This document shows positions 1 through 64,000 of a DNA stretch of 64,000 nt, one piece after another; positions within the stretch are counted from its first letter, which is position 1, and each line of letters opens with the position of its first letter. The stretch comes from Sphaerodactylus townsendi (lineage: Eukaryota). A program made the position numbers and the translations under genes. The DNA lies in NCBI RefSeq assembly GCF_021028975.2, contig NC_059430.1, positions 74,524,001 to 74,588,000 of the forward strand, read 5' to 3'. Under the pieces are notes generated by a model, which had not been told where the DNA came from, searched no databases, and was given only the letters and a program-made list of their open reading frames with translations.

Positions 1-1405
1 CTTCCTGTCATATGCACAGTGGATACCATGGGGCTACATGATTACTTAGTTCCTTGGTTTTCAAGTGGGAAAATCTAGATCAGGAAAGACTGAAAATGTC
101 TGCTGTAAATGCACTGATTCTTCCTAGATGGTGCTTGTTTACCTAGAGGTTTAACAATCATGTGATTAGATGTAACACTTTTGTGTGATTAACCGGGGGG
201 CATAAATTAATTAGACAAGTCCAATATGCACTACTGATGCTTTAATTTTTTAAACTGAATAATATTCACCCCTTATCCACTAGTTTGAAAGCCTAGTTTT
301 AAGATAAAATAAACAATTTGTTAGTATCTTCACTTTTAGGTATGAGCTCTTGAGTAAATATTTGCATTTACTTTCAGTTGATTCTTTTTTATGAAACAAT
401 TTTTATTTCGCCACCAACATTTACAGAAAAGAAGGAAAGGGGGGGTAATATAAATATAGGTGCATTTCACACAGCTCATTCATAACATGTGTAACTTGTT
501 AAGAATGAAACTATTTCCCCCTCTCCCCCCTTGCACTTGAGAAGCTTACCCATTCAGAAAGCAGCAGCAAGTGCTGCAGCTTCTTCGCATAAAGTTGCTT
601 TTTTTTCCTTCACAGGATGCATGTGTAGCTATAGAGGCCTATAGAGGAATCAGTACCCCAACAAGAAAAGAAAAAAGGGGAAAAATATTTTCCCTCCCCC
701 ATGCTTGGACCTTTGAATGGTGGGCAGCAAGAGATCCCCCCACAACCAACAATCTCCCACCCTGCAACCAAGAATCTCCCCCCATCTGTACATGGTAGCT
801 GCCATTTGAGCAGACTCTCTAGAGAATCCACTCAAATAGTGGACAGAAGATGTGGGGGATTGAATGCTTTCTGCTGCCATAGTTTGCACATGCACTCAGG
901 AAGCATTTGAAACCTGGAATTTTTCAAAAAGATTGCTAGTTTAGCTATTTTTTGTAAAACTCGGGTTGAAATAAATATAACATTTTGGGAAAGAGACCTG
1001 TGCAAAGTTCTTCCCCCAAACTGAGTATTTTCCTTCCTCAGCCCATTATGTTTGTGCTGTGCAGAATCATTCCAGAGTACAAAGTAAAAAATCTGGAAAA
1101 ACAGAAAGGAAAAAAGAAGGAATGGGGAGGAGAAGGCTGCTTCTGGAAGTTCATGGCTTATGCTTGCTGATCCTAGGTTTTCTCAGAGTTTCTCTAACTC
1201 TTTCCAGCTTATCAAATTTTAAGTCTCCAGTATCTGAAGATATAAGAGCTGAGAAAAAACTCACTCTACTGCCAGAAAAATTGCTCCTTTCAGCAAGAAT
1301 GGTCAGGAGCACTCAAAGGCTCAGCTGGAATGAAGTGCCATTTCCCCAGATGTCCTCAGCTTTCAGTTAATTCTAAACTTCATTGCTGGTCTCTTAATTA
1401 ACTTA

Positions 1406-1898
1406 GGCCGTTTCTGCACGGGCATTTAATGGTGGCCTGGAGACGGCAAAAACGCCATCTCCAGGCCGCCATTCGCACAGGGGGCGCAGCTGCATCGCAG
1501 CCGAGCCGCCCTCGCGCCGGCCGGCCGCCGCGAAGCCGGCGTTTCCCCAGAGCGCTTGGAAGCGCTCTTGTTGGGGAAACGCCGCCTCGAAGCCGCTGCA
1601 GAGCGAACGGCAGCGGCTTCGAGACGCCTCCCCCACCCGGCACTTACCTTGTCCCCGGGCCTCCGGCGCGTTGCCGAGGCCTGGGGACACGCCCCCCTGG
1701 GCAGGGCCAGGGGGCGTGTCCCCAGGCCTCGGCGACGCGCCGGAGGCCTGGGGACATGCCGGGTCAGCCGGGCGCTGGCGCTCCACGGCGCCGGCTGCCC
1801 GGCTCTTTCCAGGACCGTCCGTGCGGACGGTCCCAGCATCGTCGGGTTGGCGTCGGAAACGCCGACCCGGCCGCTTCCGCCTTCGTGCGGAAACAGCC
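1406..1898. mobile_element. PIF/Harbinger-type MITE, GC/CpG-rich subfamily A
   Basis: TIRs ggccgtttctgcacg...cgtgcggaaacagcc; 3-bp TSD tta/tta; internal hairpin at 1650-1756; related copies at 13540 and 21720. Confidence 0.85.
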
Positions 1899-4396
1899 TT
1901 AGTTCTTTGAAAGCAGTTCCAGAAAAAAAAGTATTTTGAGTAAAAGTATCCCTCCAATATCTTTTGCAGGGAAGAGGGATACAAAGAATTCACCCTGTTT
2001 CTTTGCTGTTTTTCTGTCTCTATTCAGTTCTTTCTTTTCATTTCTGTCCTCTACTGTCACACGTGCTTTTCTCCCATTCTTGTCAACTCTGCCTTTTGGA
2101 TAACAACCACATTTTTCTTTTGAATCAAGCAAATTAGTGCCTTGCTTCCATTTTGTGCAGACAATGAATACAGAAGAGCCAATCAGAACAAAATAACACT
2201 TTGGAAAAGGCAGTGCTGCAATAATGGATACTGCCCTCTTCCTTCAGAGGACCCGGCAAATATGCATAGCTCTTCTTATGATGTTCTTTTAAGCTAAGAA
2301 GTTCAATAAACTCCCTACAGAAGGCAGTTTTCACAATCTAATTGGTCTAGTTTGATAATATTTGTGCAGAAAGGATATTTCAGGCACTGTTCCCACATGC
2401 CACACGCTAGACTGTTTTACACTGCTTAGTATGACCAAGACACAGTTTTGTGCTCAGTACAGAATGTCAAGAATGTCATCTTCATCAACGGACGTCCCAT
2501 TCCTTCCCCTGTCACCATCTGGAAAAGATAACAAGGAATAGTAGAAATATCTGCAACAGCCTCATCAATATGATTTTTAGAGACAGGACTAGAAGTGACA
2601 TGCTTCAAGAACTATCTTTCGGTCTTCTTCACCAGCCACAAAATAAGGCCGCCTCTAGGGTCAACAAGGAGTCTATTCTCTCCAGATGTAAAACTATGTC
2701 TCCACAGAGCTCTGTAGGTTGTATCAATTGATGGATTTTAATTAAAATGCTTTGGGAGTCAATCTGGCTGAAAATCAAGCTATAATTCTTATTATCAAAC
2801 AAATAAACAAATGTGAACTATCATAGTAGCCCTCATCAAATATCTTTTCTACTAGGTATGTTTCAGCAAGTAGGATCCAATTACCCAGTGCTGAAAAACA
2901 AAGTACCCACTATCCTTTTCCAGCCAGCATGTTTGTACATTGTGGATTGGAAAAGGGCCCCCTACTTCATTACTGAAGAGTAAAGGGCAATCTCTAGGTT
3001 TTCATGAAGGCACCTACAGTGTTATCTCTGCCAATCAAAATGCTGACCTTCAGCCAATGTGTATTGTTCATGTCATTTTCATATCTCCTAATCCACCCTT
3101 TCTGTTGATCTCTTGGGTGCCAGGTGAGGAATGTGAAAGAAATGAGGATTATTAAACACATTCGTTCAAGGTTTCTGCAGGTACCTTGCCCATTAAATAT
3201 CACAGCAGGTGATGGTGTTGGCTGTATGTAAGCCCCAGGGACCAAACATGAAAATTAAGGCAGTGTGAAGCAAGGATGGCAAAAGGCAGACCTAAGTGCT
3301 CCAAGACATTTCAATTCCCTTCAAAATTTAATGCTCAAAAGACTTAGAATCATTTAAAAATGATTCAGTCACAGAAGACACAATCATTCTTCAGACAAGA
3401 GGCATATTTGAAACCGTTTGGAGTTTTGCTCTTGCCAGATGATGCTTCACAAAAGTTACTTTTCTTTACTGCATTGTTGTTAACAAAGAAAGCTGTGCTG
3501 AAGTAAATGTTTTGACTAAAGACAGACACTGGGTAATTCAAAAGAATCCATGTGTAACTGGTACTCAAGGACAAGGTATTGAAACAAGAGTGTAGAACAG
3601 CAAAAGATTTGAACTGGGTAAGATGAGGACAAACAGTAGGAAGAAAAGGAAATAATACGTAATATGTAGGCTGGGCTGGGCTGAAACTGTGCCTGTTTTT
3701 TAGGTTCATGGATTTTATTTTGTTGAATTGCTGAAAGAAAGAAACCAGTGAGAGGCATGAAAGTAGGGTCAGAGTACCAAGTGTCAGGATTTTAACATCA
3801 AAGGAAAAAATTAAAAGGAGAAAAATCTCCTTTTTGATTGCCATGAGAAAATCTAGAGTAAGTTAGAAACACACCAGAAAACATTCAGTACTAGGCTTGC
3901 CAGTTTCCAGGTGGGGCCCACATAACATGTGAAGGCAGCTATGCAGACTTAATTGCCTGTTGCAGGGGTCTCTAACCTTCTGAAAGAGCATAATGGGCAC
4001 CACCACAAAATGGCTGCCATTTGAGCCATTTGCAAAATGGATTGTTGCTTCAATCACAAAAAAAGTGTGCTGTTGAAGAATAGTTACAAAAGACTGGAAG
4101 GTCTCAAAGTGTCTTTCTGACATAGAGGCAACTATTTTGAAATGGATGCAAAGGTGATTCTCCAAGGGTCATCTAAAATACCTCTTGCACTGAGGTGACA
4201 AAAAGCCAGAACTGGTGCTCTGTTTTGGGGAAGAAGCAAGTGCCCACCAGGAGCCACATCAATGGATGCCATGGTGTTGATATATAGCCTGCTGCACATG
4301 GGTCATCAATGAAATCTGACTATTCAGAAACGTTAACAAATACATAATCTGTAGAATCAAAGCATCAGAATCCTGAAATAAGTATGTCATGCCGAT

Positions 4397-4693
4397 AAGA
4401 AGAAGAAGAGTTGGATTTAAGTTCCCCCTTTCTCTCCTATAGGAGACTCAAAGGGGTTTTCAAATTCCTTTCCCTTCTCCCCTCACAACAAACACCCTGT
4501 GAGGTAGGTGGGGCTGAGAGAGCTCAGAAGAACTGTGACTAGCCCAAGTCACCCAGCTGGTATGTGTTGGAGTGTATAGGCTAATCTGAATTCCCCAGAT
4601 AAGCCTCCACAGCTCAGGCAGCAGAGTGGAGAATCAATCCTAGTTCCTCCAGATTAAAGTACACCTGCTCTTAACCACTACGCCACTGCTGCC
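4397..4693 (-). mobile_element. tRNA-derived CORE-SINE (Squam3-like), full length
   Basis: Minus strand has A box tggcgtagtgg, a B-box-like element, CORE motif (acaaacaccctgtgaggtaggtggggctgagagag on +) and a (TTC)n tail; further copies at 20005, 23484 and 45378. Confidence 0.85.
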
Positions 4694-5410
4694 TGTTTCT
4701 CCATTGTCAATTAGCATGATGTACATGTAGCCACCAGATAAACCATTCTGTTTCATCCTGCCAAATGCCAAAAACAAACATCTTACCCATCAGAGATGTC
4801 TAGTAAAGATTATGTTTAGTAAAGGTAAAGGTTATGACTAACCAGTTCCCCATGTCCACTGAATTGACTGATAAACTGAGGAAATCCAGTAATGAAATCT
4901 GTTTGTCCTCCATTTTTATCCCATGTCTTTGTACTATTTTTTATTGCTCAGTTTTTCTATATGGTTAATTATTTATCTCAGGCATATCCCCTTTTTGCAA
5001 TGCTTAATGTACATGGTCTACATCTTTCATGCCTTGTATATTATCTCCAAGAGTTAACTAAAACTCTTCTGGGGCATTTTGAAAGATGCAGGAAATCCAT
5101 TCAGTTGTAATGATTTCATCTTTTGACCATTTGTTCCTTTCAAATATTTTTGTAGTCTCATTTTCTTGAAATAGATGACAACTGATGCCATTCTCAATGA
5201 CAAACAGAGCATGAACACTTGATTACATGTCACTATAATTTCAGAACCAGCCAGGGTTAGGAGGTACACAGTGGCATGCATCCACAAGTAACTGCTGCAG
5301 GTAGAAAGGATTTCCATTAGCTAAGCACAGCTTCCTCACCTCTGCCCTCCAGCTGCAGCCCAGAAGTCTCCCTGAAATATTGTTGCTGGGGAACAAGGTA
5401 AATTAAAAAA

Positions 5411-5590
5411 AGGTAGTATTTCCAGGTAGGGCCTGGAGACCTCCTGAAGAAAATGACTGCTTTGAAGGGTGGAGTCCATGGTAATATACCCTGCTGAAAT
5501 CCCTCCCCTCCCTCAAACTGTGCCTTCTGCAGGCTCCACCCTCCCCAAAAAAATCTCCAGGAATTTCCCAACCCAGAGTTTGCAATCCTA
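5411..5590 (+). mobile_element. hAT-Blackjack-like MITE fragment (TAGGGTTGCCA...TGGCAACCCTA family)
   Basis: Body motif aaatctccaggaatttcccaacccagagtttgcaatccta is shared with copies at 25897, 46499, 47035 and 32024. Confidence 0.6.
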
Positions 5591-8500
5591 ATAAGGGAAG
5601 TTGGAGGTCTGCTAGAAGAATCAGCAAGATTTCTCCCCTTCCATCCACGGAAATCAGCTAATGGATCCAAGCCACTACGTGAAATACCTACACTTCATTC
5701 ATTTCCCTCCTTGGTTCCAGAAATTCTATAAGGTACAGAATCAGAAATGAACGAACTATTTAGCCCACCATGAACATGGTTCATGGTTTCACATGACCTC
5801 TGAACACAGCTTTTGTCTAGGATGTTCAGCCTAGAAAACTCTTTAATCCTGGATTTATGTGTCTAGATAATACAATAACATTATGCTGCTAGGCAATCGG
5901 AGGGGCAGTTTGAATGTTTGCATTTTAAAATTCCAGAAATACAATTTTAAAACAATTATTGCTCCCCTCCCCCCATTTTGGCATTTGCTGCTTTTACGTG
6001 AAATGATGTACATGACCTTAGATAGCATTATCTGTTCTTGGCTGGTGCACAAAATAGATTAATCTTCATTAATAGCTGTGTCCTTTAGAGCTCTACGGAA
6101 TTCTTTGCATCTGTTTATTTCTCCCTACTCTCTTCTTCAGTGGCGAGAGATTGCCTGATGTTGCAAGCTGTTAGTTTGCCAGAAGAAACTTTTGTTCTGA
6201 AGCCTAATCATGCCCACTGAAGATTAATTGTAGTGGATTAAGATTATATCTCTGGATTCCATCCAAATGTTTTCCAAGCACAGGATGACTCTGCATGGGT
6301 AAGAAAACCATTATAAACTATGTCATTCCAAGTACAACACACTGGATCTGCATCAAAAATGGATACTGACCAAAAATGACTCTTTGGGTGGTGGTACCTC
6401 ACCTTTGGAATGGCCTTACCTTTTACCTAGAAGTTAATTAGCCTTTTTAAGCTATGGTCAGCTCCTAACCCAAGAACTGTTATATCAATATCATTTTAGC
6501 CAATACTGTTTTAGAAGCAAAGGAGAGAAAATCATCATTACTAAACATTTTATAATAGGCTATGGAAAGCATTTTCCACAACACTAGACATTTTGGCCTC
6601 TACTTCACTCCTTTTTCTTTCTACATAATATTAACATAAAATTGGATGGAACAACACAGCAGCGATCTAGTAGGAGAGGGAACAAACACCGGGTTTATGC
6701 AAATGAATAACTGGCCTTCTGCTCTTTTCAGGTTGTTCTTGTTTTGCTCCATTGCTGACAAAGGAGCCCCCTTTCTCTGCTAGACAGGATTATTACTTTC
6801 CAGCGATGTGCAGGTTTCATTGACAAAGCCCATGACTCTTACATCACCTGTAGTCCATGTATTCGTAACATTTTTAGTTGATGGCAGTATTTTTTAACAG
6901 GAGGACAGAACCTAACGGATAAATGAAGAGCAATATGGGACATTGCTGTGAGCTGTACTGAATCCTTATAATGTTACAGCACTAGGGGAAAATGTCAGAT
7001 ACTTCATTACTGCAATAAAAACTATTCAGTTCTTTAGCCAGCTGGCTTATACTGAGCCATAGCAATAAACGTGTTCCTAGTGAAGAACTGAAGCAGGTAG
7101 TTATATCAAATTAATGGAACTGTATCAGTAGCTGTTAACTTGTAGCAACAGTTTCCATAGTTCCATACCTAAGGCATTTGTTTTATATGCAAAAAACAAG
7201 GCCAGGCATTGAAACATATAGGTTGCATACCTCAGCCTGCTATGGGGTCAAATACCAAGAAAGTTTCTAGTTTAGTCCAAAGAAGAGTTATCCCTTTCAA
7301 AGTCCATTGAACTGAGCTCCATGGATACATCTCTACTTAGGATTGTGGTGTTAGTCACACAAAAGTGAATGGCTCCCGTGCAATCATTGTCCCTCTAAGT
7401 TATTGCCTTGTCTCTTTCTCCCCACCTCCCAGTACAAAAAATTACTTTTGTTATTGCTGAAGTTTCTAAAATGGAATTTGTATTCTAGTTCAGTATTCAA
7501 GCAATCTTTTCATGTATGGCCTGTATATTAAATGTGGACTACTTCTGCCTTCCAGAATGTCCAATATAACCAGAAAGTTGATATATTTTTATTGTTTTAA
7601 CAAAAACAATCAAAGTATATTTTTAGGTCTTTCTCAGTGAAGAATTGAGTTTGTCTCATTTTTACGTAGAGCTGCAAGTCTGAAAAGTGATCAGAAGATT
7701 GAGAGAACTAAACTGCTAGCCCCTTCGGAAAGCGCTTTCCTGTATTACCTCCTGCAGATTAATTTGATTTTATCTGTTTTGCAATGCTGAGCTAGCTAGG
7801 GAACACATATACCTTTGTGTAGTGAAACTGTGAATGCACCATCCTTGGGAGATTATGCATTCTGAATATTAATCATGCCTCTGGAATTCTTCATGACATT
7901 GTTTAGAATGCTGCACACAATCAAAAATATATACTTGGCCCAAATTAGCAGACATTCGTGTCATGGACCGCTGAAAGGTCTCCACGTTAGTGGGCAACTT
8001 CAAGTTATGATCAATCTTCATAGCAATGCTAAAATATCCCCAGGACTTGTTCACATGGCTCATGGTAATTAGGTTGATCACTTTTTCTCCTCTCAAATGA
8101 AATTCTAGCTCATTCCTCCAAGTATAGCAACATGTAGGTCAGTATCAAAAATTACTTGTTTCAGGGAAATACAAAAGTTTTGGGCTGATTAAATTTCTGT
8201 TCTTTTTCCTCTCCCAAAGGTCAATTTGTCATTTAGCTGGATTCTGTTTCCATGCAATTTCTGTTACTGGGAAGAGCAGAAATATCCAGAAACAGGGAGT
8301 ATGTCCTCTCCAAAGTATTTGATTACAGGAAAGGTATACTTTAATTTGGTGCTTTTGGGTAGTACCTCACAATCAGTTCCTCTAGGGATGATTCTACAGA
8401 TTTCAAAGAGAGATTTTCACAGTCATAAGCATAAGCATTTTTATAAGCATTTTTACTGTCATTGTGCACGCACAACGAAATTTACAGCAGCATTCCTCGA

Positions 8501-8814
8501 TGCACACAATTTCAGACTCACACATCATCCTCACTTTCCCTTCCTCCACCCATCCCTACACAGCCCCAAACACATCAATACGAAGCCGCAGAGTTTAGCA
8601 TAGCCACAGCTCTGGAGTAGAAGCTGTCTCTAAGCCTCTTTGTCCTAGTTTTGAGGGCCCTGTATCACAGTCTGTGGTTTGTTGATTGCAGCCACAGAAA
8701 TGAAAGAAAACCATAATTTTTAATTTGTTCAGAGAGACGTCTAATCCATAGTAGATTCTCTAATCCATTAGTAGATTCCCTACATCTTTCATACATGTTT
8801 TTATTTATTTGTTT

Positions 8815-9140
8815 GTTTGTTTATATCCACCTTTCTCCTCAATGGGGCCCAAAGTGGCTTACATCATTCTCATCTCCTCTAGTTTTATCCTTACGATGAC
8901 TCTGGCCCCTTCCGCACATGCAGAATAATGCATTTTCAATCCACTTTCAATGCACTTTGAAGCTGGATTTCACTGTGCGGAATAGCAAAATTCACTTTCA
9001 AACAATTGTGAAAGTGGATTGAATGTGCATTATTCTGCATGTGTAGAAGGGGCCTCTGTGAGGCAAGCTAGGCTGGGAGTGTGTTAGAGGCCCGATGTCA
9101 CCAAGCACTTTTCCATGGCTGAGTGCGGAAACCTGGGTTT
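8815..9140 (-). mobile_element. Degenerate MIR/CORE-SINE interrupted by a MITE
   Basis: L2-like tail (ttatatccacctttctc...gtggcttaca) and CORE segment (gtgaggcaagctaggctgggag) lie on either side of the MITE at 8904-9054. Confidence 0.55.
8904..9054. mobile_element. Palindromic Harbinger-type MITE (AT-rich subfamily)
   Basis: Long TIRs ggccccttccgcacatgcagaataatgca...tgcattattctgcatgtgtagaaggggcc; TSD tct/tct. Confidence 0.85.
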
Positions 9141-9633
9141 CTACTATTTCTACTATGGCTTTATCATTATTAATTTAATGACCGGATCTCTTTTATCCCA
9201 CATCCCAATGCTAGTACTAAGGCCTTCTCTCTAATGTGCAATGCATCTGATCAAGGTGATGCCAGACATCCCCTCACCCTGCAGGGGACAAAGGCTGGAG
9301 GGGAAGAAAGACCGCACCCTGACCCAGCCACTGTGATCTAGGGTGTTTCTGAAAAGAGCCAAAGGAGAGAAAGCATGCAGCAAGGCCTGCCAAGAAACTA
9401 GCAGCCATATGTCTCCAGTAATAACAACTTTACCTTTAGCGAGACTCTTCCTCACCACTGTGACCATGCCCTGTATCATAGCCATATACAACTCTTAATT
9501 ATGTCAAGTCACAGCTGGACCTAAAAATGTGGGTCTACAAGCCTTCAATAGAGTCTTTTTTCTTTTTGCATCCGCTGTTTCTTTAACTAACAGAAGACTT
9601 TTTTCTCAAATTGTATGTGTGATTGCGCTAGTG

Positions 9634-9637
<4 letters not shown>

Positions 9638-9696
<59 letters not shown>

Positions 9697-9710
9697 CCCC
9701 CCCCCCCCCC
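9638..9710. repeat. (CT)n microsatellite followed by poly-C
   Basis: Directly visible. Confidence 0.95.
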
Positions 9711-9904
9711 GGGCTACCTGTCCCTTGAGGGTAGTCCAAGACCTACACACATTTGGCACGTAACATTCTACCATGCCACCTGGATCTATTTTTTTGTGGC
9801 CCTAACCTCTTATACTGGATCTCAGGTACCCTAGGTTGTATTCTCATTGAGGGTAAATTCAGAACAGACAAAAGACTGTACTGCTCTCAAGAAGTAACTG
9901 AATT

Positions 9905-10256
9905 GCCATTGGGATGTAGTGGTGACTATTAATATCGATGGCTTTAAAAGGGGATTAGACATAGTGCCTTAGGATATGTCCATTAGTGGCTATTCTCCAA
10001 GATGAACCTCTATGTCTAGAGGAAAAAGATTTATACAGTCTGAAGAGAAACATCTTGGCCTTTGGGCTAATGTCAAGTGAAGTATGTCCAGAGGCAGTAA
10101 AATCTGAACACCAATTCCAGGAAGCAACATGGGGGAGGGGGGTGGGAGGCAAATATTTTGTTAGCCCTCAAAGGTATCTGGTTGGTCCACTGTGTGAAAG
10201 AGGATTCTCAATTAGATGAACCACTGGCTCAATCCACCAGGGCCTTTTTATGTTCT
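9905..10256 (+). mobile_element. CR1 LINE 3' end, degenerate
   Basis: gatggctttaaaaggggattagac motif and terminal ccactggctcaatccaccagggcc...ttatgttct resembling CR1 3' ends. Confidence 0.6.
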
Positions 10257-11639
10257 CTCTTTCTTCACATTTTATGGTGATTTAGTAAGTCTGCTACAGG
10301 AAGCTTTCTCTATAGCCTCCTCTCTTGTCTTTTTTCTTTAACTCGCCTTCTCTCTGAGTGGAATAACTTGCTCACATTCTTTGTGGATGTCTACATTTGA
10401 TTATTTTTATACCTTTATACTAGTATAATTTTCCTTCATCCATGTATAGTATATGGTTTCCAATTTTGAGTTCACTGGGTCTCTCTGTTTGTTGCTCCAT
10501 GCATTCAGGCCCTGTGGTAATGCTTTGATATGCAGTAAAAGATCCCCATGACCCTGTGGGTCATAGTTCTGAACTGGCATTTATAGAGCTACTGTATCTT
10601 TAGAAGCCTTTCACAGTAATAGGAGATTTTGTTCCAGCTTGAATAAGTGTTATAATCTGGAACAGCAGCTGTACAGTTAAGGGTAAAAAATAAGGGGATG
10701 TATAAGAGAGACAGTTTTCCTACATTGGTTTTCTGAAGCTATTTTGTGAGTAGGGGCTCTTACACGGAGTAGAAGTATATTTGCATGGACACGTCTGAAG
10801 AAAACAGATTTCTGACACTATAAGGTAGGTTAATTAGATCTCATCCATTGCAAACTCAGGCTATCTGATATCCTTTGAACCATACTAACTCTAACGTTTA
10901 TACAATCTCCAGATGTCAGGCCACATTTCAGTATGCCTGTAATATTATGTATACTAGGTTTTCCTCACTCCAGATTTTCATATTGAAGATGGTGTAATGA
11001 AATTTACATGGGTCATTAATTAAATAATGTGATTGCATCTATAAGATCATTTAAAACCCTTGATGAATTGTGTAGCACTGAAAAACAGAACTTTCACACA
11101 AGACCACATGAGGATGTTTGCTTTTCTTACATACTCATGCTATAATTGCCCATTTAATGCTATCACAAGCCTTAATGTGCGAGATTTTTTGATAACTCAT
11201 TAACTTTTAATGGGAGAAAGGGTGAGGCATGCAATCCCACAAGATTTCACAATATGTCTTCATTTGCCTTGTACAATAATAAGCTTATGATTACTCTGAG
11301 CCATTACTCTCTACTTTGTAATGGACTCTCTCACACAATTTTCAACATATGTCCCATGGGAAACATTAACTTCTCTCACCTACTCCATAGAGATGACCAA
11401 CTGTTGGAACCAGTTGAAACATCCACAGTTCCTAACTGAAACCACAAGAATTATTTAACTGCCTTGTATGTTTCTGCATTTTTTTTTTTGCTTCTAGCTT
11501 CCTAAATGAAGTTTTATTTCAAAGAATCAAACTGGTTGTTGTTTAATTTGTTCAAAAGATCAGTAAGTTCTGTTCCAGTATCAAAACTTGAATGATTATT
11601 TGATTCAAAATGTCAAGACATTACTAAGCTAACAGAAAC

Positions 11640-13270
11640 ACTTGAACTCTTTTCAGAGTTTACACTAGGCTAGGGAAAGATACAGCACTGGCTACTTTAA
11701 TTGATCAACTCCATTGATCAACTCCATCTGAATATAGACAAAGGCCTTGACTTTTTCCTGCCCCTAGTAGATTTACCTGTAGTCTTTGACACAGTGGACC
11801 ACATTGTTTTGTTGAAACCTTTAGAGAGAGAGGTAGATATCAGGAGATACACTTTAAATAATATCTTATGGATCAGACTCAAAGTATATCAGGAGAGATA
11901 CTTTAAATAGTACATTATGGCCTGGACTCAAAAAGTTGCTGTTGGAGACAAATTGTTATCGGTATGGGTGTTGTCCTGTGGGGTTTCACAAGGTGCAGTC
12001 TTATCCCCCATGCTTTTCAAATTCTATGTAAAGCCCTTATGAGAAACCATTCATAGTTTTGAATCCACTGTCATCAGTATGTGGATGTACTTTATATCCC
12101 TCTGTACAAGTTTCCTGGGGATGTGGTAGAGTTATCGAACCACTGCTTGACTGCTGACAGTAAACAAATTGCAACACAACCTTGACAAGATGGAGGTAAT
12201 AGGAAGCCTGAGGTCTTGAAGCACATTGTACTCCCCACTTTTGATGAGATTCAGCTGACTTTTGCACTGACTTACATTATGTAATCCACCTTAAGTCTTA
12301 GTGAGAAAGATGGACTCTTTGTAAATATAAAGGTTTATTTCTGTCATCACAGCATTTCATTTGAAAAGCATGTGGTTCATCTATGGAGGAATGTTTAACA
12401 TTTCATTTCTAGATTTGGACCACACAAGTATTAATATTGTTTCAAATTTATACCATCTACAAGGAATGTTGTAAGAACACCTGGCCATATCTTGGTCCTG
12501 GGGCCCTGCCTAGCAGCCTGGGACTCCTGACAGCTGCCAGCAATGGGCCTGGGGTTGTGGCAGCGGCAATACTCCCCTCCTGGCCTCCACAAGTAAGCAT
12601 TGCCAGTCCTGGGAAATACTGCAGATGGGGTGCGTATGGAATTCAGGTGCCAGCCAGCATCAGGCACATTATTCTTTGCATCAATAGGGCAATTTACACT
12701 GAAGGAACTCTTTGGCTCTTCAGTGCCACCACTATACAGTGGCAGAGGATAGTACTGCAGCCAAAGCACAAGAGGTATCAGGTGACAGAAAGAGTCAGTC
12801 ACACAGGTTCCATGTGGTCCCAGTTATTCAGGCTCAGATTGCATCCCAGTTAGATCATTGCAATGCACTCAGAGGGAGTACCTTTGAAGGCTATAGAGAA
12901 TCTCCAGTTGGTAGAACATCCAGTTGCAAGGTTATTAATTGTTATGCCAAAGGGGTGTATATTACATCAATTTCATTGGCTCCCAATCCAATTCAAAGAA
13001 CATTTCAAAGTTCTGGTACTTAACTTTAAAGATCTAAATGGCCTGGGGCAGGTAATCTGACTGACCACCTTCTCCTGTCTCCACTTGTCAAAACATTAAA
13101 CTTTATCCCAGAGGCTCTAATCTGTGTGTGTCCACCATCTCTAGTGAGGCAGGTGAGCACTAGAGAGAGCATCTGTTCTGTAGATGCACCTCACCTGCAG
13201 AACTTCCTCCTTGTTGTGATTTGCTGACCACCTAAGCTCTGATAATTAAGACATTAGGTTGAGATATTTT
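11640..13270 (+). mobile_element. Old L2-clade LINE RT remnant, interrupted at ~12270-12800
   Basis: Degenerate translations DLPVVFDTVDH, GVSQGAVLSPMLF, QLDHCNAL, LQLVEHPVARLL, LHQFHWLPIQF. Confidence 0.7.
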
Positions 13271-13539
13271 GGTACTCTGAAGCATAAACAGGGATTTATT
13301 ATGCTGGTTTTTAAATCTCATGAATAATTTACAGCCATGTCTGGCTTGAGTCTCCACCCTAACATTTTTTATACTTTATTCTCTCTAGTGATGCTTATTT
13401 CACTGCTGCAGTTGCGAGGTGGTTTTTTGGGGGGAGGGGGTTAATTCCTGCATTGTTATATCTTTTATTTGATGTGAAATTGTACGTTTTAAATGAACTG
13501 TCTCACAAACCTTTGGTTGAGAGTTTTAAAGTATATTCA

Positions 13540-14057
13540 GGCCCTTTCCGCACGGGCGTTGTATGGCGCCCTGGGGACGGCAAAAACGCCATCCCCAGGG
13601 AGCCATTCGCACAGGGGGCGCAGCTGCTGTGCAGCCGCGCCGCCCTCGCACCGCCCGACCGGCGCCAAGCCGGCGTTTCCAGAGCCAGCTTGGAAGCGCA
13701 CTTTCCTGGAAACACTGGCTGGGAGCCGCTGCTGTGCGAACAGCAGCGGCTTCCAGGCGCTTCCCCCCCCCCCAACTCCCTCCCGTCACTTACCTGGTTT
13801 CCGGCCCTCCGGCGCGTTGCCGGGGCCTGGGGACATGCCCCCTGCTCTGCGACACTGAAGCAGGCGCGCAGGGCAGGGGAGGTGTGTCCCCAGGCCCCGG
13901 CGATGCGCCGGAGGGCCGGAGACCAGGTAAGTCTACCGGGCAACGGTGCTGCTCTTCCCGGTTCTTTCTGGGACCCTCCATGCGGACGGTCCCAGCGGCG
14001 TCAGGTCGGCATCGAGTACACCGACCCGGCCGCTTCCGCCTCCGTGCGGAAGCGGCC
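13540..14057. mobile_element. PIF/Harbinger-type MITE, subfamily A
   Basis: TIRs ggccctttccgcacgg...ccgtgcggaagcggcc; TSD tca/tca; homologous to 1406-1898. Confidence 0.85.
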
Positions 14058-14654
14058 TCAGATTGGCTTCTCAGTCTGAACTGCTTGTAGAATTCTTATC
14101 CTTACTTGTACTAAACCAATCACCTGCCTTCACCTGGACAAAAACACTGTTGCTTTTTATTTTACTCTTACAATAGCCAAGAGCTTTTATGCATGCAGGG
14201 ATTACCTTGCAAATGTGTGTTTCGTAGTGGATTTTTTTTCTATATGGTTTTCGTTTACAGAATGGGCATTGCTTCTGCTGCAAAGTTAATCCCACAGCCA
14301 AGCTTGTTGTTTGTCTAGAGTTTAGGGAAGACACTGCTATTTTTTTGCATGGGCCAAAAGGAAAGCTGGGACGAACAAGGAAATTCAAAGGAGGCAAATG
14401 CATGTTAATTCCCCTTGCTTTCCCTTTGCTTTTCCCTAAAACATCACACTTTAACTAATCTCAGAAACTACAGGGAGAGTCTGACCTGAGTGTGTGGTGA
14501 GTTCTGAAGAGGAAAAAACATGTGCATAACCAAGAATCCAACCCCAAAGGAACATACAGTGAACATGAAGGCGATCAAATATGTGTAATCAGCCCAAGAG
14601 TATGCCTTTCCTCTTGTTTTTCTTTTTGCTGTAAATCCCTTTTTTCCTCATGAA

Positions 14655-15065
14655 TTAGTGGTGGAGCATCTGATTTGCATGCAGAAGAAGAACTCAAGTT
14701 CAGTCTCTGGCATCTCCAGTTTTAGAAAGTATCAGCCAATATGTAATGTGAAAGAAATCCATCTGAGACCCAAGAAAGCTCATTCTAATCCAAGCAGACA
14801 GTTCTGACCTTGATAGACCAATAGTCTGGCTCGGCCTAAGGTAGTTTAAATAAGAGGACTACAGATTGGTAGGGCATCAGCTTTGCATGCCAAAAGTCTC
14901 AAGTTCAATCCTGGCTCTCCAGCCAAAAAAGATTGATAGTAGGTGATGTGACTGGAGGACTTTAGGCAATATCCTGGAGACCAACTGCTAGTCAGAGCAT
15001 ACAATGCTGATCAGGAAAATGGATGATCTGAGTCATCTGACTCACTATCAGGCAGCTTCATGTGT
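14655..15065 (+). mobile_element. Two tandem degenerate tRNA-derived SINEs
   Basis: Two similar units with heads gagcatctg(a/c)tttgcatgc..aag..caagttca.tc.ctggc and tails gacca...gtc...ctc....taaggcag; the head resembles tRNA-Ala. Confidence 0.6.
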
Positions 15066-15804
15066 GCTGACAGAGATACATCATAATAACTATTCCCACC
15101 AATGACAGCAATTTTGTATGCAGTGAAATTAGCTTTCTGTAATACACCTTTTGCAGTGTGGAGAAGAAAGGGACACATGAATGGCAATTCCATTTTTTCC
15201 CCAGGACTTGCTTTTCAAATTATAATGAAGAAATATTGGAAACTGATTCTAGTTTCTGTGTTTCTTTCCCTTCCTGGGTAGAAGATCAGCTGCTTCCCTG
15301 AGGGTTTTTTTTTTTGGGGGGGGGGGGTATCCTTCTTTCACAGAAGGTGCTCCCATCCCTCAAGGCACTGGGGCCTTGGTCATCCATGCTGGTGGTAATA
15401 GGAGTTTATCCCAAGTGTATTTAGCTATGCTATGGATTAATAATATGCTGGGGATTGGCTGGGTGTGGTGATTCCTTTCTCAGTGCAGGGTGTTGTACTA
15501 GGGAGATTTTGAAACCCAAGCTCCCCTTTCATTTTGTTCTTCATTAGCATGTAACATTCTTGCAGCTGACACCTAAGGGATGCAGCATGCAGTGAAAGCA
15601 AGGGCAAAATTCCCATTGATTGCAGAAGAGCTGGAATAAACTCCTGGGGAGTCACCAACATTTTTTAAAAAAATGATTGCATAATAGGTATACTCCATGG
15701 CTCATTAAAAATTTGGCCTAGGGCTCATTGACACAGCTGCTTTGTGCAGTAATGGGAGCATAAAACTGCGAGAGAGAAAAGGTGCTTTAGAGAAGTGAGG
15801 GTTT

Positions 15805-15825
15805 TGTGTGTGTGTGTGTGTGTGT
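15805..15825. repeat. (TG)n microsatellite
   Basis: Directly visible. Confidence 0.9.
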
Positions 15826-16042
15826 TTTGGGTATTGCTCCAAAGATACTGCTATTGCTAGTGTGATAGAGGTTGTTATATGTATACAGTTGTTCCAACTG
15901 TCCATTCTTGCTGTCCTTTGCACAGAGCAACAAGCAATGACCAAAGCAACACATAAAACAAAGCACTAAAAAGCAGCCCAGCTTTCACACATTATAAGAC
16001 AACATAGAATCAATCATATTGTATTGCTAGGACCCTTTAGAG

Positions 16043-16680
16043 CAGGGGTCCCCAAACTTTTTAAACGGGGCCAGTTCACTGTCCCTCAGACTGTTGGAGG
16101 GCCGGACTAAAAAAAAACTATGAACAAATTCCTATGCACAAATGATTGTAAAATGTTTGATTTCACCTTTCAGCCTTTCTGTCATGGTCTATTTTTAGAA
16201 CAGTGACCAAAGTATGTCAAGTACAGGGTGGGCTCCAAATATTGTTGGGGAGGCTGTGGAATACCTTCCCCTGTAAAAAAAAAAAAGCAGAACTTTCCCA
16301 ATGAAACATTCCATCTAACCCAGGATCAGGAATCTTCCTGGGTTCTTTCCTCCCTAGCAGCCAGCGAGCGATTCGCCAGCCTGGCTGATGCCAATGGGAG
16401 TGAGGCGGAACAGAAAGCCTGAGAGCAACACATGGAGTAGCTGAGAGGAAGGTGGAGTAGGCATTGCCACATGTAAGGTTTCCAACTCTGGGTCAGAAAA
16501 TTCATGGAGATTTGGGGATGCCATCATGTAATTGCAATCAGCAGCCGTTGGGGCCGGTTCCTCCTCTCCCTCGAGCCCCCACTGCACATGAATGGAGCCA
16601 TCGCTGCCATGCCTGGCGGGCCGGATAAATGCCTTCAGGGGGCCACATTTGGCCCCCGGGCCGTAGTTTGGGGACCCCTG
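16043..16680. mobile_element. Non-autonomous hAT-Charlie element (OposCharlie1/OC1-like termini)
   Basis: TIRs caggggtccccaaact...agtttggggacccctg; exact 8-bp TSD ctttagag; subterminal ggccagttcactgtccctcagactgttggagggccggact. Confidence 0.85.
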
Positions 16681-18229
16681 CTTTAGAGCCCTTCAGTACA
16701 AATCAAGGGACCCTTTAGGACCCTTCAGCTCCCAAAAGCCTTCTTAAAACTTCTTATGAAGGTCAAAAGAGTTCTGTGCTCAAATGGTCTTTGCTGAGTA
16801 GGATCTTCCACAGTCCACGGTGATATAGTGGCTGGTTTCTGGGAGACCCAGGTTCAAATCCCTACTCTATTATGGAACCTCAGTGGCTGCACTTGAGTCA
16901 ATTACAAACTCTCAGCCTTACATACCTTACAGAGTTGTTGAGAAGATAAAATAGAGGAACAAGGAATTATGATGTAAGCTTCTTTTGTCCCTATGGGGAA
17001 GAAGGTAAAGACACAAATACATACATATACCGTAGATACTCTTCTCTAAAGCCTGCTGCTTCCTGACACCTTTCCTCTGGAACAACATATTTCCCAAAAT
17101 CATCTTTGTTTAAAAGAATGTAAGGTGAATGCTCCTAGACCAAGTCAAGCGTCCATCTAGTTCAACTTTTCATCTACCAGAGTGACTTGCCAGAGGAAAA
17201 AGACCACAATCAGAAACTAATAGCCTTCTCATTGTTTCTTCTGCAGCAGTGGAGTATTCAGATACTTTCTCTCAGAGCATCAATGTCCCATTTAGCCATT
17301 ATTACTAAGAGCTATTGATTTATTTGAAGATAATCCTCCGTTCCGTGAATATACCTAGGCATTCCAACTTACTACAACAAAGCCCATACCTTAATGACAC
17401 ATTCAGAAATACTTTCTTCTGCCAGTTCAGAATCTGGTGCCAGTCAATTTCATTGCATGATGCCTGATGGAAGAGGGAGAAAAACTCTCTGTCTACTTTC
17501 TTCCTAACTATTCATAATTTTATAAAACTGCATGATCTGCAATGATGATTCCTTGCTGTTTTTAAGATTCTTCATGAACAATTATGATTTACTATTTTAC
17601 ATTCAAATTATTTTTCTCCTGGCAATTAATACTCTAATACAAAGAATCTTAGGTACAAAGAGGAACAGGTTTAACTAAAAAAATCATTTGAATACAATTT
17701 CTTTATTATAATCATTTATACCCCAGCTTTCTTCCTAATGACAACCCAAAGTTGCTTACAACATAATTCTTCCCTTCCCCATTTTATCAACAATAGCCAT
17801 GTGGGCTGAGATATATTTATGTATTCAGATTTATTCCCCGCCTTTTACAACAGTCGTAGTGCAGGTTGCAATAAAAACCATAATAAGTAAGTTAATCTTA
17901 ATTTTAAAGCAACCAGAGGCTTTTGTGTGGTAATGGGAGGAGGGAAGAAAAGTGGCCTACATTCCCCCACCCCAGTTGCATTTGGAAAAAAAAGCCTTCG
18001 GTTGCTTTAAAATTAACTTACATTCAGGAGAGCAGTGCTGAGGGCAAGAGGAGACAGGGATGGGGATAATGCCAGGGAGAGTGCTATTTCCCTGGCCTAT
18101 CCTCACCCCCAGTCTCCACCCAACCACAGTGCCACTTGCCTGAAAGTAAGTTAATTTTAATGTTAAAGCAACCAGAGGCTTTCTATTTGTAGTGGGGGAG
18201 GACATTTACAACCTTCCCTCACCAACACC

Positions 18230-18540
18230 CCAACTCTCTCTCTTCCCCTTCCTCTCTCTTCCCCCTTTCTTTTCCTTCCCTTTCTTTTCTCCCAGCTTTC
18301 CCTTTCTCTCCCTTTCCACTTTCCTCTCTCTTCCCCTTTCTCTTCCATTCCCCTGTTTCTCTCCCATTTCCCCATTTCTCTCTCTTCCCCATTTCTCTTT
18401 CCCCCTTTCTCTCCCTTTCCCCTCTTCCTCTCTCTTCCCTTTTCTCTCCCTTTCTCCATTTTCTCTTACTTTCTTATCTTTCACTCTCTTTTTCCTTGCT
18501 TTCTCTTTCCCCCCTTTCTTTCTCTTCCCCCTTTCTCTCT
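18230..18540. repeat. Polypyrimidine low-complexity tract (CT-rich)
   Basis: About 310 nt almost entirely C/T. Confidence 0.9.
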
Positions 18541-19084
18541 GAATGGAGGATAAACTTCTGGATAGTGAAGGTGATTTCCTCACTGGCAATTAATCCTGGG
18601 ATAGTCACCCAGAATATCCAGGTTCCTTGAGATCTCCTCACAGCCGAACCATGGAACACAGATCAGTCCCATTTCTGGCACTTCCCCTCCCCCCCCACCC
18701 CATCACGGGTTTCTCCTGGACCCGCTTGTATATGCACCTTTTTGAATAAATACTGCAATGGGAGCTAATAGGAGATGGGGGCTACACATTTGAGGGTCCA
18801 TAACTTTGGCCCCCATGAACCAAACTTCACCAAACCTGGGTGATATCATCTGGAGGATCTCCTAAAGGTACTCTGAAATTTTGGTGCTGCTATCTTAAGA
18901 ATTGCACCCCTGATAGCAGGCACTCCCCCCTCCAGGGGCATGCCTAGACGTCTTCACTAGAAACATGCTGCAGTGAGGATGATGGAACCTGGATGAAAAG
19001 GTGCCAATTCTTTTGAAACTTGGTTGTATATAGATTAAATTTTCAGTGGGAATTCAGCGAATGTTTGAAATCAAGATCTTCCAG

Positions 19085-19190
19085 TATATGTGGACAGTAA
19101 GTTAAATATGAGCAGTCAGTGGGATGTAGTGACAAAAAAGGCTAATGCAAGTTTGGGGTGCATCAATAGGGGTATAGCATCCAAATCACA
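19085..19190 (+). mobile_element. CR1 ORF2 fragment
   Basis: Translates to KLNMSSQWDVVTKKANASLGCINRGIASKS, a CR1 C-terminal signature. Confidence 0.7.
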
Positions 19191-19699
19191 AGTGGCTGAG
19201 GCAAAGGCATACTGCGTGAAAATGGTGCCCAAGGCATGACTGGCTCCCTGTGTCATCCCCCCGCCCGGCTCCCTGCACCCCACTCCTCACTTACGGCAGC
19301 CAGCATGGAGGCGAGGTGGGCGGGGTGGGTGGGGTGGGCAGCTCAGGTTGGCGGCTCAGGTTGCCATTGCAGTCAGCTCAGCTGGCAAGCAGTGCCCTGG
19401 CACAGAGGGAGTCACCGGGTGCTGGCTGGGTTGCCACACTGAAAGAGAGGCTGAGTGCAAGGACACAACTGGCATCCAGTGCCCCCCCCCCCACATAACC
19501 AAATGGCGTGCACCCGGGAACATGGGATACCACTGAGGGGGGCACAGTTTGAGAGCGTGCCCCAGGCACCAAAAGTAGGTAGATATGCCTCTGAAGCATG
19601 ATGTGGTAGAATCTGTCTCTTGCTGAATAGTTTTCAGGCAGGCTGGATCACATATGACTTTGCAGAATTCTTTTCAGACTGTGCAAAAGAGGCTGTTGT

Positions 19700-19972
19700 G
19701 CTTTTTTCAGGCTGTGTGACTGTGGTCTGGTAGTTTTTGCTCCCAGTGTTTCACCCACATCTATGGATGGCATCTTCAGATGTCACTGTAAGATTCATTT
19801 CTCTCTGCAACAGTGTGGAGTGATTGTGAGGTGGGGTATATGTTTTGTCACTTCTGAAGATTCCAGTCATAGATGTGGGTGAAACACTGGGAGCAAAAAC
19901 TAGCAGACCACAGGCACTCAGCCAGCCTGAAAAACTGACAACAATCAGTTGATTCCAGCTGTGAGAATACAT
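19700..19972. mobile_element. Degenerate Penelope-like inverted-repeat insertion
   Basis: Inverted arms (gtgtttcacccacatctatggatggcatcttcag / ctgaagattccagtcatagatgtgggtgaaacac) homologous to 43678-43959. Confidence 0.7.
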
Positions 19973-20004
19973 TGTGCAAAGGGGTTTTGATGCTTTAGAT
20001 ATGT

Positions 20005-20113
20005 AAGAAGAAGAAGAGTTTGGATTTATATCCCCCCTTTCTCTCCTGTAGGAGATTCAAAGGGGCTTACAATCTCCTTGCCCTTCCCCCCTCACAACAA
20101 ACACCCTGTGAGG
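20005..20113 (-). mobile_element. Squam3-like SINE 3' fragment
   Basis: Near-identical to the 3' part of 4397-4693, including the (TTC)n tail. Confidence 0.8.
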
Positions 20114-20962
20114 CTCAGATAAGATGAAAAGTAGGTTACAGCTGCTCTGGGATTGCAGACATCCATCTTCATTTTCTTCCAATTAATTTTCAGAGTTGCT
20201 AGATGCCAGATCCTGGCTTGTAAATTCTTGCTTTGTCTCCTGTTAATTCATTGTTCTTTTTGCTTCCATTGAGTGTTCCATACTGAGCAAGACTGTACTT
20301 TAATTTTAAGCATTTCTGTGCCTATGATTTCACCATTTTCAAGGCATTTAGCTTCAAGCTATCTCCATTATACAACATCTTTCTTCATTTTTAGGGTTGG
20401 AAGGAATCTTCTGTCTCTTCAGAGCTCCAAACTAAAATTAATCATAACCACTCAACTGATAGTAATCTACACACTTAGCATCTATAATCACACTCCAGTT
20501 TTAAATAATTATGAAATAATGATACTGGCCTTTTTAGCTCATTCAGTGCAATAAGTGACTAACCCTCAAAGGTATTGTCCTGTTTGACAAAAGGTCTTCC
20601 TCCAAATTAACATTTTTAATGGGGTTTAAAGGGGATTTAAGGACTACAAAACCAACATTTTCTCAAACTTTTTTTACAACATTTTTCTTAAACTTTTGGA
20701 GGATTTTCGAAATGCTGAAAATTGTTTTTGTGTAATCCAAAGAATGGTTAATCAAACTGTGCTTGTGAAGCAGATTTTTTTGTTTTATTTTTATGATTTC
20801 ATTTTTATTGCACCTCCTCCTCTAAGTAACTCCCACCTGCATTTTATGTTCACAACCATCCTGTAAGTTAGGGTAGGCTGAAAGAGGGAGAGAGTGGTTG
20901 ACCCGGGATCTCCTGATGGACTTTAATAGCAGAATGAGTATTTAAGTCTGCATCTCCTAGAT

Positions 20963-21096
20963 CAGGGGTCTGCAACCTGTGGCTCTCCAGATGTTCATGG
21001 ACTACAATTCCCATCAGCCCCTGCCAGCATGGCCAATTGGGCTGATGGGAATTATAGTCCATGTGTGTCTGGAGAGCCACAGGTTGCAGATCCCTG
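20963..21096. mobile_element. Palindromic hAT MITE (URR1-like)
   Basis: TIRs caggggtctgcaacctgtggctctccaga...tctggagagccacaggttgcagatccctg; exact TSD tcctagat; nested in a degenerate CORE-SINE. Confidence 0.9.
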
Positions 21097-21719
21097 TCCT
21101 AGATCCTAGTTGAATAGTTGAAGCATTACATCACACTGTCACCTTTCCCTGGGCTACCTCAATCCCTGAAAACTGTGTGGGATGCAGTGAAAAAGAGACA
21201 GCTGCAAAGATTGTGCCCCTTTGTCCTAAAGTTCCCTTCAGCTCACAAAACAGAAGTCTGGATCTAACCTGCTGGTCTTTTATCTTACGCAATGCCATGT
21301 GGAAACAGAAGAAAATCATGTTTGGAAAGCAGAATGTTTAGCAATTCAAAAGCTTCAAATCACATTTATCTTCCAGTCTTTTAAGAAGCATAACACATAA
21401 TGCACATTTCCTGCTAAACAATTTTCAATGGGATCCCACATTCTTTACAATCTTTACAATCTTTCTTTANNNNNNNNNNNNNNNNNNNNNNNNNNNNNNN
21501 NNNNNNNNNNNNNNNNNNNNNNNNNNNNNNNNNNNNNNNNNNNNNNNNNNNNNNNNNNNNNNNNNNNNNNNNNNNNNNNNNNNNNNNNNNNNNNNNNNNN
21601 NNNNNNNNCCCCCTTCTCTATTTAATCATCACAACACCTCTTGAGGGTAGGTTAGGCTAAAAGACTGTGATTGGTCCAAGGTGTGATAGATGGCTTTCTA
21701 GCAAATCCCAGCCTACAGA

Positions 21720-22302
21720 GGCCGTTTCCGCACGAATGCGGAAGTGGCCAGGTCGGCGTACTCTACGCCGACCCGACGACACTAGGACCGTCCGCATGGA
21801 CGGTCCTAGAAAGAGCCGGGCAGCCAGCGCTGCGGAGCGCCAGCGCCCGGCCGACCCGGCGTGTCCCTGGGCCTCCGGCGCGTCGCCGAGGCCTGGGGAC
21901 ACNNNNNNNNNNNNNNNNNNNNNNNNNNNNNNNNNNNNNNNNNNNNNNNNNNNNNNNNNNNNNNNNNNNNNNNNNNNNNNNNNNNNNNNNNNNNNNNNNN
22001 NNNNNNNNNNNNNNNNNNNNNNNNNNNNNNNNNNNNNNNNNNNNNNNNNNNNNNNNNNNNNNNNNNNNNNNNNNNNNNNNNNNNNNNNNNGCACCCCCCC
22101 CCCCCCCCCCTCCCCCCCCCCCGACCCCCCCCCNNNNNNNNNNNNNNNNNNNNNNNNNNNNNNNNNNNNNNNNNNNNNNNNNNNNNNNNNNNNNNNNNNN
22201 NNNNNNNNNNNNNNNNNNNNNNNNNNNNNNNNNNNNNNNNNNNNNNNNNNNNNNNNNNNNNNNNNNNNNNNNNNNNNNNCAGCCCCCACAACCCCCCCCC
22301 CC

Positions 22303-22333
<31 letters not shown>

Positions 22334-22643
22334 AGCGGTGCAGGGCAGGGGGCGTGTCCCCAGGCCTCGGCGACGCGCCGGAGGCCCGGGGACAAGGTAA
22401 GTACAGGGAGGGAGGGGGGAAGCGCTGGGAAGCCGCTGCCGTTCGCACGGCAGCGGCTTCCAGCCAGCGTTTCCTCAACAAGTGCGCTTCCAAGCGCACT
22501 GGGAAAACTCCAGCGTTGGGACGGGCGGCCGGCACAAGGGCGGCGCGGCTGCGATGCAGCTGTGCCCCCTGTGCGAAAGGTGGCCTGGGGACGGCGTTTT
22601 TGCCATCCCCAAGCCGCCGTTTATGGCCCGTGCGGAAAGGGCC
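21720..22643. mobile_element. PIF/Harbinger-type MITE, subfamily A, reverse orientation, gapped
   Basis: TIRs ggccgtttccgcacg...cgtgcggaaagggcc; TSD aga/aga; interior unresolved (N runs). Confidence 0.8.
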
Positions 22644-22646
22644 AGA

Positions 22647-22720
22647 GGGTGTACAGTTCTGGGCACTGCAATTCAAGAAGGATATTGACAAGCTGGAACA
22701 GGTCCAAAAGAGGGCAATAA
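22647..22720 (+). mobile_element. CR1 ORF2 fragment
   Basis: Translates to VQFWALQFKKDIDKLEQVQKRA. Confidence 0.75.
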
Positions 22721-23483
22721 AAGAATACATCTGAGAAAAGAATACATCTGAGAAAAGAGAACAACCTTATGACAATAGATTAGGCTAAGAGGTTGTGATT
22801 GACCCAAGGTCACCTGGTGAGCTTTCTTGGTTGTGCAGGGGTTTTAAATCTGGTCATTCCAGATCTAGTTCTATACCCTAACCACTATGCCAAACAAGCC
22901 CATCTTGAGATGTGTAACTCTACTGTGACCCATTTATGATCTGTCGCCTGCCCAGATCAGTAAGAAGACAGGTAAGAGTGGGCTGGAGGCAACCTGAATG
23001 GGGCTCTGCTTCCATTGCAACCTGTGTGCACATATGATTCCCTGCCAAAGTATATAATGAATATAATGTTAAATCAATATGTTAGGATGAATACCAGGCT
23101 GGTTCATTATAAATAACAGTATCTTCAAGTTTTATTGTAAATAAACATTCACATTGCAATGAAGATTCACATTAATGACTGTGTGTTGAATTAGGGTTTC
23201 ATACTTAGCAGAACTAGGCAACTGGTCACACAAAGCAAATGTGTCTGAAAAATATCTTGGTCCTGCCTAGATAGATGTTACCAGTGTTTTACAAAAGTCG
23301 CTCAAAGGATCAAAAGGGTTGGTGCTGTATAATGAGCCAATTTTAAAAGGTGCACTGAAGCTTGCATAACTAAGCAAGGCATAAAGGGTCGGACAGATGC
23401 CTGTAAACAATGGAGAACGAAAGAATGCCCAACTGTGACAAATCATTCAAACCTTCTCCTTCCAATACTCTGATTTTACAGCT

Positions 23484-23826
23484 GGAGGAGGAGGAGGAGT
23501 CTGGATTTATATCCCCCCTTTCTCTCCTGTAGGAGACTGTATAAATCCAAACTACTACTCCTCCTCCTCCTCCTCTTCCTCCCGCCCTCACAACAAACAC
23601 CCTATGAGGTAGGTGGGGCTGAGAGAGCTGTGACTAGCCCAAGGTCACCCAGCTCTGAAGAACTGTGACTAGCCCAAGGTCACCCAGCTGGTGTGTGTTG
23701 GAATGTACAGGCTAATCTGAATTCCCCAGATAAGCCTCCACAGCTCAAGCAGCAGAGCAGGGAATCAAACTCGGTTCCTCCAGATTAGAGTACACCTGTT
23801 CTTAACCACTATGCCACTGCTGCTCC
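23484..23826 (-). mobile_element. Squam3-like SINE, full length with internal rearrangements
   Basis: Homologous to 4397-4693; internal inverted tail copy and a tandem duplication. Confidence 0.85.
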
Positions 23827-25896
23827 TAAGGACACGTTACCAGCTTCAGTGGTGTTGCCTTGCTCCCCAAGATTGCATTCCTCTACCCAATTTATACATT
23901 TCTCAGAGTTTTTATTCATAAGCTTTTTTTGCACATTTGTAGTGGTATGGGAGCATAAATATGTAGTGATGATATGCAATGCAATCTTAAGTAAGCTTAC
24001 ACTCATTGAAGTAATCTCTATGAGATTGAAATAGGACGATGCCTGAAAATCCACAGTGTGTGTGTGTTCAAGGTTTGCCGGTATGTATGAATAGGTGCAT
24101 GGTATGCTGCAATGGTCATGTATTAAATATTGCTGTTTTGTTACATATTAGCTGTGCTTCATGTGCATTATTTTTTTCAGGCCATCTTGGCCAGATGTAC
24201 ATCTCCCTGAACATATATGGCTTAAATCATTAGTAAGGATTGTTGAGCTGGTGGACAAGTATTTCTAATGTGATATACTTTGCTTATGCAGAGCTTTTTC
24301 TTTGTTGTATCAAGACACAGCTGATCAGAGGTGATTTACACAGAGGTGATTTACACAAGACACAGCTGATCAGAGGTGATTTACCATTGCCTTCTTCTGC
24401 ATCATCAACCTGGCCAAATGGAGCAGTGGGAGAAACTATGGAAAAATGATTTGAAGTTCACACCTTTTACAGATTATCCATTGAAAAAATATGGTAGAAG
24501 ATAAACCATTGCAGAAAACTGGTCTCCATATAGTAACCCTCTAGGAATTTCACCAGCTCTACAGTAGACAGCCTAGAGCATTATGCAGAGGTTACATCAC
24601 ATCTTCCCCAAATTCTGCCTTTCTCCAGGTACTGTTCCCCAAATGGCAGTTATAGGAACCTCAACAGATGGATAGAAATACCTATCACTGACCATGTTAA
24701 CAGGGCAGGTAAGGAGATTGTTAGTGCCGACACATCCCTTTCCTGTACGAGTTAGCGGTCAGGGCTGCCAGAGGCAGAGCTCCGGGGTGTGTGTGTGCAC
24801 AACACACCAGGTGCACGCCCCTGTGGGTGTGTGGCAAGGGCGTTCTGGCGGCATTCCGGAGGTGTGGCAGGGGCATTCCAGGGATGTTCCGGGGTAGGAT
24901 GGGGCAGAGGACGCATCTGGTGCTTTCCCCCCTTGCTATGCCTCTGGGGCCTGCCTTTAATCTTGTTTATTGGGCTAGTCTTTAGCCTTTGCTGCATGCA
25001 CAGCTTACCACAGATTTTCTATACTCCACCAGTCATCTTGGGGGCATTAAAGAGAAATGGCACTGGGGCTACAAATCTGGTATATGTACATAGTAACAAT
25101 TACTCTGTTTCCAAATATCACAGGATGACTTCTGTGGCTACTGGAAAGAAAATCCTTCAATGAGAAGAGTTCTCTGCTATAGGATATCTATTTTTTCCAT
25201 TACCTATGAGCAATGTTGCTTCAAAAGAGTTGTTGGTATTACTTCTATCTCAGTTATCTGGGTAAGAAAATATACACAAAGTTTTTGAAATCCTCAAAAG
25301 AAAACAAGAAAAATCTGTCAGCAATCATCAGATATACATTCAAACTCTAATGGGAGTAGGAAAAAATTGACAGAGCGATTAATCTCTTCAGTGAAATACG
25401 GTACCTTTCTATGCCAGTGTCAATCACAGCCCAGAGTATAATGATAAAAGTGGCATTAAGTAGTGGGAAAAGCATGATAAAAAGCAGACAGCTTTAACTG
25501 GTGATGCTCAAAAATAAGTCCTTCAGGGTAAAAACAGAAGATAAAGCAATTTTCAAAAGAACAGTTTTTCATTCCTAAATGACTGGTTAAAGATGTAGCA
25601 TTGACAGGAAACAAAGATTGCTTTTTTGCCCAAAGATTTCTTTTGAATAAAAGTATTTTCATTTCAATAAGTAGGGTACATGATTTTTAAAATTGTATAG
25701 ATAGGAACCAGTTTCTTTATTCTTTAGGATTGCAGTTTAGCAAAGCACTGAAGCTTATTCAATGTATCCTGTCTAAAAAGACATCAGTAGCATTCAATCA
25801 TATTGCCAGTTAGACTTGAAGGTTTTGCAGCATTTGAAATGAAAGAGGCCCAGCTTACCCTTACAGCAAATCTGTAGGTTTTAAATCTGCAGAGAG

Positions 25897-26115
25897 TACA
25901 TTTGCCAACCTCCACGTGAGACATGGCAATCTCCTGGAATTACAGCTGATCTCTATATGACAGAGGTCAGCTCCCCTTAAGAAAATAGCTGCTTTGGAGG
26001 ATGGACACTATGTCATTATATCTGGCAGAGGTTCCTCTTCAAATCACACCCTCTCCAGGTTCCACCTCCAAATCTCCAGGAATTTCCTAACTTGGAGCTG
26101 GCTGTGGAAACCCTA
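25897..26115 (+). mobile_element. hAT-Blackjack-like MITE
   Basis: ttgccaacctcca...ggaaacccta termini and the shared body motif. Confidence 0.6.
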
Positions 26116-27148
26116 GGTGAGACAGATAATTGGAACTATTTAAGTTCACAGAAGGAAACAAAACGATGAGTAGACAGAAAAAGAAGATGTGAACTAAAGC
26201 AGTGGCATTGGTATAACATTTAGGAAGAACCGCTAAGACTTTGCAGAGGATGGGATGGCACTGAGTTAACTGAAGTATGCACATTCCAGATTGTTTTTGG
26301 GGGGGAGGGGAATGAGGAGGAACTATGTAGTGCTCTGACATTGTGACATTGCTTCCAGTGCAACCCTAAGAGTGACATTATCAAATTGGTGAGATCTCAC
26401 AGACTCCTCCAAAATTCTGTGGTAAACACGTAGCATTTGTGGGTAATAGTAGAGTGTCATGGGAATGTGATGGCATAATTTATGGGGCTATTCCAGAAGC
26501 AATGTCATGGCATTAGAACAATATGCATTTACATATCCTTAAATACCTCCCAATGGTTGCCAGTGATTGGCTGGTAATTCTATCTACTGCTAAAAGACAG
26601 AGAGTTGGAGAAGTGACAGCTTTCTAAGAGTCTGGTTAATGTAACTACAGCTGATGAAAGAACGGTTTAATCCACTATGGTACATTCTGTAGTGTTTAAG
26701 ATTTATTGAAGGTTTTCTCTTGCAGTTCAGCCTGCCTTTTGCTGTTTTTCTCTCTTTATTATGTGTTAGTGTGTTGTACTCTAGAGGTCTCTTTGGTGTA
26801 TTAGTGGCCTGCAGTCAGTAATTGCCTTCTCCAAACAATGTTGCAGTAAAAATAATTGAAAGCCAACTCCCAAGTGTGGAATTAGATTATTTCTCAAACT
26901 CTGCCAACACAGAATGGGAACATTTAAATGACATCTTGGTTTCTTCCATGGCTTGGTTCTGCCCCATTCTAGAAGGAATATGCCAAAGGCAATAGTTATC
27001 AAGAGACCTAAAATAACACTATAGGAAGAATGAAAAAAAAATTCCATCCCCTCTGACTCAACATTTTTTTTGCCATCAAGTTACACCTGACTTAAGGTGA
27101 CCTCATAAAGTTTTCAAGGCAAGAGAGGTTCAGAGGTGGTTGGCTATT

Positions 27149-27677
27149 GCCCTGACCTGGATACCCCAGGCTAGCATGATTTTATCAGTTCTCAAAAGCT
27201 AAGCAAGTAAGGTTGCCAGACCCTTGCCAGAGGTGAAGGATTCCCTGCTTTGAGCCCCCTCTCCCTGGCACCATCCAGCTGGCTGGGGAGGGAGTCTTAC
27301 CAAGCATAAAGTGAGTCCTAGGCCCCAATGTTGCCAGTGTGATGATGTCACTTCCTGCAAGTGATGTCACTGACAAGGCAAAATTTGATGGTAAAGCAGT
27401 TTATACCATAAAGTTTTTGCCCAAATACCATCTTCCTTGCCATAAGTGATATGATACTGTCACTTCTGATAGTGGCATCATCATGCCACAAGCGGTACCT
27501 GGCAACACCATAAGCAAAATCAGCCTTGGTTAGTATTTGGATGGGCAACCTCCAAGGAATATGAGGGTTGTGATGCAGAGGCAGGCAATGGCAAGCCACC
27601 TTTGAGTATCTCTTGCCTTGAAAGCCTTGTAAGATCGCCATAAATCAGATGTGACTTGAAGGCACGCCAAAAAAAAA
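27149..27677 (+). mobile_element. 5S rRNA-derived SINE (SINE3) with RTE-like tail, split by a MITE
   Basis: 5S-like head ...aagctaagcaa[insert]...cagccttggttagtatttggatggg; tail ggcaatggcaagccacc...gacttgaaggcac followed by an A run. Confidence 0.7.
27208..27510. mobile_element. hAT-Blackjack-like MITE nested in the SINE3
   Basis: Termini taaggttgcca...tggcaacacca; TSD taagcaag/taagcaaa. Confidence 0.7.
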
Positions 27678-27781
27678 TGGTAACATAAGGTGCTGCAGTA
27701 CACAGTCCCTTAGGTATTGGGTATAATTGCAATTTTCTATCAGGAAATGAAAACATTCTTACTAACTCAACTAGGCCACAC

Positions 27782-27850
27782 TTATTTATTTATTAGTTAA
27801 ATTTAGTATACCGCCCACTCCCAAAGGGCTCTGGGCGGTGTACAATATAC
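27782..27850 (-). mobile_element. L2-type 3' terminal stem-loop and tail
   Basis: ttatttatt tail plus ataccgccc...gggcggtgtaca hairpin; similar copy at 56676-56750. Confidence 0.6.
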
Positions 27851-27911
27851 ATATTTAAAAACGGTGCAATTTAAAACTAATAATCATGACCTAAAACCCA
27901 TAAATGAAATT

Positions 27912-28085
27912 TATGGGTTTTACGGCTGTGTTCCAGTAGCATTTTCTCCTGAGGTTTTGCCTGCATCTGTGGCTGGTATCTTCAGAGGATCCTTTCTTCA
28001 GAGGATCCTTCAGAGGATGCAGGTGAAACAACAGGAGAACTGGAACACGGCCATACAACCCGGAAAACCCACAACACCCTAGTGT
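27912..28085. mobile_element. Penelope-like inverted-repeat remnant
   Basis: Arms homologous to 43710-43959; the centre has three copies of cttcagaggat. Confidence 0.75.
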
Positions 28086-29619
28086 TTCTCATTTGTTTTT
28101 AAGTAACGAAGAATGCATCAGAGAAGGGGTTTTTAAGCTTCTAGTGATTATCATCTTGAAAAGTAATATGGCCAGGTCACCAACTAAGCAGGAATTGCAT
28201 TTAGATCACAATACGGAGGAGCCTAACTCCTTGTGATCAGTTTGGACCAATGCTGTTCACCACAGGCATAAACACATCTTGTTTGCCATTCTTACTATCC
28301 CTTCCTCTTTCCTGAAATGGGTTGAGAATTCCAGTTCAGGAGAGGAAACAACCTTCATCTGGTCACTGCATCTTCTTCCAGACATCATGGGAAATAGGCT
28401 TTTGATTTGAGGCTTTCCAAATCAGGAAGATTCGCACTGTGGTAGGGGAGGGAGAGAGAGGAAGGAATTATGTGAACACAACAAAAATGTGTGATTGTTC
28501 TAGTCATTAACAAAATATGTTTGTACTTACTTCTGAAAGCATCCACAGGGAACCTAGCAGTGTGGGTTCGCTTGTAGTTTCATTGGAGAAACTTGAACCA
28601 TCGTTTCATAACCTGGGAAACCTTACATTTATTTAGCATTTTCTGGAAGAGAAGCAAGCCTGGCACGAAACTTTATACCTATATCTTTCTCTTATTGGAG
28701 GGAGAAGGTAACAAATTATTGTATATTATTCAGTTTTGAAGCTGAGTTATACTGACTGCCAGCAGCTCCCTTAGGTCTCTCAGGCAGAGGTCTTTTCCAG
28801 CCTAACTAGCAACAATATCACTGGGAACCTTCTGCAGGCAAAACATGCTGGATCATTTACCTATGGTCTAACTTCTCTAGTATCTTCCTGATAATAATGA
28901 ACACTGCTTCCAAGAGCAGCCTTAGCCAATGCGTAAGAGAAGTAGTTGCTCTGGCCTTCACACTTGAAGGCCCCCCCAACCAACAAAATCCCCCAACAAG
29001 TGAAGTCAGTCAGGTGAGAAAGTTAGAAATCTGTGTAAGATTTCATTGTTAAACACCACATTCAAGTAAACATGGCCAAATCATGTGCTAAGATTAGTTT
29101 CTGAGAACAGTGAATCGGAGGAGGAGCAGGGATGCTGGGAGCCAAAGACTCATACTGAATGGAGATTTCTCACAGGAAACTAACAGGCCTGGCATCTATA
29201 AACCCCTGGCATGTTAAAATTAGTTTCAACACCAGTCAGCCAAATTCATGTAATTTTTGAAAGCGGTACTTACTAGCAGCTGAAGATTGGGTGGATAACA
29301 TAAATTCACCTAATGATTCAAGTTCATCTGCCCATATGTGTCTATTCGTTAATTATACTTTTCCCTAAGAAGGCAATTAGCAGGCCTGTGTTTACTGGCT
29401 TGGTGTCGCTGGGAGGTATTTTACTGAAATCCTTCTCTGGCCCTCCTGAAACAGGGTACAGCATATACATGCGCTACGTGCTATACACTTTGAAAATCAA
29501 GAAGCAGATTTCAAGCACAGGCTTGTGTAATGCTGCTCTGTGCTTAGATCAACCACCCATGTTCTTTCTACATAATGCTTGCTGCTCTTCCCATGTCCTG
29601 GTGAATTAAGGGCTACAAA

Positions 29620-30480
29620 ATTGAGCAGGTCAAATATTTCCGATACCTTGACATTTACTATAGGTATAATTTGTCATGGTCCTCACAGCGACTAGCAGTA
29701 ACTACCTCGGCACATACCAACATGACAGCAATATATCGCTTTTTTATAGTAAAGGCAATCAATACATTCCTGCGGCTTTGAAGGTTTTTGAGGCTAGGAT
29801 TGGCTCCTTGCTACTGTACGGTTCCCCCATTTGGATTTCGGCAATAAATAAATCATTTAATTTATTACATTCCAAATTCCTAGCCGAGGAAACTAATGGG
29901 GCTCCCTAGATGTGTGCCTTATGCTGCGTTGTGCATTGAGATGGGCCAAACAACTCTAGAAACCTTGGCATGGATAAGGGCCATAAAATATTGGCTGCAT
30001 ATACATTGGGATCCAATAGCTATATTCCCTCTCTGTTATCAGATCACTTTATTTCAGAATGGTATACTTTGATCTTTAGAAAGGTTGAAGCCATTGGTTT
30101 CCCCTTATGCTCACAAAAGTGGAAGCCTTCAGACTAGTTAAGAATAGGCTCTTGGATCTTGATTTTCATAATTTGACCCGTGCTGCCAAGACAACCTGTT
30201 CTCCGACTACATTATTAATCCCATGCGAGCGTGGAATTATGGCGGCATATCTTCGTCTGCTGATAAATCCCACCCAGAGGAGAGCCTTGGCTACTGCAAG
30301 ATGTAATGTGCTGCCATCAGCTCTGCTGGAGGGAAGATTTAAGAATATGGAACGTTCTAAAAGAGTTTGTTCATGTGATAGGGTTTTCCATTTTGTTTGT
30401 TCATGTGATATAAGTTTTCCATTTTGTTTCCAAATATACACTTTTTCCTGTTCCTGTTCTGCTTAGAGATATATTCTATC
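29620..30480 (+). mobile_element. Non-LTR retrotransposon 3' remnant (RTE-X-like)
   Basis: Degenerate translations LLLYGSPIW, LMGLPRCVPYAALCIEMG, ARCNVLPSALLEGRF..RVCSC. Confidence 0.6.
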
Positions 30481-32023
30481 GTACCAAATTGCTCTAATCA
30501 AAGGCATTGATTTGTAAAAAAAAAAAAAAGTAGGTCACTCAGCATTATCAGCCTTCTTGGCCACAAATACGTTTTTCTGGGTAGTTTCAAAAACCGCATG
30601 CTGAGCTGTTGCATGTGATTAAGAGTTCTGAATAAATAATGACAGCTTGCATTCAGCAGTTCAGATTCTACTGCTTTATGTCTAACAGTAAAATAATCTC
30701 TATAATGGTGATTAGATTATGCAGTCATAGAATAGAAACATAAGGCATTTACCCATACTGAGGCCAATAACATTCATAATAAGGAGCAAGCAACTGTGAA
30801 TTGCAGGTCTTCAATTCAGTTGTATCTGAAGCCACAAGACACCACTTAAGCAGTGTGAGTAGTTGCTGAAGCCACTTAATAAAATTATGGGTTCATCACA
30901 GAAAAAAATTCTTTTGTTCAGAAACCAATAGATCTAATGTGCTTTCCTGTTTTTTCCAATCTATCTCCATCAATGATTTTCTCCAAACTCCTACAAAATT
31001 TCTTCTTTCCGTTCCTGTGTAACTGATTGGGTCCTGATTTTCACTGCTGCTTTCCTTGTAGTGGGGTGGATCCATGCAGCTTTTCCATTCAATCTTGCCC
31101 AGTTCCTTTCCTTACTGCATTCCAGATCCCAAGTGGCTTTTGTCAATGCAAGTTGCACAATCCTGAGTACAACCCCTTCCCTCCCTTTTTTATCAACAGA
31201 AAACTGGTGGGATCCAACCTACTGCTTCCCTTGTCTATTGTGATAACTTAGGGATGTTACCCAATTTAACAAGTCCATTGTTTCCACTTGAAAATCCCTC
31301 ATGTAAATCAGACCTGGATTTTTTTTCTTCTATAGCTACATGTTTCTCATTTAATGTACTCAAGATTATTTTTGCACCTATACATTAAAAAGGGTATATG
31401 CATGTCATTAAAATGGTGTCAAGGAAACAAATTAGGCAAGAATACAAGCAGTGAAAAAGTGAAATGAAAAGTTTTACAACTTCTATCCTTTCATCTCCTA
31501 GAACACAATAAATTGATTTTGTTTATCAATAGCTTACTATTCAGCTAATAGGCTGGCATTCTGTCTCACAGTAATTCAGCACAGGTCAGAGGGACAAGAT
31601 GGTAGAGATACATGGGCATGTGTAAGTCAGTTTCTTTGGAGGCCCCAATTGCTAGGCCCCAATTGCTTTCTTCCTGAGAGAGGTCTCAACAGTAGATGCC
31701 AGATGAAGGTGGACATGGCAACCCTTTTGATGAGCTACAGCACTTCTAGCCCTTAGCAGCTGATAACACACTCCAGGCTTTTATGTATAAGAACATATGA
31801 CACTGTTACGCAGTTATCTTGGCATTTTTTGTTGTCCAGGAATGGAGATTTACCCATCTCCAACTAGTGGGTTCTCTGGTGTTTCCCCAGCTGAGCAGCA
31901 GTCAAAGTGGGCCATACCATGGCAAAAAGTGGATTGGACCATGTGTTTTCTGAAAGGGCCAGGTGGGAGGTCAATTGTGTTGAGACCAACAGATTGCTCC
32001 CAGAAGTTCAGGTCAGGCAATAG

Positions 32024-32290
32024 TAGGGTTGTGAGGTCCCCTCTGGCCACCAGAGGAGGATGCCAGCTCCAGGTTGGCAAACTCTTGGAGCTCCAGGTTG
32101 GCAAACTCTTGGAGATTTGGGAGTACAGCCTGGAGAGATTTGGAAGTACAGCCTGGAGAGGACAGAAACTTCAGTTGGGTACAATGCCACAGAGTCCACC
32201 TTCCAAAGTATCCATTTTCTCCAGGGGAAGTGATCTCTATAGATTGGAGATAACTTGTAATTCTGGGTGATTCCCAGGTCTCTAGGAGAT
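32024..32290 (-). mobile_element. hAT-Blackjack-like MITE
   Basis: Reverse complement of the family body (ccattttctccaggggaagtgatctcta...ttgtaattc). Confidence 0.6.
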
Positions 32291-33539
32291 GCTCAGGAAA
32301 AAAGAGGTTACAGATGAGGAAGCCTCCCCACCCTTTCGGTTGAGCTTGCAGGGAATATGAGATAGGCCAAGGCCAAAAAGCAGACAGGAGAATGGCTGCT
32401 ACCCGCTGACGTCCACCCTGACAAGCTATAAAACAGAGATGGGTCTTTTCTGACACCTGGATTGGACCCTGGACCTTCTGCATACAATAGGAGCTCTGCT
32501 ATTGAGCCATATAACCTCCCACTCCATTTAGGACTGTTTGTCACTATTTGTTAGTTTTCTTTCACAATCTGCCTTCATTTCCAAGAAACTTGGCTACTCT
32601 AAACTGATTAACCTATTCAGTTTGGGCCCCAGGAATTTTTCTGTCCAACTCTCCAAATTCCAGACTGCTGACAGAATAAACAGTTCTAGCCTTTATTTGT
32701 CAGAACTCAGAAAAAGGGATCCAGCAATTTAATGTCTTTCATGAGTCTTTAATAAAAGACTTATTTAATAAAAGATTTATTTTCCTTTTAATGCTTTTTC
32801 AAGCCTATATTAAATTTGATAAATAAATAAAATAATGCAAAGTTGCTGCAAGGCTTCCTGTTTTATCCCTGGCCCACCTAATGCTCAATTTAACACTGTC
32901 CAAATGGGTCTATAGTGTTCTATGTGGATTTCACCACTATGACTCTCATAACTGGAAGATTCAAAGGCTTTTTACATCCACACTTGAGTATGATTCAACT
33001 CAGCCTGGAAAGGCTGTCTGAAGTGTATCCTTCTTCAATGGCCTGACTGTGAGCTCATTGAAATTTGCAGAAGAATTTCCATCAAACTGAATAAGCCTTG
33101 GAGCAGATCCTCTTGGTTCATGGAAGACCTCTATAATTTATTGTGAGCTCAGTAATACTCCCTTCATAGTTAAGGAGCTGGCACTGCCAAACATTAAGGG
33201 CACACACAATTAGGCTGTCTTTCCTGCTTTGTAAACCCTTGCCTTCTGCTTGCCAACCATTGGATGTCTTTTATTCAGCACATGGAATAGGCCAGCACCC
33301 ATTGGCTTCTCCTAAGAAGATCCACCAGTCTGTACAATCACTAAGAGGGTTTAAAAAAAGAGGGAGAGAGGCTGTTCATTTCTTCATCTAAGGAAGAGAA
33401 ACCTCTAAATGGAAATGTCACCTGGATTTATCAGGCAATTTGAGTCGTTGTTGAATCTGAAAGACTACTGTTGCTTTCTGAAGGCTTCAGCATGTCTATC
33501 AAGCCTGCCAGACTGAAAAATGGAACTGTACTAACTCTC

Positions 33540-34326
33540 TCAATACAAAGATACAGGGTTGAAGCAAAATTGTGACAGAGTTTTATGACAGCATTTGTGC
33601 CTATGAGAAACCAATTTGGTTCATTTCCCCACCATGAAATATCTATTTAGTGATCATATATCCAGAGAAGTACTGGGATATAATTGCAGAACTGAGAAAT
33701 GAATCCCAAGAAAGGTTTTGTGCCTTCAGAAACTTACACAGAGATTTGGAATTTTTTGTAATCCATTTTCTCTTGGTGTCCATGAGATCCCAAATAAGCT
33801 CCAGATGCAAATAATTGATCTGTAGTACGAGGCTGCACTCTAGGATAGATTTTCTGATGTTAACATTAGCAAATTTTACCAATTTTGGAGTCCAAATTAC
33901 TCCAGCCTAAGGCTTTGTGGCTAAATTTGTCTGTGTTTGGACAACATATATGTGTGAACAGCTGTTTTCTGTAATGAATGTTAATAAATCACAAGTAAGT
34001 TCTCAGCTTCCAGAGACACATTTGAACAACATAGTCAAACTTGCTACTGTACAGACTCTTACTCCATATTTTGATGTAGTAATTCAGAGCAAGAGGTATC
34101 AATTATTAAAGACTGTTAAATAAAAGAAAATACTGCGAGAATGTCGTTTTAAGCATTTTTATATTTTAAATAAAAAATAGTATAATTGACTGGCTTTGCC
34201 TATGTCTGCTATAAAGTTTGCATCTCCAGTACCTGACGTTACATTTCATGGTATATGTGGTCCGTTTGGTCCAAGTGACATTAATGTCATATACGGCTCT
34301 TGTAACAAATGAGTTTGACACCTCTG
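33540..34326 (+). mobile_element. Decayed hAT-Charlie (SPIN/GTF2IRD2-like) transposase 3' part with right TIR
   Basis: TTYMCEQLFSVMNVNKS...QL.ETHL..IVKLAT.QTLTP.FD dimerisation-domain signature; terminal gagtttgacacctctg; many stop codons. Confidence 0.75.
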
Positions 34327-34454
34327 CTATATACTTGCAGTTAGGCCTGCTGTGTAAGAATAGCTGATCAAGCAGGGATGGAACATTCTGCAGAAGCTGA
34401 TGTATTTATTTTCTTTTGGTCCACAAATGACACATAGTGGAATGGTATGTGGTA

Positions 34455-34850
34455 TTCAAACTCCACATGGAGTTCTGAGATGGTGCAGAGTTGAACACTG
34501 GGCTCTGCACTGCTTCTGAATGCCATGTGGACTTTGGAGGTGGCAGTGCAGAGCTGAATGTGGGCTCAGCCAGGCCAGGTCCAGCATTCAGCTCTGCACT
34601 GCTGCCTCTGAACTCTATGTGGACTTTGGATGAGGCTGAGAGCTGAATGCTAGACCCAGTTGGGCTGAGCCCAGCATTCAGCTCTGCACCACCACTGGGC
34701 TCAGCCTAACTGGGTCCAGCATTTAGTTCTGCACCACTGCTTCCAAATTCCACATGGACATTGGAGATGATGCAGAATTGAATGCTGGGCTTGCTCTGGC
34801 CGGGTCCAGCACCCTGCTCTTTGCTGCCATCTCCAAACTCCACTTGGGTC
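34455..34850. repeat. Array of alternating inverted units (gctgaatgctgg / ccagcattcagc)
   Basis: Repeated gtgcagagctgaatg..gg and ccagcattcagctctgcac in alternating orientation. Confidence 0.65.
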
Positions 34851-35004
34851 TCAAAGGCAGCAGGCTGTGTGTGTTCAGACTTACAAAGCAAACCTATGGG
34901 GAGTACCTCTCTTCTAAGCCCACTGTATTCAATAGACTTTTTTAAAGCTCAACTATGTTTAGGATAGCATTGAAAGTATATAATCCAAATAATACCTTCC
35001 TAGA

Positions 35005-35578
35005 GGCCGTATCTGCACGGCCGTTGTACGACGGCCTGGGGGCGCCAAAAAAGGCGCCCCCAGGCCGCCGTTCGCACAGGCGCCGCTGCTGCAACGCAGC
35101 AGCGGCGACCTGAATGCGCTTCCCTCCCCGCAGGGCGGCCTCAGGCCGTTTCCGCTACCCGACCAAAAGCAGCGACGCGATGACGTCGCAAATTGCGACG
35201 CATCCCAAAAAAAGCGTTCACACAGACAGGCGGAGCTGCGGGCGTCCGCAGCCCCGCAGAAATGTGACGGTTCGCACGGAAGCGCTGCGGAAGCGGCGTC
35301 TCGCGACGTTGCGCCTGCGCACTGGCGAAGCCGTGCAGGCCCGACGCCATTTGTGACGACAGCTCCGTGGCGGCTGTTCGCACGAGTGCGGCGTCGATGC
35401 GTCACATGGGGAAAAAGAGTGGTTTTAAGCGTTTTCTGCATACACCGTCTTCGCGCCGGTTTAGCGTTTTCGCGACGGCGCGACTGCGCACCTCCGCCGC
35501 TGCGCGTGCGAACGCTCTCGCTCTGACGCTTCTTTTTCCGTTGCGACGACGTCATATTTTGCCCGTGCGGAAACGGCC
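35005..35578. mobile_element. PIF/Harbinger-type MITE, CpG-dense subfamily B
   Basis: TIRs ggccgtatctgcacgg...ccgtgcggaaacggcc; TSD aga/tga; first ~90 nt related to subfamily A, interior different. Confidence 0.8.
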
Positions 35579-37899
35579 TGAGATTTACTTCTGCCCCCTT
35601 AACACACAAGTAGGGATTCATCATCAAAACCAAAATACATTCTGAAACAAACTCGTCAGTGTTGTACACTTGAAAGAATCCTGTCCATCCATCACAGCCA
35701 GCATCCTTAGAATGTACCAAATTAGTCATAAGTCCATCACTATAAATGACAGAATTTATTATTCAATTATTGTTTTATTTTTAATATACAGTACAAAACA
35801 AAAACAAACAGTATACAGTATATAAAGTACAATCCTTCCTTCTAACTCATAGGAGTGGTATGGAACAAAATGGTGTAGATCTTTTGTCATTTATCAGAAT
35901 TAAAACAAAACAATGGATTGAACCCTGCTCCATTCGAATCTGAAGAAGCCTATTGTCCTTAAACTCAGTATGATGTGGATTACACTCTGTGTAAATAATC
36001 CTGTCCACTGTTGTCTGCCAGCATGCATATTTAATGAACTCAAATGGAACAACTTAAATGGTGACAGAAGGTAGCTGGGTGTTTCAGCTTAAACACAAAA
36101 GGAAAAATACATCCAAATAAGTTTTAATACTTAACTAGTAGTCACCCTGCATTGAATTTATATTCCAGCCATTTGATATTATTCATGCAATTTGTTAAAT
36201 TCAGAATTCATTACTTAGCTTACTTATGCTGATAGGTTGTTAGATACCGGATGTGCAAATTACATTGATAAAGCATACCGTGTATGTAAAGGGAGAGCTT
36301 TCACAAATAAGTTGAACTTTCCTTCTGTGCAGCTTGAAATTGGATATCCCCCAATATACAGAGAACACAATATTCTCTAATTACAGAACTTAATTGTCTC
36401 CCAAACTCGAGGATTGGATATCCAAACACTTATGAATTCTTTATGTATGGTTGTTTTAAAGTTCTTGAGTTTTAGATAGGCCTGGAAAGCAACATTATTA
36501 ATCATCTCACCCTCTAATAGTCTGTGCAACCCCACAGTTTGCAAAACTCTCTTTCTTGCTGTTGGCCCCAAAATTTAGCTCATTGTCATTCAAAGAGCAC
36601 ATGCACTTAGGAATAGGCTCAGTGGAAATTAATGTCTGCATTTCCAAGTGGTCATGTTAAAACTGAGGTATGAGTTTGCTTCTTACTGTTGCACATGGAG
36701 GGTATCCTTGTATATGCTGTATCTGTGACCTTGTTGCATAAGAGAACATCTATCAACACTGTGTCAGTTCAGGTGAGACCACTGTATGGGATCTAGTACT
36801 AAGGATGGCCTTTCCCTCTTAATGTTAGTTTTGCTTTTTTATATCAAGCCTTTTCTCATACTGAAGAGAATTCATTATGTCCACTCTCCATACACCTTCC
36901 CTGAGTTTTAAGCAAATTACAAATTAATTAACAGCATAATCTCAGGCAAAGTTATACCTACCTAAGCCCATTAACTTCAATGGTCTTATAGTGGTGCTAT
37001 TTCTGCTTAGTGGTGCTATTTCTGTGAAAGAATAAAGAGAAAGCCATCTTTCATTTAACTAGCAACTGACTCATTTGTGTTTATAGTTATTTGTATACAG
37101 TTTTCAGCCACTAATAAAATTTGTTCACAATATAAAAACTTGTTGATACAAGTATAATGATGAAATCCTTTTGCGGTACCTACAAACTGGAGGATGCTTT
37201 CTGAGAGAACCTCTAAAGCAAAACAAGCTGAGCCTTCTTCTAAGTGATTTGTCTTCAGGAGAACAGGACAATAGTGTCAAATGGATCCAAGATGATGGTC
37301 AACTGCTGCTGCTCCTGGTAGTACTGTCCCAAAACATCATTTGTACCAACTCTTAGGGACAAAGTGGATGCAGGAGTTCTTCATAGCCCTCTGCCTCAGT
37401 CCTTCAGATAGTCCTTTCACCTTGATACTGTGGCAAGAACACATATACCTTAGAATAAGTAGCCATGAGGGGAAAATGAATCAGGATGGCAAAGCCACAG
37501 AAGGAAGGTTAAAGCCCTTCCTTGACCTTTACCGGTTGAAACTAAGCCTTCCAGGCTGCCTTTATGCTGGTAGGGGGAAAAACATGAGAGTCTTCTCTCT
37601 GTTGATCTTTCCCCCCAACCTAAACTAGTTATCAGGGAAATGGCTTGTGAAAACAAATTAGCCCCCTCTTGCTCAGCCACCAGAGCCCTGATCCATCATA
37701 GGAAGTCTGGCAACCAGCTTTTACAAACTTAACAACTGAACAGGGGATCGGATCATGGATGCCCAGCATAGCATATAGGTTCATCCTAAGTACACTATAC
37801 TTGGATAGATTGACTAAAACCAGGATGGCTAATCAACTAAAAACCTTTTGCCCATTTTATTCCAGTGGTATATGCTCAAAGAGAAAAAAAATCTTGGTA

Positions 37900-38015
37900 A
37901 GTGTGGATTTTCTGAGATGTGTGGTCATGGTATGGTAGTTTTGCTCCTACCAGACCATGACCACACAGTCTAGAAAACCCACAATAGCCAGTTGCTTCCA
38001 GCCATAAAATTCTTT
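37900..38015. mobile_element. Penelope-like inverted-repeat remnant, tail interrupted by a MITE
   Basis: gtggattttct...gtgtggtcatggt / accatgaccacac...agaaaacccac; the tail resumes as gataatacat after 38482. Confidence 0.55.
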
Positions 38016-38479
38016 GGTCCTTTCCGCACGGCAGAAAGGGCACCTCTCCACCGGCAGAAATTATGCCGGTGAACGGGAGGGAGCCATTCGCACCGGAGCG
38101 TGCGAGCGGCCCCAACAGAGGCCAGCGCAGAAGAGGCGGCTCCGCATGGAGCCGCCTCTTCTGGATCCCCCCTCCCACTCACCTCGTCCTCAAGCATCAG
38201 TCTGGAGGGCTGCAGGGACTTGCCCACGCTGCCCTCCGACCTCCAGGGGTTGGAGGACAGCGTGGGCGGGTCTCAGCAGCCCTCCAGACTGACGCTGGAG
38301 GACGAGGTGAGTGTGGGGAACGGGAAAGAAGCGTCTTCCCACCTCGGGAAGGGAGGTGCTCAGGGCCGCACAGGACGGTGCTGCTGCATTGCAGTGGTGG
38401 CGCCTGTGCGAACAGCACCCCAGGGACCAGTGTTTTTCTGTCCCTGGGCCGCTGTTTTTGGCCCCGTGCGGAAAGGGCC
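38016..38479. mobile_element. PIF/Harbinger-type MITE, subfamily C
   Basis: TIRs ggtcctttccgcacgg...ccgtgcggaaagggcc; TSD ttt/ttt; internal inverted repeat. Confidence 0.85.
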
Positions 38480-39929
38480 TTTGATAATACATAAAATAAA
38501 CCTTCATTCTTTCATTTCATGACAAAGGTATGCCAAACCATATTTAAAATTATTTTAGAGAATATCCAATCCAACCATTACTGCTTCCCCAAGAAAAACC
38601 ATTAATGAACACTAAACAGAATATTTCTATTTAAATGGATTTCCAAAATATGTAAATAGGGTCTGAATCTGCAATCTGTTCCCCATTCCTGCGGCCAATA
38701 GTATATCATCTTATACCAAGGAAAACTGGCAAGTGTGACATAGAAGACCACCTACAGTGGGATAGTTGTGAAAACACTGTGAAAGTCCATCAAATATAGG
38801 ATCAGAATTCTTTAGACTCCAGTAAATAAAACCCTGGGATGAGGCAGTCAAGCATCACTTCCTGCTAAAGACAAAGGTCACAAGTATCCAATCCAAAAAG
38901 GAAAATATTGAATGAACTCTTGGTCTGAAGAGGTGTTGCTTGTTCTTAACTGCCACAAAGCCATGCATAAATTGGTGGTATAGACAGCTGAAAAAAAATA
39001 AAAGCACTATATAAAAGAGTTTATAATTTTTTTACAGTTCCTCATTACAGCTGGCAATTTCGACAACAGATGATCTCATCGTCTGCTGTGCTCCTGCCAG
39101 AGAGCTTGCATACAAATAGATGTCTTTGTACCGTGGACCATAGAAACCTGCATCAAATTGGCCTTCTTTCCCTAACTTGAGCAGCAGAAACAAAGATGTG
39201 CTTGTTGCTGACCAAGAAGCAAGAGCTTTGTTTTGTAAGACTCTCTGAATGTAAGATGCTTTGCCACAGGAGAAAGTCCTCAGCTTTTTTTTCTTTGAAA
39301 GAGGGATAGAGGAGGATAAAAATGAGGGAGGGAGAAAAGAAAACAGCAAAAGAATAGAAAGTAGAAACTTGACAACAAATTAAATTGTATACTTCATTAG
39401 CAGATATTGATGTTGAAAGTATGGTGACCTTCCCTTCCCTCCTTTTTGTGCATACTAGTCACATTTCACGAGTTGAATAAAAATGAAAGGGAAGGGGGCT
39501 TTAATTAATTAGATGCCTTTTGATTTGTAGAGCAAAACTGCTAGAGCAGATGCAGTAGAAAAGAGGATTAGATTGTCCGTTTGCTGACACACTGAAATTT
39601 TCTCTTTCCTTCCCTTTTTTGGTAAAACCCCATTGAGGAAGGTTTGCCTTCAGTAGATTCAGCACAGCTAAAGAAACTGTTGTATTTGGTTACAATGGCA
39701 GCTCTCATAAGCCTAGACAGAATATGTGAGGAGAGAGCTAATAGTCATTGAAATGGAAGGTTTCGTTAAGAAGAGTAAGGAAAAGAGAACTGCTGAGTCT
39801 GAATTCCTTCAAAGCATATAAAATGGGTAGTATCAAAAGGAAATCTGAAATAATCCTGATTAGAGACACTCATTTTGAAGAGTGCAGATAATGATTCCCA
39901 TGCTTAAATCTGTTTTAGATGTTTTAGAT

Positions 39930-40392
39930 CAGGGGAAGGAACCTGCGGCTCGAGAGCCGCATGCGGCTCTTCTGCCCTTGCAATGCGGCTCCACGAGCTG
40001 AGCCGCCGGCCCCATCCTTGCCCGCCCTGCAGGCAGCAGGGTAGGCGCACCAACTGCCAACGCCGGCTGGGCTGCGCCACAGGCTTCCCCTCTCACCCGC
40101 CCTATTTGAGCGGGGCAGGCGCTTTCCCGGCAGCCAGAGACTGAGCTGCTGGCCCCATCCTTGCCCGCCCTGCAGGCAGCAGGGCGGACGCATCCATGCG
40201 CTTCTCAGAATGAGCGGAGTAAAAGGTTAAAAAAACCCAATATATACAGTGTTATCTTTATTTTAAATGTCAAAAATTATTTGCGGCTCCCAAGTGTTTT
40301 CTTTTCCCATGGTAAATGGGTCCAAATGGCTCTTTGAGTGTTAAAGGTTCTTTGAGTGTTAAAGGTTGAGTGTTAAAGGTTCCCTACCCCTG
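39930..40392. mobile_element. Non-autonomous hAT-Charlie element
   Basis: Termini caggggaaggaacct...aggttccctacccctg; exact TSD ttttagat; gcggctcgagagccgc subterminal palindrome. Confidence 0.85.
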
Positions 40393-43300
40393 TTTTAGAT
40401 AATCCACCTGTTTTTTTAATGTCTGTGTCTAAGTTATATGCCTCCACTTTTAAATCTTTATTGAGTAATTTCTGTTGTATGAGAATGCTGAGGCTTGATA
40501 AAAAAACAGAATCAGGCAGAGTTGTTATTTGTCTAATTTGTTGACACAAAAACTGATTGTGGATTGTTGCCTAAATCAATTTCAGTACAGCATCTTCTGT
40601 ACCATTAATCAACAGGACTTCAACAGGTAATGGCTATCTGAATAATTTACTTCTCATGGTTCTATGGCAGGACACCTGCTTTGCAAGTAAAGTTCCCCAT
40701 CAGCATTGATAGCAGGTCTGTGAAAGACCTTGAAACCATGGAGCGAATAAATATTATTGGACTACATGGGCCAGTGACCTCACTCAAGTCATGTCCATAC
40801 ACGCTATGTATATATTTTAACTTAACAAATTATGCTGAATTAACATTTGCGCCCAGATGTGCAGAGGTTTCATCTGGTGAATAGCCACAGGACACATCTT
40901 GGAATTAAAATGGGCCACAGCCCTTTTTATTGAGGCAGAAGCTAGGCATGCAAGAGGAGCACATCCATTCAGCAGCCGGTCAACACCCATGGCTGAACCC
41001 CGGCACCAACCTCAATCCATATTGGGGAGGAAAGAGAAAGTACTGGGCCACCTCGGCACCCGCCTGGCCTAGCTCCATTAAAAACAGCAAGCGCTGGTTC
41101 AGTTTGCTCCAGGCGTTGAAGAAGGCCGGACCAACTGCGTGCTGCCTAATATATAGGGAGCGTGCTCCGCCCCTTGCGCTCATGCGCCAACGCGATCAGG
41201 CAGGGTATGACTCAACCGCCCAACGGGACCAGGGCACGCATACTCACTGCTCAGGAGCTCACCATGTGCCCTGTCCCCTGTCGCAATTACGGCGTGGTTG
41301 ACTCTAGTGCTGTTATTTATAATATCTATAATATAATATTTGAATTATACAGAAATTATACAATTTCTCAATATCTGGGGAAAAATGAATGGGGTTGCTA
41401 AGGAATATACTTTTCTTCAGAATATCATAGATAACACTCAAGAATGGACATGATTATGGGGACAAAATACTTGAGCTTAGTGGCAGAAAGTAAAATAATA
41501 GAACCTAAGATTATATCAGATTTTAGGGGAGACTACTTGAGATATGGAGATATATTAATAAAATCAGAAGTAGACATTAAACCGAAAGACACAAAATTAT
41601 AGTAAATAAAGAACACCACCAGTAGTTTTCGTATTGTCAATTAAAAGAAAAATTCTTTTTTTCTTTTTCTTTTTTTAAAAGAAAAATTAACACAGGATGG
41701 GAAGATAGGTTTTGGAATGGAAGAGTCAGAATTATGGATGGCTTTAAGGTCATCTGTCAGGGAGGGCAAGGCTGTTTCCGTACCATTACCTTGCCTGAAA
41801 CCAGTCCCAACTTGTCTCTCTGGCCAAGCACCAATAACAAAGTCTCTACACCAGCCGCAAGGTGGGAGGGTCATTTGGTCAGCCATTCCCCCACCCTGTT
41901 TTACCAGCTTAGGCTGGTACTACACACAGTAACCATGAGGCAGAGCTCAGTATGCACCGGACCCCCAGCTCCCTCACCCAGGTCTCTGTGAGGCACACCA
42001 GGTCAGTCCCCTCATCAGATCAAGCCCTAGATGAGAACAAATTTATTTTGGACCAATCTGGCATGCACAAGCAGCAGCACCAGGAAAGAAGACTGGATGA
42101 CATGTACCGCTTGGTCTCCCAAGGCTGGGGGGCAGAGTGAAAGGGATGATAGCATATAAACACCCATGATCCCTTCTCCGCAACCTAGCTCTCTACGCCT
42201 CCACACCACAGTGCCCCCTGCCTATTAGCACTGAAATACAGCCCTCATGCCCCCTCTTCCTCCCTACCCAGACAGATGTACCCCAACTAGCTTATCCCCT
42301 GACCTCAGATATTGAGCCCTCAGATTAGGCACCACCACAAGTCACGCTAGCCAACAGTCAGGTTGGGCCCTCCATCTCCAACTTGAAAGGAGGATGCTTG
42401 CAAACTACTCTCCCTCCTCCCATTCAGGATTAGAATCTTCTCTCTCAGAGCTACCTTCTCATCCTAGCCCTGTATACCACCAACTACTGACTACTATGCC
42501 CAGCTAAAGCAGTGTCGGGGCAGATCAGGGGGACTCCCAACTGCTGGCCAAAAGTTACTCCCCCATAACTCATGTCTAAACAAGAGACCACCTGCACCAC
42601 CCTACCCTACCACCACGGGGACACATGGGGTCACATGTCCCCATTCACACACCATCCCATCACGTGGGTGTGCAAAAACCACCCCCACACCCCTCCTCCC
42701 CTGTGCCAACTCAGGTCCCAGGTCGGCGAGGGGGAGAAGGGGTGTGTTGTGTGGAGGTTATTTTGCACTCCCCCACACCTCCCTTGTGCTGATTCAGCTT
42801 GTCCAAGTTGGCACAGGGGAGGAGGGGACGGCACCCATGGGGGTGCAAAATCGCCCCCACATCCTTCCCCCTCGCCGGCCCTAGTCCCACCAGGCCACTT
42901 CTTCAGCCAGTGGAGGCTGAAGGAGCAGCCTAGCAGGGCTACCACAGGTAGCCACAGCCAAGCGCCCCTCTGACCCACCCCACCAGGCTGCCAGGGCCCA
43001 TCCTACCACAGACTCAGGTAAGTGGGCTGCGGAGGCGTAGCTATAATGGGATGCGGGAGCATAGCTGCCCTGGGACACAGGGGGCATAGCTACTACGGGG
43101 GGGACAGAGGCCACCAATTTGCCCCGGGAGCCATTTTCCCCCACTATGCCTCTGCCTACCCCTCAAGCCAATTATTAAAAAGTGACCTGCTGTATCCCCA
43201 CTGGTTCCCCAAATGTTGGCAGAATATTCTCCTGCCCATTCTAGAATTTTAATTAGTTATTTTGTTCATCAGCAGAGTGAACCATAATTTACACATCCAA

Positions 43301-43761
43301 ACTTCAGGAAGCTTACTTTTTTTTCCCCAGTGCTGTGGCACAGTCAATCTGGCTGCAACCAGTAAATTTCTTACCAGTTACTTTCTTTTTGATTTATAAC
43401 TACTTGGAACCATATTTACTAAGACAAACTTAGGTTCCGTAAACAATTTAACCCCTAGTAGTTCTCCTAATACACTCAACACTTCTTTCTAGAATACCTT
43501 TGTGGCTGAGCAAGACCACCAAAGAAGAAAAAGTGAGCCATCTTTACTACTACATCTCCAGCATCCCTTCAAAACAGTCTTCCCTATTTGAGCCACTTTA
43601 TCTAGGTTTAAATAACATGTGTATAACATTTTTACTGTGTTTTCTTATATATTTATATTCGGAGCAAAGTACTTAATGTATTGTCGAAGGCTTTCACGGC
43701 CGGAATCACTTGGGTGCTGTGTGGTTTCCGGGCCGTATGGCCGTGTTCTAGCAGCATTCTC

Positions 43762-43804
43762 TCCTGACGTTTCGCCTGCATCTGTGGCTGGCATCTTCAG
43801 AGGA
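43762..43804 (-). ncRNA. Minimal hammerhead ribozyme motif (mirror copy)
   Basis: Exact reverse complement of 43865-43907. Confidence 0.75.
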
Positions 43805-43864
43805 TGCTTGTAATCGGGGGGGGGGGGGTAATAATGGAAATCAAAAGTCTAATACATTTCATGA

Positions 43865-43907
43865 TCCTCTGAAGATGCCAGCCACAGATGCAGGCGAAAC
43901 GTCAGGA
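43865..43907 (+). ncRNA. Minimal hammerhead ribozyme motif (PLE type)
   Basis: tcct-CTGAAGA-t-gccagc(cacagat)gcaggc-GAAAC-GTC-agga: intact core, helix II, helix I tcct/agga; predicted cleavage after 43903. Confidence 0.75.
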
Positions 43908-45377
43908 GAGAATGCTGCTAGAACACGGCCATACAGCCCGGAAACCACACAGCACCCAAAGTACTTAATATTCTTATGAAGCTAGAATGATTGTTCCTAA
44001 TATTTCTTGTAGATCTTTTCCCTAAATCGTTTTATAAAAGAGGAATTTTTGCCCAGGTGAATTAATAATTCATATGTATTAGCTACCAATTTAGACTGCT
44101 TCTCCAGCTCATATTTATCTTTTTCAAAATCTTTTAAGTCTCACACTATATTTATTTCTTATTGTCTCTGTCATTAAACTTATAATTGAAATATTGAAAT
44201 ACTGATATTCTAAGATGTGTCCCACTGTTTTCTCTCTTACCTCACTGTAAATCAAGATTATTTCCTCCTCTGCAAAGTTCACAACTCTTATTAGATCTTT
44301 GTCAATACAGGTACTGAACATGCCATGTTCAAAAGTCTAATACATTTCTTTCCTATTAAAATTGGCATGTAAATTGAATTCTTTAGGTTGAAATAATTTC
44401 ATTATTTTCCCCAGCTTTCACTGCAGTTTGCCAAACCTCATGGTTCCCAACATCATGCCAGAATGCTTTTTCTCTCCAAATTCATATAGATAATGGCATA
44501 TCAATCCATAGCTGCTTGACTTCCCAGATCTGTTTGACTCCAATCTTCCTGAACCAATCAGATATAGCAGCTAATTTGGAAGTATAATAACATTTTACAC
44601 TATATGGAGCTGCAAGTCCCCCTCTTGCCAAAACCACCTCATAATTTTAGCTTGTAATCGGGGGGGGGGGGTAATAATTTCTTATGAATGTATTGAATAA
44701 CTATCTTAAATAGCAGGGTTTGCTTAACTAATAATGGAAATAGAATAAACAATAAAATAATTCAAGGCAATATCTTCCTTTTTAATACTGCTACATGCCC
44801 TAATGCTAATTATTCAATTTTAAAAATCGTCAAATTATGGTAATGTACCAAAGCTATCACTCACCATTGTTAACAAATTACTAGATAAAATAATTCCCAA
44901 ATATTTAGCATTGTTTCCCAGCCACTCTTGATCCTGTGATTATTGAAATTTCCAATCTGGTCTCCTCAGCAAAACTGATATTGTTCTATTAATTTTATAC
45001 TGCGATATTTGGTTAGATGCATTAAGGATATTGCCTTACTCTCATATAGATTGTTTTAGCTTCTGTAAGGCAAGGACAATATCATCTGTGGATAGCAGTC
45101 ATTTTGTTTCTGAACTGGAGGTTTCAGTACCTTAAATGTTAGAGTTCTGTCTAATCTTAATGGCTAAAACTCCTACTACCAGATTAAATAAAGATTCATT
45201 TGCATTCCACTCTAGCCTCATAGCTCAATCCCAGGTGTGATGAAGGAATATTGTCCTGCAGATACATAGATCTCCCTCTAGGTCCTGGAATGTTCCTTCT
45301 AGCCTTGGTAAATACCCTAACAATTCGGTAAAATTCAGATTTGGATTTATTCAGGCATAACATTATCTGTATGCCCA

Positions 45378-45498
45378 CAGTGGTGTAGGAGGTTAAGAGC
45401 TCATGTATCTAATCTGGAGGAACAGGGTTTGATTCCCAGCTCTGCCGCCTGAGCTGTGGAGGTTTATCTGGGGAATTCAGATTAGCCTGTGCACTCCC
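45378..45498 (+). mobile_element. Squam3-like SINE 5' fragment
   Basis: A-box-like tggtgtaggagg and B box ggtttgattcc; matches the reverse complement of 4570-4693. Confidence 0.8.
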
Positions 45499-46057
45499 TC
45501 CATCTCTTTTCCTCATGTTTCCAGGAACATGGTAAGGTATTTTAACTTACAACCCTCAGAAAATTGAAGATTGTTTTTCAGTTCCATTCTGCTATTCTGA
45601 ACAAAATTTTAATCATAATTTTTAAAAGAATCATATATTTGAACTCTCCTGTATAATAGGTAAACTTTCATGTTTGTTAATACTCTCATCAGCTACAATT
45701 TCACTGGAAAATCACTTCACAAAAAGAGAGGAGAGGAAATGGATCTTTCAGTATTTAGAAACTAAATGATTACTATGCTTCAAATGTAATTTTCCTCTAC
45801 AACATGAAGGAGCTCCATTATTTCCAGGGATTTCCATTGCTTGCAGGCAGGACTGAATGATTTATTTTTTGTACTTTTGCCTAAAAGCATATGTTGACAG
45901 AATTAACTAATGTCCAGAGACTTCAGAAACAAGATTCAAAGTGTTGCATGTAGTTAGACACAACATTGAGTTCTGTTACTCCTAGAATCTCAGCTGGTAC
46001 TAATCAGTTCAGCTATTTGACTGAAAGCAGCAGAATGAAGTTATTACATACTGTCTT

Positions 46058-46205
46058 CTTCAAGGCAAGAGACAAATAAAGGTGATTTGCCATGGCCTGT
46101 CTTCACAACAACCCTGGAATTGCTTAGTGGTCTCCCATCCAAGCACTAATTTTAAAAAATCCGCTTGGCTTTTAAGATCTGATGCAATCCAGACAGCCTG
46201 GGCCA
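46058..46205 (-). mobile_element. Degenerate 5S-derived SINE
   Basis: ggtctcccatccaagcactaa is the reverse complement of the 5S C-box region; tail motif as in 27149-27677. Confidence 0.6.
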
Positions 46206-46498
46206 CTATCCTGGTTTTAGTAAAATGATTTCAAAAGCTAACTTTTGGAAAAGATGACTGGCATTGAGCAGCATCTAGTTCAGACCAGTGACCCCTTTGG
46301 CATAATGCTTAAAATCTGTTTCGTTCTCAAAGTGGAGACAGGACAGTAGCTAGCAAGAAACATATACAAAACTAATACAAACCATCTTTAAAAAGGATTA
46401 AGGAATAATTGGACAACAAAGAAGGGGGGGAGGGCTACAACATATGAAGTGGACATTCTCAGAGGTCCCTAAAGACCATGATGAGACATATTGGCCAG

Positions 46499-46714
46499 TA
46501 GGGTTACCAGCCATAAGGTGAGATCTAGAAATCTCCTGGATTTACAACTGATTTACAGACTGCAGCAATCAGTTTCCCTGGAGTAAGTGGGAGCTCCAGA
46601 GGGTGACCTCCATGATATCACACCCCTGCTCAGCTCCCTCTTATCTCAAAACTCCACCCTCCCCTAGCATCAACCCCAAATCTCCAGTAATTTCCCAATC
46701 CAAAATTGGCAACT
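46499..46714 (+). mobile_element. hAT-Blackjack-like MITE
   Basis: tagggttacca...tggcaact termini plus family body. Confidence 0.65.
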
Positions 46715-47034
46715 TGTCAAAGAACATTTAAAACGTGATCCATGGTGGGGGGGGGGGGAGTTTTTTTAATCAAACATTATTCAATTCTATTCCACATCTC
46801 TAGTTCATCCACAATTCCTACCTTAGTACGGGACAAAACATTTGTACAAGAAACTTTGGGTTAGTCAGGCTTTATGGTCTACTGAAGAGCTTTATAGCAG
46901 TGCTCATCTTTATATACCCCCATCACTGTAGCTAGAAGATAAAACTTTGTGAGAAGGGAAGGAGAAGGAATTGAGGAAGAGAAAAATTGACTACTGTGGA
47001 GTTAGGTAACAGGAAAATATTTTGAATGGGCTGT

Positions 47035-47235
47035 TAGGTTTGCCTACTGCATCTTGGAAAATTACTGCAGATTTGGGGCAGTGTCTGGTGACCGGAGAAT
47101 TTGAGGAGGAGAGAGAGGAAGATCAGTGGGGACGTAATGCCACAGGGTCCACCCCCTGAAACTGCCATTTCCTCCAGGGGAATTGATCTCTATCACTTGG
47201 ATCAGTTTAAACTCTGGGAGAACACCAGACCCTAA
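47035..47235 (-). mobile_element. hAT-Blackjack-like MITE
   Basis: taggtttgcc...gacccta termini; reverse-orientation family body. Confidence 0.6.
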
Positions 47236-49004
47236 CTTTAAGCAGGTAATCCTAGGATCAGGTCTTTTTGACAATTCAGATAATTCTCTTAGGAATCCCA
47301 AGCTATCCCCAAGAACTCTCTGAAAATCTTGGAAAGAACATGAGATGATGATTGTTGGAACTTCTCCAGTTGGTACACTCAAAACATAGAATGTTATTTT
47401 CTTTTTGAATACTAAATATTCCAGTTGCTGCCCTTTGCTTAATCAGATACCACACCAAGCAGGGAGAGTTATGTAAGGTGTTCATGCACAGAGGCAGTGC
47501 ACTTGTTTAAGAAAACCCCATACTGGACAGAACTAGAAGGCAGTCATTTGTGTGTGTTATTTTATGCCATCAACTCCACAGTTATCAGTACTGTGATTCA
47601 CATTTAGAGTCAGAATTTACTCTGGGGGCACAATGCTTTGATTTGTAACAGCTTGAAATGAATTGTTCCTACATGTCGCATGAAGGAAATACAATAAGAC
47701 ATTTTTACTGCTTAAGTCTGACGCCCTTCATGTTTGCCTCTCTGCTGAGAGATTATGAATGCCACAAATAATCTCTCAATGAACTTAATAAATGAAATGA
47801 GGAAACAGAATTTTGTCTTGATCACAGCCGACAGAAGCTTATGACATTCAGCTACCATTAAGCATGGGGTTTTAGAATTGCTGTTGCTTGGCAACTGAGT
47901 TACCCTTCTCTTCTAGAGGTGTCATTTGGTGAACTGCACCATTTTCTCTTCTAGCCTCTGCCTTAATAGGGTCTCTAGTAAATAATATCAAGAAGCAGTT
48001 AACACCAAGGGCCATCCAGAGGTGCTCTAAAAGTTTGATGCCATTTATTTTTTATACGATCACACTCAAGCTTCTGTCTAATGACCCAGATTTTGCCTGT
48101 GGTAGAAATGAAAAGATATAATTGGCATATCAGTTGCCATGGGAGAAGCTGCTTGAGTATAGCACTCTCCTTTTCCTCCTCCCATCACTGCCATCCTTCA
48201 GAAAGATACAAAAATGCCACATTTTCTTCTGACTATAAGCTGCTGGGTGATTTGCTAGAAACCCCCATACAATCCACTCAGAATTCACCCACATTCTTTA
48301 GCTTAAAGTGATTATCTTTTTATGTTTCTGGAGTTATATACAATATTATCAAATTATTTAGGATTCAACAGATTTTTATCCCACCCTTCTTCCAAGAAGC
48401 TCATAGTAGTACACCTGATTTGTCCCTCTTCCATTGGATCTGCAACAACCTTGTTTGAAATGTCAAACTGAGGGAGAATTACTAAACTACGACCACTTAG
48501 GAGGTTCACAGTAAATCGGGATTTTAATCTGGGTTTCCTCTTTCCTAGGCCTCCTCCTGACACAGCCAAACCCCTTTACCCTCTCCTGAGCTCTCTCTGG
48601 ACCAAGTGCCAGTGCTCCAGTGAGTCTAAAATGGCAATTGCTGAGCAACAGGATGATCCATGTGTACGGGAGGTTTTCAGAGGAAGACTTGTTCTTAAAT
48701 GAATGTGAGTCAGTGGGTCATAAGTCATGCAGGCTTCAAATACTTTCACCTACACGTAGGAAAAGAAATGTTGTATATGTTAGGGAGAAAAAATATGTTA
48801 GGGAGAAAAAAATAAAGGAATAACAAGAGAGAATTTTTGCCTAATTTCAGCTAACCTTTCAGCTAACTCTGGGTAGTCCTTTCCTTGGTGGCTGAGGCAT
48901 TGGTTGGGTTGCCAACATTAAAACAAGTCCCTCTTGCTGTCCCTTTCATATTAATTTAATCTACAAGCAATTGCTAGGTGATGTCATTTAACTTACCTCT
49001 TAGT

Positions 49005-49887
49005 CTGCCTGACATCAATATCAGGAAAGATTCTAGAGCAGATAATTAAACGGTCTGTAAACACTTAGAAGGGAATGCCATGATCATTAAAAGTCAATAT
49101 GGGTTTCTCAAAAACAAGTTATGCCAGACTAATCTTACCTATTTTTTGATAGTGTCAAGCTTGGGAGAGAAAGGGAATGTTGTGGAAGTAGTATACCTTG
49201 AATTCAGTAAGGCCCTTCACAAGGCCTTCATGATATTCTTGCAAAAAAGCCACAAAATCTAGACAATGTTACTGTTGGGTGGATTTGTAATTGGTTGACT
49301 GACCAAACCGAAAGGGTGCTCACCAATGGCTTGTCTTCATCCTGGAGAGAAGTGACTAGTGGGGTGCCGCAGGGTTCTGTCCGGGGCCCGTTGCTGTTCA
49401 GTAGTTTTATCGATGACTTGGATGATGGAATAGAGGGCATGCTAATCAAATTTGCAGATGACACCAAATTAGGAAGGGTAGCAAATATTCCAGAGGATTA
49501 AGTCAGAATTCAAAATGACCTTGATAGAGCTGGGACAAGACTAACAAAATGAATTTCAGCAGGGAGGAATGCAAGGTATTACACTTTGGCAGAAAAAACG
49601 AAATGCACAAATATAACAGGTGACATCTGGTTTGACAGCAGTACATAAGGAGGAGATCTGGGAGTCTTAGTAGTCCACAAGCTGAACATGAGTCAACAGT
49701 GTGATGTGGTAGCTAAGAAAGCCATTGCAATTCTTGGCTACAGCAATAGGAGTATAGTGTCTAGATCAAGAAAAGTAATAATTACCACTCTATTCTGCAC
49801 TGGTCAGGCATCACCTGGAATACAAAGTCCAGAGGAGGGTGACCAAAATGGTAAAGGTCTGGAACTCATGCCCTATGAGGAAAGAGT
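49005..49887 (+). mobile_element. CR1 LINE ORF2 (RT domain) remnant, part 1
   Basis: [70 protein letters not shown]. Confidence 0.9.
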
Positions 49888-50288
49888 TGCAGCCCAACCC
49901 AGAAGGCTTCCAGGTGGCACAGGGAGACAGTTGAATGGAAAAAAGCCCTGCCACCCAGAAGCCTTTCATCGGGCTTAATGGAGTTATGGTCGCATAACTC
50001 CGAGCCCCAGGCTGTGGTCTTCATGGCCCTAAACCCTGGCTGAAAGTCTACTAAAGTTGATTCTGCCCCCGGGAACACCCCAGGTCTGTTCTCCCCATGC
50101 CAGTTCCAAGAGGACACCAGAATTGCTCCACGGCAGCCCGGACTTCTGGATTTTAATGTCATTGGGCAGAGGAGTGGTCAGGCACTGGCAACATTGCCTC
50201 TCCACTGGTAGAGGTGCCCTTTGCACTGGAAAAGGGGGGAAATGCATCGGCACAGCTCTCCGCTGCTTCCTGGGAGCATTCAGCCCCC
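49888..50288. mobile_element. Unclassified ~400-bp insertion (MITE-like) in CR1
   Basis: Interrupts the CR1 MPYEER|RELGMFSLEKRRL junction. Confidence 0.55.
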
Positions 50289-50355
50289 AGGGAGCAGTAT
50301 GTTTTAGTCTGGAGAAGAGAAGATTAAGGGGTGACATGACAGCCATGTTTAAATA
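50289..50355 (+). mobile_element. CR1 remnant, part 2
   Basis: Translates to FSLEKRRLRGDMTAMFKY. Confidence 0.85.

Positions 50356-50402
<47 letters not shown>
50356..50402. repeat. (TAT/TAA)n microsatellite at the Dong 3' end
   Basis: Directly visible. Confidence 0.95.
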
Positions 50403-50403
<1 letters not shown>

Positions 50404-53400
50404 AAAACAGTTATACACAGCAAACAAGATCAATATGCTGGATTTTGTATTACATCACACGTCGGATACTTCCCAAGCATCTAGGACTGTGTGATGTATC
50501 GACGAATAATGCGTGCAGAGCCGAGTAGGGTGGCCTTTTGCAGCTGACATATGGTGATTTTGTCAGCGCCAAATTGTTTTAAGTGCCGCCCAAGATCTTT
50601 AGGCACTGGGTAACCCAGTGTGCCGATCACCACTGGGACCACCTGTACTGGTTTGTGCCAGAGTCTTTGTAGTTCAATCCTTAAATCCTCGCATCGTGTA
50701 AGTTTTTTCCAGTTGCTTCTCATCAATCCTGCTGTCACTCAGGAATTGCAACATCAACTATCCACACTTTCTTTTTTTCCACAATTGTGAGGTCAGGAGT
50801 ATTGTGTTCCAAAACTTTGTCAGTCTGAATTCGGAAGTCCCAGAGCTAGTTTCTTTATCGCAGTTCATTTTCAGTGACCTTTCTTCAGGTTTGTGATTCC
50901 ACCCAGTTCTTTGTCAGCAGGCAGATGGTAGTTGTGGCACAAGTTCCAGTGAATCATCTGAGCAACGGTATTATGCGCTCTGCTTAGGAAATAGTCCGGT
51001 CTCATGCATCTTCTTGCAGCAGCTAAGTATGTGGATCTATTGTTTCGTCCTTGCTTCCTTGCAGTGAGTCTGCAGAACTTGGGATCTGTAGTTGGACTTT
51101 TCAATTCTGGCTTTGATGGCGTTTGGTCGGATCGCTTGTTATTGTGGTGTAAGAATCGAGAGCTCAGTCTCCTTTTTCAAAGTTCTGTTTGTGAGCCTCT
51201 ACCAGTTTTTTTTTCCTTTGTCAATTTTGTTCCTCAATTTTTTCTAGTGAACCTGTCCATGGAGAGCCTTCTTTTGCCAGCGTTTTCTCTTCTGCTTTGC
51301 AGTGTATTTTACGGTATTCACTCTTTGTCTTTGCACTTTGAGCAGTTTTCTGCTGTTGACTTCCATCAATGTTGGTTCTTCTCAAACTGTTTTTTCACAT
51401 AATCTCGCCAGTGCATGTTTCTCTTCTTCCACCGCTTATTCTAACTTGCAGAAGCCCCTTTCTACCTCCCTGGACCTTTTGTGGGTAGGTAAAGTCTGTC
51501 AACATCACTAACGCTGGGTGTAAATGAGTAGTGGATTGTCATCAGTTTTCTTGTTTTTCTGTCCAGATCATCCAGCTCTGCTTAAGGCGCCCAGTTCACA
51601 ATTCCAGCAGTGTATCTGATGACGGGTATGGCCCAGGTGTTGATAGCCTTGATCAGTGATTCCCGCCGCTTAATTTGCTCTTCAAAAAATTTTTTTCTCT
51701 TGGACCCTTTGGACATATTCTCTGCTGACCACATTTTTTCTTACATAGTCCATGCTTCGATGTTGTCCAGCTGTAGTATTCCCAGGTATTTATAGGATTC
51801 AGGTTGATTGCAGAATTTTTATGGTTTTTTTTCCTCCATTAGGGCAGCTCTATGCCCTTACTGTCAGTAATTTTCCCTTTCTTCAATGCCATACTGTGGC
51901 GCATTTTGTCCAAGCCAAACTCCATACTCAATGTCATATTGCTGGAAGATCTCCTGACTGTGTTGGTCAGTGACTGAATTTCAGTTTCTGATTTTCCATA
52001 AAGTTTTTTAGGATCATCCATGTACAGCAAGTGGGAAATTTTTTGTGAATTCTCTTTGCAGTTTGATAGCCCTAGGTTTGTTTTTTTTGTAGAATTGTTG
52101 GACAGTGGGATCATTGCAATGATGAACAACAATGGTGACAGTGAGTCAAATTTGGAAAATTCCTCTCTTGATAAGTGTTGATAGTCTCCATAGCTTTGGT
52201 TGCCCACGAACAACCTTAGTTTTCCAGTGTTTCATTGCATTTTGAGTAAACTTATAATATTTTCACAAACCCTGCTAATGACATCCATACAGACATTTGA
52301 TGATCCAACTGTGTGGCAGTGAGTCAAATCAGTTTTTTTTGTAATCAATCCAATGCTTGTATACAGGTTTGTTTTCAGGCTTTTGCAGTTCTCCAGTATC
52401 ATTTTATCAATCAGGAAGCTGATCTTTGGTGCCCCTACTTCTTCTTTTATTACCTTTTTGTCTCTAATTGGCAAGATGTTATTTGGTCTCCAAGTAATCT
52501 TGGATTTGATCAGCAATTATGCCTGTCAGCAGTTTGAACATTGTAGGCAAAACACGCTATTGGCCTGTAATTTCCTGGTATTGTCCCTTTGGTTGAATCT
52601 TTCTGTATCAAATATGTTTTTCCAGTTACTATCCATTCACCGATGTTTACGGCTTCCAGCATTTCATTGAATTGTTCGGCCATTTTTGAGTGCAGGTTGG
52701 TCAGATATTTGAGCCAAAATCCATGCAACTGATCAATAGCTAGGTGATGTCCAATCTTTTTACCTCTTCACTCTTTTACTGATTTTATTTCTGTTGTTAT
52801 TTCCAGGTTTCTCATCCTGTTCCTTTGTACCCTCTTTTCAAAGTCTTTTATCCAATCTAGCATTTTTTGTTGTAGTCTTTTTCTGGTTTCCCACAAATTC
52901 CTTCCAGAATGTATTTGTAGCTGTTTCTTTTTCTGGTTTTTCATTCTGCACAGCTGCCTGCTGATTCAGACTCTGGTAGAACCGGCCTTTGATCTGACTG
53001 GAAAGTTGATTTTGTTTGTAAATTGGATGACTCTAGCTTCATATCGCCTAATTTTTCTATTGTTACAGATCTGTTGTTTCACACTCAAGTGCTTCTTCAA
53101 TTTTTTCTTGTGTTCAGCCAGTATTTTTTAATCAGGTTATTCTTTATTTTGACATTTTTCTGCTTTTTGTTCCTTCATGTTCTTCTTCAGATTGTTTGCA
53201 TCTGATCGAGGGTTCTTTTGATTTTTAACTCCAACCTGATTTTCCACTGGTTTGGAAATACTTCCTTTTTCTTTGGCGGGGCTTCCAGTTTCTTGTATCC
53301 CCAATTCTTTTGTGTTACAACCACTACAATTGTATGCAAACTGATTTAGTTTCTTCCATTGATGTTATCTGGATAGTTGTGGGAGTGCAGTATCTACATC

Positions 53401-54227
53401 TTCCATTAGAGGTGCCAGATGTTTTCTTGGTACTGTTTTCAATGTTGGCAGTCTCTTTGCCTTTCTCTTCCCTTTGATGCAGCATATAGGCTTCCAAAAT
53501 TTTCTCTCTTTAAGTTCTTGTTGCCTTGTGGTCAATGTGCCAGGGTGTACCAAAATGGCCACAGGTTTTTCAAGTAAAATTTCTGCTCTTTCTTCTGGCT
53601 CAAAATGTTCAGTGGACCTAGATATTGTTAGTCCTACAAATTGTCTCCCCACAGTTGCCTGTTCTACTGTTTCATGCTTTTTCCGTATTTCTTCACGTTC
53701 GACTACACCGAACACCTTGTTCCTGGTTGGGTGAATCACTTCTGGTCAGCAAGTCTCAGTCTAGTTACAGTTGAATCTGGATATCTGAAGTTTCCTACAG
53801 CCGGTACATCCGGGCTTTGGTAGCCACGCTTTCTAGTCTCATTTATGGTAGTGCCCGCGACAGTTCGATTCTCTGACATTGAAAAAATTTCTGTCATGGT
53901 AGTTGTTTTATCTAGTTGGCTCTGCAGGCCCATGCCCTGGTTGCTCAGCAATGGGTCCTGGTTCCTGTAGCCCACTTGTCGACGGATGCCCAGGGTTCAC
54001 CAGCACCCGGCCAAGGTTCACATTCCCATGAGTATGACCAAGCTTGTGTATAGACTTCTTTTGAGTTTGTTTCTACCCATATTTTAATGGGTTGGGTGCA
54101 CTTAGTCCCTTCTCCCCAATTCGAGACCACACTTGGCATGGTTGAACCTGCCGGGTAGTTTGTACTCACCACCAGCACAGCTCTCAACATCACAGAAGTG
54201 AGCTAAGCCCCCCCCACAACGGCTAGC
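50356..54227 (-). mobile_element. R4/Dong-clade non-LTR retrotransposon (RT + REL endonuclease), frameshifted, near full length
   Basis: Fragments HGFWLK, GKTYLIQKD..PGNYRPIAC, LIDKMILENCK, DSLSPLLF, SHLLYMDD, MEFGLDK, AHNTVAQMIHWNLC, DLRIELQRLW..VVPVVIGTLG..QLQKATLLGSARIIR; 3' (TAA)n tail; 5' end runs into the N gap. Confidence 0.9.
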
Positions 54228-54396
54228 NNNNNNNNNNNNNNNNNNNNNNNNNNNNNNNNNNNNNNNNNNNNNNNNNNNNNNNNNNNNNNNNNNNNNNNNN
54301 NNNNNNNNNNNNNNNNNNNNNNNNNNNNNNNNNNNNNNNNNNNNNNNNNNNNNNNNNNNNNNNNNNNNNNNNNNNNNNNNNNNNNNNNNTATCCCC

Positions 54397-54690
54397 GAAG
54401 GGATGTTATGCTGAAAAGGAAGCAAGCTTGTTTTGTGCTGCTCCAGAGACTAGGGCATGGAATAATGGATTCAAAGAGCAAAAAAAGAGATTCCACCAAA
54501 ACATTAGGAAGAACTTCCTGATGGTAAGGGCTGTTTGGCAGTGAAATATGCTGCCTCAGATGGTTGTGGAGTCTCCTTCTTTGGAGGTTTTTAAACAGTG
54601 GCCCATCTACTGGGAGTGCTTTCAATAGTGTGCTCCTTCACGGCAGGGAATTGGATTGGATGGCTCTTCTCTTTCAGTTCTATGATTCTA
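54397..54690 (+). mobile_element. CR1 remnant, part 3 with 3' terminus
   Basis: gaagggatg...gcaagcttgttt...acattaggaagaacttcctg... ending in ttctatgattcta. Confidence 0.85.
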
Positions 54691-55619
54691 ACTTCATATC
54701 ATGAAAAGCTTCAACAGCCCCTTTCCACTCATTCAACTTTTGTTAAATGGAGAGAACACACACACACACACATACACAAACCTCCAGCAGGCAATTGCCT
54801 GGATATTGGTGGTGATACTCAGGCAGTAAACTTTGCTTTCCAGCAAAGCTGGTTTTGGTGTATCTACAAGAGCATACAGCTATCTGTGAACACATTTACC
54901 ATCATTTTAAAATGAAGCTATAACCCAATTTCACATAGCAGCTTTGTAATGTGAAAACAAAGAAAAATGAAAATATAACTGAAATGAAAGCTTACATAGC
55001 AACAGACCATTAATATAGATGAGCTTCATTCTTCTGAGACACTGAAAAGAGAAAATAGTGGTGTAACTGCTTGAGCTGAAAGAACAGATGATATCAACTG
55101 ATCTTGCTCCTAATGCAAAATCTATCTAAAGATTTTCTCATTGAAAGGAAATTCTGGTTCTCAAAGGGAAAATCTGCTGTCATACCAAATAACTTTAGTG
55201 CCTTACATACTGGGGACATTGTTAATGAACAGAGCCTCCTCACACATGGAGAACTCCTGGATCACTGCCAGTGTCAGTTCCTAAATGGCTAGTTTGCCAA
55301 GTAACTGCCAGTTTCGTCATATACCCTTTAGTAGGCATGGAAGCAATTCTCACTTTCACACCCACCCCTTGAATTGGCTTTTTTTTACCCTCTTTGTTCC
55401 AATATCACCAGTTTCCTTTTCACCACTGCTCTGCCCCTCATGGAAGGTGAGTGGTATATATGTTTGCCTGTTAAGTTTATTTCTGGATTTCATCAGAGGT
55501 GCACAGGAGAACCAAGAGCTTCAAGTGTACTCTAACTTGCACATGGAGCTCCTCTGTTGACAAAGCTCTCTACTGACTTGAAAGGGCACTTCAATACCGT
55601 CATGGCCCCTGCAATAACC

Positions 55620-56450
55620 GTCACGGCCCCTGCAGCTCTACAGCATTGTTTGGAGGCGGTCTCTGGTTGGTTACAACAGAGCAGGCTGAAACTGAATCCA
55701 TCGAAGACGGAGATCCTTTGGCTTGGTCACAAGGGGAGGGGGGGTTTCCAGCTGCCGGAGTGGGAGGGGACCATTTTGGCGCCAGCCCCCTCCGTCCGCA
55801 GTCTGGGGGTCCACCTGGATTTGTCTCTTTCGATGGAAACCCAGGTGGCCCTTACAACCCGGACTGCATTTTTCCATCTCCATCAGGCCCGGCGGCTGGC
55901 CCCCTTCCTCTCCCAAGTGGACCTAGCCACTGTGATCCATGCAACGGTCACCTCCAGGCTTGACTATTTTAACTCGCTCTACGCGGGCCTTCCCTTGCGC
56001 TTGATTCGGAAATTGAAACTGGTCCAAAATGCAGCAGCGCGCCTGCTCACAGGGGGCGCCTTTCGTGATCACATCCAGCCTGTGTTGCGCCAGATGCATT
56101 GGCTTTCCAGGTGGAATTCAATCATTTTCTAAGGTATGGTTTTGACCTTTTAAGCGCCTTACTGTGGGCCTGGGACCCTCGCACTTCAGGAGGACCGTGA
56201 TGACATCCCATATGCCCCTACTCGGCTTTCTCTTGCGCTCAGGAGAGGCTTCAATTTGTTGGTGGTTCCTTGGCTCCCTTCAATGATGCGGTTGGCCTCC
56301 ACACGGGCCAGGACTTTCACAGCCCTAGCCCCGGCCTGGTGGAACACTCTTCCTCCAGCTGTCCGGGCCCTGCGGGACCCTGGTGAGTTCCGCAGGGCCT
56401 GTAAGACTGAGTTGTTCCACCAGGCCTTTGGAGTGTCCAGTCACTGAAAT
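55620..56450 (+). mobile_element. L2-clade LINE 3' portion
   Basis: CLEAVSGWLQQSRLKLNPSKTE, VRSLGVHLD, TVIHATVTSRLDY, KLVQNAAARLL, LRQMHWL, APAWWNTLP. Confidence 0.9.
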
Positions 56451-56675
56451 GTGCGCCCCCCTCTCTATATTCGATTACCACCATATGCTACCCTCTTAGA
56501 GGGGAGTCCGGCTGTTCCCTTTCCTTAGGGAGGCCTTCATATTAAAAAATATGAAGTTTATAAAAAAATAGTTTCCACGTAATTCAGTGTGTGTTTCCAT
56601 GTGTAAAAAGTGAGCAGTTCCTTTTGCACACTCTCTTCAGAGCTTCCCCATTTATTTTGATGGAGCAGGGAGCAT

Positions 56676-56750
56676 ATTTTATTTATTTATTTATTTATTT
56701 CTTGAATTTGTAGACCGCCCCATCCCCGGGGGGCTCTGGGCGGTGCACAA
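56676..56750 (-). mobile_element. L2-type 3' stem-loop with (TAAA)n tail
   Basis: (ttta)n followed by gaccgccc...gggcggtgcaca. Confidence 0.6.
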
Positions 56751-59019
56751 CAATATTCATTACAATCAGTAAAGTTATTAAACCAATAAAATCTATTAAA
56801 ATCTATTAAAAGCAGCGGTCAGTACAAAGATATCAGGCGCCCCAAAACCCAATTTAATTAGAGGCCTCTTGTTCTAGTATGCAAACCCATTCTCAGTTTA
56901 TCCTTGATGTAATTCTTCTCAAATCAATTTAACTGAACCTATGTAACAAACTAATAATTGCAATAGCTATTAAGTGTGGCACAGAATACAACATGTTTGC
57001 CAATTAAAATACTGATTAATGACTTTAATGTTCCGCTGAAATAGACAAATTAGCCGGCCCATAGTGAACAGATGATTTAAAAAGGGTCACTGAGTTCCAC
57101 AGAGTCTTTCCTCCATACTACAGCAATATGGCCTTTGGAAAACTCTACTTTTTAAGTGTGCAGCAGGATGACAAGATCTATGGCAATGCCCACAGTGGCA
57201 TAAAGAAGAGTGATTATTCAAATCACAGAGAAGAGAAAAGGCACCATAGAGGAAGGAGTACTGAACCTGAAGAAGGGCGGGTATGGTGAGGAACGAACAA
57301 ATGGGCCATTGGAAAGCAGAAATGAATACAAAGTGGATGGTCTGAATGGGAAGCGAAGAAAGGATTGTAAGGGGGACTGAAAAGAAAGGGAGGTGCTGGT
57401 GACAAAGCGTGAAGGCACAGAAGAAAAAAGCAGAGAGCAAGTAGAACACAGCAAATGAAGAAAAGCTCAAGGAACGCCTTCAGCCGAGCACTTGGCAATA
57501 AGGGCCAAGGTAGCCCAGCAGGCAAAGGCCAGCAGGCANNNNNNNNNNNNNNNNNNNNNNNNNNNNNNNNNNNNNNNNNNNNNNNNNNNNNNNNNNNNNN
57601 NNNNNNNNNNNNNNNNNNNNNNNNNNNNNNNNNNNNNNNNNNNNNNNNNNNNNNNNNNNNNNNNNNTCTCATTGAGAAACTTCTGAGTAGCAAATAGTTC
57701 TGTTTCACAAGTCTTAGCTATTGAATATGCAGTTTCAATTTACAAATGGGGCTCAAAGGGGAAAAAAGCAGTAATCTTGCATTCCTACCTCTTCTTCCAT
57801 CCGTCTTTTCCCACTCTCCAGGCTACCATTGCTTTCTTGGAGTAGAAGGAGGAACAGGGGATTTTGCCAGGCTGTGTCATCCTTCTCAACTGCCAATGAT
57901 TGATTGTGCTTTGCCTACTTCTCTCCTGAGCTCTCCATCACTGCAGCAGAGGAAGGGAGAATATTGATTTAAAAAATGGGCTTTAAAAAACCCACCATCA
58001 GTCTTATGAGCGATGGGGAGCGACCCAGAATTGAGGGCAGACAAGCCACACAGCAGGCAGTGGGGCACATTCTCATGTGTAAACAAGGAAACGCAAGAAG
58101 ACCCCACTGCAATCCCACTGTGGAGCAAAGAGCATCATGGAAAGCACTCCATGCATAGTGGACCAGTGTATAAATGAAGTAAGTAAATAAATAAATAAAC
58201 AAATGTGCTACGACTGTATCCTGGATTCCTGTGGTCTATTGGCAAGGCCTGGTCTCTTTTCCACTCCCTACGGAGAGAAAGCAGGAGCACCGTTACTTAT
58301 ATCTCCCCTTTAAGTTTAAAATAGTGTAAAACCTTTGTTTAAACTACTTAGAGAAAAGAAATTTCTGTCACTTGATCCAGTCAGCCAAATCTGAAGCCAC
58401 ATTTCTTCAACCTAGGAGGACTTCTGTGATGGGGAAGGAAGATTTCAAACTTGGCTAACTTCAGTTGAAGGATACAAACCAATGACATCCTAATAAGCTA
58501 AATGAGATAAGAGAGGTAAACCAACAGGACTCCTAGTCTGTCTTAATGTTGGTTTTGAAACACTCCAATGTTTATTTCAGCACTACTTGAAGAATAAACT
58601 TTGGTGAATAGGGTGCACTCCAGGTATCAGGGGCTTCCGTTCAACATAGAAGAAACTGCTGTGTTTTCATTTGTTGTCATGGCTAGGTATCTATTATCTG
58701 GGTCTGTTTAAAGGAAAGAAATCCATGTTCATAGGATATGCATTTTTTTTCTAATGCTGGATTTTAATTAATATATTTTAATATTTTTTCTTATTATCTT
58801 TATTTTGTAAGTCACCTTGGGCAGGTTCCTGCAAAGGTAGCACATTTTTTTTTCTAAACCAGCCCAGCAACAGCAGTAATAATAAATGAAAGCATTCCAG
58901 GGTATATGTGGGATTTTTGTCATTTAAAGTTTCATTCCTTCATTTCTACTAAAAGTACTTGAGACAGCTAATGAACCATTAATAATAAACACATATTAAA
59001 ATAATATAATGAAAAATAT

Positions 59020-59750
59020 AATCAGCAGAAGGCAGGAAGACCAATATGTCTTTAGCTGGTACTGAGAAAAATGTACTGGGATCATGTTTTATAAGTGAGG
59101 CACGAGACAGTAAAAAGGCCATCTCTCTTGTGGACACCCATAATTGTGACCCATGGAATACAGCTTCAAAGACTGCAGTAACTGGACAGGTCCATATGAG
59201 GGTAGGCAGACCTTCAAATATCCTGCAGATGCCAGATGGAGTAGGACCTTCACGGTTATAACTAGCACTTTGAAATCAACCTGGAAGTGAATTAGTAGCC
59301 AAAGCAAAATCTTAAATGATATATGACATGTATGCTTTGTAACTAACGACTAATAATTACTGTACTCCTCGACTTTGAACTGTTTGAAACTTTTGAATGG
59401 ACTTCAAAGACAGCAGAGCACACTGCAGTAGTCCAGCCTAGATGTAATTCGAGCAGGGACATCTGGGGCTAAATCACCTTTCTGGCAAACTGTGCAAAGC
59501 AGGTCAAAGTTTGCTGTACCGAGATCTGACCATTCTTACAGAATCCCCAAACTTTAAACCTATTATTTCAAGTGTAAATCCACATGCCAACTCCTCAGTC
59601 TCTGATGTGAAACAGAATCAACCAACAGTATTTTCATCTCATGTGAATTGAGTTTCAGTTCATCAGCTCTCATCAGTTACTTCCTCCAGGCAGAATGCCC
59701 ACCACTTGGTCAGGTAATGCTAAAAACAAGAAATAGTTGTGTATCATCCG
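59020..59750 (-). mobile_element. Old L2-clade LINE remnant
   Basis: LWLLIHFQVDFKVLVIT; reverse complement contains tctaggctggactactgc (SRLDYC) and ctgaaactcaat (LKLN). Confidence 0.6.
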
Positions 59751-60389
59751 TTGGGATTATTACACCTTTTTAACAAGGATTCTTGCCTATACACACAAGG
59801 AACACCCAAGAAACCCTTGTTAACTATCTTGGGCATTGTATCTCTGCATGTAACTGTTAACAGTGCATCAGTGATAACAACGGTACTATTATATGATCAC
59901 TTATTTTGGGTGGGAAAAGAAGTGAATCACAACTTTCTGATTTTGCTAAGGCGCACTCTCTCCTTCAGTCCACTCAAACTTCATTGTGGAAACAAATTTT
60001 CCTATTTGAAACCACATGTCACATGTTGGCTACAGAAACAAATCAGAGACTGCAGTGAAAGAACAGGTTGTTATCCTAGGAGAATCAATCATATAAAGAG
60101 GTGCTCAGGAGAGATGTAGAAGTAAAAGAACCACTAAAGATTACATGTTCAGTGCTAGAGAAATAAGATGTTATGAACATCACCCACTGTTTCTGACAGC
60201 AAGGATTACATTGTGATACACAAATCAGTGATTTACTGTAAGAAAAAGGGAATAGGAGTGAGTCACACTCTGAGGCAGGAATAAATGCAATCATCTTTGG
60301 CAAAGGTTGGTTGCAAGTCAGTCTAAAACATATTTTTTGTCATATGGAAGAGCTGCTGCTGATGTTCTTGAAATATTTATTAAATGTTT

Positions 60390-60930
60390 ATGTCCAGGAG
60401 CGGCGAGCCCCCCCCTCCCGGACTTACCGCCGCCGCTGGCCACGCACGTGATCGGATGGTCAGCCTCTCTGGCCGCTTTGCCACGCCTCGACGCCATCCC
60501 AGCGGCTGGATTTTCGGCGGCCGAGGGCTTCGGCGGGCGGCAGACCGGCCAGGGCGGAGAGTCTCCTCCGGGCGGCGCTGGGCGCTGGACGCCCGCCAAG
60601 GGCTCCGCCCGCCTCGCCGTGACTAAGCCTCCATGCTGCCAGTCCTGGCTCGGAGGGGGGGAGGCAGCGACCGGGACGGCCGGACGGGCCCGCCTCCTGC
60701 GACGTAGGGAGCGATCAGCCTCGCAGCGCCGGGCGCTGCCGGCTGGAAGGACTTGCTGGCCGGGCCGCCTCTCCCTGCGGAGGGAGCTCCCCGCTGACCT
60801 TCGCTGGCTCGGGCTTCCACCGACACGGGCGCCAAGGCGATGCGGCCCTCCCGGGCTCGGGTCCGGCATGACAGGGCGTGGGCCCGGGAGGTCTGGAGGA
60901 AGGCAGGAGCCGGCAAGGAGGGCCCTTTAA
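60390..60930. promoter_or_regulatory. CpG island / probable promoter
   Basis: Non-repeat GC- and CpG-dense block with no TIRs; GC boxes (60551-60557, 60603-60610), E-box cacgtg at 60445-60450 and a splice donor at its edge. Confidence 0.8.
60428..60497 (-). CDS. Candidate first coding exon (MASRRGKAAREADHPITCVASGG, phase 1) of an unidentified gene; may be non-coding
   Basis: ATG in good Kozak context (gggATGg) and a G|GTAAGT donor at 60427, inside the CpG island; protein not recognised. Confidence 0.35.
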
Positions 60931-62566
60931 GGAGTGTGTGGGAGGCGGCTAGGGATAAAGGGGTATAAAGAAACAGCAGCAGCTGGGAGAGCTTGTGGGA
61001 CAGGGAGGCAGAAGGGGAAGGGGTGTGCAGAGAGGGGCTGGAGAGCCGAAGGAGAAGGAGAGGTTGGGAAGGGCCAGCTGAGGGACAGGGAGGGGAGTGG
61101 GGGAGGCCGGTGGAGAGAACAGGCCCCCCAGTTCTGGGACAGGGAGACTTGTGGAGCAAACAAGCTCCCTCGGGGAAACAAAGGGGAGTCCTGTGGGAGG
61201 AACAGGCTCTCCCAGGGGAACTGTGTGGAGAGGCCAGGCGGGCCCTGAGGGGGTTTAGGCCCCACTGTTTGACCACCCCTCCCTAGAACAGGGGTGAGGC
61301 CGGGAACAAGAACCCCGGGTAGGGTTTGGAGGGAAGGCATCAGGGCTCCCCCGCGGTACTCTGGAGGGGGACCCTGACAGTTTAAAATATGAAACACAAT
61401 TGAACTGATGGAGAACTGCGTTAGGGAGATAATCTGGTGGAACATTAATTATATTTACTGTCCCTGCAATATTTTCGATGCATTTATGGTTATTGCATTT
61501 ATAATGACATGTTTGGGACAAGTGATTAGATGTTTGATTCTTTTTTCACAAAATTGTAAGAAAGGGATTAGTTTAGCCCATCAATTAAAAGCAGTAATCT
61601 AAACCTTAGTAAAAATAAGAAAATAAATGGGAAAATTTGACAAAATGTATGAAGTGCCATAATAAGCAAAAATGTACTGAAGTGATTATTGATCTCATCT
61701 GCAAATATATCTGCTAAGAATGAAAAGTATTTTGTTTTAGTTACAGTAATTGCTCCTCTCCCAATGTACCTCACCTTTCTTAGAAAGCTCTGCTTTTTCA
61801 CAGTAGTGATGGCTTTAAATCTAGAAAGTATCTTTAGTATTCACAGCACACAGCCCAACAGTATTGCCAAGAGATGCAAGTCATTGAGGTTTTGTCTTGA
61901 ATTGAAATCTTACAGGGCTATAGTAGAGAGTGGTCTCACTTGCCAGCTAATGTTCTAAATAACTCTGTAGTCATGTCCTATCAAATATTTTTCTTTAACT
62001 TGAAAACACACTGCTACGATCTGGAAAGTGGGTTGGACAGTGACAGATGTGACAGATGTGGTTTCTGCACGGCACACTAATAATGTGCGCGTTATTAATG
62101 AACCCAGTTTCCCCTGTTTGCCTTCACACTGGAGATTTCACACCTCCAGGAAGCGAATATAAACAGTCCGGGTTGCTGTGGCTCCTTTGGTTTCTCAAAA
62201 AAAAAAAATCACTGGTTTAGAGATTTTTGTAAAACCCGGGTTGAGGGAAATCTAAGGGGCTGAACCAGTTTTGGGAAAGAGCTCTTTACAAAGTTCTTCA
62301 CCAGAATGGGATAAATAGCTTTCTCAGTCCGTTATAGTTGGGCAGTGTGGATACCACCAGAGTAAATGATGGGCTGTGTAGTGAAAGCTTGGGTTCTGGC
62401 CGTATAGTAATGAAACCAGCATTTGCTAAATTCCTGGAAGAAGGATTTTGTAAGGCACAGAAGAAGGTCACAAGCCAGGCAAGGAATATCTGAAGAGTGC
62501 AAAGATACACAACGAATTTGTCAAACATTGGGTTGGATTCTGCTCATGCAAAGCTAGGGTTGCAAG

Positions 62567-62702
62567 CAGTGGTGGGATTCAGCAGGTTCACACCACTTCG
62601 GCAGAACTGGTTGTTAAAATGGTGCTTGTATGCAACCAGTTGTTAAATTATTTGAATCCCACCACCAGAACTGGTTGTTCAATTATGTGAATCCCACCAC
62701 TG
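62567..62702. mobile_element. Small hAT MITE with duplicated right end
   Basis: TIR cagtggtgggattca...tgaatcccaccactg; exact TSD gttgcaag; an internal second tgaatcccaccac. Confidence 0.9.
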
Positions 62703-64000
62703 GTTGCAAGGCATAGCACCAACAACCAATGGAAGACCAGGGGATGGGGACATGGGAAAGCGGCCATTGGTGGAAACCTCTCTGAGTAAGAATCACCATA
62801 AAACCACAGAGCTTCCAGCAGTACCGAGACGGGGCACCCTATGTGAGACACTTTTGTCAGTGGAACAGAATGTTCCTCCCTTCCCGCACTGCAGCCCAGC
62901 GATCTCCCAGAAAGGCTGCTGCTAGGGGATAGGAAATCCTTAAGTACAGCATAAAAGACAAATAAGGAACTGCAACAACAAGAAGAAACTGGTAGAAATT
63001 ACTTCTGCCTTTTTGTTAGTAAAAAATTTAGACTGGATCCAATCCTAAGTGTGAATCCTAAAAACACTTTCTTGGAAGTGAGCCCCACTGAACAGGACCA
63101 TCTTAACAGCATTATAAGCCCTCAGACAAAGGAGCGCACTGGAACCCCTGCCTATACACACACAGGAATAAAAATGTAGTGCGTGAAATATGTACATATA
63201 CATGCACATGTGGTTGCAGAGGTGATTGTGATACTAAATTAGAGATGAATGCCTGTGTCCACTTGTTATAAAAATTAACATTAATATTGTACATTATCTT
63301 TAGTAAAATATAGGCTAAACACATATATTCTAATAATAAATCTGTATAGCTTAGTATAGTATAGTATTTATTTATTGACAGCAAGTCACAACACACATAG
63401 ACTTGCCTGGGGTTCCAATGCTTGTGGGGCCCCAGGCAACTGCCCAGTGGGCCCATGTATTAAGATCGTCCTGCCACTGAATAAAACGGGACTTCTTAGG
63501 TTTGCTCCTGAAGTCAGGCATCTAGAAGACTGGTCCAGAAGAACTAGCATAAGAAGACATTAGGGGAATCAGCCTCAGCTGACCTGCACCTCCCCTTGCT
63601 CACTTCTTTCCCAGGCCATGTGGGAAGATTTTTTAACATTCCTGTCTACACCTCCACAACAAAAAGGCCTAAAGATTTTTTTCAATTAAAACTAAGAAAT
63701 CAGACAAGAGGCTCAATGTATTTCTGAGTGGGCATTACTCCCTATACCCTCTGTAACTACTGTCTTTCTCCGAGGATGCCTGCTACAAGGTGTGCATTCT
63801 ACAAACTCATATTTATCCACCCTCCACTTTAAGCTTTTGCCTAAAGGAAGCAAGTAGTAGTGCATCAACCATGTCTACAAAATGTTCTTGATATGCGCAG
63901 ATTTCAGCCCCTCCCTCCAATTTTGGAGGCTTAGAAAGATATAGAGGTTTTTTCCGGCAGGAGTTAAGTGCCCACTGTAAGTAAGGACCTATAGAATCTT

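What the first reader, a model, noticed from the sequence alone, without database searches (positions are those of the whole stretch)
43806..43860. Spacer of the Penelope fold-back is a patchwork matching three nearby downstream sites
Seen: most of the spacer between the inverted arms is not element sequence. 43806-43835 (gcttgtaatc-G13-taataat) matches 44650-44678 (G12). 43829-43841 (taataatggaaat) matches 44729-44741 and joins the first piece through a 7-nt taataat microhomology. 43841-43860 (tcaaaagtctaatacatttc) matches 44329-44348. All three are in the same orientation, 0.4-0.8 kb downstream, and out of order. Inference: serial template jumping onto local DNA or nascent RNA during PLE insertion, either by the element RT or by Pol-theta-type repair. 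It would record how the inverted pseudo-LTR structure is completed.
Basis: partly seen in the sequence, partly recalled or inferred. Interest (0 to 1): 0.75.

Follow-up and report, generated by a model that had tools for sequence, protein, structure and literature searches.

The report
Patchwork filler joining a Penelope insertion
The 57 bases between the two mirror-image halves of a young Penelope-type retrotransposon insertion are almost entirely short copies of host DNA lying 0.4-0.8 kb to one side, likely a DNA-repair scar made when the two halves were joined, which would mean such mirror-image insertions can be finished at the target site itself.

Summary
Observation confirmed. 55 of 57 spacer bases (43806-43862) match three + strand sites in the right flank; 0 of 1073 control tiles reach 40 covered bases. 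The spacer sits in a 292-bp head-to-head Penelope/Poseidon-type insertion with a 13-nt target duplication. Contigs of two related species cross the empty site and hold the donor sites, and the family's own upstream sequence differs from the spacer, so flank DNA was copied into the insertion. The two outer ends fit the two reverse-transcription starts described for the anole element PAc, which nicks and extends both strands in vitro (PMC11167929). Best reading (0.5): each nicked strand primed its own cDNA and host repair synthesis bridged the two cDNA ends by copying the resected right flank. Rivals: the element's RT did the copying (0.2); a plain palindromic joint broke later and was repaired (0.18); artefact (0.07). 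No contig across the spacer was displayed, the enzyme is not identified, and it is one locus: 0 of 3 older inverted copies in the window show flank templating. Locally templated filler is known for LINE-1 and polymerase theta; I found no report for Penelope elements.

The parts
43665..43677 (+). Left copy of the 13-nt target-site duplication; holds an 8-bp palindrome (43667-43674); its last 3 nt also fit the element's own sequence
   Evidence: empty-site contigs join 43664 to 43957 (records 17 and 24); family copies align up to 43675 (loose ends)
43678..43805 (-). Left arm: short Penelope/Poseidon pLTR piece with hammerhead motif, first codons of the ORF and the tail; its outer end lies 117 nt from the ATG
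   Evidence: start window 111-118 nt in PMC11167929; about 75 of 91 positions alike to the PAc RNA of Fig. S1, compared by eye
43678..43709 (-). 32-nt tail, present on the left arm only
   Evidence: 30-40 bp optional tail in PMC11167929, PMC8557442, PMC3846280
43806..43835 (+). Filler piece 1, copy of 44650-44678 (G13 here, G12 in the window's donor, G13 in the donor of run X3)
   Evidence: table 4
43829..43841 (+). Filler piece 2, copy of 44729-44741, entered through a 7-nt overlap with piece 1
43841..43860 (+). Filler piece 3, exact 20-nt copy of 44329-44348, 1-nt overlap with piece 2
   Evidence: expected 3e-8 times in +/-2 kb
43861..43862 (+). Two bases with no traceable template
   Evidence: they match neither the donor's continuation nor the family's upstream consensus
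43863..43959 (+). Right arm: same pLTR piece, tail-less, outer end 82-85 nt from the ATG (43875); predicted ribozyme cut after 43903; one difference from the left arm (43734/43935)
   Evidence: cut site 26 nt after the start codon in PMC11167929
43957..43969 (+). Right copy of the target-site duplication; its first 3 nt also fit the element
44329..44348 (+). Donor of piece 3, ordinary flank; species B has another base at 44342, the spacer carries the state of A and C
   Evidence: table 3
44650..44678 (+). Donor of piece 1; G run differs between samples and is interrupted in species B and C
   Evidence: tables 3-4
44729..44741 (+). Donor of piece 2

Best explanation
The spacer is host flank DNA copied into the middle of a young head-to-head Penelope-type insertion, likely by host end-joining repair while the insertion was being completed. 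Inferred steps: the element protein cut both strands 7-13 nt apart; each 3' end primed its own cDNA, one from the tailed start and one from the tail-less start; both cDNAs stopped near the GATC motif just upstream of the ribozyme core. The two cDNA ends have the same sequence and can pair only through that 4-base palindrome, the commonest joint in other copies; here the left end is one base short of it. The left end then likely annealed to the right flank left single-stranded by resection, copied about 30 nt, slipped 57 nt forward on a 7-nt repeat, jumped back about 400 nt, copied 20 nt and was joined to the right cDNA. Polymerase theta is the most likely enzyme but is not identified.
For: Shown: matches and controls; empty site with donors in 2 of 2 other species laid, so copying ran flank to insertion; spacer unlike the family's upstream consensus in 4 of 4 runs (loose ends); spacer alleles fit the species-A haplotype at 44342 and at the G run, and G13 equals the donor allele of sample S2; outer ends at 117 and 82-85 nt from the ATG, as for the two PAc starts, and PAc cleaves and extends both strands in vitro (PMC11167929). 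Other copies join near GATC by many different joints with small losses or 1-5 extra bases, and some keep 1-7 family bases upstream of GATC, so arm ends cluster there without needing a later break (tables 5, 5c). Direct orientation is what copying from the opposite break end gives, and one shared base suffices for priming (PMC5068794); patchwork inserts arise from repeated primer-template switching (PMC8654963); LINE-1 insertions with DNA templated near the site exist (3 cases, PMC11702581).
Against: Distance: in C. elegans about 85% of templated inserts prime within 10 bp of the break (PMC5068794); here donors lie 360-772 nt beyond the duplication, which needs long resection or strand invasion. 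No microhomology at the arm/piece 1 joint and 1 nt at piece 2/3. No displayed contig crosses the spacer; the junction contigs of X1 and X3 reach only 22-23 nt into the element, under the tool's 31-letter bridging rule, and X1 has 0 differences from the window, so it may be the source sample. Three donors on one side and strand has a 1-in-16 chance, weak support for the resection geometry. 0 of 3 older inverted copies in the window show flank templating. One event.
Confidence: 0.5

Rival explanations
1. The element's own reverse transcriptase made the filler by jumping from the end of its RNA onto local single-stranded DNA or onto a nascent transcript of the locus, several times, before the ends were joined.
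For: PAc initiates internally on a template without homology to the primer (PMC11167929), which would fit the 0-1 nt joints. LINE-1 ORF2p can use DNA templates and switches templates in cells (PMC11702581); R2 proteins jump templates and give extra-template junctions (PMC11371274). A nascent RNA would put sites 0.4-0.8 kb away within reach without resection.
Against: Pieces are only 13-30 nt and one switch uses a 7-nt overlap, like annealing-driven repair synthesis (inference). No transcript of the locus is shown; 148 of 211 long reading frames scanned gave no host gene family, though short exons would be missed. R2 extra templates were almost always U6 RNA.
Confidence: 0.2
2. The insertion first had the family's common perfect palindromic joint at GATC; the palindrome later broke at its centre (hairpin or cruciform opened at the tip) and repair added the templated filler, which removed the perfect symmetry. 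The filler would then say nothing about integration.
For: Both arms end within one base of the palindrome's motif (43805 and 43863), as tip opening would leave them; the perfect joint 43802 to 43863 is the displayed joint with most contigs in 4 of 4 runs (22, 17, 20, 21 contigs). Centre-break revision of palindromes is recalled from the literature, no call.
Against: Arm ends cluster near GATC family-wide, including forms that keep family bases upstream of it and so cannot come from a perfect GATC palindrome (table 5c); perfect joints persist in many copies; two events are needed within the short time since species A split from B (flanks differ by 16 of about 1390 letters, records 17 and 23).
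Confidence: 0.18
3. The spacer is an assembly, polishing or amplification chimera formed at a strong hairpin.
For: No displayed contig crosses the spacer (table 8 cut, 187167 pieces not shown); the insert folds as a long hairpin (-132 kcal/mol as DNA); G13/G12 could be a homopolymer error. At place 44342, inside donor 3, no extra depth is listed for X1 or X3 (table 3).
Against: Both outer junctions appear in contigs of two samples of species A; pieces of 13-30 nt from three places are not what graph or polishing errors usually make (inference); the G13 state exists as a real donor allele in sample S2; extra depth in the bin of donor 3 equals one single-copy 20-nt piece in X1 and X3 (20.7 and 27.4) against 6.7 and 0 in the empty-site runs, an indirect and inconclusive sign.
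Confidence: 0.07

Closest known systems
Canonical Penelope/Poseidon insertion architecture (PAc of Anolis carolinensis, PMC11167929; Pen2a_Av, PMC3846280; PMC8557442)
   Same: Inverted head-to-head pLTR pieces, tail of 30-40 bp on one end only, short target duplication, AT-rich target with ATT, hammerhead motif overlapping the start of the ORF.
   Different: No ORF body here; the joint holds 57 nt of target-locus DNA. PMC3846280 explains head-to-head joints by self-priming on an antisense template and describes palindromes at the joint and 0.9-1.5 kb captured host spacers before a direct pLTR, not short copies of the neighbouring flank.
LINE-1 twin priming and locally templated insertions (PMC11702581)
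   Same: [quoted passage not shown]
   Different: LINE-1 arms cover adjacent parts of the RNA, here both arms cover the same part; there the templated DNA is ascribed to processing of the reciprocal end; I could not see their Fig. S10 for distances or piece numbers.
Polymerase theta-mediated end joining with templated and patchwork inserts (PMC5068794, PMC8654963)
   Same: Short direct-orientation copies of break-flanking DNA, several rounds, 0-7 nt overlaps, a slipped homopolymer, a few untemplated bases.
   Different: Typical donors lie within about 20 bp of the break; here 360-772 nt, and the joined ends are retroelement cDNAs.
R2 5' junction classes: join, snap-back, extra template (PMC11371274)
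   Same: cDNA 3' end primes extra synthesis on itself or, less often, on nearby target DNA before the junction forms.
   Different: R2 has one cDNA end; extra templates are mostly U6 RNA; here two cDNA ends and three flank pieces.

Membership tests
Penelope-like element, Penelope/Poseidon clade (the arms) | pLTR sequence related to a characterised member | tested here: met
   About 75 of 91 positions alike, no gaps, to the PAc RNA printed in Fig. S1 of PMC11167929; compared by eye
Penelope-like element, Penelope/Poseidon clade (the arms) | Optional 30-40 bp tail at one end; ends at the two RT start sites | tested here: met
   32-nt tail on the left arm only; ends 117 and 82-85 nt from the ATG
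Penelope-like element, Penelope/Poseidon clade (the arms) | Inverted pLTR arrangement with short target duplication | tested here: met
   96-nt arms, 99% complementary; 13-nt duplication confirmed by empty-site contigs
Penelope-like element, Penelope/Poseidon clade (the arms) | Minimal hammerhead ribozyme in the pLTR | tested here: inconclusive
   Core motifs are readable and the predicted cut lies 26 nt after the start codon as in PAc, but Rfam gave no hammerhead match and the monomer fold is no better than shuffles (z 0.12)
Penelope-like element, Penelope/Poseidon clade (the arms) | ORF with RT and C-terminal GIY-YIG endonuclease | not testable with these tools
   Only the first 39 codons are present; no whole genome is held
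Polymerase theta templated insertion (the filler) | Insert maps to break-flanking DNA, in pieces, mostly direct orientation | tested here: met
Polymerase theta templated insertion (the filler) | At least 1 nt of priming homology at each switch | tested here: inconclusive
   7 nt and 1 nt at the two inner switches, 0 nt at the arm/piece 1 joint, 2 untemplated bases at the other end
Polymerase theta templated insertion (the filler) | Template usually within tens of bases of the break | tested here: not met
   360-772 nt against about 85% within 10 bp (PMC5068794); so it works like such an insert but is not filed as one
Polymerase theta templated insertion (the filler) | Genetic dependence on POLQ | not testable with these tools
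   needs de novo insertions in knockout cells
RT template jump onto cellular RNA | Donor is a transcript of matching strand, entered at or near its 3' end | not tested
   No RNA run was laid; the single lay went to four contig runs

The most novel reading that the evidence does not exclude
Penelope head-to-head insertions are built at the target from two independently primed cDNAs, and the joint is a gap closed by long-range templated synthesis on flank DNA or nascent RNA up to 0.8 kb away, possibly by the element's own telomerase-related RT. A measurable share of the very many young copies in these genomes would then carry a record of the local single-stranded DNA or RNA at the moment of insertion, which would settle the self-priming versus double-priming question from genome data alone.
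Probability: 0.25. Interest if true: 0.7.

Novelty: new variant of a known kind. Interest (0 to 1): 0.45.

Why it matters
How Penelope-like elements form their inverted structures is called undefined in PMC8557442, and PMC3846280 proposed self-priming of the element's RNA. A joint made of target-locus DNA cannot come ready-made from the source element, so, unless it was added at a later break, it favours two cDNAs primed at the target and joined there, in line with the both-strand extension seen in vitro (PMC11167929). The family has very many young copies (41,503-54,204 contigs laid per run), so the idea can be tested genome-wide with existing assemblies. As a single scar it has no known function and the repair chemistry is familiar from LINE-1 and polymerase theta.

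Tried and rejected
Chance: rejected. Spacer as family sequence: rejected (loose ends). Spacer as source and flank sites as copies: rejected, donors lie in empty-site contigs of species B and C. Genome-wide test: no whole genome held; motif scans of metagenome, viral and prokaryote collections gave 0 hits for the first motif and 1, 0, 0 for a looser one; the one hit, L001, shows no further likeness to the element on reading and was dropped. Other inverted copies in the window: 19781-19852 has only 10-11 nt chance matches and begins with sequence like a sister subfamily's upstream consensus (23 of 28 by eye); 27991-28015 repeats the arm's own end; 37925-37965 has no real spacer. Rfam: only sub-threshold microRNA-hairpin matches. 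Host gene and strand: 148 of 211 frames of 75 aa or more scanned, 3 RT fragments, no host family. Folding of the single-stranded right flank does not pair the donors with each other. Depth arithmetic as proof of the spacer: inconclusive, since 44342 shows no excess and several unrelated bins also show excess. A fourth 4-base piece to explain the two untemplated bases: too short to test (3 such 4-mers within 44300-44380). PMC12016303 held none of four terms on templating; 10.64898/2026.07.22.740005 had nothing on inverted joints. Earlier-findings look-ups by sequence, place and words were empty.

Full report
Observation. The three matches are present as described. Spacer 43806-43862 has 57 bases, 55 of them covered by exact matches of 13 nt or more to the right flank, all on the + strand. 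Controls: of 1073 equally long tiles of the window compared with their own flanks of 1 kb, 20 had any such match and 0 reached 40 covered bases (two of the best were the donor sites matching back to the spacer); with 2 kb, 25 and 0 of 1038. The real spacer against other parts of the window reached at most 13 bases (8 of 116 and 16 of 108 places had any). In 2000 shuffles of the flanks, 4 (1 kb) and 12 (2 kb) had any match, at most 14-15 bases. No 13-mer outside the G run matches the window beyond about 2 kb. Pieces 1 and 2 are best read as one copy of 44650-44741 that skips 57 nt between two 7-nt repeats; piece 3 comes from about 400 nt nearer the insertion.

Anatomy. The spacer lies between 96-nt arms that differ at one base. 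The left arm carries 32 further bases, the tail. A 13-nt direct repeat flanks the whole (43665-43677, 43957-43969); three bases at each inner end also fit the element, so the true stagger is 7-13 nt. The arms are about 75 of 91 alike, without gaps, to the RNA of the anole Poseidon element PAc printed in Fig. S1 of PMC11167929 (compared by eye). Measured from the ATG, the left arm ends at 117 nt, inside the 111-118 start window of that paper, and the right arm at 82-85 nt, one tail length shorter. [quoted passage not shown] A hammerhead motif is readable, but Rfam and folding do not confirm it.

Related sequence. Of 17 runs listed I laid 4, all contigs. In species B (X4) and C (X5) single contigs run from 43664 straight to 43957: the empty site, with the donor regions in place. 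So the insertion is young and copying ran from flank to spacer. In both samples of species A (X1, X3) the flank contigs run 22-23 nt into the element on both sides, short of the tool's 31-letter bridging rule; X1 equals the window and may be its source, X3 differs at 3 of 399 and 6 of about 1017 letters. X3 has G13 at donor 1, the spacer's number; B and C have interrupted G runs and B another base at 44342, so the spacer fits the species-A haplotype. No displayed contig crosses the spacer (the table was cut). Extra depth in the bin of donor 3 equals a single-copy 20-nt piece in X1 and X3 but not in X4 and X5; against this, 44342 itself shows no excess, so I count it as inconclusive. Loose ends give the family's upstream consensus in 4 of 4 runs (agreement only 0.38-0.40), and it is unlike the spacer. 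Joints of other copies (15 of 842 rows shown) cluster at the GATC motif: the perfect palindromic joint has the most contigs in each run (22, 17, 20, 21), others lose 1-12 bases or hold 1-5 extra ones, and some keep 1-7 family bases upstream of GATC. The layout of this window can only display joints near these positions, so this is not an unbiased spectrum.

Mechanism. Shown: structure, donors, direction of copying, youth. Inferred: a staggered double nick; two cDNAs, one from each start; both stop near GATC; identical ends can pair only through that palindrome; the left end, one base short, instead copied the bottom strand of the right flank, which 5' resection would expose, in three rounds before joining. 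Direct orientation, priming on as little as one base and multi-piece inserts are described for polymerase theta (PMC5068794; PMC8654963). Against classical tip-proximal repair: donors are 360-772 nt away whereas about 85% of such inserts prime within 10 bp in C. elegans, and the first joint has no microhomology. The microhomologies read the same in both directions of synthesis, so neither the priming end nor DNA versus RNA template can be told. I give 0.5 to host repair during integration, 0.2 to the element's RT, 0.18 to a later centre break of a palindromic joint (this kind of revision, hairpin-tip opening and long-range resection are recalled, no call) and 0.07 to artefact.

Generality. Not established. 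No whole genome is held and collection scans found no further copies. Of the 3 older inverted copies in the window, 0 have a flank-templated spacer: one is family sequence, one repeats the arm's own end, one has none. Age would erode short matches, so this is a weak negative.

Comparison. The head-to-head layout with tail and duplication is the normal form of these elements (PMC8557442; PMC3846280). PMC3846280 reads palindromic joints as self-priming on an antisense template; a joint filled with target-locus DNA cannot be brought from the source, which favours joining at the target unless the filler came later. LINE-1 gives twin-primed inversions resolved by end joining and three insertions with DNA templated near the site (PMC11702581); R2 gives snap-back and extra-template junctions (PMC11371274). 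I found no report of flank-templated filler at a Penelope inversion joint in searches (related searches); the library lacks most subscription papers.

What I saw of each paper. PMC11167929: parts 1-2 of 4 of the text (abstract, main text, start of methods), further passages, and supplementary files 1-3 as text only (figures and the GenBank file unreadable). Passages only: PMC11702581 (12 of 15 places; its Fig. S10 on locally templated inserts not seen and may bear on distance), PMC8557442 (9 of 9), PMC3846280 (11 of 11), PMC5068794 (12 of 18), PMC8654963 (9 of 9), PMC11371274 (12 of 20), 10.64898/2026.07.22.740005 (7 of 7, not relevant). PMC12016303: term search with no hits. All others: search listings.

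Verdict. A real, statistically clear templated patchwork at the joint of a young inverted Penelope-type insertion. The chemistry is known from other systems, the setting appears unreported, and it points to a cheap genome-wide test of how these inverted structures form. One locus, enzyme unknown, spacer not directly read-confirmed: interest 0.45.

Noticed in passing
window 43665-43677: The target duplication is nearly centred on a perfect 8-bp palindrome (43667-43674), and both inner ends share 3 nt with the element at its two start sites; would fit a dimeric endonuclease and slight primer-template pairing, although PMC11167929 reports initiation without homology. One case.
   Followed up: partly
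window 43863 and tables 5, 5c: Family-wide, inverted joints cluster at the GATC motif 12 nt upstream of the ATG, most often as a perfect palindrome; annealing of two identical cDNA ends through a self-complementary motif could explain palindromic joints without self-priming.
   Followed up: partly
window 27915-28088: Older inverted copy of the same family whose joint repeats the arm's own end two more times (exact 16-nt tandem) before entering a shortened right arm: self-templated filler or a later duplication.
   Followed up: partly
window 19691-19965 and 37895-38010: Two older inverted copies of a sister subfamily; the first has a 72-nt spacer that begins with family sequence and an 8-nt candidate duplication (19680/19973).
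   Followed up: partly
window 43734: The left arm's single difference from the right arm is the minority state among laid family contigs (table 3): later mutation, RT error or a second template RNA.
   Followed up: no
window 49211-49498 (+), 51842-52231 (-), 55536-56129 (+): Three reading frames with RVT_1 matches, probably decayed retroelement fragments.
   Followed up: no
window 1405-1902, 13539-14061, 21719-22646; 42690-42861; 38171-38318; 34510-34860: Several other GC-rich repeat families with internal inverted structure.
   Followed up: no
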